Positions 1 through 64,000 of a DNA stretch of 64,000 nucleotides are shown here, piece by piece (the stretch's first letter is position 1; each line of letters opens with the position of its first letter). The notes below the pieces were generated by a model. That model had not been told where the DNA came from. It saw only the letters and a program-made list of their open reading frames with translations, and did not search any database. Source of the stretch: Scyliorhinus canicula (Eukaryota); NCBI RefSeq assembly GCF_902713615.1, contig NC_052162.1:118168574-118232573 (forward strand). The letters are read 5' to 3'. Position numbers and translations under genes: made by a program.

Positions 1-6
1 TCAATG

Positions 7-316
7 ATAATAATCTTTATAATTGTCACAAGTAGGCTTACATTAACACTGCAATGAAGTTACTGTGAGAATCCCCCAGTCACCACACTCTGGCGCCTGT
101 TCGGGTTCACTGAGGGAGAATTCAGAATGTCCAATTCACCTAACAAGCACGTCTTTTGAGATTTGTGCGAGGAAACCGGAGCACCCGGAGGAAACCCACG
201 CAGACACGGGGAGAACATGCATGCTCCGCACAGATAGTGACCCAAGCCGGGAATCGAACCTGCGACCCTGGCGCTGTGAAGCAACAATGCTAACCACTGT
301 GCTCCCATGCCACCCA
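7..316 (-). mobile_element. tRNA-derived V-SINE (HE1-like head/core) with a ...GTGACAAT(ATT)n tail
   Basis: On the minus strand: A-box-like GGTTAGCA, B-box GGTTCGATTCC and core GTGGGTTTCCTCCGGGTGCTCCGGTTTCCTC. The 3' part matches the short SINE family at 25740 etc. Confidence 0.85.
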
Positions 317-2665
317 TGTGGCAATCAATGTGGACATGCTGAAGTTCCGTAGTATCCTGAGGAAGTATATGTTTCTTGGTCGTAGTGTCGATATGGGTGG
401 ACCAGGACAGAATGTTGGTGATGTGCACACCTCGGAATTTGAAGCTGCTAACCATCTCCACCTCGGCCCCATTCATGCAGACAGGGGTGGGTACGATACT
501 TTGCTTCCTGATGTCAATGACCAGCTCCTTAGTTTTGCTGACATTGAGTGAGAAATTGTTGTCATTACACCATGCCACTAGGTTCTCTATCTCCCTCCTG
601 TAGTCTTGACTCATCGTTGTTTGATATCCAACCTATTACGGTCGTGTCATCAGCAAATTTGTAGATGGAGCGGGAGCCAAAGTGTTTATAATGACTGTAA
701 TAGGGGGCTAAGTACGCAGCCTTGTGGGGCCCCGATATTGAGGACTATCATGAAGGAGGTGTTGTTGTTTATCCTTACTGATTGTGGCCTATGTACCAGG
801 AAGTCGAGGATCCTGTTGCAGAGGGAGGAGCCAAGCCCAGGATTTTGGAGTTTTGATATGAACTTGGCTGGGATTATGGTGTTGAAGGTGGAGCTGTAGT
901 CAATGAATAGGAGTTGGACGTAGGAGTCCTTGTCGAGATGATCCAGGGGAGAGTATAGGGCCAGGGAGATGGTGTCTGCTGTGGACTGGTTGTGGCAGTA
1001 CACGAATTGCAGTGGATGAAGGAATGCTGGGAGTATGGGGTTGATGTGTCCAGCATCTCGAAGCACTTCATAATTAGAACAGTACAGCACAGAACAGTAC
1101 AGCACAGAACAGGCCCTTCGGCCCTCAAAGTTGTGCCGAGCAATGATCACCCTACCCAAGCCCACGCATCCACCCTATACCAGTAACCCAACAACCCCCA
1201 TTAACATTATTTTTTAGGACACTAAGGGCAATTTAGCCTGGCCAATCCACCTAACCCGCACATCTTTGGACTGATGGAGGAAACCGGAGCACCCGGAGGA
1301 AACCCACGCACACACGGGGAGGACGTGCAGACTCCACACAGACAGTGCCCCAGCCGGGAATCGAACCTGGGACCCTGGAGCTGTGAAGCATTGATGCTAA
1401 CCACCATGCTACCCTGCTGCCCATAATCATCGGATGGTAGTCATTGAAGCACATTATCTGATTCTTCTTTGACACCGGTATGATGGTTGTCTTCTTGAAA
1501 CAAGTGGGAATCTCAGAACGGAGTAGGGACAGGATGAGGATGTCCGGAAACACACCTGCCAGTTGGTCTGTGCAGGATCTGGGTGTACGACCAGGGATCT
1601 CATCAGGACCCATCACTTTCCCAGGGTTCACTTTCAAGAAGGCCAATCTGACTTTGGAGGCTGTGAAGGTGGGTATGGGTGTGCCCAAGGCTGCTGGGGC
1701 AGATGACAAAGGTTTGTTGGTTTCCTGCTTGAAATAAGCATCGAATGAATTGAGTTCATCGGGGAGGGCTGCGCTGTTACCATAGATTCTACTCGGCTTT
1801 GATTTTTTAGGTCATTATGTTGTTTAAGCCTTGCCACAATTGATGAGAGTCCATGATTTTAGCTTAGTCTGCGATTGTCTCTTGGCATCCCTGTTGGCTT
1901 TGCAGAGGTCGTACCTAGATTTTTTTTGTCTAGGTCAGGATCGCCTCTCAAACTCCTCAGATGTGGCCTTCTGTAGGGAGTGAATCTTCCGATTAAACCA
2001 TGGTTTCTGGTTGGGTAACGTACCTTCTTTGACACACAATCTTCGACACACTTGCTGATGAAGTCTGTGATGGTGCTGGCAAACTCGTTTAGGTTGGCTG
2101 CCGAATTCTTGAATATGGACCAGTCCACTGACTCCAAGCAGTCGCGTAGGAGCACTTCTGTAGCCTCAGACCAGCATTTCTACGACCTTCTTAAATGGAT
2201 TCTCCCGCTTAAGTTTCTGCCTGTATACCAGGAGGAGGAGCACCGTCTTGTGGTCCTATTTTCCGAAGTGCAATCGGGATGGATCGAGAAGTGTCCTTGA
2301 TGTTTGTGTGGCAGTGATCAAGGATGTTGGGGTCCCTGTTGGGACGGAGATGTGTTGGTGGAATTTTGGCAGTACACTCTTGAGGTTGGCCTGGTTAAAG
2401 TCCCCGGCCACGATGAACAAGGCCTCCGGGTATTCTGCTTCATTGTTATTTATAGCGGCTACAATTAATCAAGCGCCTTCTTCACTTCCGCCTGGGGTGG
2501 GATGTAGACCACTGTGATGATGGCAGAAGTGAACTCCGTGGAAGGTAGTATGGACGGTACTTCACAGTCGGGTATTCCAGGTCCGGGGAACAGTAGTTCG
2601 CCAGGGTCGCCACGTCCGAGCACCAGGAGGAGTTGATGAGAAGACAAATCCCTCCACCCACTCCA
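317..2665 (-). mobile_element. Rex1/Babar-type LINE, 5'-truncated and degenerate (APE + RT fragments)
   Basis: Minus-strand peptides [87 protein letters not shown] and LVAWCNDNNFSLNVSKTKEL. Frameshifted and interrupted by a SINE. Confidence 0.85.
1075..1422 (-). mobile_element. V-SINE with CR1-type tail, inserted in Rex1
   Basis: GGGCAGCAGGGTAGCATGGTGGTTAGC head and tail GGCCGAAGGGCCTGTTCTGTGCTGTACTGTTCTA; short ATAAT duplication on both sides. Confidence 0.9.
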
Positions 2666-2719
2666 GGTTCAGTCCTGGATGTGATTAACAGCAGGAATAA
2701 CAGCAGAATCCAACCAGTC

Positions 2720-3280
2720 ATCACTTGTGAACCCTTTGGTGTCTCAGCATGTTGGATGACTGAGTGAATCCTTCCCCACAGTGAGAGTAGGTGAATGGCT
2801 TCTTTCCAGTGTGAACTCGCTGGTGTGTCAACAGGGCAGATGAATCACAAAATCTACTCCCACAATCAGAGCAGATAAATCAAGTGTAAACTCAGTGGTG
2901 TCTCCGCAACGTGGATGACGTTCTAAACCTCTTGGTACAGTGAGAGCAGCTGAATAGTTTCTCCACAATGTGAATGCGCTGGTGTTCCATCAGTACCTGA
3001 GAGCTTTTAAACCCACTCCCACAGTCAGAGTATTTAAAGGGTCTCTCATTGCTGTGAGTGACATTGTGTTTCAGCAAGTGATGACCGAGTGAATCTTTTC
3101 CCAGTTGGAGAGGTGATCGGGCTCTCCCCGGTGTGACCTCGCTCGTGTTCCATCAGGTTGGAGGAGGTTCTAAAGCTCTTTCTGCAGTGAGAGGAGCTGA
3201 ACGGTCTCTCCTCAGAGTGAACGCACTGGTGGGACATCAGTAGCTGAGAACTTTTGAAACCCCTCCTCCAGTCAGAGCAT
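2720..3280 (-). pseudogene. Degenerate C-terminal C2H2 fingers of ZNF gene 1, cut off by a frameshift
   Basis: Finger peptides in other frames ([31 protein letters not shown]); some Cys are mutated. Confidence 0.75.
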
Positions 3281-4387
3281 TTAAAGGGCCTGCTCTTGGT
3301 GTGAGTGACAGTGTTTCAGCAGGCTGGATAATTGAGTGAATCCCATATCACACACAGTGCAGATGAACGGCTTCTCCCCGGTGTGAACTCGCTGGTGTGT
3401 CTGCAGGTGGGGTAACTGAGTGAATCCCTTATCACACACAATGCAGATGAATGGCTTCTCCCCAGTGTGAACTCGCTGGTGTGTCTGCAGAAGTGATAAC
3501 CGAGTGAATCCCTTATCACACACAGTGCAGATGAATGGCCTCTCCCCGGTGTGAACTCGTTCGTGTTTCCGCAAGCTGCCAATGTCAGTGAATCCCTTTT
3601 CACACTGAGAGCAGGTGAATGGCCTCTCCCCAGTGTGAACTCGCTGGTGTGTCTGCAGGTGGGATAACCGAGTGAATCCCTTATCACACACAGTGCAGAT
3701 GAACGGCTTCTCCCCGGTGTGAATTCGCTTGTGGTTCTGCAGGTGGTGTAACTGAGTGAATCCCTTATTACACACAGTGCAGATGAATGGCCTCTCCCCG
3801 GTGTGAACTCGTTCGTGTTTCCGCAGGCTGCCAATGTCACTGAATCCCTTTTCACACTGAGAGCAGGTGAATGGCCTCTCCCCAGTGTGAACTCGTTCGT
3901 GTCTCCGCAGGCTGCTAACGTCAGTGAATCCCTTTTCACACTGAGAGCAGGTGTAAGGCCTCTCTCCAGTGTGAACTCGTTCATGTTTCCGCAGGTTGCC
4001 AATGTCAGTGAATCCCTTTTCACACTGAGTGCAGGTGAAAGGCCTCTCCCCAGTGTGAACACGCTGGTGTGTCTGCAGGTGGGATAACCGAGTGAATCCC
4101 TTCCCACAGTCAGAGCAAGTGAACGGCCTCTCCCCAGTGTGACCTCGTTCGTGTCTACGCAGGCTGCCAATGTCAGTGAATCCCTTTTCACACTGAGAGC
4201 AGGTGAACGGCCTCTCTCCAGTGTGACTACGTTGATGTCTTTCCAGCTCGTGCGGGGCTATGAATCCCTTCCCACACACAGAGCAGGTGAACGGCCTCTC
4301 TCCATTGTGACTACGTTGATGCCTTTCCAGCCCGTACGGGCCTTTGAATCCCTTCCCACAGTCCTCACATTTCCATGGTTTCTCCAT
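3281..4387 (-). CDS. C2H2 zinc-finger protein (ZNF gene 1): 368 aa from MEKPWKC, 12 intact fingers plus a frameshifted 13th
   Basis: ORF 3281..4666 with tandem CxxC-12-HxxxH and TGERPF linkers. The first ATG is at 4387. Exon-2 acceptor TTGCAG| at 4745; exon-1 donor at 7821. Confidence 0.9.
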   Translation of the reverse strand: MEKPWKCEDCGKGFKGPYGLERHQRSHNGERPFTCSVCGKGFIAPHELERHQRSHTGERPFTCSQCEKGFTDIGSLRRHERGHTGERPFTCSDCGKGFTRLSHLQTHQRVHTGERPFTCTQCEKGFTDIGNLRKHERVHTGERPYTCSQCEKGFTDVSSLRRHERVHTGERPFTCSQCEKGFSDIGSLRKHERVHTGERPFICTVCNKGFTQLHHLQNHKRIHTGEKPFICTVCDKGFTRLSHLQTHQRVHTGERPFTCSQCEKGFTDIGSLRKHERVHTGERPFICTVCDKGFTRLSLLQTHQRVHTGEKPFICIVCDKGFTQLPHLQTHQRVHTGEKPFICTVCDMGFTQLSSLLKHCHSHQEQAL

Positions 4388-5697
4388 GGTCCAGGTGATC
4401 TTGCGTCGCACCACGTTGGACAATGAGCTGAAGCCTCGTCCACACACAGAACACCTATACAGTCTCTTCCTGCTGTGACTGGTGTAGTATTTTTTCAGGC
4501 TGTGTAACTGGTTAAAGCTTTTTCCACAGTCAGTGCTCTTGAACACTCTCACTCGGGTGTGTGTGTGTCTCGGTGCTTTTCCAGTCACACTGATGTTTAA
4601 AATCTCTTGAAGCAGACAGAACAGACAAACTTTTTTCCTTGTAGATTCAAAGGCCGATGATCCCAAGAATTGAGTGACTCATCCAGTTCTTGACGTGATA
4701 TTTAGTTTGAGATATCGGCCTCAAACTCCTCTTGTTCGAACTTCCTGCAAACAGATTTTACAATAGTAATCATTGTCAGTACAGGATAGAAACTCAGAAC
4801 AGACAATTCTAGTTTCTATCTAACGTTCTTTCCTCTCTCATTCCCCAAAACACTAAATCTCCATCCCACACACTCTCCCTCCATTCTCACTCTGCTATGT
4901 CTAATATTCACCCTCCCAATTCTCCTGAAGGTGCTGATTCAGGCTGATTGACAGATCCAAGCTCACAGAGACCTGAAAATCTTCATGCAGCTGCCAGACA
5001 GATATATGTCTATATTACTGAATGAAAAATGTGTGTAATATACAGACTGTATTCACTTTCTTTCCCTCCCAATTTTCCAGAAGGTGCTGATCAACAAATC
5101 TAAACTCACTAAAACCTGTACAAGAGGAGAGAATCTCCATATAAGGACATTTACTGATCAGAGATAGGGAAATTCTGAGGAAGAATTTTATTTAGTCATG
5201 GAGTGGACATGACAGGGAACTCACTGCCCACAAGGGATGTGGAAGTCCAGATGATCAATAATTTAAAATAAAATAGGATGGTCACTTGAAGAAAATAAAC
5301 TTGCAGGGGAACAGGGATATCGATGGGGAATGGGACTGACTGGATTACTGTACAGAGAGTCAGCATTGACTTGAGATACCAAATGGATTCTGTCAGTGCT
5401 GCAATGACTGTATGACTGGAAATATATAATGTGGGTACAGTACTATATTACAAAACTAGAACTAATAATACATGTATTTTATTACAGAACCATCAATAAT
5501 ATATAATTCATACCATATAACAACACTAGACATATCTCTGTCCGATATTAAATTTTTAAAAATTAATTTACGGGATGTGGACAATGCTGGTTAGGCCAGC
5601 ATTTATTGCCCATCCCCAGTTACCCTTCCGAAGTAGTGGTGAGTTGCCTTTTGAACTGCTGCAGTCCTTGAGGTGTAGGTACATCCCCTGTGCTGTT

Positions 5698-6270
5698 TTT
5701 TTTTTTAAATTTGTTTTTTATAAATTTAAAGTACCCAATTAATGTTTTCCAATTAAGGGGCAATTTAGCATGGCCAATCCACCTACCCTGCACATCTTTG
5801 GGGTGTGGGGGTGAAACCCACGCAAACACGGGGAGAATGTGCAAACTACACACGGACAGTAACCCAGAGCCAGAATCGAACCTGAGACCTCGGCACCGTG
5901 AGGCAGCAGGGTAGCATGGTGGTTAGCATAAATGCTTCACAGCTCCAGGGTCCCAGGTTCGATTCCCGGCTGGGTCACTGTCTGTGTGGAGTCTGCACGT
6001 CCTCCCCCTGTGTGCGTGGGTTTCCTCCGGGTGCTCCGGTTTCCTCCCACAGTCCAAAGATGTGCGGGTTAGGTGGATTGGCCATGCTAAATTGCCCGTA
6101 GTGTCCTAATAAAAAAGTAAGGTTAAGGGGGGGGTTGTTGGGTTACGGGTATAGGGTGGATACGTGGGTTTGAGTAGGGTGATCATGGCTCGGCACAACA
6201 TTGAGGGCCGAAGGGCCTGTTCTGTGCTGTACTGTTCTATGTTCTAACCACTGCCCCACCATGCTGCCCT
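5698..6270 (-). mobile_element. Poly(A)-tailed V-SINE with an 18-bp TSD, interrupted by a second SINE
   Basis: TACATCCCCTGTGCTGTT at ~5680-5697 and ~6270-6287; T-rich tail on the + strand. Confidence 0.85.
5902..6247 (+). mobile_element. V-SINE with CR1-type tail nested in the previous SINE
   Basis: Full head-to-tail copy, nearly identical to 36201-36535 and 57027-57349. Confidence 0.9.
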
Positions 6271-7549
6271 ACATCCCCTGTGCTGTTAGGGAGGGTATTC
6301 CAGGATGTTGCCCCAGGGACAGTGAAGGAACGACAAGATATTTCCAAGTCACAGTGGTGTGTAACTTGGATGCGAACCTCCAGGTGGTGAGGTTCCCAGG
6401 TATCTGCTGCTCTTGTCCTTCTAGATAGTAGTGGCTGTGGGTTTGGACGGTGCTGTCTGAGGAACCTTTGTGAGTTACTGCAGTGTATCTGGTAGATGGT
6501 ATACACAGCTGCTACTATTTGTCGGTGGTGGAAGGTTTGAATGTTTGTGGAAGGCGGCGCAATCAATCAGGCTGCTTTGTCCTGGATACTGTCGAGCTTC
6601 TTGAGTGTTGTTGGAGCTGCACTCATCCAGCAAAGTGGAGTGTATTCCATACATTCCTGACTTGTGCTTGTCGATGTCTGGTGGACAAGCTTTGGGGCAT
6701 CAGGTGGTGTGCTAATCGCTGTAGGATTCCCAGAATTTGACCTACCCTGGTAGCTACAGTATTAACATGGCTAGTCCAGTTCAGTTTTTGATCAATGGTA
6801 ACCCCCAGGATGTTGGTTGTGGGGGATTCAGCGATGGCAGTGCCACTGAATGTGAAGGGGTGTTGGTTAGATCTTCTCTTGTAGGAGATGGTCATTGCCT
6901 GGCACTCGTGTAGCACAAATATAACTTGCCACTTATTAGGCCAAGCCTGGACATTGTCCAGGTCTTAGCGAATTTGGACATGGACTGCTTCATTATCTGA
7001 GGAGTCGAGAATGGTGCTGAACATTGTGCAGTCATCCGCAAACATCACCACTTCTCACCTTATGATGGAAGGGAGATCATTGATGAAGCAGCTGAAGATG
7101 GTTGGGACTAGGATACTGCCCTGAGGAACTCGTGCAGTGATGTCCTGGAGCTGAGATGATTGACCTCCAATCAACACAACCATCTTCCTTTGTGTCAGGT
7201 ATGACTCCAACCAGTGGAGAGTTATCCCCCGATTCCCATTGACTCTAGTTTAGCTGCGGCTCCTTGATGCCATACTCGGTCAAATGCTGCCTTGATGTCA
7301 AGGGCAGTCACTCGCATCTCACTGCTGGCATTCAGCTCTTTCGTCCAAGTTTGAACTAAGGCTGTAATGAGGTCAGGGGCTGAGTGACCCTGGCGGAACC
7401 CAAACTGAGCGTCCAGGAGCAGGTTATTGCAGAATAAGTGCCACTTAATAGCAACTTTCATGACTCCTTCCATCACTTTTCTGATGATGGACAGTAGACC
7501 TACAGAGAAGTAATTGCCTGAGTTGGATTTGCCCTGTTTACTGTCCCCT

Positions 7550-8335
7550 TAAATGTCAGCCATCTCCTGGGGAAACCAGCCCTTTAATTGTGAACATTAG
7601 GAAAGAGACCATCCTTTTAGCCAGACAAATAAATGTGTCAAGCTGAGGGAGCAAAGGATGTCAATGTCTTTAAGAGAGAGAGAGAGACCTGAACCAAGCT
7701 TTCCAGAGTCTGCACCCTCTCTGGATTCACTTCTTTTCCCTTCAGTTGCTGCAAGTGACCAATTGAAGGTCAGAATGAGAAAAGAAATGGAAAGGGGGAG
7801 AAAAGAAAGTGCTTTACTCACAGATGTTGAAGACAGGAGTCTGTGTGCAGCTCAAGCTCATTCAGGGTTGGAGGAACAACAGCTTTGCTCGGCACAAACC
7901 TCCATGTCCAGCTTCCGCATAGAGACAATGGGGGAGCTCTGATTGGCGGAGGAGCAGAGTCCTTCCGGTCCTCCAATCTTCCCATTGGGCACCGCGGGAT
8001 TGAGCTCCCCTGCACATGCGCAGATTCCCCTATCCCTGAGACATTCGCAGTCCTGGGTTGCGGGGTGGGGCTTCTCGCTCTGGCCGAGATGTCAACCGGT
8101 TGCCTGGAAACCGTCATGACGATGTGCTGGGGGAGAGGATACCAAGGGTGGGGACGGGTCTTCTGTGTACTCGCACACAAATGTAGTGACGTCACCGCGG
8201 AATGGATTTATTCCTATTGGCTGATTTAGAGGACGAGCTCCTTTGTGATGTCACAATGTGGAGGTTGGACAATGAGTTTCAGACTAAAACTTCCTCCTCT
8301 GGGCAACATCTGGGAGCAAATCAATGTCTCCCCCT
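7550..8335. promoter_or_regulatory. ZNF gene 1 exon 1/intron start plus CpG-rich promoter core (cassette A)
   Basis: Minus-strand donor CATCT|GTGAGT at 7821. Contains CCAAT boxes, TGCACATGCGCA (NRF1-like) and TGACGTCA (CRE). Homologous to 38224-39180 and 60880-61760. Confidence 0.7.
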
Positions 8336-8808
8336 TTCAGAAGGTCATAAGAAAAAGGAGCAGAATTAGGCCATTTAGCCCATCGAGTCTGCTCTGCCAT
8401 TCTGTCATGGCTGTACTCATCCTGGATTTAATTCCACCGTACTGCCAGTTCTCCATTGCCCTTCAACCCATTACCAATTAAAATCTGTCTTCTCGAAATC
8501 TGAATTTAGCCCTTTACATAAATTGTGTGACGTTCATGGAAGTTTGCTAACTGGAGGGTTATTCTCATTAAATTCAGCCCTCAGCTCCGTCGCTGACTGT
8601 CATTGACATGAGCAATAGAGACACAGAAAGGTGCCCGAGGCTCAAATGGGAAGTCAAAACTTGTGACTTGAAACCAACACCTCAACATTTGTCAGTCAAA
8701 TCCGTGTTATTTATACTGGGGTTTTTATTATTAAATTTAGGCACTGGAGGCAAAGGGTGGGGCTTTTAAAGGGTAACTTTCACTTTCTAACTTTATATTG
8801 TTTATAGT

Positions 8809-9216
8809 GTCAGCCGTGGCTCAGTGGGCAGTTCTCGCACCTATGAACCTGAAGATTATGGGTTCAAGTCCCAGTCCTCCTCGCAGCACTGAGGGAGTGC
8901 TGCACTGTCAGAACAGCCTTCTTTCAAATAAGATGTTAAACTGAGGCCCTGTCTGTCCCTATCAAGTGGATGTTAAAGATCCCACAGCCATTATTTTGAA
9001 GAAGAGCAGGGGAGTTACCCCAGTGTCCTGGTCAATATTTATCCCTCAGTCAACATCACTAAAAACAGATCATCTGATCATTATCACATTGCTGTGTGTA
9101 AACTGATTGCCGCATTTCCTACATTACAAAAGTGATGACACTTCAAAAGTACTTAATTGGCTGTGAAGCACTTTGGGATGCCCTGTGGTTGTGAAAGGTG
9201 CGATAGAAATGCAAGG
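8809..9216 (+). mobile_element. Deu-domain SINE (SacSINE1/AmnSINE-like)
   Basis: tRNA-like head GTGGCTCAGTGG..GGGTTCAAGTCCC, core GATGTTAAACTGAGGCCCTGTCTG..GAAGAAGAGCAGGGGAGTT and tail GTGAAAGGTGCGATAGAAATGCAAG. Confidence 0.75.
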
Positions 9217-9280
9217 TTTTCAATTGAAGATACTGATCTTGTAATTGAGAATGTAATTGATTTCAGCTACCTCCAACTTA

Positions 9281-9631
9281 CATAGAACATAGAACAGTAC
9301 AGCACAGAACAGGCCCTTCGGCCCTCGATGTTGTGCCGAGCCACAATCACCCTACTCAAACCCACTATCCACCCTATACCCGTAACCCAACAACCCCCCC
9401 CCCCCCTCTTAACCTTACATTTTAGGACACTACGGGCAATTTAGCATGGCCAATCCACCTAACCAGCACATCTTTGGACTGTGGGAGGAAACAGGAGGAG
9501 CACCCGGAGGAAACCCACACACATGGGGAGGACGTGCAGACTCCACACAGACAGTGACCCAGCCGGGAATCGAACCTGGGACCCTGGAGCTGTGAAGCAT
9601 TTATGCTAACCACCATGCTACCGTGCTGCCC
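9281..9631 (-). mobile_element. V-SINE with CR1-type tail
   Basis: Same family as 1075-1422; absent from the duplicate at ~45480. Confidence 0.9.
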
Positions 9632-10204
9632 ATAGGAATCCATTTAATAAATTCATTTTAGGTTGGACAGCACTTGAATCAATTAAGACAAAGGCAGAAT
9701 TCTCTGGATAGTAAATTCAAAAATAGGTTTATGAAAAGAAAAAGGTTTACTGAACTTTAAGGCATTGACTTTTCCAACTTCATGCGGGTGATCAGTCTGT
9801 GGAAGCGTAACCCTCTCTGGCTCCATCTTTGACAGTAATTCTTGTGGAATTCAGCCTCGGGAGTCTGGCTCCTTCTTTGACAATAATTTCCTTGGAACTC
9901 GGCCTCAGGAGTCTTCAGTACTTGGCCAGCAAGGAAGACGTTCAGAACCTCTACTTTTATCCCCAAAGTGACCATTACCTCATAACATGACAATTGGTCA
10001 ATTTGGTCACCAGATTAATTGAATTGGATCCCCAATTACTGACACCACCTTCTCTCATTAACTTAGGCAGGAACACAATAGAACTGTTTCATACTATCCT
10101 TTTATCTGCTTTGAAAGAATCCCTTATTTTACAACATCAAATGATGAGTTTAATCTGACCTTGAAGGTCTCTCTTGCCAGTACATTTATCTTCATTACAC
10201 AGCC

Positions 10205-10438
10205 CTTTTTAAAAAATGTATAAATTTAGACTACCCAACTAGTTTTCTCCAATTAAGGGCAATTTTGCGTGGCCAATCCACCTATCCTGCACAATATTTT
10301 TGGACTATGGCGGTGTGACCCACGCAGACATGGGTAGAATGTGTAAATTCCACATGGACAGTGACCCTGGGCCGGGATCTAACCCGGGTTCTCGGCGCCG
10401 TGAGGCAGCAGTGCTAACCACTGCACCACCATGCAGCA
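10205..10438 (-). mobile_element. Poly(A)-tailed V-SINE
   Basis: Head plus AATTGCCCTTAATTGG..TCTAAATTT tail; the site is empty in the duplicate. Confidence 0.8.
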
Positions 10439-10470
10439 CAAAACATTCTTTACATATACAGCAATTAAGC

Positions 10471-10696
10471 TTTTTAATTAATTTAGAGTACCCAATTAAT
10501 TTTTTTCCAATAAAGGGGCAATTTAGCGTGGCCAATCCACCTACCCTGCACATCTTAGGGTTGTGGGAGCGAAACCCACACGAACATGGGGAAAATGTGC
10601 AAACTGCACACGGACAGTGACCCAGAGCTGGGATTGAACCTGGGACCTCGGCACCATGAGGCAGCAGTGCTAACCACTGTGCCACTCTGCTGCCCT
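10471..10696 (-). mobile_element. Poly(A)-tailed V-SINE
   Basis: GCTTTT duplicated on both sides; empty site AATTAAGCTTTTACA at ~46056. Confidence 0.85.
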
Positions 10697-11006
10697 GCTT
10701 TTACATTTTTACAGCAAATAAAAATCAGTCTTTTACAAGAACTACTGATTCATTATTGATTCATTCATTGTAACTGAATTAAGGATCAATCATCTGTTAC
10801 TGATTGGTGGCTAAATAAAACAGTAATCTGTTTTATCCATGGTAAACTGGTTCAAAAAGACAGTTTTGGAAAGACAATAGCTTTACTTCTTACTCATCTT
10901 GATTGGATTCAATAAACAGCCTTGTTGAGCCAGACATTGGCACAATTTAATGTTCTCTTTCTTGTCAAAATTATTGAAGAATTTATTTGTTTCAACAATT
11001 AATGCT

Positions 11007-11254
11007 TGTTAAGTAATGGGTTAAGAGACATTGCAATTAGTTGTCTCATTTATGTTACGTGTTCAATGATTGTCTCATTTATGTTAAGTGTTCAATGATT
11101 GACACTGATATGTAAAGGGGCTTCAGGTGGACTCTGGAGCTTGCGATGATCTGTAGAGTTCTGTGCAGAGTGAGTTTGAACCATTAAAGGTGTGCTGGTG
11201 GAAAAGGAGCTGAACTGTTGCCTCTTCGTACCACAGCATCTAGTACATTTTACA
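11007..11254 (+). mobile_element. Solo LTR (248 bp)
   Basis: TG...CA termini, 5-bp TSD ATGCT (11002-11006 / 11255-11259) and an internal ATTAAA; absent from the duplicate at ~46400. Confidence 0.75.
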
Positions 11255-12586
11255 ATGCTCAATCAGCAGCGTCGCAGCATTCACGTTTATACAGTATTAA
11301 TTTCTGAAATAAAGATCTCGTCATATGTTAGAGCTTAACATGGCTTCTCTAGAAACCAACTATTTTCTAATACACCCGATCGGTAAAAGATAGCTATTTA
11401 GCGTAAATATTAAGCCCCAGTTTTAAATACCCATTTTCAATTAAGGATTTCAACACTTGTAACCTCAGGTCATCTCAAAACATATAGCTTCAACAGAACA
11501 GAGACACAATACAGCATGACACAGCATAATTCCATTATAGATTAAAACAGCACTTTTACTGAGCTCCATTGTTCTGACAAATACATTTGCAAGACAGTGT
11601 GACATTAAAACACAAGCTATACCAGATATCATTCCAAGGACAGGGCAGGCACCACAGCAACATTAAGGCACTAATGTCCACAATGTGGAAAATAGCGAAG
11701 TCAGCAGAAGTCTAGTTTAAACTGGTTGTGATAATAGCACAGAATCACATTCCATAACATACACAAGTATTCAGATATGAAACATTTAAAGCTAATGTTG
11801 CACATTGAAGATTGACAGCTAACCGTCAAATCAAACTAATTTGATTCTAACCTAAACCAATTGGGCTTACACAGGGATGTAGATAGATGGCTAAAGACTG
11901 ATATGATTTTGTATAACCGTGAGGGTCCATACGGCCATCTTTATTCATTAATCATCTATACTTTAATCTAAACTATTCGCTGTCTCTATATTTTCCCTTT
12001 TCCACTCTAACTCTTGAAGTAAATGCAAGCTGTTTTGCCGTAAGCAAGAAACCATTTCTATATTATTTGAAAGTTAAATTGTGTGCCAGTTGCTTCTCTT
12101 TAAGTCCTTTTTGCCAGCTGGACTTATTAGGAAATAAGATTTAAGTGATTCTCAATTGTAAACAAATAGAAGCAATAAACAATTCTTGTTTGCACCCGAG
12201 AAGGTTTAACTCAAATTTCTACTGACTTTTAGTGTTGCAAGTGCCACTAAATCCATATGGTAGATCTCTGCAGCTGGCATAGTTTGGCAAAAGGGGGTAG
12301 CCAGCCAGGAAGAAATCAGAAGACTGAAGAAAGACCAGAAGGACGGAAGACCCAAAGAAAAACGGCTAGATTGCGGTAAGAAATATATTTTTCACCCATT
12401 AAAAGTCTTAAAGCCACCTCAAGCAGTGCTTCGATCCCTAGAAAGGACCTTTTTACAGACTGTTAATTCAATCGGGTGCTGGTCGTTGAAACTAAAATAA
12501 AACGGGACTGAAAGAATAGTCTCGCTCGTGTACACAGATACACAAACATAGTTGGCGACCAAAAAATTGGATGTAAGGCTGAGTTT

Positions 12587-13971
12587 ATGGCGGACATGAC
12601 TCCTAAAATAGATTCAGGACCTTCAAATGGTAGAGAACTACTTCCCACAAAGTCCAAGGGAGGTCGCGCTGTACCGGATGTCTCTATTGACGATATATTT
12701 GGTGATCTTAGCTCTTTGATTTGTAGATAATTTGGACTGTCTGAAGTTGCAAGAAAGATTGAATCAAAATATGATATTCCCAAAGGACAGTGGTCCCTTG
12801 ATAATATCAAGACGGCAGGGGGAAAACCACACGCTTAAATAGAGGAAACCGTATGAAATGGTCTTTTGCAGCAATGGCACAGCTCCAAAAACATCAAGAG
12901 ACAATCGCAAAAACTAAATTCAATCATGACCTTAAGTTCACTAAAGACCAACTAGCAACAGTTGTTGGAGAATTACGAGATGCAAAATCTAAACTTGAAC
13001 AATGTGATCAGATTAAAACATTATTGGAAAATGAAACTTTTAAAGTTCAACCACAATCATTTCAAATTGATGAACTCCAAAAGAAAGATACTGACTCAGA
13101 ATCCAAACTTCAACAGTTAATATCAGAAAATGATGGTCTGAAAAGTCAAAATTGCCAGTTACTTGAGGAAAAATGTATTTTGGAAAGTGACATGGACACC
13201 ATGAAATGTCATAACAAATTACTGACAGACAAATTAACAGCTCAAAAGCCTTCAAATCTGTCTTTAATAAATCAGCTGAACTCTCCAAAGCAAACAGCGC
13301 CACCAACGGGAAGAGTTGAAATGATTTTAACTAAGGCCCAAGATATACCAGTGATATCTAAACCAAATCCTACATTATTGCAAGCTGCTACTGACATGAA
13401 AACAATGAATACACTGATCGAAGTTCCACAGGGGGAGTCTGGCAAAATGAACAATCTGCCAAGGACACTTTTACCCCAGAACGAACCGTTTTCTTACTCT
13501 GAAACCGACCATGAAATGCTGCTGGCTCCGATCCGAAAGCCTCTCATGGCAGCTTTAATAGGCTGTGAGATTTTTAAACAAGAAAAACCTGTTCGGTTAA
13601 GCAACGAGCCTCATGGCAAACAAAGTGTAATACAAATTAACCCATTAAGCACCAAACAGCTTGGAGTTGAAGTGATGAAGAAAAAAGCCTGGGTTTTAAA
13701 CCATTTAAAAGATCTATCAAAAACCCATTTTGTCACTGGTTTAAAACCAGAAGTGCCTGCAGCTTTAAACTTGATCCTACCCAGACCTCAGTCCGAAACC
13801 GCCTCTCCTCCTCCGTTACCGACAAATCTGTCCAGAAGAGATATGAAATTCATTTCTCGTGTTGAAGACGGCCATTTTGCGAGTTTCAGATTTCACGATT
13901 ACAAACTGGTCTCCTCCGATGAAGGCCTGCCTCCTGGCTACAGGGATATGCCCCAAGTCACGTATCGCTAA
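12587..13971 (+). pseudogene. Gag-like coiled-coil/proline-rich ORF of a putative endogenous retrovirus or LTR element (5' part disrupted)
   Basis: 372-aa open frame 12853-13971 with heptad coiled coil, PPPLP and PPGY. An upstream ATG at 12587 is followed by stops. Preceded by AATAAA, a PBS-like AGCCAGCCAGGA (12299-12310) and a CG|GTAAG donor. Confidence 0.4.
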
Positions 13972-14509
13972 AAGTTGCCAAGAACTGTTAATTTGGGAAA
14001 ACTGTCATTATTTTGAATGTTGCTTTATTAATTTTAAGAAACTAACAAATCTTGCCAGCTGTGTTTCCTTCAACAGAATCGACAAATTTATCTACAGAAA
14101 ACCAAGTTCATTGAGCACAAGATTGGTTCAGTCATATATTCAATGGGTTGTTGTGTTTGATATTTTAAAATAAATGTTTTAAATTAGCTTGAAAATTAAA
14201 ACTTCAGACAATGTGGAAGCTGTTTTAAGGAAATTAACTCTGATTAAAAGCAAATCCATGGGGAGAACACATCGTTCTAAGACACTTGAAAACGGGAATT
14301 TGGCAGCAATCCAACTTTTACTCCCAGTCCATTTGAGTGACATATATAAAAAACAATTAAAGATGCAAATGGCATCATTCCAAGTTATCCACCCACTATA
14401 CACCCATTTTTGTTTCTGCAGGAACATTAACCCTTTCAACAAGCTTTTGTGCATAATCCAGAAGATGTCAAAGACTTGACAACTCACATTGAATACAAAG
14501 TGAAAAAAT

Positions 14510-16690
14510 TTCTTTTTTTAATAAACGTTTTATTGAGGTATTTCTTTGGCATTTCAACAACAAAATCAACAATATACATAACAAGAAAAATATAAACATA
14601 GTGCAAATTCCACCTTCCTCTCCCACAGGTCTTGCTATTACTTACCCCCCTAACCTACGCGAACCTAACCCCCTCCCTCCCCTGACGATTAGTTCTCTGC
14701 GAGGAAATCGATGAATGGTTGCCACCTCCGGGCGAACACCAGCAGAGACCCTCTCATGGCGAACTTAATTTTCTCCAGGCAGAGAAAGCCAACCATGTCT
14801 GAAAGCCAGGTCTCTGATTTTGGGGGATTTGAGTCCCTCCATGCCAACAATATCTGCTTCCGGGCTACCAGGGAAGCAAAGGCCAGAACATCCGCCTCTC
14901 TCTCCTCCTGGATTCCCGGATCCTGCGACACCCCAAAAATCACCACCTCTGTACTCATTGCCACCCTCATATTTAATACTGTGGACATGGCATCTGCAAA
15001 CCCCTGCCAAAATCCCCTCAGTTTAGACATGCCCAGAACATATGGACATGATTCGCTGGCCCCCCGGCGCATTTCGCACACCTGTCCTCCACCCCATCCA
15101 GGCCACTGTCATGTGAGCCCGATGAACAACCTTCAATTGGATAAGGCCAAGCCTGGCACATGTTGCAGTACAATTGACCCTTCCTAATGCGTCCACCCAG
15201 AGGCCCTCCTCTATCTCACCCCCCAGCTCCTCCTCCCACTTTTGCTTCAGCTCCTCGGTTTGCATCTCCTCCGAACCCATACGCTCTTTATATGTGTCTG
15301 AGACGCTCCCCTCCCCTATCCATCCTCTAGAGACCACCCTATCCTGAATCCACCTTAGTGGCAGGAGTGGGAAGGTTGGTACCTGCTTCCGCAAAAAGTC
15401 CCGTACCTGTAAATATCGGAAGTCATTTCCCCCGCCAATGCAAACTTCTCCTCCAGCCGCCCTCATACTCGGGAAGCTACCTCCAAGAACAAGTCCCCCG
15501 TCCTCTCAATCCCCTCTCTCCGCCAAATTCAGAACCCCCCGTCCGTCCACCCTGGGGAAAACCGATTGTTGTCGCAGATTGGGGACCACACCGATGCCCC
15601 CTCTGCTCCCACATGTCTCCTCCACTGCCCCCAGACTCTCAGAGCCGCCACCACCACTGGCCTGATGGAGTACCGCGCCGGCGGGAACGGAAGGGCGCCG
15701 TTACTAGCGCCCCCAGACTTGTGCCCTTAAATGAAGCCGCCTCCATGCGCACCCACACAGGCTCACCCCCACCACCCACCTCCTCACCATGGATAGTTTA
15801 GCCACCCAGTTGTAATTGCTGAAATTCGGCAGCCCCAGCCCACCATCCCCCCGACTCCGCTCGAGCATTGCCCTCTTCACTCGCGGGGGCTTGCCCTCCC
15901 ACACAAAGCCCACGATAATCTTAATGATCCGCTTATAAAAGGATGAAGATGGGGAGGCACTGGAAAACAAAAAGGAACCATCGGGAGGACCATCATTTTT
16001 ACCGACCACCCTACCCACCAGAGACAACGTGAGCGTGTCCCATCTCCGGAAATCCTCCTTCATCCGGTCCACCAACCGTGCCAGGTTCAATTTGTGTAGC
16101 CTGTCCCAATCCCTCGCCACTTGAATACCCAAGTACCTAAAACTGTCCCCTACCACTCTAAATGGGAGTTCCCCCAGTCGCCTGCCTGACCTCCTGCCTG
16201 AACCACAAACAACTCGCTCTTCCCCATATTAAGCTTGTACCCCGAAAACAGGCCGAATTCCCCTAAGATTCCCATAATTTCCTCCATCCCCTCCATTGGG
16301 TCTGAGACATACAGCAGTAGGTCATCCGCATACAGCGAGACTCTGTGCTCCCCCCCCCCCCCCCCCCCCCCCCCCCCCGATCAGCCCCTTCCAGCCGCTT
16401 GAGGCCCTCAGAGCAATTGCAAGTAGTTCTATCGCCAGCGCAAACAGCAGTGGGGCGAGGGGACATCCCGGTCTCGTCCCCCGGTGCAGCCTGAAATATT
16501 CTGAAGTCATCCTGTTTGTCAATACACTAGCTACCGGAGCCCGGTACAGCAACCTAACCCAGACAACAAAGCCCCTTTCAAACCCGAACTGCTCCAGCAC
16601 CTCCCATAAGTAATCCCACTCGACCCGGTCGAAGGCTTTTTCCGCGTCCATCGCAACCACCGCTTTAACTTCCCTACCTTCCGGGACTTG
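14510..16690 (-). mobile_element. L1-clade LINE ORF2 3' fragment, degenerate
   Basis: MDAEKAFDRVEWDYLW, FRYLGIQVARDW and RRWQPFIDFLAEN; poly(A) end; homologous to the L1 at 49773-55607. Confidence 0.9.
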
Positions 16691-17324
16691 AGGGAGGGAA
16701 CGGGAGTGTCCGTAGGAAACCGACACAGACTCAGGGGAACATGCAGACTCCGCACAGACAGTAACCCAAGCGGGAATCGAACCCTGTTGAACAGGGCTGG
16801 TTTCAGCAGACATTGTGTCCCAGGAGCAGGTAGGGTTTGTACTGCTGGGGTAGAGATTGTGAGGGGTTTGATGGGGGTGTCTGGGGCATAACTTTGGGAG
16901 TTGGGGTGATTGCAGAGGGTTAAAGACAGATCGGTGACAGAGATGGGAAGGTGGTGGGGATGTGTGGTGGTGATCATCAAAAAGGGGTCAGTGATTGAGA
17001 AAGGAGGGTCAGTGATCATGTAGGTAGGGGTGGTCATACCATGGGAGCTTCCTGCTAAGGAGGTTCTGTTGCGGCAGGGGCCCAGTCACAAGGTGAGAGA
17101 AACAGGTTATCTGGGGGTTTGGGAGAAAGCACTCCGGCTCCTCAAGGCCCATGAGGTGTACTGGAAGGGCAAAGCAGTCCTCGCCTACTTTTAGCTGGTG
17201 GCTTTTCAAGGCCCGATAAACTTATTTGGCCAAGTTTAAATTTTAAATGGAGCCAGAATATGAGTCTGCAGCCTCATTAATAAATAAAAATGAGTAACTC
17301 ACCTCCTAGAACAGATTGGTTAAC

Positions 17325-17535
17325 TTTCACAGAGTTAAAGAGTCATAATCGCACAGCAAGAAGTTATTCAGCCCATCAAATCCTTGCTGGGTCTTTGTGG
17401 AACAATCCAATAAGTCCCAATGTTCCCTTAAATACTGATCCAAAATCCTGTTGAAGTTATTTGTTGTTTCCACTTCTGCCGCATTGCTGAGCAGAGAGTT
17501 CCAGGTCATTATGACTCGTTGTGAAAAAAAAGGTT
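17325..17535 (-). mobile_element. CR1 3'-end fragment
   Basis: FFSQRVIMTWNSL..FNRILDQYL, a typical CR1 ORF2 C-terminus. Confidence 0.6.
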
Positions 17536-19617
17536 CTTCCTCACATCCCACCCGCCGATAGATTTTGCCTTGAGGGCAGAATTTTGCTGTCCAAAACGTG
17601 GTGAGAACAGAGGATGCATCTATTAAAACCGAAAATGGGTATATTTGAGGTGGTTTGGTTTGGGTTTGAGATATTTTAAATTTCCACATCCCACTCAACC
17701 CAGACCCATCCATTTGTTTTTTTTAAGATAAAATTTGCCTCAAAAGATTTGATTGCCATTTGTCTGCTATGGCTGACCTTAACTTCTTTTTCACAATAGC
17801 ATTGCTAATAGCGCCTTCTGCAATGGTAGTTGTTATTGCAATTAAACATCAAATCAAACACAGGACATAAATAAGTTTAAAACTTTGAGTTAACTGACCT
17901 GCCCGAAAAGCTTGATAAACTCTTATTCAATCCATCTTTAGCCTGATACATCAATATCTGCAGCACATTGTCCATTTTGCACAATTAGATGGACAATCTC
18001 CAACTTTTGTGACCTACTTTGGGAAGTAGGTCTTTGAAGATGTATAGCTCTTGAGCAATCATAGAAAAGTTAAGGTTGTAATGATTACACAAGACATGGA
18101 CATCAGACTCAATGACTGTCTTTTCATTTCTTGACAGACATATATTAGGGTACAAACTTTCAAGTTAGGTCACAATATACAAAATCTGATAAGATCGAGC
18201 TTGTTTGTTGACTTCCCCGACTTAAATGCTCTCTTTTCCATGCATTTGTGAATCTTTGCTGTCGGTGTCTTCATCAGCCTGCATTGGTTCCTCATTGTCG
18301 GATCCAATAAGATTATGGGCAACTCCCTGAGACTGACAAGAAGCATTGCTGTTGTGATCACAGTTATATGCTAGTGCAGCTTCTTGCTTGATAACATTGC
18401 TAAGAGCTCAAAGTTATGCCAGTAAGACTCAAACTGCTACAAATGTTGCTGCTGCTGGTTGTAAAACTGAAAATGACAACACTTTGAGTTTGTCACATCT
18501 GAATGCTTGGAGATTTTCAATGGGTTATCATCGTTTTTAATTTGGTTTTAAAAGGCACTTGCCGAATGGTTTTTCCAAAACCATTTATCACAAGGAGGTA
18601 AATTCCATATGCTCTTTCAAATTTTGGTTAAACATGCTGAGCACTGATATTTGAGTCGTGTTTCGCCGGGTTGTTAATGAGGTCAGGGATTTTAAATAGC
18701 CGGGTGTCAAACATTGGGGAGGTTTGATGCTCTTGTTGTCCCACACCTGCATAAAACCCATTCGCAAGTAACCATGTTTCTCATCCATGATGTTTGGCTG
18801 TTGGGTACAAGGGAATGGTTCCAGGGATGACATAGCCTTGTACCTCAACGTGCCAGGTCAAGGGCTAGCTCTGAAACTGGTGATGCTCTGCCCGATGGTA
18901 CAATATCTAACTTTCCGGCACATGTTATGTCATTCTGGGGGAGGGTAGAGTTGAGTGGCCAGATGTGTATTCTCTGGGGAATGCCGACCACAGTTGTGCC
19001 TATTTACTGATGTGTAAGGGTTGTCTTCTGGGTGGCCAGAAGGGCAATAAACAACTACTAATGGCTCTTGCATGTTGAAACCAGACAGAAGAGACTGTGT
19101 CATGCTGGAGCCCAGGACCCAATAAGCAGCAGTCTAAACACTCACGACTTTTAGTATAACTCAGACATCTGACACCAAGAGTTCTATAGAGATATCCTGA
19201 AGTAACTGTACGCTTCATTGTAGATCAGTTCTGTAAACTACACAAATATAGGCAATGGACTCATGCACCACCCACAAGATCCAGCAGGTTGTCTGTCACA
19301 TAATCTAATGACTTTGGGAAACATTATTTGCACTCTGCAGCTGAGCAAAGGTGCCAGTCCAGGCTCCTACTTATTCTCTGCCGCCACCACCATCTAGTTC
19401 TCTCATTCATGTTCCGTGCAAAGCCCAGTGCATCATCCTCAAACTGACTTTGGGGATGGATGTAAATCCGCTGGTGATAGAGAAGGAGTGAATGATACAG
19501 GGTGCTGTGAGGTGCGATCATTAATTTTGGGGTTCACTGTAATAGCTTAAAAAGAGGAAGACATGTTTGCATGATAACTGCAACAAAACACTTTCAAACT
19601 AATGCTCCATAGCTAAT

Positions 19618-20935
19618 TACATGGCAATAGGAGTGTGTGTGTGTGTGTGACATGGCAATGGGTGTGTGTGTGTGTGACATGGCAATGGGAGTGTGTGTGT
19701 GACATGGCAATGGGAGTGTGTGTGTGACATGGCAATGGGAGTGTGTGTGTGACATGGCAATGGGAGTGTGTGTGTGACATGGCAATGGGAGTGTGTGTGT
19801 GACATGGCAATGGGAGTGTGTGTGTGTGTGTGTGTGACATGGCAATGGGAGTGTGTGTGTGTGTGTGTGTGTGACATGGCAATGGGAGTGTGTGTGTGAC
19901 ATGGCAATGGGGGTGTGTGTGTGTGTGTGACATGGCAATGGGAGTGTGTGTGTGTGTGTGACATGGCAATGGGAGTGTGTGTGTGACATGGCAATGGGAA
20001 TGTGTGTGTGTGTGTGTGTGACATGGCAATGGGAGTGTGTGTGTGTGACATGGCAATGGGAATGTGTGTGTGTGTGTGTGTGACATGGCAATGGGAGTGT
20101 GTGTGTGACATGGCAATGGGAGTGTGTGTGTGTGTGTGTGACATGGCAATGGGAGTGTGTGTGTGACATGGCAATGGGAGTGTGTGTGTGACATGGCAAT
20201 GTGAGTGTGTGTGTGACATGGCAATGGGAGTGTGTGTGTGACATGGCAATGGGTGTGTGTGTGTGACATGGCAATGGGAGTGTGTGTGTGTGTGTGACAT
20301 GGCAATGGGAGTGTGTGTGTGACATGGCAATGGGAGTGTGTGTGTGACATGGCAATGGGTGTGTGTGTGTGTGACATGGCAATGGGAGTGTGTGTGTGTG
20401 TGTGACATGGCAATGGGAGTGTGTGTGTGACATGGCAATGGGAGTGTGTGTGTGACATGGCAATGGGTGTGTGTGTGTGTGACATGGCAATGGGAGTGTG
20501 TGTGTGTGTGTGACATGGCAATGGGAGTGTGTGTGTGACATGGCAATGGGAGTGTGTGTGTGACATGGCAATGGGTGTGTGTGTGTGTGACATGGCAATG
20601 GGAGTGTGTGTGTGACATGGCAATGGGAGTGTGTGTGTGACATGGCAATGGGAGTGTGTGTGTGACATGGCAATGGGAGTGTGTGTGTGACATGGCAATG
20701 GGGGTGTGTGTGTGACATGGCAATAGGAGTGTGTGTGTGTGTGTGTGACATGGCAATGGGAGTGTGTGTGTGACATGGCAATGGGGGTGTGTGTGTGACA
20801 TGGCAATGGGAGTGTGTGTGTGACATGGCAATGGGAGTGAGTGTGTGTGTGACATGGCAATGGGAGTGTGTGTGTGACATGGCAATAGGAGTGTGTGTGT
20901 GTGTGTGACATGGCAATGGGAGTGTGTGTGTGTGT
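19618..20935. repeat. Compound minisatellite GACATGGCAATGGGA(GT)n
   Basis: Dozens of tandem units with a near-constant 15-mer and a variable GT run. Confidence 0.95.
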
Positions 20936-21774
20936 ACTTGTGTGTCTCTGATACACCAGGAAGGAGGCCATTCGGCCCATTGTGCCTGGGCAGGCTCCTT
21001 GAAAGACCGACTCATGTCCGACTGCCCTGATCCTTCCCAACAGTCATTTCTTTCCAACACAAGTATTTATCCAATTCCCCCCTCCTGAGATTTATTATTA
21101 AATCTGCTTCCACCACTCTTTCAGCCAATCCAGATCCATTTTTTCTTCATGTCACCTCTGATTCTTTTACCAAACACCTTCAGACGGGATAGTGAGTGGA
21201 ACAAGGAGAACAGGAATAGGATGATTCTGACCAGCAACGTGGGAAAGACGTTAAGCTTCACCCTGGCCGACTGCCTCTATTGATTTCAGGTGCAAGTCAA
21301 AGGGGAAGTTTGTCAGAATGGGGAGGGGGGAGACTGAAGGAAGGTGGGGAAACCACAAGAGAGGAGAGGGGAGGTAAAATAAAAGAAGAACACAGCTGAT
21401 CCAAAGGGGGGAGGAAGGCGGGGGGGGGGGGGGGGGGCGGGTGGACAACGGGGAAGGGGGAGGAACTATAGACCGATCCAGAGGGCAGCAAAATGTACAT
21501 CGGGTCAGTTACACGAAGGACAAAATAAACCTCTCTGTAAAATAAAGTAAATTAGCACGGGAAATAAAAATGTGATGAGTATATACAACTCTTTATAAAT
21601 ATGAGAAATGCCAATAAAAAGATTTTTTTTTAAAAGAATGGATTCAGACAGGGTTGTTTTCAGGCTTACCTTTTTTCATCCTGCAATGCATATCTTTTGT
21701 GGAATCTGAGTCATAAAGCTGAGGTATTGGATATTTGAGAAGCACAGAAGAATGAGATGCAAAATATCCACCCT

Positions 21775-22117
21775 ACACATCAGCCCGGAGTGCGATGGAA
21801 TACTCTCCACTTGCTTGGATGAGTGCTGCTCCATCAACACTCAAAAAGCTTGACACCATCTAGGACAAAGTAGTCCACTTGATTGGCACTTCATTCACCA
21901 CCTTGAATATTCGCTCCCTCTACAATCGACATACAGTTGGAGCGGTGTGTGCCACATACAAGATGCACTGCAGCAACTCGGCCAGGTTTCTTCAACAGCA
22001 TCTTCCAAACCCCCAACCTCTGCCACTTGGAAGGAAAAGGGCAGTAAATGCCTGGGGGCACCACTGCCTGCAAGTTCCCCTCCAAGCCACACACCATCCT
22101 GACTTGGAACTATATCG
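21775..22117 (+). mobile_element. CR1-superfamily LINE 3' fragment (same family as 5552-7537)
   Basis: GATGGAATACTCTCCACTTGC..CACCATCCTGACTTGGAACTATATCG matches the reverse complement of ~6330-6660. Confidence 0.75.
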
Positions 22118-22119
22118 CA

Positions 22120-22356
22120 AGACATCCCTCATCACAATGCAGAGAATCTTCTTGTCTGATGTTGCATTCCAGGTGTTTTTCACATCCAACAAACTCTTTC
22201 TTCCTCAGCAACCATATGCTGCTTTGTCCATTACCTCTTGTGGGAGGGTTTTTACAGTCCCAAAATAGGGAACCCTCCTTGACGATCTTTTTACAAAAAC
22301 ACCTCTAAATCATCATCAGACAATGAAGGTGCTCTGCATTGTGATGAGGTATGTCT
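22120..22356. repeat. Imperfect ~61-bp inverted repeat (MITE-like)
   Basis: 22120-22180 is the reverse complement of 22295-22356. Confidence 0.75.
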
Positions 22357-22619
22357 AGTTCTAATCCCGCCAAGAGATAGGAAATCCCCTTAAATACTAA
22401 CTACAGTCTTTAAAAGCTGTAACAGTCAATTATTTCCTATACCAGTGATCTCGACTAACAGTATGCTGTACATAATTAACATTGGAAGGGATTGGAAGGC
22501 CAATGGTGTGCAGCCTCGGCCACCGCAAAACACCCGCGGGGGGAGCAGAAAATCCCACCCACTGTGTCCATAGCTGGAAAATATAGATAGACACTGACCA
22601 CTCGGTCCCGAGTTACTGA

Positions 22620-22928
22620 CCATGATCCAATCATGGCCTCTGCCACCTCCGCCGAGGCCCGGTTGACGTCTGTGGGTGACAACCTCCTTCCCACTTCTGG
22701 GAACAGCGTGCCCCACCTCTCCTCCATGGCATCCAGTAAAAGCTTGAGCTCTGTATCCGTGAATCTCGGGGCCTGCTTTGGAATTGCACTAGTGCCAAGT
22801 GGTGGGAATGCTGTCACATTAGCATGTCCTAAATGGCTCCGGCAGTCACGCCCCCATCAGGACCGGGGAACCCCTCCCATTCAGTCCTGGTGTCTACACT
22901 TAGCCTCTCAAACAGAGAATTCTGCCCC
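22620..22928 (-). mobile_element. PIF/Harbinger-type remnant with a Myb/SANT-like N-terminus
   Basis: APRFTDTELKLLLDAMEERWGTLFP..AEVAEA; GGGCAGAATTCTC terminus on the minus strand. Confidence 0.5.
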
Positions 22929-23464
22929 TTGTTCTTTGCTTCCTGACTTGATTCTCTAAATTGGGGAATTGTGGTCCCTGTGACATCACACTGTCGGGTA
23001 TGATGCTATTGTGACAGAGTTCCGTGTTGTCACGGTACCCACCATGTTTGTTTACGTCATCCCGCATCACCCATTTCCATAGTTACCCAGTTTAACTCAC
23101 TGTTGACAGAATCTTTCCCATTGATTTGGTGTTCTACCTGCCAATTGCTCAGACAGAAAACGATTGCTAAGCGTGAACATTATACCCAGGCACTCAGAAC
23201 AATGATCGTGACTACGTGGATTATATATTGTTGGGCAAATGGTAAAATACATGGAGCAGTTCGCTCCGTTTCTGTCGCAAAAATTGATGAAGTGAATACT
23301 GTCGAAATTGAAGAAATTATCCCCGGTGGAGATCAGGCACAATATGTCAACGGTAAAAATACCTCAGCTGCTGTTGTGTCTGCAGAGGAGATCGAAGTTG
23401 GAACCAAATGAGGAGCTGTCGATAGCTGGGGATCCAGGTAGCTAGGAGCTGGGGGATCCAGCAT

Positions 23465-25113
23465 CAGCTCAATTTGACACGATTGGTGGAACAGATAGAG
23501 GAGGATTTCAAGAGATGGGATTTGTTGCCGCTCTCCCTGGCGGGTAGGGTGCAGTCGGTCAAGATGACGGTCCTCCCGAGGCTCCTGTTTGTGTTCCAGT
23601 GCCTGCCCATCCTAATCCCCAAGGCTTTTTCTAAATGGGTAAGCAGGAGCATCATGGGATTCGTATGGGCGAATAAGACTCCGAGGGTGAAGACGGCGTT
23701 TTTGGGGCGTAGCAGAGACAGAGGGGGGCTGACGCTGCCGAATCTATGTGGCTATTATTGGGCAGCTGATTTGGGGATGATCCGTAAGTGGGTGATGGAG
23801 GGGGAGAGGGCGTCGTGGAAGAGGCTAGAGGTGGTGTCTTGTGTGGGTACGAGTCTGGGGGCACTGGTGACTGCACCGTTGCTGCTCCAGCCGGCAAGGT
23901 ACACCACGAGTCCGGTGGTGGTGGCATCTCTGAAGATCAGGGAGCAGTGGAGGCGACATAGGGGCAAGGTGAGGGCCTCGGTCTGGTCCCCGATATGAGG
24001 GAACCACAGGTTTGTCCCGGGTAGGATGGATGGGGGATTTCTGAGCTGGTATCGGGCAGGGATTTTAAAAATGGGGGACCTATTCATCGATGGGCCTTTG
24101 TGCAGCCTAGGGGCGCTAGAGGAGAAATTTGGGTTACTTCCCAGGAATGCATTTAGGTACATGCAAGTGAGGGCGTTTGTGAGCCAGCAGGTGAGGGTAC
24201 TTCCGCTGCTCCCAGCACGAAGGATTCAGGACAGGGTGATTTCGGGCGTATGGGTTGGAGAAGGCAACCTATAAGGAACTTCAGGAAGTGGAGGAGGCCT
24301 CGGTGGAGGAATTAAAGGGCAAGTGGGAGGAGGAGCTCGGGGAGGAGCTGGATGAGGATCTGTGGGCTGATGCCCTGAGTCGGGTTAATTCCTCCTCCTC
24401 TTGTGCCAGGCTCAGCCTAATACAGTTCAAAGTTGTTCATAGGGTGCATATGACGGGGGCGAGGATGAGTAGGTTTTTTGGGGTGGAGGACAGGTGTGTG
24501 AGGTGCTCGGGGAGCCCAGCAAATCACACCCATACACTCTGGACGTGCCCAGCGCTGGAGGTGTTCTGGAGGGGCTTTGCGAAGACTGTGTCCAAAGTGG
24601 TGAACACCCGGGTCAAGCCGATCTGGGCAATAGCATTATTCGGGGTATGGGACGAGCCGGGAGTGCAGGAGCCGAAAGAGGCCGGTGTTCTGGCCTTTGT
24701 GTCCCTGGTAGCCCGGCGGAGGATCCTACTAATGTGGAGGGATGCGAAGCCCCCAAGCTTGGAAGCTTGGATTAATGATATGGCTGGGTTCATCAAGCTG
24801 GAAAGGATAAAGTTTGCCTTGCGACGGTGTCTGTTCAGGGGTTCTTCAGACGGTGGCAACCGTTCCTAGACTTTCTAGCGGAACGTTTGGTGTAGGTCAA
24901 CAGCAGCTGCATCCGGGGGGGGGGGGGCTTTTGTTTAGGTTAGAGTGGAGCGTTTTCCTTGCTGGTGTCTTTATTTGTTAAATGGTGGTTATTGTATTTT
25001 GTTGGAAATACCATGTATAATTTTTGCTTGTTTTGTGCTTTACCTCTTTTTCTGTTTGGAGTGTTTGGTTGAAAATCGTTGAAAATTTGAATAAATATAT
25101 TTGAAAAAAAAAA
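23465..25113 (+). mobile_element. L1-clade LINE, 5'-truncated
   Basis: LSLAGRVQSVKMTVLPR and CARLSLIQFKVVHR; AATAAA plus poly(A) at ~25090-25113. Confidence 0.9.
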
Positions 25114-25739
25114 CTCTGGGTACGATCTACTAGCTGTGTTGCGCCCGAACAGGAGCACCGTGCAGCCGGTAGATGTAGCTTCCCCCAGGCTTCCAGGCAG
25201 GTGATACACCTCATTAGATCTAACCCGGTCTCGCACAGCGTCGTGATCAGGATCTCACCCACAATGGGTGGGATTAAGCCTCGAACACTTAACTGGGTTT
25301 AAAACCCAGGATCTATCAGCTCCTGGCATCTACCGGCCTCACCAGGGAAACCCCAGCCAGGCGCCGTTCAGTACTGGTCCACACAGACATGGGAAGCCCT
25401 GAGAAAGGGGGGGTCATCAGTGACCCCATAGCCCATGGGGAGTTGTGGGATAACGCCATGTGTGTGAGGAGTGAGATTGCTCGTGGGTGGGGGAGCCTCA
25501 AGCTGACTTATAGAAATTGGGGCACCCTTTCCAAATGGTGGGCCGATCTGTGAGAAGCCAGTCAGGACGGCGACTTCAGCTCCCCAGTGATGAAGATGAT
25601 TCTCAGTGTGGGCTTGACCGGGGAGAATTCCCCAGGGCCCAGAAAAGTGACAAAATGTGGTCAAATTGCGGCGGAGAACTTGCCGACAGAGTCAGGGAGA
25701 AATTCACAACAAACCTGCCACAAATAACACTTTGAAACA

Positions 25740-25922
25740 GGGGCTGTTTAGCACAGGGCTAAATCGCTGGCTTTGAAAACAGACCAAGCAGGCCAGCAGC
25801 ACGGTTCGATTCCTGTAACAGCCTCCCCCAACAGGCGCTGGAATGTGGCGACTAGGGGCTTTTCAGAGTAACTTCATTTTGAAGCCTACTCGTGACAATA
25901 AGCGATTTTCATTTCATTTCAT
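25740..25922 (+). mobile_element. Short (~180 bp) tRNA-derived SINE
   Basis: GGGGCTGTTTAGCACAGGGCTAAA..GGTTCGATTCC..GTGACAATAAGCGA(TTTCA)n. Confidence 0.8.
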
Positions 25923-26353
25923 GCCCTCTCCTTCTCTTTCCACAGATGCTGCCGGACCTGCTCAATTTTTCCAGTTCTTTCTGTATCTATGTTAAATTTG
26001 TCTGTGGTGACGGAACACTATTTACTGTCAAGGATAAAATAAATGTCCTTCCTCAGCCTTTGTGGATCATTTCAGTGGAAATGTGCTCTCCCAGGCTCAA
26101 AGAGCAACAGCCCACTGGAAGCAAAGTCTTGAGACCGGCCAGTCCAGCAGAAAGAAACCCTCCGACCCTCCCACTTCACCAAGTGTCAGAATGAACATGG
26201 TTCCGTCCTGGATGTGATTAACAGCAGCAACTGTAGCAGAATCCAACTCCTTCAATGACTTGAGAACTCGTTGGTGTCTCAGCAGGCTGGATAACTGAGT
26301 GAATCCCTTTCCACACTGAGAGCAGGTGAATGGCATCTCTCCGGTGTGAACTC

Positions 26354-26510
26354 GGTTCAGCACACTGGCTAAATCACTGGCTTTTAAAGCAGACCAAGGC
26401 AGGCCAGCAGCACAGTTCAATTCCCGTACCAACCTCCTGAACAGGCGCCGGAATGTGGCGACTAGGGGCTTTTCACAGTAACTACAGTGACAATAGGTGA
26501 TTTTCATTTC
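26354..26510 (+). mobile_element. Short SINE inside ZNF pseudogene 2
   Basis: Same family as 25740-25922. Confidence 0.8.
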
Positions 26511-26528
26511 AGTGTAGATGATGTTCTA

Positions 26529-26687
<159 letters not shown>

Positions 26688-26881
26688 CTAAGTGAATCCC
26701 CTCCCACACACACTGCAGGTGAACGGCCTCTCCCCGGAGTGAACTCTCTGGTGTGTCAGCAGGTTGGTTAATTGAGAGAATCTCTTCCCTCACAGAGCAG
26801 GTGAACGGTCTCTCCCCAGAGTGAACTCGCTGGTGTGTCAGCAGTTGGGGTGAATGACTGAATCCCTAACCACACTCAGAA

Positions 26882-27096
26882 CAGATAGAACATAGATACG
26901 GGCAATTTAGCATGGCCAATCCACCTAACCCACACATCTTTGGACTGTGGGAGGAAACCGGAGCACCCGAAGGAAACCCACGCACACACTGGGAGGACGT
27001 GCAGACTCCGCACAGACAGTGACCCAAGCCGGAATCGAACCTGGGACCCTGGAGCTGTGAAGCATTTATGCTAACCACCATGCTACCGTGCTGCCC
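26882..27096 (-). mobile_element. V-SINE inside ZNF pseudogene 2
   Basis: V-SINE head and core with a shortened tail. Confidence 0.85.
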
Positions 27097-27744
27097 AAAT
27101 GAATGTTCTCTCCCCAGTGTGAACACGTCGATGTGTTTCCAGCACCGATGGGGAGCAGAATCCCTTCCCACAGTCCCCACATTTCCACGGTTTCTTCATG
27201 GTGGCTCTCCAGGTTCGATGATCAGCTGAGTTATCCACACTGAACGTGAGTACGGTTTCTCCCCGCTGTGAATAGTGTGATGTGTTTTCAGGCTGTGTAA
27301 CTGGTTAAAGCTCTTTCCACAGTCAGTGAACTGGAACACTCTCACTCAGATGCCTGGGTCTTGGTAGATTTTCAGCTCAGACTGATGTTTAAAGCCTTTT
27401 GAAGAAGACAGAACAGTAAAATTATTTTTCCTTCTTGATTGAAAGGCCGATGATAATCATGTCCTGATGAATCAAGTGACTGTCAGATCTTCATCTGAGA
27501 TTTAATTTGAGATTTCTGTCTGCAAATCCTCACTTTCTGATGTCCTGTAAAATGAGTTTACAAAAGCCATCACTGTCAGCACAGTATAGAAATTAAGAAC
27601 AGACAATTCTAGTTTCGCTGGAATATTCAGTCCTCTTTCATTCCTCAAAAACTGCAAATCTCCATCCCACACACTCACCCTCCATTCTCACACTGCTGTA
27701 TCTAATATTCACCCTCACAATTCTCCTGAAAGTCTTTCTGCAGC

Positions 27745-28083
27745 TATGATAGCATAGTGGTTAGCACAGTTGCTTCACAGCTCCAGGGTCCCAGGTTCGA
27801 TTCCTGGCTTGGGTCACTGTCTATGCGGAGTCTGCACATTCTTCCCGTGTCTGCGTAGGTTTCCTCCAGGTGCTCCGGTTTCCTACCACAGTCCAAAGAA
27901 GTGCAGGTTAGGTGGATTGGCCATGTTAAATTGGCCTTAGTGTTCAAAAAGGTTGGGTGGGGTTACTGGGTTACAGGGAGGGTGGAGGTGCGGGCTTGGG
28001 TAGGGTGCTCTTTCCAAGGACTGGTGCAGACTCAATGGGCTGAATTGCCTCCTTCTGCACTGTAAATTCTATGATTCTATGAT
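27745..28083 (+). mobile_element. V-SINE with CR1-type (TTCTATGA)n tail
   Basis: Head and core plus GGGCTGAATTGCCTCCTTCTGCACTGTAAATTCTATGATTCTATGA. Confidence 0.85.
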
Positions 28084-28649
28084 ATGTCTATATTACTGGA
28101 CTAAAATTTTGGGTAATGTACAGAACTGTATGATTTTATTAGATATTTAGAGATGTTTGTGTGGTGGTGGTGGGGGGGAGTGTGTGGCGGTGGTGGGGGG
28201 AGGTGGAGGGGGTGGTGGGGGGAGGTGGAGGGGGTGGTGGGGGGAGGGGGTGGTGGGGGGAGGGGGGTGTTCAAGACTGCATGGGGTTGCTTCAAGGAAG
28301 AACTTTATTTTGGAGGAAGAGCTCTCGAACCTCCTGCCTCTGAAGTTGGTGGTAGCAGAGATGATTAAGAATTTTAAAATGAAATTAAATGGGTACATGA
28401 AGGAAATAAACTTTCAGGGGAACAGGGACTGGTTGTTTAGCTGTACAGAGTCGGAATGGACAAGCTATTAAATTGATTTGTTCTGTGCCATAATGGCTCT
28501 ATGTCTGGAAATATGTACATAGCTTTAGTATTATATTACAAGACTAGAAATATTAGTTAATATACCTTATTACAGAACCAAAAATAATACATCTAATCTG
28601 TACCATATAACAACACTGGGCATATCTCGCCCATATTAACTTACTGTCC

Positions 28650-29400
28650 CCTTAAATGTCAGCCATCTCCAGGGGAATCCAGCCCCTTATCTGTGAACAT
28701 TAGGAAAGAGACCATCCTTTTAGCCAGACAAATAAATGTGGGGCTGATTTAGCACAGGGCCCAATCGCTGGCTTTGAAAGCAGACTGAGGCAGGCCAGCT
28801 GCTCGGTTCAATTCCTGTACCAGCCTCCCCGAACAGGTACTGGAATGTGGCGACATTACAGTAACTTCATTTGAAGCCTACTTGTGACAATAAGCGATTT
28901 CCATTTCATTTTTTCGTGTGTCAAGCTGAGGGACCAAAGGATATCAATGTCTTTAAGAGAGAGCCATGATGTGGAGAGAGAGAGAGAGCCATGATGTTTA
29001 AGAGAGAGAGAGAGACCTGGGCCAAGCTTTCCAGAGTCTGCACCCTCCCTGGATTCACTTCCTTTCCCTTCAGTTGAGGTCAGAATGAGACAATAAATGG
29101 AAAGGGAAGAAAAGAAAGTGTTTTACTCACAGAGGTTGAAAACAGGAGGAAGGTTTAGTCTGTGTGACGCTCAATTATCACTCACACAAAGCCCGCGCTC
29201 TGATTGGCTGGAGAACCAGAGTACCTCCCGTTCTCAAACTTTTTTTATTTGTCAACATCTCAGCCGGGAGGTCAGGAAGCGGGCTCTTTCCCGCATGTGC
29301 TCATCTACCCCCCTTCCCCCACCATTCCCCACCCATGGACATGCGCAGTCCCGGGCCGCCCGCCCGCGCGGCGGATAGAGCGGTTTCCCCAGCGTGGGGG
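28650..29400 (-). promoter_or_regulatory. ZNF pseudogene 2 intron start, exon 1 and CpG-rich promoter
   Basis: Same arm as the other cassettes, donor CCTCT|GTGAGT; CCAAT, CATGCGCA and CpG-rich 29270-29420. Confidence 0.6.
28740..28914 (+). mobile_element. Short SINE
   Basis: Same family as 25740-25922; splits AATGTG|TCAAG of the conserved arm. Confidence 0.8.
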
Positions 29401-30559
29401 AGCCTGGGAGCTACGGACGCCATTACTCATCCGGGGACCAGTCACCAAACCCATGGGATTGGGATGAAAAGTTGGGTGGGGAGCGCACTCACCCCACCCT
29501 GACACAAAGTACATGTCGGCAGTCACTGGATTTGATTGTGACACCCCCCCCCTTAGCAAAATTTTTTTTAACTTCATGTGGAAACATTTAGGCACTGGGT
29601 GACATTGGGGAGAGCAATAGGTGAGAGTGAAACTGAACCCCAGAGTCAGCACCTTCAGGGAAGGAGAATTGGGTGGAAAGCAGGAGGAATGCAAGAGGGA
29701 GGATTGCGAGTGTGAGTGCACACCAATGCGAAGGCAAATGTACACCGAGCGTGAGGGCACACTGAGCACGAAGCCATACCTTGCACGAGCGCACATCGAG
29801 CGCAAAGCCATACTGAGGGCGAGTACACACTGATTGTGGCAGATCAACATCATGCCGAGTGCGAGGGACACCGAATGTGAGGGCCCTGTTCACTATGTAT
29901 TTGTTTATTCTGTAATTGGTTCCCTCATGTCACTGTGATGCTCCAGTTATCCATTTTTACAACTACACTGTCGTGTATTGTAGTGTATTGAAGCCCGTAG
30001 AATGGCACGGTGCTGTCTCTTTGTGATTTACGGTTATTGTGGTGTGCGGACTGTTCATGGACCAGGTTTCGTCTGTTTCTTTGCAATGGTGAAATGACAG
30101 TGATTTTGCGGTATTTTACCTATTTACTGTTTTATGTTGGTGTTTTGTATTTTGTTTTTATGTATACGGAAGAATTATTGAACAATTCAAGATGTAAAAC
30201 TTGTCTGCAGGTTGTGTTTCTCTGAGTTTCTGTTGTTTTGGCTGTAACTCTGTTTCCAGACCTGGTGTTTTGTATGGTGACTGCCTTTTTCTAACTTTGC
30301 AGCCAGAACCTATCCAAGGTTGTACATTCCTGCTACCGGTTTGATGAAGGGCAGCAGTAGCCTGCTGTAAGGGGTGGATTTTGGTTGGCATGCTGCCGGG
30401 CTGAAGGTGGAGGAGAGCTCAATCTTGCAGTCTTTGAACTAGACGGGGTCGGGAGACCAGGATTGGGTACTGTGGGAGAGGCAAGGCAGGGGCCCAATTG
30501 ACTGTGTAATTCAGAGGTCTTATCAGGGTATCTCATAACCTACTGGTGACTCCTGTGTT

Positions 30560-31378
30560 TGTTTGTTTTTAATATATTTTATTACAAACATGGATCAACG
30601 CAGGTTACAGCAAATAAACACCCCGGGAAACATACTTCCCAGCAATCAACTATACAATGTGTACAGATTTCCCCCCATTTTCACCCACCCCCCCACCCCC
30701 CACCCCACGACAAACAGCCCCTCACACATAGTCACAAACATCCCCCACCTTTCCTCAAAGCCCGCTGAAGAGCCCCTTAACTCATACTTTATATTTTCTA
30801 ACCACAGGAAGTCATACGGGTCACACAACCAAGCCGCCATCCCCAATGGCCATGCCGACCACCACTTCAGCAAAATTTGCTGCCGTGCAATCAGAGAGGT
30901 GAACGCCACAACATCGACTTTCGACATCTGCATGAAACCCAAAATATTGCCACCAAAGGGTCCCGGTCCACCTCCTCCTCCACAATCTTGGCTAAGACCG
31001 CGAACTCTCCTGCCCAGAATCTTCCCAATTTTTTGCAATCACAAAACATGTACACCTAATTCGCTGGCCCCCACCCACACCTCTCACACCGATCTGCTAC
31101 CCCCTGGAAGAAGCCACTCATTCTCGCCTGAGTCATATGCACCCTGTGCACCACCTTAAACTGTTCAGGCACAACCTTGCACAAGAGGGGGTCCCGTTTA
31201 TCCTATGCAGTGCCTCATTCCATTCTCCCCAATTGATCTCCCCTCCCAACTCTGCTTCCCATTTCTCCTTGATCTTCACCACCGACTCGCCTCTCTGCTC
31301 CCCCAGCCACTTGTATATATATCCCAAATTCTTCCCTCCACTTCCGCATCCTGAAGCAACAGCTGCTCCAGCAGGATG
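30560..31378 (-). mobile_element. L1-clade LINE 3' fragment (second subfamily)
   Basis: KWEAELGGEI..CARL and AFTSLIARQQILLKW..IKYELRGS. Confidence 0.75.
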
Positions 31379-31972
31379 ACCTGTGTTTGTGGCTGCTCCT
31401 TGTTTGGGGGCAATGCAGGGTGCTGATGTTTTTCTTTTGAACTGATGTTAGTCTCTGTGTAACTGGTGAGGAATTGTATGTTTGCTATCGTCTTATTGTT
31501 TTTTCCCCAGCGGCTGTGTGCTTACCAAATGTGGCCCCTGAAACAGGGGAGTTTGTGTGTGTTCAGCAAACGCGATAGTTTCACTTAGGTAAAAGATCAA
31601 CCAAAATTGGGAACTATTCAAATTTTGATCAAAACGTAATTGCGAAAAACAATGTATTTACCAATTGAAATGAGTTCTTACTAATTACTGATAATGTCCA
31701 CCGGATGTTGCGTTGTAAGTTTCACAGGAGCCACAGTGAGAAGGTTGGTGGGTTTTGTAAATTGGAAGTGACACATGAGCAGCTTGTTGGGCTGTTTCGT
31801 CTCACTGTCGATTTCATGTTCCAGCAAACGACAATCGGTGTTCTGATTGGCTGAAGATTTCTCTTATGTTCATTCTAAACATGGAAGTTTTTATATTTCA
31901 AATGAAAGCTCGGACATGAATATAAAAGGTGAATGATATAGTGTCAGGCGGTATAGCTTTTGCGTGTCAGTT

Positions 31973-32044
31973 TCCCTGGTGGTCTAGTGGTTAGGATTCG
32001 ACGCTCTCACAGCCGTGGCCCGGGTTAGATTCCCGGTCAGGGAA
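31973..32044 (+). tRNA. tRNA-Glu(CTC), probable pseudogene
   Basis: TCCCTGGTGGTCTAGTGG..GGTCAGGGAA. Anticodon-stem mismatches, B-box TTCGA>TTAGA and no T-run terminator. Confidence 0.7.
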
Positions 32045-33240
32045 TGATACATTATTGTTGTCCACAAAACTGTTCAACGAAGCTGTATCGCAGTTTCACA
32101 GAAAGGAGCTCTGCTGGAATCAGGTAATTGACATTTGTTATTTCGCGTGAGAGCTGGCAAAGTTACAAGTGCACAGGTCAACAATAAACACAGAGGCAGG
32201 AAGAAATGGGCTGTGATTGGTGCAAAGGAAGCGAGATTGTGAAGCAGCAGAAATCTGGCTGGTGTTGAGCCAGCTTTTATTGCTCACACAAACAAAATTA
32301 TCTCCCAGATCTGGTTCCAAATCTTGGGTGTGATGACAAGAAAACTTCTAACTGAAATTATTCAGTCCATTGAGGTCACAGGAGCTGAATAAAACAGAAG
32401 AAGCTCAAAGGTAGTGCCACTCTCTGAGGAATTGTGGAAATGTTGCTGGGAGGTTAAGTGAGCTGAATAAAAGCTACCTGCATGTTTCTGAGCCTGTGCT
32501 CGGTGTATTGGGAGGTTTGCTCCTGGTTGGAGTGTCCCCGGGATGGGCAGTAACCAGCAGATTGAAGCTGCAGTCTCCACGTTCTGCTGGCAGCGAGTGA
32601 ATGGAGAGTTTGGGTAAAATCCTGCTGCTTGCCCCTCACTCACCCACTGTGGAGCCGGGCAAGAATTAATCTCATTCAAAACTTGTGGAAGTGTAAATTT
32701 CACAAGCTGTGAGATGACGTATTGTGCTAATGTTTAACAACAAATTGGAACGAGGAAGCTTTGCCTCATAGTTACAGATGAGTACGTTTTAATGTTCTGC
32801 ACAGTATGAAACAGGGGAGTTTGTGTATGTTCAGCAAACGTGATAGTTTCACTTCGGTAAAAGATCAACAAAAATTGGGAACTATGCAAATTGTGATCAA
32901 AACGTAATTGCAAAAAACAATGTATTTAACAATTGAAATGAGTTCTTACTAATTACTGATAATGTCCGCCGGATGTTGCGTTGTAAGTTTCACAGGAGCC
33001 ACAGTGAGAAGGTTGGTGGATTTTGTAAATTGGAAGTGACACATGAGCAGCTTGTTGGGCTGTTTCGTCTCACTGTCGATTTCATGTTCCAGCAAACGAC
33101 AATCGGTGTTCTGATCGGCTGAAGATTTCTCTTATGTTCATTCTAAACATGGAAGTTTGTATATTTCTAATGAAAACTCGGACATGAATATAAAAGGTGA
33201 ATGATATAGTGTCAGGCGGTATAACTTTTGCGTGTCAGCT

Positions 33241-33312
33241 TCCCTGGTGGTCTAGTGGTTAGGATTCGGCGTTTTCATCGCCGTGGCCCGGGTTCGATTC
33301 CCGGTCAGGGAA
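33241..33312 (+). tRNA. tRNA-Glu(TTC), apparently intact
   Basis: Perfect CGGCG/CGCCG anticodon stem, loop TT-TTC-AT, intact A/B boxes, followed by TTTTT. Confidence 0.9.
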
Positions 33313-34502
33313 TGATAAATTTTTGTTGTCCACAAAACTGTTCAACGAAGCTGTATCGCAGTTTCACAGAAAGGAGCTCTGCTAGAATCAGTTAATTGAC
33401 ATTTGCAGTTTCGCGTGAGAGCTGGCAAAGTTACAAGTGCATAGGTCAACAATAAACATAGAGGCAGGAAGAAATGGGCCGTGATTGGCTGCAAACAAAG
33501 AGAGATTATGAAGCAGCAGAAATCTGGCCGGTGTTGAGCCAGCTTTTATTGCTCACACAAACAAAATTATCTCCCAGACTGGTTCCAAATCTTGGGTGTG
33601 ATGACAAGAAAACTTCTAACTGAAATTATTCAGTCCATTGAGGTCACAGGAGCTGAATAAAACAGAAGAAGCTCAAAGGCAGTGCCACTCACTGAGGAAT
33701 TGTGGAAATGGGAGGTTAAGTGAGCTGAATATAAGCTACCTGCATGTTTCTGAGCCTGTGCTCAGTGTATTGGGAGGTTTGCTCCTGGTTGGAGTGTCCC
33801 CGGGATGGGCAGTAACCAGCAGATTGAAGCTGCAGTCTCCACGTTCTGCTGGCAGCGAGTGAATGGAGAGTTTGGGTAAAATCCGGCTGCTTGCCCCTCA
33901 CTCACCCACTGTGGAGCCGGGCAAGAATTAATCTCATTCAAAACTTGTGGAAGTGTAAATTTCACAAGGCTGTGAGATGACGTATTGTGCTAATGTTTAA
34001 CAACAAATTGGAACGAGGAAGCTTTGCCTCATAGTTACAGATGAGTACGTTTTAATGTTCTGCACAGTATGAAACAGGGGAGTTTGTGTGTGTTCAGCAA
34101 ACGTGATAGTTTCACTTCGGTAAAAGATCAACCAAAATTGGGAACTATTCAAATTTTGATGAAAACGTAATTGCGAAAAACAATGTATTTAACAATTGAA
34201 ATTAGTTCTTACTAATTACTGATAATGTCCGCCGGATGTTGCGTTGTAAGTTTCACAGGAGCCACAGTGAGAAGGTTGGTGGGTTTTGTAAATTGGAAGT
34301 GACACAGAGCAGCTTGTTGGGCTGTTTCGTCTCACTGTCGATTTCATGTTCCAGCAAACGACAATCGGTGTTCTGATCGGCTGAAGATTTCTCTTATGTT
34401 CATTCTAAACATGGAAGTTTGTATATTTCTAATGAAAACTCGGACATGAATATAAAAGGTGAATGATATAGTGTCAGGCGGTATAACTTTCGCGTGTCAG
34501 TT

Positions 34503-34574
34503 TCCCTGGTGGTCTAGTGATTAGGATTCGGCGCTTTCACCGCCACGGCCCGGGTTCGATTCCCGGTCAGGGAA
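34503..34574 (+). tRNA. tRNA-Glu(TTC), variant
   Basis: Loop CT-TTC-AC; D-loop GG>GA and one anticodon-stem mismatch; T6 terminator. Confidence 0.75.
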
Positions 34575-35765
34575 TGATCAATTTTTGTTGTCCACAAAAC
34601 TGTTCAACAAAGCTGTATTGCAGTTTCACAGAAAGGAGCTCTGCTAGAATCAGATAATTGACATTTGTAGTTTCGCATGAGAGCTGGCAAAGTTACAAAT
34701 GCACAGGTCAACAATAAACACAGAGGCAGGAAGAAATGGGCAGTGATTGGCTGCAAACGAAGAGAGATTATGAAGCAGCAGAAATCTGGCCGATGTTGAG
34801 CCAGATTTTATTGCTCACACAAACAAAATTACCTCCCAGATCTGGTTCCAAATCTTGGGTGTGATGACAGGAAAACTTCTAACTGAAATTATTCAGTCTA
34901 TTGAGGTCACAGGAGCTGAATGAAACAGAAGAAGCTCAAAGGTAGTGCCGCTCACTGAGGAATTGTGGAAATGGGAGGTTAAGTGAGCTGAATATAAGCT
35001 ACCTGCATGTTTCTGAGCCTGTGCTCGGTGTATTGGGAGGTTTGCTCCTGGTTGGAGTGTCCCCGGGATGGGCAGTAACCAGCAGATTGAAGCTGCAGTC
35101 TCCGCGTTCTGCTGGCAGCGAGTGAATGGAGAGTTTGGGTAAAATCCGGCTGCTTGCCCCTCACTCACCCACTGTGGAGCCGGGCAAGAATTAATCTCAT
35201 TCATACCTCCTGGAAGTGTAAATGTCACAAGCTGTGAGATGACGTATTGTGCTAATGTTTAACAACAAATTGGAACGAGGAAGCTTTGCCTCATAGTTAC
35301 AGATGAGTAAGTTTTAATGTTCTGCACAGTATAAAACAGGGGAGTTTGTGTATGTTCAGCAAACGTGATAGTTTCACTTCGGTAAAAGATCAACAGAAAT
35401 TGGGAACTATTCAAATTTTGATCAAAACGTAATTGCGAAAACCAATGCATTTAACAATTGAAATGAGTTCTTACTAATTACTGATAATGTCCCCCGGATG
35501 TTGCGTTGTAAGTTTCACAGGAGCCACAGTGAGAAGGTTGGTGGGTTTTGTAAATTGGAAGTGACACATGAGCAGCTTGTTGGGCTGTTTCGTCTCACTG
35601 TCGATTTCATGTTTCAGTAAACAGCAATCGGTGTTGTGATTGGCTGAAGATGTCACTTGTGTTCATTCTAAACATGTAATTTTGTATATTTCTAATGAAA
35701 ACTCGGACATGAAAATAAAAGGTGAATCATATACTGTCAGGCGGTTTAAATTTTGCTCGTCAGTT

Positions 35766-35836
35766 TTATGGCGGTCTGGTGGTTAGGTTTCGGCATTTTC
35801 ACCGCCGCGGCGTGGGTTCGATTACCGGCCAGGGAA
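35766..35836 (+). pseudogene. tRNA-Glu(TTC) pseudogene
   Basis: Acceptor stem disrupted (TTATGG start) and multiple substitutions. Confidence 0.7.
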
Positions 35837-36200
35837 TGATGAATTATTGTTGTCCACCAAACTGTTCAACGAAGCTGTATCACAGTTTCACAGAAAAGAG
35901 CTCTCCCTTAAATACTTAAGCAAAATTTGTCGTTTCAAGTCAGAGCTGGAAAGGTTGCAAGTGTAGCAGGTCAACAATAAACACAGAGGCAGGAAGAAAT
36001 GGACAGCGATTGGCTGCAAAGGAAGAGAGATTATGAAGCAGCGGAAATCTGGGTGGTGTTGGGCCAGCTTTTATTGCTCGCCCAGACAAAATTATCTCCC
36101 AGATCTGGGTCCAAATCTTGGGTGTGATGACAAGAAAACATCAAACTGAAATTATTCAGTCCATTGAGGTCACAGGAGCTGAATACAACAGAAGATGTTT

Positions 36201-36535
36201 GGGGCAGCAGGGTAGCATGGTGGTTAGCATCAATGCTTCACAGCTCCAGGGTCCCAGGTTCGATTCCCGGCTGGGTCACTGTCTGTGTGGAGTCTGCACG
36301 TCCTCCCCCTGTGTGCGTGGGTTTCCTCCGGGTGCTCCGGTTTCCTCCCACAGTCCAAAGATGTGCGGGTTAGGTGGATTGGCCATGCTAAATTGCCCGT
36401 AGTGTTAAAAGTAGGGTTAAGGGGGAGGTTGTTCAGTTACCGGTATAGGGTGGATACGTGGGTTTGAGTAGGGTGATCATGGCTCGGCACAACATTGAGG
36501 GCCGAAGGGCCTGTTCTGTGCTGTACTGTTCTATG
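36201..36535 (+). mobile_element. V-SINE with CR1-type tail in array unit 4
   Basis: Nearly identical to 5902-6247. Confidence 0.9.
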
Positions 36536-36650
36536 AAGCTGTATCACAGTTTCACAGAAAAGAGCTCTGCTAGAATCAGTTAAGTGACATTTGTAGTTTC
36601 ACGTGAGAGCTGATATAATGTCAGCCGGGTTAAAATTCTACTTGTCAGTT

Positions 36651-36722
36651 TCCCTGGTGGTCTAGTGGTTTATATTCGGCGCTCTCACCGCTGCGGCCCG
36701 GGTTCGATTCTCGGTCAGGGAA
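36651..36722 (+). tRNA. tRNA-Glu(CTC), D-stem mutated (likely pseudogene)
   Basis: CGGCG-CT-CTC-AC-CGCTG; TTAGGAT>TTTATAT in the D arm; B-box intact. Confidence 0.7.
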
Positions 36723-50007: not shown

Positions 50008-53000
50008 TCACTCTCCCGCAAAGAAGTCAATAAATGGTTGCCACCTCCGGGTGAACCCCTGCACAGAACCCCTCAAGGCGAACTTGATTTTTTCCATCCC
50101 CAGGAAACTCGACATGTCCGCAAGCCACCACTCCGTCTTCGGGGGCTTTGAGTCCCTCCACGCCAATAATATTCGTCGCCGGGCTATCAGGGAAGCAAAG
50201 GCCAGCACATCGGCCTCTTTCTCCCCCTGGACGCCCGGGTCTTCCGAAACCCCAAAAATTGCCACCCCTGGGCTCATCACCACCCTTGTTTTTAGCACCT
50301 GGGACATGACCCCCGCAAATCCCTCCCAGTACCCCCTCAGCTCAGGGCATGCCCAAAACATGTGAACATGGTTCGCTGGTCCTCCCGCGCACCTAGCGCA
50401 TTTGTCCTCTATCCCGAAAAATTTGCTCATCCGAGCCACCGTCATATGGGCCCGGTGAACGACCTTAAATTGGATCAGCCCGAGCCTAGCACATGTCGCG
50501 GTCGAGTTTACCCTACTCAGGGCCTCTGCCCACAGCCCATCCTCCATTTCCCCGCCTAGCTCCTCCTCCCATTTAAGTTTCAGTTCCTCTGTCTGGGACC
50601 CTTCCTCCCTCATGAGCACCTTATAAATACCCGAGACTCTACCCTCCCCTTCATCCCTCCCAGAGACTATTCTGTCTAGGATCCCCATTGGCGGGAGGCG
50701 CGGGAAAGATGGGACCTGTCTACGAACAAAGTCCCGCAACTGTAGGTATCTAAAATCATTTCCCCTTACCACCCCAAATTTCTCCTCCAAGCTCCTCAAA
50801 CTCGCGAAGCTCCCTTCCAGGAACATATCACCCACCCTTCCCGCCCCTGCTTGCCGCCATACTCGGAACCCCCCATCCATACTGCCGGGGGCAAACCGAT
50901 GGTTGTCGCAGATTGGCGCCCAGACAGACGCCCCCATCTCCCCCACATGCCTCCTCCACTGGCCCCATATCCGCAGGGTCGCCACCACTACCGGGCTGGT
51001 GGTGTACTTGGCTGGCGGCAGCGGTAGAGGAGCCGTGACCAGGGCTTCCAAACTGGAGCCCCTGCACGAAGCCGCCTCCACCCGCTCCCAAATAGACCCC
51101 GTACCCACCATCCACTTCCTTATCATAGCGATGTTGGCCGCCCAGTAATAATTGACCAGACTCGGCAAAGCCAGCCCTCCCTCGCTGCGGTTCCTCTCCA
51201 ACATCGCCTTCTTTACCCGCGGAGACTTTCCCGCCCAGACAAAGCTCATGATCAGCCCGTTAACTCTTTTGAAGAAGGACTGTGGGATAAAGATCGGGAG
51301 GCACTGAAAAATAAACAAAAATCGAGGGAGGATTGTCATCTTTACAGTCTGCACCCTCCCTGCCAGCGACAGCGGGAGTGCGTCCCATCTCCGAAACTCT
51401 CCCTTCATTTGCTCCACCACCCTGGCCAAATTTAACTTATGCAGCCTGCCCCAGTCTCGTGCCACCTGGATTCCCAAATACCGGAAATTTTCCTCAACCA
51501 GCCTAAACGGTAGCCCTCTCAATCTGTTCTCCTGGCCCCTTGCCTGGACCACAAACATTTCACTCTTGACCGTATTTAATTTGTATCCTGAGAACTGGCC
51601 GAACTCCCTCAGCATTCCCAGTATAGTTCCCATCCCGGCCACTGGGTCCGACACGTACAGGAGCAGGTCGTCTGCATAAAGAGAAACCCTGTGTTCAACC
51701 CCGCCCCTCACCATCCCCTTCCAACCCTCTGCGGCTCTCAGCGCCATCGGCTCTATGGCCAGCGCAAACAGCAGCGGGGAGAGCGGGCAGCCCTGCCTGG
51801 TCCCTCGGTACAACCTAAAGTACTCCGACACTTCTCTGTTAGTCCTGACGCTGGCCCTCGGGGCCTGATATAATAATTTGATCCAATCCACCAATCCCTC
51901 CCCGAACCCAAACCGTCCGAGCACCTCCCATAGATAGTCCCACTCTACCCGGTCAAAGGCCTTCTCGGCGTCCATTGCCACCACTACCTCCACCTCTCTA
52001 CCCGCCGGGGGCATCATTATCACGTTGAGCAATCTCCTCAGATTGGCCGCCAGCTGCCGACCTTTAACGAACCCAGTTTGATCCTCCCCAATCACCTCCG
52101 GTACACAGTCCTCCATTCTCCCCGCCAGTACCTTTGCCAGGAGCTTGGCGTCTACATTAATCAGGGAGATTGGCCTGTAGGACCCGCACACCTCCGGGTC
52201 TTTACCCCGCTTCAATATCAGAGATATGGTGGCTTGTGACATTGTCGGCGGCAGGGTCCCTCTGTCCCTTGCCTCATTGAAAACCCTCGCCAAGACCGGG
52301 CCCACCAGCTCAGAGAACTTCCTATAAAACTCTACTGGGTATCCATCTGGCCCCGGGGACTTCCCCGACTGCATGGCCTTTAGGCCCCCCAATACCTCCT
52401 CTACTCTAATCGGGGCGCCCAGCTCTTCCACTTGCCCCCCCCCAACTGTTGGGAATGTTAACCCGTCCAGAAACCTTTTCATCCCCTCCGGTTCTTCCGG
52501 CGGCTCCGAAGTATACAGCTTACGATAGAAGTCCCGGAATACCCTATTCAATTCTGCCGGATCCTCCACTTTGCGCCCCCCCTCGTCCCTCACTCTACCT
52601 ATTTCCCTGGCCGCCTCCCTCCTCCTGAGTTGCTGCGCTAACAGTCTGCTAGCCTTTTCCCCATACTCGTACACCACTCCCCTCGCCTTCCTAAGCTGTT
52701 CCACGGCCCTGCTCGTGGATAGTGCCCCCAGTTCCGCCTGTAGCCTCCGCCTTTCCCTGAGTAAAACCTCCCCCGGGGACTCCGCGTGCTCTTCATCTAT
52801 CCGGCCCATTTCCCTGACCAATCTATCCATCTCTGCCCGGTCTGCCTTGGCTTTGTGGGCCCCAATTGAAATCAGCTCCCCCCGAACTACTGCCTTTAGC
52901 GCCTCCCACACGGTCGCCGCTGAGACCTCCCCAGTGTCATTCACCTGCAGGTAATTTTTTATACATTTCCGAAGCCTCTCGCAGATCCCCTCCTCCGACA

Positions 53001-53766
53001 GCAGTCCCACATCTAGCCTCCATTGCGGGCGTTGATAACTCGCTCCCCCGAACTGCAGGTCCACCCAATGCGGGGCATGGTCTGAAATGGTAATTGCTGA
53101 GTATTCCGTGTTCTTTACCTCCCCCATACAGTCCCTGCTTATTACAAAGAAATCTATCCTGGAATATACTTTATGGACGTGCGAGTAAAACGAGTAGCCC
53201 CTTCCTGTTGGCTGTCCCTCTCTCCAGGGGTCCACTGCCCCCATTTGCCCCATAAACCCTTTCAGCTCCCTTGCCATTGCTGAGAGTCTACCCGTTCTGG
53301 GACCCGACCGATCCAAAGTCGGGTCAAGGACCATGTTAAAGTCCCCTCCCATTATTAGCTTGCGAGAATCCAAGTCCAGGATCTTCCCCAGCACTCTTTT
53401 AATAAAGTCCACGTCATCCCAGTTCGGGGCATATATATTCACCAGCACCACCCTTCTCCCCTCCAGTCTGCCCCGTACCATCAGGTATCTGCCCCCCCTG
53501 TCTGCAGATATGCCCTCTGCCTCAAATTGCACGCGCTTGTTGATCATGATTGCCACCCCTCTGGACTTCGAGTCCAAGTCCGAGTGGAAGACCTGGCTAA
53601 TCCAGCCCTTCCTTAGCCTGGTCTGGTCTGACACTTTCAGATGTGTCTCCTGCAACATAATTACCTCCGCCCTCAGGGCCCGCAAGTGCGCGAACACCCG
53701 CGCCCTCTTAACCGGCCCATTCAGTCCCTTGACGTTCCAGGTGATCAGCCTGGTCGGGGGGCACAT
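50008..53766 (-). CDS. L1 ORF2: APE endonuclease, reverse transcriptase and CCHC domain (1252 aa)
   Basis: ITWNVKGLN, LQETH, GGDFN, SRIDFF, SDH; QGCPLSP, YADD, YLGI; CARC..HMFWAC. No stops. Confidence 0.95.
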   Translation of the reverse strand: MCPPTRLITWNVKGLNGPVKRARVFAHLRALRAEVIMLQETHLKVSDQTRLRKGWISQVFHSDLDSKSRGVAIMINKRVQFEAEGISADRGGRYLMVRGRLEGRRVVLVNIYAPNWDDVDFIKRVLGKILDLDSRKLIMGGDFNMVLDPTLDRSGPRTGRLSAMARELKGFMGQMGAVDPWREGQPTGRGYSFYSHVHKVYSRIDFFVISRDCMGEVKNTEYSAITISDHAPHWVDLQFGGASYQRPQWRLDVGLLSEEGICERLRKCIKNYLQVNDTGEVSAATVWEALKAVVRGELISIGAHKAKADRAEMDRLVREMGRIDEEHAESPGEVLLRERRRLQAELGALSTSRAVEQLRKARGVVYEYGEKASRLLAQQLRRREAAREIGRVRDEGGRKVEDPAELNRVFRDFYRKLYTSEPPEEPEGMKRFLDGLTFPTVGGGQVEELGAPIRVEEVLGGLKAMQSGKSPGPDGYPVEFYRKFSELVGPVLARVFNEARDRGTLPPTMSQATISLILKRGKDPEVCGSYRPISLINVDAKLLAKVLAGRMEDCVPEVIGEDQTGFVKGRQLAANLRRLLNVIMMPPAGREVEVVVAMDAEKAFDRVEWDYLWEVLGRFGFGEGLVDWIKLLYQAPRASVRTNREVSEYFRLYRGTRQGCPLSPLLFALAIEPMALRAAEGWKGMVRGGVEHRVSLYADDLLLYVSDPVAGMGTILGMLREFGQFSGYKLNTVKSEMFVVQARGQENRLRGLPFRLVEENFRYLGIQVARDWGRLHKLNLARVVEQMKGEFRRWDALPLSLAGRVQTVKMTILPRFLFIFQCLPIFIPQSFFKRVNGLIMSFVWAGKSPRVKKAMLERNRSEGGLALPSLVNYYWAANIAMIRKWMVGTGSIWERVEAASCRGSSLEALVTAPLPLPPAKYTTSPVVVATLRIWGQWRRHVGEMGASVWAPICDNHRFAPGSMDGGFRVWRQAGAGRVGDMFLEGSFASLRSLEEKFGVVRGNDFRYLQLRDFVRRQVPSFPRLPPMGILDRIVSGRDEGEGRVSGIYKVLMREEGSQTEELKLKWEEELGGEMEDGLWAEALSRVNSTATCARLGLIQFKVVHRAHMTVARMSKFFGIEDKCARCAGGPANHVHMFWACPELRGYWEGFAGVMSQVLKTRVVMSPGVAIFGVSEDPGVQGEKEADVLAFASLIARRRILLAWRDSKPPKTEWWLADMSSFLGMEKIKFALRGSVQGFTRRWQPFIDFFAGE

Positions 53767-54328
53767 CCCACCCCCCCACCCCGCCGGTCAGCCATAACCT
53801 TTCTCGGGCCGGCCCCTGACCCGTGCGTCGCGCCATTCCTGGCCCGCCCTTTGGCTGCCTCCACCCTCGACCTCCTTTCCAGTGCCTATTTCAAGTCCCT
53901 CTCCCGTCAGCAGAACAACCCCCCCCTCCCCTAACCCCATCCCCCGATACCCCCACCCCCGCCATCTACTGGCTGTTACTTCCCCCCCCATCTGACTTCC
54001 TTGACTAGCCAATCTGCTAGCCCGGTGACTCAACACTCCGGCGCCTTCCTGTCCCATTCCCCTTGTTCCCCCGTCCTCCTCCCCCCCCCCCCCCACTGGG
54101 GCAAGCCGGTTCCAGTGTCTTCCACGAGCTGCACAAAAAGCCCAAACAGGAAAAAAAAAAAAAAAACATAAAAAGGGAAAAAACCACAGAAAAAAGAGAA
54201 AAAGCACATAAATGTCCATGAACAAAGGAAAGAGTCTCAAATGTTCCGCTTGGCCCCTTTGGCCCAGCAAACCGTTGAGCAGCGGTCCAGGCACATTCGG
54301 CGTTCCTTCCCACAGAAATCCTCGGGCC

Positions 54329-55209
54329 CTAACTCGCGTCCTTGGGGCCTCCTTTCGGGACCAGCCCCAGGTCCCTCACAAAATCCATTGCTTCTTCGGG
54401 CTTGGAGAAGTAGTGGTGTTGACCCTGGTGCGTGACCCATAGCCGGGCTGGGAACAGCAGACCAAACTTCACGTGCTTCTTGAACAGCACCTCCTTGACA
54501 TTCTTAAAGGCTGCTCGCCGCCGAGCCACCTCCTGGCTTAGATCCTGATAAATGCGGAGAACACTGTTGTTCCACGTGCTGCTCCTGGCGCTCTTTGCCC
54601 ACTGCAGCACCCGCTCCTTGTCCACGAACCTGTGGAACCTAATCACCATCGGGCGGGGGGTCCACCCGGCCGCCCCTGCCTTGCCTGCACTCTGTGTGCC
54701 CCCTCCAGCTCCAACGGTCGTGGAAAGGCTTCGGCTCCCATCAGCTGCTTCAGCAGGTCTGCTACAAACGCTGCAGCATCAGCTCCCTCCGCCCCCTCCG
54801 GGAGGCCGACCATCCTCAGATTGTTCCTGCGGATTCTATTCTCCAGCTCCTCCACTCTGTCCAGCAGTCTTCTCTGCCGCTCTTTCAGGCCGTCCACTTC
54901 TACCGCTGCAACCGTTTGCGCATCCGCTTGCTCCTCCACCGCCTCTCCCAGGTCCTTAACTTTAACATCCTGGGCGTCCATCCTCTGGTTCAGCTGATCC
55001 ACCGCTTTCTGGATTGGGTCCAAGCTGTCCCGCTTCAGCGCTTCAAAACTGGACTTCATTACCTGGAGCATGTTATCCAGCGCCAACTGGATTGCTGAGT
55101 CCGGGGTCCGTGTGTCCGCCATCTTAGGTCCCAGGTAATTTTCTTCAGGTCCTTGTCTCTGTCCCTTTTTCTCCTTCTTCTTCTGCCTTCTGGAATCCCG
55201 CTGTTCCAT
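54329..55209 (-). CDS. L1 ORF1 (coiled coil + RRM + CTD) with one frameshift at ~54655
   Basis: ELENRIRRNNLRMVGLPEG, AHR, IRFHRFVDKERVL, IYQDLS and FGLLFPARL, split over two frames at a G6 run. Confidence 0.85.
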
Positions 55210-55778
55210 GTACCGCAGCCCGCTCCTCAGCGCCTTCGCTGCCGCTTTCCTTTGCCCAGCACCTTAAATTTTTACCCCCTCCTGGGCATCTGAAGTGGGT
55301 CCAAGCTGTCCCTCCTCAGCAACTCCAAACTTTTTTTTCCCTTTGTCCTGGAGGAAGGAAGGTCCGTGGGTCCGCCATCTTACCCTTCAGGTCAGCTTCC
55401 TCCTTGCCTCCGTCTCTCTCTCTTTCTTCCTCACCTGCTGGCCTCCCACACTTTCATTTTCTGCAGCCCGCTCTCCTCTTCTGTTCCCGGCAGCCTTTCT
55501 GCCGCCTCCGTGGTCCCGCTATCGCGGGGAAACAGCTGTTCAGTCCCGCCGGAGTGAGAGCCCACCGAATGTGCGGCTCACTCGGACATCGCCGCCACCG
55601 GAAGTCCGTCATTAATATAAATTGTACACAGTTGTGATCCCAGCACTGATCCCTGTGGAACCTCACTGGTTACAGGTCACCAACCTGAAAAAGAACCCTT
55701 ATCCCCACTCACTGTTTCCTGCTCATTAGCCAATTCTCTATCCATGTCAATATACTACCTCCAACTTCATGGGTTCTT

Positions 55779-56123
55779 ATAGAATCATAGAATTTACAGT
55801 GCAGAAAGAGGCCATTCGGCCCATCGAGTCTGCACCGGCTCTTAGAAAGAGCACCCTACCCAAGCCCACACCTCCACCCTATCCCCATTACCCAGTAACC
55901 CCTCCCAACACTAAGGGCAATTTTGGACACCAAGGACAATTTAGCATGGCCAATCCACCTAACCCGCACATCTTTGGTGGAAATCGGAGCACCCGGAGGA
56001 AACCCACGCACACACGGGGAGAACTTGCAAACTCCGCACAGACAGTGACCCAGGCCGGGAATCGAACCTGGGATCCTGGAGCTGTGAAGCAATTGTGCTA
56101 CCCACAATGCTACCGTGCTGCCC
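55779..56123 (-). mobile_element. V-SINE with CR1-type tail
   Basis: Head, core and (TTCTATGA) tail. Confidence 0.85.
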
Positions 56124-57026
56124 TTATCTTGTGACCTGATATGTTATGAGGTACCTTGTTGAACACTGTCTAGAAATCCAAATACAACTCATCTATTGGT
56201 TCTCCTCTATCCACTTTAGTTGCGACATCCTCGAAGAATTCTGCTAAATTAGTCAGACATTATTTCCTTTGTATGAAGCCATGCTGACTCTGCTTGATTT
56301 TATTATGATTTTCCAAAAGTGTTGGTATTGCTTCATTACTAATTGAGTTCAACATTTTTACAATAATAAATGTTATTATGATTGGTCTATAGTTTCCAGC
56401 TTTTTCCCCTCACTTCCTTTTTGACTAGCGGTGCGACATTGGCAGTTTCCCATACCTCCAGTAACTTCACCAGAATCCAAGGATTTTTGGAACATTACAA
56501 TTAACGCGTCCACTTTCTCTGTAGTTATTTCTTTTAGGATCTAGGATGCAAGCAATCAGGTCCAGGGGATTTATCTGCCTTTAGCCCCATTAGTTTGTCC
56601 AAGACTGCTTCTCTAGTGGTGGGATTTAATTCCTGCCTTGTATTCTTTTGTATTAGTGGGATATTCAAATATCTTCCACAGTAAAGACTGATGTAAAATA
56701 TCTCTTTAGATCCTCTGCTAATTCCTTGTTTCCTACAACTAGCTCCCAAGATGTATTTTCTAAGGGGCCTGTGTGGAGTTGAGGTTACAATCAGATGAGC
56801 CGTCAACTTATTGAATGGTGGAGCAGGCTCGAGGGGCCGAGTGGCCTACTCCTGCTCCTAATTTCTATGTTATCAAATGCTTTATAATAGATTGTAGCAT
56901 TTTCCCTCCGACTGATGTCAGGCTAATGGGTCTGTGGTTCCCCATTTTCTCTCTCCCTCCTTAAATAGTGGGGTTACATTTACCACCTTCCAATCTGCAG
57001 GAATCATTCCAGAATCATTAGGCCTC

Positions 57027-57349
57027 ACGGTAGCATGGTGGTTAGCATCAATGCTTCACAGCTCCAGGGTCCCAGGTTCGATTCCCGGCTGGGTCACTGT
57101 CTGTGTGGAGTCTGCACGTCCTCCCCGTGTGTGCGTGGGTATCCTCCGGGTGCTCCGGTTTCCTCCCACAGTCCAAAGATGTGCGGGTTAGGTGGATTGG
57201 CCATGCTAAATTGCCCGTAGTGTAAGGTTAATGGGGGGATTGTTGGGTTACGGGTATACGGGTTACGTGGGTTTAAGTGGGGTGATCATTGCTCGGCACA
57301 ACATCGAGGGCCGAAGGGCCTGTTCTGTGCTGTACTGTTCTATGTTCTA
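57027..57349 (+). mobile_element. V-SINE with CR1-type tail
   Basis: Young subfamily as at 5902. Confidence 0.9.
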
Positions 57350-57446
57350 ATCTATAGAATTTTGAAAGATGATCGCCAATGTATCCACTATCTCTACAAC
57401 CACCTCTTTCAACACTCTGGAATGTAGAGCATCAGCTTTTGGAAAT

Positions 57447-57619
57447 ATAATAATAATAATCGCTTATTGTCACAAGTCGGCTTCAATGAAGTTACTGTGA
57501 GAAGTCCCACGTCGCCACATTCGGGCGGCTGCTCGGGGAGGCTGGTACGGGAATAGAGCCTGCGCTGCTGCTATTGCATTTCAAGCCAGCTGTTTAGCCC
57601 ACTGTGCTAAACAAGCCCC
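57447..57619 (-). mobile_element. Short SINE with (ATT)n tail
   Basis: Same family as 25740-25922. Confidence 0.8.
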
Positions 57620-58612
57620 AGTTTATTAACTTTCAACAACATTAATTTCTCCAGGACTACTTTTTCACTGATACTAATCTCGGTCAGTTTCTAGTGGTCA
57701 CTCGTCCCTTGGTTCCCTCGTGTTTGTGGGACAATTTCTGTATCTTCCTCCGTGAAGACAGACACACATTGTTTAGTTTCTCTGCCATTTCCTTATTCCC
57801 CATTATAAACTCTCCTGTCTCTGCCTGGAATGGACCCACATTGGTCTTTGCTAATCATTTCCTTTCCACATTCCTATAGAAGCTTTTCCAGTCAGTTTTT
57901 ATGTTGCCCATTTGCTCTCATATTCCATTTTCTCTTTATCAGTCTCTTGGTCCTTCTTTGCTGAATTCTAAAAAATGTTCCCAATCCTCAGGCTAATAGT
58001 TTGGCCACTTTATGAGGCTCTTCCTTTGATCTAATGGAATCTTTAGCTTTTCTTGTAGCCACAGTTGCATCATCTTTCCTGTTGGATTATTGTTGCTCAA
58101 AATAATCTTTATTTTATATAAATACATAACAATTCCTAAACAGCTAGTGATTGCCTGTCTATCATCATACCTTTTATTCTAATTTACCAATCCACACAGA
58201 CAACTTGCTCCTCATACCTCAACAGTTTCCTTCTGTCAGAAACACCCAGATATTTTTAAAAACCATGTAACCACCAGAGCCCATCTTCATGGCAACGTGG
58301 CATGCATTGGGGTACTCCAAACAGAAATGGGAAAGAAACGAGTTCTAACTTCCAAACACCCTTTCATGCTTTGATCCTTGTGAAATTTGAAACCAAGTAA
58401 TTGCAACAAAGCTCAAAGAGCATCAGCCTACTGGAGGCAAATTGTGAGACCAGCAGTCCAGCAAAAAGAAACCATCCGACCATCCCCATTGGCCAACTGA
58501 TAGAATCAATGAAATATAATCCTGAATGGATTTGAGAACAGAAACAATAACAGCAGAATCCAACCCCTGTAATCACTTGTGAAATTGTTGGTGTCTCAGC
58601 AGGCGCCATGAA

Positions 58613-59581
58613 TCATAAAATCCTGTCCCACACAGAGCAGGTGAATGGCCTCTCCCCAGTGTGAACTCGCTGATGTCTCAGCAGGTTGGATGACTGTCTG
58701 AATCCCTTCCCACACACAGAGCAGGTGAATGGCTTCTCCCTGGTGTGAACTCGCTGGTGTGACTTCAGTTTGGATAACACAGTGAATCCCTTCGCACACT
58801 GAGAGCAGGTGAATGGCCTCTCCCCAGTGTGAAGTCGCTGATGTTTCTTCCGGTTAAATGAATCACTGAATGCCTTCCCACACTGAAAGCAGGAGAATGG
58901 TCTCTCTCCAGTGTGGACTCTCTGATGTTTCCGTAGGGTGGATGAATCACTGAATCCTTCCCCACACTGAGAGCAGGTGAACGGCCTCTCCCCAGTGTGA
59001 ACTCGCTGGTGACTCTGAAGGTGGGATAACCGAGTGAATCCCTTCCCACACTGAGAGCAGATGAATGGCTTCTTCCGAGGGCAAATTTTCTGGTGTAACT
59101 GCAGGTGGGATAACTGAGTGAATTCCTTCCCACACTGACGGCAGGTTAAATGCCTCTCCCCACTGTTAACTCGCTGGTGTGATTGCAGGTGCGATAACTG
59201 AGAGAATCCCTTCCCACACTGAGAGCAGTTGAATGGCCTCTCGCCAGTGTGAATTCTCTCATGTGTTCGCAGAGTGTATGACTGAATGAATCTCTTCCCA
59301 CACTGAAAGCAGGTGAATGGCTTCTCCCCAGTGTGAACTCGCTGATGTCTCTGCAGGGTTGATGAATGTCTGAATCCCTTCCCACACTGAGAGCAGGTGA
59401 ATGGCTTCTCCCCAGTGTGAACTCGCTGATGTCTCTGCAGGGTGCATGCACGACTGAATCCCTTCCCACACACAGAGCAGGTGAATGGACTCTCCCCAGT
59501 GTGAATGCGTTGATGAATCTCCAACAGAGAAGGGGCTCTGTATCCCTTCCCGCAGTCCCCACATTTCCACGGTTTCTCCAT
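58613..59581 (-). CDS. C2H2 zinc-finger protein (ZNF gene 5): 322 aa, 11 finger units (two atypical) plus a frameshifted 12th
   Basis: MEKPWKC ATG at 59581; acceptor TTTTCCAG| at 59891; donor at 61082. Confidence 0.9.
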
Positions 59582-59950
59582 GCTTTGGGTCTCCTCGTGT
59601 CTGCCCAGGTCGGACAATCACACTGTTGAAGTCTTATTCACTGTGTAACTGGTTCAAGCTCTTTCCACAGTCAGTGCTCTGGAACACTCTCACTCGGGTG
59701 TGTGTGTGTCTCGGTGCTTTTCCAGTCACACTGATGTTTAAAATTTTTTGAAGCTAACAGATCGGACAAACATTTCTCCTTCTAGATTCAAAGGCCAATA
59801 ATATTCAGGCCCCAACGAATCCAGTGAATCTGACAGATCTCAGACGTGATTTTTGAGATTTCTGTCTGTAATTCCTCCTCTTCTATTATCCTGGAAAAGG
59901 AATCATCACTGTCAGTACAGAATCATAGAAGTTACATAAGAACATAATGA

Positions 59951-60119
59951 AAAAATGAAAATCGTTTATTGTCACGAGTAGGCTTCAATGAAGTTACTGT
60001 GAAAAGTCCCTAGTCGCCACATTCCGGCGCCTGTCCGGGGAGGCTGGTACGGGAATCGAACCGTGCTGCTGGCCTGCTTTAAAAGCCAGCGATTTAGCCC
60101 AGTGAGCTAAACCAGCCCC
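59951..60119 (-). mobile_element. Short SINE in the gene 5 intron
   Basis: Same family as 25740-25922. Confidence 0.85.
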
Positions 60120-60123
60120 TATA

Positions 60124-60389
60124 GAGCGTTCACACCGGGGAGAGGCCATTCATCTGCTCTGTGTGTGATAAGGGATTTGCTCAATTATCCAGCCTGCTGA
60201 ACCACAATGTCACTCACACCAAGAACGGGCCCTTTAAATGCTCTGACTGCAGGAAGGGTTTCAAAAGTTCCCAGTTACTGATGTCCCACCAGCGCATTCA
60301 CTCTGAGGAGAGACCGTTCAGCTGCTCTCACTGCACAAAGAGCTTTAGAACCTCATCCAACCTGATCAAACACGAGCGACGTCACACCT
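60124..60389 (+). pseudogene. Three-finger ZNF fragment, antisense in the gene 5 intron
   Basis: CSVC..HNVTH, CSDC..HQRIH and CSHC..HERRH; close match to the reverse complement of ~3131-3392. Confidence 0.85.
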
Positions 60390-60710
60390 AACAATCCCAC
60401 CCTGGTCATTCTCTCTTCCAATCTCTTCCATTGGGCAAAAGATACAAAAGTCTGAGAACACGAACTTATAGATTCAAAAACAGCTTCTTCCCTACTGTTA
60501 CCAGACACCTGAATGACTCTATGAACTGAACTCTCCATGAATCTTAACCACTATGCAGCACTACACTCCGAATGCTTCACCCAATGTCTATGTATTTAAA
60601 TTGTGTATTTATCTTATGATCTATGTTTTTCATGTATGGAATGAGCTGGCTGCACTGTACGGAGAACAATACTTTTCACGATACCTCGGAACATGTGACA
60701 ATAAATCTAA
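60390..60710 (+). mobile_element. Rex1/Babar LINE 3' end
   Basis: HPGHSLFQSLPLGKRYKSLRTRTYRFKNSFFP..RHLN; ends ..ACATGTGACAATAAA. Confidence 0.75.
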
Positions 60711-60879
60711 TTACAGTACTATGTTACAAAACTAGAAATAATATTAAATGTAATTTAGTACAGAACTACAAACAATATATCTAATCTATATCATGTAAGG
60801 ACATAAGACATATCTCTGTCCTATATTAACTTACTGTTCCCTTAAATGTCGGCCATCTCTTGCGAAAACTAGGCCTTAA

Positions 60880-61760
60880 ATTGTGAACATTAGGAAAGAG
60901 ACCACCCTTTTAGCCAGACAAATAAATGTGTCAAGCTGAGGGAGCAAAGGATGTCAATGTCTTTAAGAGAGAGACCTGGATTCACTTCCTTTCCCTTCAG
61001 TTGCTGCAAGTGACCAATTGAAGGTCAGAACGAGAAAAGAAATGGAAACGGGGGGGGGGGGGGGGGGGAGTGTTTTACTCACAGATGTTGGAGACAGGAG
61101 GACGTTTTAGTCCAACTTCCGTTTTATGTCGTCACAATGGACCCCTGCCTGAATCAACCAATAGAAATCAGCTTCTCAGAGGTGACGTCTCCTGGTTCCA
61201 GTGCGCAGGTTCGGCGCCGCTCATTCTTCCTCCTCACCCGACACCACCTCCAGACAAGGTTTCCAGGCAACCGGCTGACAGCTCCGGCCAGAGCGAGAAG
61301 CCGCTCAGTGATCTCCCGCCCGCCAGCGACCCGGTACTGCTCATGTCCAAGGGAGAAGGGAAGCTGCGCATGTGCAGGAGAGAGCCCGCCCCCGGACCTG
61401 CCAGCGGACGTATTGACCAATGGAAACATTTGGGGGACCGGAAGAACTCTGGGAGTTCAGCCAATCAGACGGCAAGTTTTGTGTGACTGAAGATTGAGCT
61501 TCACACAGACAAAGTCCCTCCTGTCTCCACCATCTGGGAGTAAAACACTTTCTTTTCTCCCCCTTTCCATTTCTTTTCTCATTTTGACCTTCAATTGGTT
61601 ACTTGCAGCAACTGAAGGGAAAGGAAGTGAATCCAGGGAGGGTGCAGACTCTGGAAATCTTGGCCCAGGTCTCTCTCAAAGACATTGACATCCTTTGCTC
61701 CCTCAGCTTGACACATTTATTTGTCTGACTAAAAGGATGGTCTCTTTCTTCATGTTCACA
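60880..61760. promoter_or_regulatory. Head-to-head ZNF promoter cassette D
   Basis: Inverted arms ~60884-61100 and ~61517-61760 around the same core (TGACGTC, GCGCATGTGC, CCGGAAG, CCAAT). Confidence 0.8.
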
Positions 61761-61849
61761 GTTAAAGGACTGGTTTCCCTAGTCAATCAGATCCCACACT
61801 GCCTGATTTCCAATCCAATCTATTTAAAGGTCCCAGAAGCCTGGCTCCA

Positions 61850-62480
61850 ACCTTAAATGTTGTTCTGTTGCTGTCAGTAACATTGTTTTGGAACTCACTC
61901 GCACCACCACATAGGCAGCCATCAACATGCATGCATCATAAAGATGCCTGAGAGTTTCCTGCCATGGTACCAATAAAACACGGCAGCTTCTGCCTTCAGG
62001 TGGAGACAACCCGACTTGTACAAAACGGATCGAACTGAGAAGCACCATACACTCGGAAACATTGTTCAAAACATAGACACACTTATTTAACTTCCAAAGA
62101 CTTCCATTTACATCTGGCTCATTTTTAGGACGTTGCAGAAACCCTGCCCTCGGGAAGTGATTCCCCAGCACAACTGCAGCTTTTATGTTTCTTGACTTAC
62201 ATTCCCAAGAAAATGTTGTGAAAAGGACCAAAGAAATGTCAAATTGACCTTTCCCACTGTGGGTGGGTCCACTCTGACCTCTTGTCTCCTAAGGGTTTTT
62301 CAAATCCCTCAGCCACTAACTTCGCCTTGGACTTGTAAGTTCCATCCGGTTGGGCCTTTTCTGTGCAGATCCATTGATGTGATGATGCTGGCTGAGCCCC
62401 ATCAGGGACCTCTGAACTCACGCCAAACTCTCTTCTACTGCCAAACTCTTTCTGTTTAGCCTCCCGTACGGCTTTATCTC
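61850..62480 (-). mobile_element. Copia/Ty1-type reverse transcriptase fragment
   Basis: DGTYKSKAKLVAEGFE (cf. KARLVAKGF), NIKAA (cf. DIKAAFL) and LWKLNKCVYVL (cf. LKKSLYGL). Confidence 0.65.
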
Positions 62481-63378
62481 CTCATTTGTCGGCAGCAACA
62501 AAACCCTCACAGTCACGGGGACTTCAGCATCGCCTCAAACATATCCTTGGTATAAAACTGACAATTCCCTGTGTGAAATGGTCCAGTTATTGAAATTGCA
62601 TCGAATAGAGATCAAAGAAACAGACCAGAAATGGATCGCTGAGGTTCTTTGGAGGTCCCAGTGGTCAGTCAGACTGAATTAAACACAGGTGGTATAAAAC
62701 AAATAATACACTGTCCACGGGGACTTTCCTTTAATCAGAGCCGTCAGTGGATCTTGTTCCTAACACCAGGTTGTTGTGGGACAAATGTCACTTGGAGTCC
62801 AGAGTTGGCGAAAGTTTGGGATTCTTTATTACAAGCATGCAGGTGAATGCTTCAGCAAACTGAAGCATCTGAAGGAGTAGTTATAATAACATACATTTAT
62901 ACACAGTACAGTTATAGCTGGCCAGGCTGTTTTGTCGGCAAGTTAGTGGCAAAGTACAGGACGTAAAGGAAACAACTTGAAAACAGCTCACACTTATTGG
63001 CTATAGTGACTTCATCTCTCACAAAACACATCTTGGAAAATACCCTGTAAAAAGAATCAAAGTAGAATGAAACTCAATAGACAGCACAAAAACAGGTCAT
63101 TGTACCCAGTGTCAGTGTATATATTCCCCATGAGCCTATCGCTTCTCTCTGTCAGCAGGTCTTTCTATTCCTTTCTCTCTTGTGTCTGCAACTTGCTAAG
63201 TGCATTCATGCTGTTTTCCTCAACCAGTCCCTGTGGCAGGAAGTTCCACACCTTCTGGATAAAGACATTGAATCTAACCAGTACTATCTTGTGTGGCCAA
63301 AGAGCAATGCTGCCTCTTTTCTCAATTTCCTGCAGAGGCTGAATCATTGTTGATGAAAAAGCGTTGAGCCGGGCAGCA

Positions 63379-64000
63379 TGTGGTGATCCAACCACTGTAT
63401 ATATGTGTGTTTGCAGTAGGGGGATGTATGGCTGTACCTGTATTACAGGTTTCTCCGGTAAGCCCCTGCCGGCTAGCTCCGCCCATAGGGAGTTGTATAA
63501 ATATTCGTAAGCTTCACTGAGATGCCATTCTACAGCTGCCGCCGGAGGAATGACATCTCACTGTAATAACGCCTCTTTTGTACTTCACTCGAGTCTTTGA
63601 GTACAATTGTTAGAGCCACAATTTATTACAGTGAGATTTTCCTTACACCATAGACATCAGGATTAAACCTGACCGCCTGCAGCTGGATCCGCAGTCGCCA
63701 CACGCCAGGAGAGACTTTGTTCACTGGCTTGCAGTTTTCGAGGCCGACATCTCTTCAGTGGACCCTCCAACTTCAGAGGCTCAGAAATGACAGCTTCTTT
63801 AGTCAAGACTCAGCTCCAGCGTGTTTCCGCTAATTCGAGATGCGCCTGACTACGCCCGGGCCATGGAACTGCTCAAGAGACATCTACTCTCTACTCGCGT
63901 CCAACAGCCGTGTGAGTCAATTGAGGACTTTTGGAGGGCCCTTATACCTCTAATACGAGACTGCGACTGCCAGGCCCTCACAGCCACAGAACATTCCGAC
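63379..64000 (+). mobile_element. Gypsy-like LTR (63379-63630) plus degenerate gag start, running off the window
   Basis: TG..CA with TATAAA, then (M>I)DIRIKPDRLQLDPQSPHARRDFVHWLAVFEA and ESIEDFWRAL..LIRDCDC. Confidence 0.6.

Follow-up and report, generated by a model that had tools for sequence, protein, structure and literature searches.

The question raised by this locus is why two zinc-finger (ZNF) genes that point in opposite directions should be served by promoter cores that point in the same direction. Within the window, by which is meant the whole stretch of 64,000 nt of the Scyliorhinus canicula genome analysed here (NC_052162.1:118,168,574-118,232,573, forward strand), genes 4 (+) and 5 (-) are opposite to each other, with second exons starting at 39355 (+) and 59890 (-), and they share kilobases of 3' flank in collinear inverted blocks that are unique in the window. 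Yet the core motif CCAGACAAGGTTTCCAGGCAACCGGCTGAC, for which no occurrence is expected in shuffled sequence, is found in two exact copies that are both on the plus strand (38614-38643 and 61250-61279). If the two ends of the asymmetric core are called A and B, genes 1 and 4 (and gene 2 as well) are read from the B end and gene 5 from the A end, and the GT splice donor lies to the right of the core at locus 4 but to its left at locus 5. The preliminary description of this DNA was accurate on all these points. Its explanation was that genes 4 and 5 are inverted duplicates and that a crossover between the two arms flanking the core had inverted the core of the sister of locus 4. As argued below, the apparent flip is probably a difference in which side of a two-way promoter has kept a live gene. 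A physical inversion of the promoter at locus 5, which we hold to be rather unlikely, is needless as an explanation and lacks specific support, the core/arm junctions being standard and both arms of locus 5 being of live type.

Architecture of the promoter cassette

Self-comparison of the window revealed four copies of a cassette in which an asymmetric, CpG-rich and TATA-less core (415-480 bp) is placed between a 260-bp arm and an inverted copy of that arm. In each arm, which points outward, the final 19 nt of a non-coding exon 1 are joined to a splice donor and to ~240 nt from the start of intron 1. The arms pair as inverted repeats at locus 5 (60866-61101 with 61517-61776) and at locus 4 (38214-38429 with 38933-39180), with 77-97% complementarity depending on the segment, and the two arms of locus 5 are 85-91% alike. 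The end of exon 1 and the donor, CCTCCTGTCTCCAACATCT followed by GTGAGT, are perfect at 38933-38964 (+) and 61070-61101 (-), and the mirror copy at 61517-61548 (+) has GG for GT.

The junctions between core and arms are identical across cassettes, the A end reading caggagg/a.gttttagtc. By pattern match only, the core contains, in this order, CCAAT, half-CRE, the X-box-like palindrome GTTTCCAGGCAAC, NRF1-like GCGCATG, CCAAT, ETS CCGGAAG and CCAAT, and this order is constant in the cores of cassettes 1, 4 and 5. The set of motifs is typical of bidirectional CpG promoters, and a TATA box is absent. The cores have a GC content of 0.55-0.57 and an observed/expected CpG ratio of 0.58-0.73 (window 0.43, arms 0-0.17).

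Conservation is highest outside the core. The outer 155 bp of the arms, in which CpG is zero or nearly zero, are 93.5-97.5% identical among six arms, those on dead sides included, whereas the neighbouring cores, introns and exons are 70-81% alike (cores 70-76%, or 50-58% for the diverged core of cassette 2; 5'UTR exons 71-81%). These conserved outer blocks are found at 60866-60990, 61600-61776, 38214-38350, 39020-39180, 7573-7740 and 28676-29076. The summed word depth in DNA run X1 is 6000-10000 on the arms versus ~17-25 on unique sequence, from which it follows that the arms exist in some hundreds of copies at an identity of at least 95% and that the cassette family is very large. Conservation of the CpG-free outer arms suggests that the element is under selection or intense gene conversion, and a binding platform, a boundary element and a gene-conversion hotspot are candidate roles for the outer block.

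The inner part of the arm is decayed in the A-side arms of cassettes 4 and 1, where identity falls to 66-74% and a deletion is present. A separate observation concerns the dead donors, all three of which carry the same T-to-G change at position +2 of the intron (catctGGgag), namely those at 61536-61537, in the region of 38436-38437 (left arm of cassette 4) and at 8318-8322 (right arm of cassette 1). This change creates CTCCCAGATG on the opposite strand. Three independent and identical changes seem unlikely, and shared descent, conversion among dead arms or selection for the motif may account for them.

Two other identities for the cassette were considered and rejected. A DNA transposon or foldback element with terminal inverted repeats does not fit a homology that, at loci 1, 2, 4 and 5, extends past the arms and into the intron of the family, nor a copy number that is several-hundred-fold for the arms while most of the core is near single-copy at an identity of at least 95%; no target-site duplication was seen at the cassette ends. 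A structured RNA or miRNA within the arms was dismissed on the grounds that the match to mir-3914 in Rfam is only sub-threshold (21 bits versus a gathering score of 97, E 0.2), and RNA folds of the arms are not significant (z -1.8 and -0.7).

Genes on the two sides of the core

The genes associated with these cassettes form a finger-only C2H2 zinc-finger family with TGEKP-type linkers and no effector domain. Genes 4 and 5 match only zf-C2H2 and zf-H2C2_2 in Pfam (E 1e-58 to 2e-82), in agreement with their ORF translations, and the same search found no KRAB, SCAN or BTB domain in either.

At cassette 1 (7573-8345) the core is on the minus strand (7840-8299). Its B-side arm (7573-7839), with a donor on the minus strand, serves gene 1 (3281-4666, minus), and its A-side arm is a stub (8300-8345) that is cut off and reads GG, with no A-side gene seen. 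Cassette 2 (28676 to ~29560), whose diverged core is also on the minus strand, has the remnant of gene 2 on its B side (26244-27733, minus) and again no visible gene on its A side; a SINE has inserted into its B-side arm (28676-29149), the donor of which is on the minus strand. Elsewhere in the window, a 1.4-kb tandem repeat (19594-21060) with a period of ~25-30 bp and 87-90% identity contains long His/Thr/Pro-rich ORFs on the minus strand and is probably a minisatellite rather than a gene.

Cassette 4 (38214-39180), whose core (38453-38932) runs from A to B on the plus strand, differs in having recognizable genes on both sides. On the B side, its right arm, 4R (38933-39180), has a live donor at 38952-38953 and is followed by exon 2 of gene 4 (39355-40474, +), of which 39713-40474 is finger-only C2H2 coding sequence. 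On the A side, the left arm, 4L (38214-38452), has a decayed inner part and GG at the donor position, and it abuts a decayed and truncated ZNF gene on the minus strand, g3 (36973-38213), which was recognized by tblastn and by blastn to the units of genes 1, 2 and 4. This gene retains an intron of the family type, a start near 37738 that resembles that of exon 2, and a remnant of its fingers (37324-36973 by blastn; 36920-37282, minus, left of cassette 4, when the protein of gene 5 was the tblastn query), and it has a SINE insert. Between the finger remnant and 4L, the sequence shows homology to both intron and exon 2 as found in genes 1, 2 and 4. The order at locus 4 is g3, 4L, core (A to B), 4R and gene 4, that is a head-to-head pair in which g3 (-) and gene 4 (+) diverge from a single cassette, and the region they share (0.97 kb) stays under 1 kb. 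The truncated 3' side of g3 is abutted by a tandem array (31539-36195) of ~3.7 units of 1263 bp with 93-94% identity, which had initially been labelled a tRNA-Glu array.

Genes 1, 2 and 4 are found at the B end of their cores, and g3 and gene 5 at the A end. Gene 5 has the same place at cassette 5 as g3 has at cassette 4, and at locus 5 the A-side gene alone is left. Since g3 occupies the A side of locus 4, gene 5 is in a normal position for this family.

Transcription of gene 5 from cassette 5

The left, A-side arm of cassette 5, 5L (60866-61101, minus), was delimited by self-comparison and is the source of a splice seen in RNA. Exon 1 of gene 5 ends in it with 19 nt (61101-61083), followed by a live GT donor (61082-61081) at which intron 1 begins, and the arm is marked by a 36-bp deletion and a 22-nt run of G on the plus strand. 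The run, at 61054-61075 (C on the strand of gene 5), stands in place of the pyrimidine stretch usually present 13 nt into intron 1, and DNA contigs break at it. The asymmetric core (61102-61516), oriented from A to B on the plus strand, has a GC content of 0.57, a CpG observed/expected ratio of 0.73 and no TATA box, and the minus-strand transcript of its A half (61102 to at least 61256) is exon 1 of gene 5. The right, B-side arm, 5R (61517-61786, plus, with the inverted-arm match extending to 61776), is of live type in sequence, yet its donor is GG (61536-61537). Homology to the family ends ~20 nt outside the conserved block of this arm, and neither tblastn nor blastn found ZNF-like or family-like sequence to its right, in 61787-64000.

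Gene 5 itself has an intron 1 (59891-61082, minus) with GT..AG ends that is supported by RNA, and an exon 2 (58613-59890, minus) in which the 5'UTR starts at 59890 and the finger-only C2H2 coding sequence spans 59581-58613. The intron contains a SINE (~59953-60120) and, adjoining it, a ZNF/Rex1-like insert (~60124-60710). Part of this insert is a three-finger ZNF-like fragment on the plus strand (tblastn match 60128-60454); the preliminary description had read the insert as a piece of ZNF fused to the 3' end of Rex1.

Reads were mapped to 59650-62400 from two DNA runs on different samples (X1 and X4), from RNA contigs (X13) and from raw oligo-dT RNA reads (X22); those falling on the multi-copy arms lack locus specificity. 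A joint from 59889 to 61082 (CT..AC on the plus strand, equivalent to GT..AG on the minus strand) is present in an X13 contig and in a raw X22 read, and is absent from both DNA runs. The X13 contig consists of 34 nt of exon 2 of gene 5 followed by 61082-61256, which means that gene 5 is spliced from the donor in its left arm and that its exon 1 is at least 175 nt long and corresponds to the A half of the core in reverse. The contig ends where the multi-copy centre of the core begins, placing the start site at or beyond 61256. Transcription from cassette 5 in the A direction is thus shown, and the orientation of the core in the assembly is confirmed by RNA of an animal from another study. The claim that gene 5 has a different first exon from gene 4 and uses the donor on the other side is borne out by this splice (61082 to 59890); core inversion as the cause is not.

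All four flank/arm and arm/core junctions of cassette 5 are present in both DNA samples. DNA contigs stop inside the repeated arms and none bridges a whole arm, which makes any polymorphism in core orientation unreadable from X1 and X4. No joint with a change of strand occurs among the 15 joints listed of 27 found, k-mer contigs being unable to bridge an arm. In the B half of the core (61288-61567), 5-8 differences over ~180-280 positions were seen in both DNA samples at single-copy depth, which could reflect either an allelic divergence of 2-3%, a high value, or a very close paralogue.

One live side of a two-way cassette or an inverted core

How closely loci 4 and 5 are related depends on the part that is compared. 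Their 3' flanks are inverted and collinear in two blocks, 40475-42368 with 58612-56772 and 42429-43385 with 48770-47814, so that the flank of gene 4 (40475-43385) forms a tail-to-tail inverted repeat with that of gene 5. These blocks are unique in the window and are separated by transposable element insertions. One insertion, in the arm of the repeat on the side of gene 5, is an apparently intact L1-type ORF2 of 1252 aa with endonuclease and reverse transcriptase (50008-53766, minus), with a likely ORF1 upstream (54643-55209, minus). Identity between the two loci is two-tiered, with 78-82% for 5'UTR, coding sequence and proximal flank, the flank beside the genes standing at 82%, and 86-93% farther out. 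By sequence, then, loci 4 and 5 are marked as a special pair by their 3' flank only. The gene bodies do not single them out: exon 2 of gene 4 is 81.4% identical to that of gene 5 and 80.1% to that of gene 1 (78.5% between genes 5 and 1), and the maximum-likelihood tree of exon 2 is a star with no supported fork. The cores behave similarly, core 4 being 76.2% identical to core 5 and 75.5% to core 1. The view of genes 4 and 5 as inverted duplicates is borne out by the flank and gains no support from gene bodies and cores, which are no closer to each other than either is to those of locus 1.

Core 5 is moreover heterogeneous. Its central ~350 bp are closest to core 4, and the last ~60 nt before 5R side with core 2 rather than core 4 in many states as well as in two deletions. 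Core 5 is thus a mosaic of two lineages, which points to gene conversion among cassettes. In the arms, the donor segment of 5L is identical to that of 4R (32/32), and 5R departs from it by two substitutions, of which one abolishes the donor. Gene relatedness and core side look uncoupled, with gene 2 (B) grouping with g3 (A) and gene 4 (B) with gene 5 (A). With three informative arm columns, a star-like exon-2 tree and a mosaic core, the separate trees of core, arms and exon 2 that had been proposed as a check are uninformative within one window.

These observations are probably best accounted for by a two-way promoter cassette in which a TATA-less asymmetric core lies between mirror arms, each of which supplies the end of exon 1, a donor and the start of the intron. 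With both arms so equipped, a gene could be driven from either end. Cassette 5 would once have served two genes, and its B-side partner would have been lost at a breakpoint near 61786, after which the B-side donor would have changed from GT to GG; loci 1, 2 and 4 would be the mirror case. Genes 4 and 5 would be alike because they are neighbours, tail to tail, in an array built of head-to-head units with 3' flanks that make up an inverted repeat, and conversion among many paralogues would have blurred the histories of genes and cores. In favour of this two-way reading are the single architecture with identical core/arm junctions in all four cassettes, the A-side gene of locus 4 with its family intron and exon 2, the fact that 5R is only two substitutions away from a live donor in its inner 32 nt, and the B-end piece of exon 1 that is contiguous with 5R as in standard cassettes. 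Since two live-type arms would have been needed in cassette 5 or its ancestor, this was presumably a two-gene cassette, and loss of a partner explains the picture without any flip. Use of the cassette in the A direction is observed in RNA, and use in the B direction is predicted from the sequence. Three points speak against this reading. Genes 4 and 5 share a unique and collinear inverted 3' flank of about 2-3 kb; on a simple reading this marks them as inverted duplicates, and had the whole unit been duplicated in inverse orientation, its core should be inverted with it. The start of exon 2 of gene 5 is nearer to gene 4 (25/26 bases) than to g3 (20/26). Finally, no B-side gene or remnant is visible to the right of 5R, up to position 64000.

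The shared flank gives some weight to a physical inversion, in which locus 5 would be an inverted duplicate of the whole locus-4 unit whose core was later turned through its inverted arms. The turn might have been effected by an intrachromatid crossover or by repair of a broken core on the template of another cassette that paired through the mirror arms the other way round, although we consider either course a minority possibility. The 260-bp arms would be a plausible substrate, being 85-91% alike within locus 5 and 93-97% across loci in their outer 155 bp, and the affinity of the centre of core 5 to core 4 would be expected; the mosaic state of core 5 indicates that recombination between cassettes occurs, and the uncoupling of gene relatedness from core side is in keeping with it. 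However, had a copy of cassette 4 been flipped by a crossover in the well-conserved outer arms, its decayed inner arm would have moved together with the A end and should now face gene 5; the arm that does so is the live 5L, with its perfect donor. A crossover within the 32-nt inner edge would be compatible with this, though improbable. Nor were the breakpoints or chimeric arms expected from an exchange found: both arms of locus 5 are of live type throughout, and the six arms, with only three informative columns to show one, reveal no switch point. In addition, core 4 is overall about as near to core 1 as to core 5, core 5 resembles core 2 at its B end, an A-side gene exists at locus 4 without any flip, and the joints listed include none with a change of strand (again 15 of 27, from contigs that cannot bridge an arm). 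In a more general form, the mirror arms would let homology-directed events, whether arm-to-arm crossover or repair of a broken core from another cassette, reinstall a core either way round, so that core orientation and first-exon usage would be evolutionarily labile across a family of roughly a thousand members, and the uncoupled gene relatedness and the mosaic core 5 would be traces of it. We regard this generalization as doubtful.

The shared flank would also be accounted for if a gene-4-like unit (arm, intron, gene and 3' flank) had been placed, as an inverted copy, on the A side of an unrelated cassette that was already there, by inverted duplication or a long gene-conversion tract with one end within the highly conserved arm. 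The arms are indeed the best-conserved sequence of the region (93-97%), core 5 shows no special likeness to core 4 at its B end, and 5L, which is of live type, matches 4R at every base of the 32-nt donor segment. Such a transfer, which present data do not separate from the two-way cassette, seems improbable to us, as the tract would have to exceed 4 kb unless a complex template switch took place, and no junction can be located. That the core was simply mis-oriented during assembly is barely credible: short inverted repeats can confuse assemblers and no DNA contig bridges a whole arm, but an RNA contig from a different study links exon 2 of gene 5 directly with the A half of the core, read in the direction of that gene, the four flank/arm and arm/core junctions recur in two DNA samples, and a cassette of ~0.9 kb should be well within one long read.

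Comparison with known promoter and repeat systems

A literature search returned nothing on this cassette or on ZNF clusters of the catshark. If the plain reading is right, locus 5 would be another copy of an undescribed but ordinary two-way promoter cassette, and what it adds is direct RNA evidence for use of the cassette in the A direction. The closest parallel is with the bidirectional CpG-island promoters of vertebrates, which likewise consist of a short, TATA-less and CpG-enriched region with CCAAT, NRF1-like, ETS and CRE motifs between divergent genes; the head-to-head pair at locus 4 and transcription from the A end at locus 5 match this pattern. The shark element differs in that its 260-bp mirror arms duplicate the end of exon 1, the donor and the start of the intron on both sides, in that the outer 155 bp of these arms are CpG-free and far better conserved (93-97%) than the core (70-76%) and the genes, and in that the unit has been amplified hundreds of times.

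Segments that flip-flop between inverted repeats are known from sex-chromosome palindromes (where the spacer inverts), plastid inverted repeats and the yeast 2-micron plasmid. The catshark cassette resembles these systems in that a unique segment between inverted repeats could be turned by recombination, as the preliminary description supposed. Its arms are different, being only ~260 bp long and 85-91% alike within the locus, and neither two orientations at one locus nor an opposite sister copy was seen. If cores do flip through their arms, this would be a vertebrate case in which recombination between inverted repeats reassigns promoters; were cores reinstalled either way round across the family, which we think unlikely, it would amount to a recurrent, built-in means by which the halves of the promoter are allotted anew among ZNF genes.

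As for the genes, they are reminiscent of the KRAB-ZNF clusters of tetrapods, which are also fast-duplicating clustered C2H2 arrays with many dead copies and divergent fingers. Unlike these, the shark genes have no KRAB, SCAN or BTB domain, their coding sequence is contained in one exon that follows a non-coding exon 1, and they are arranged around two-way cassettes.
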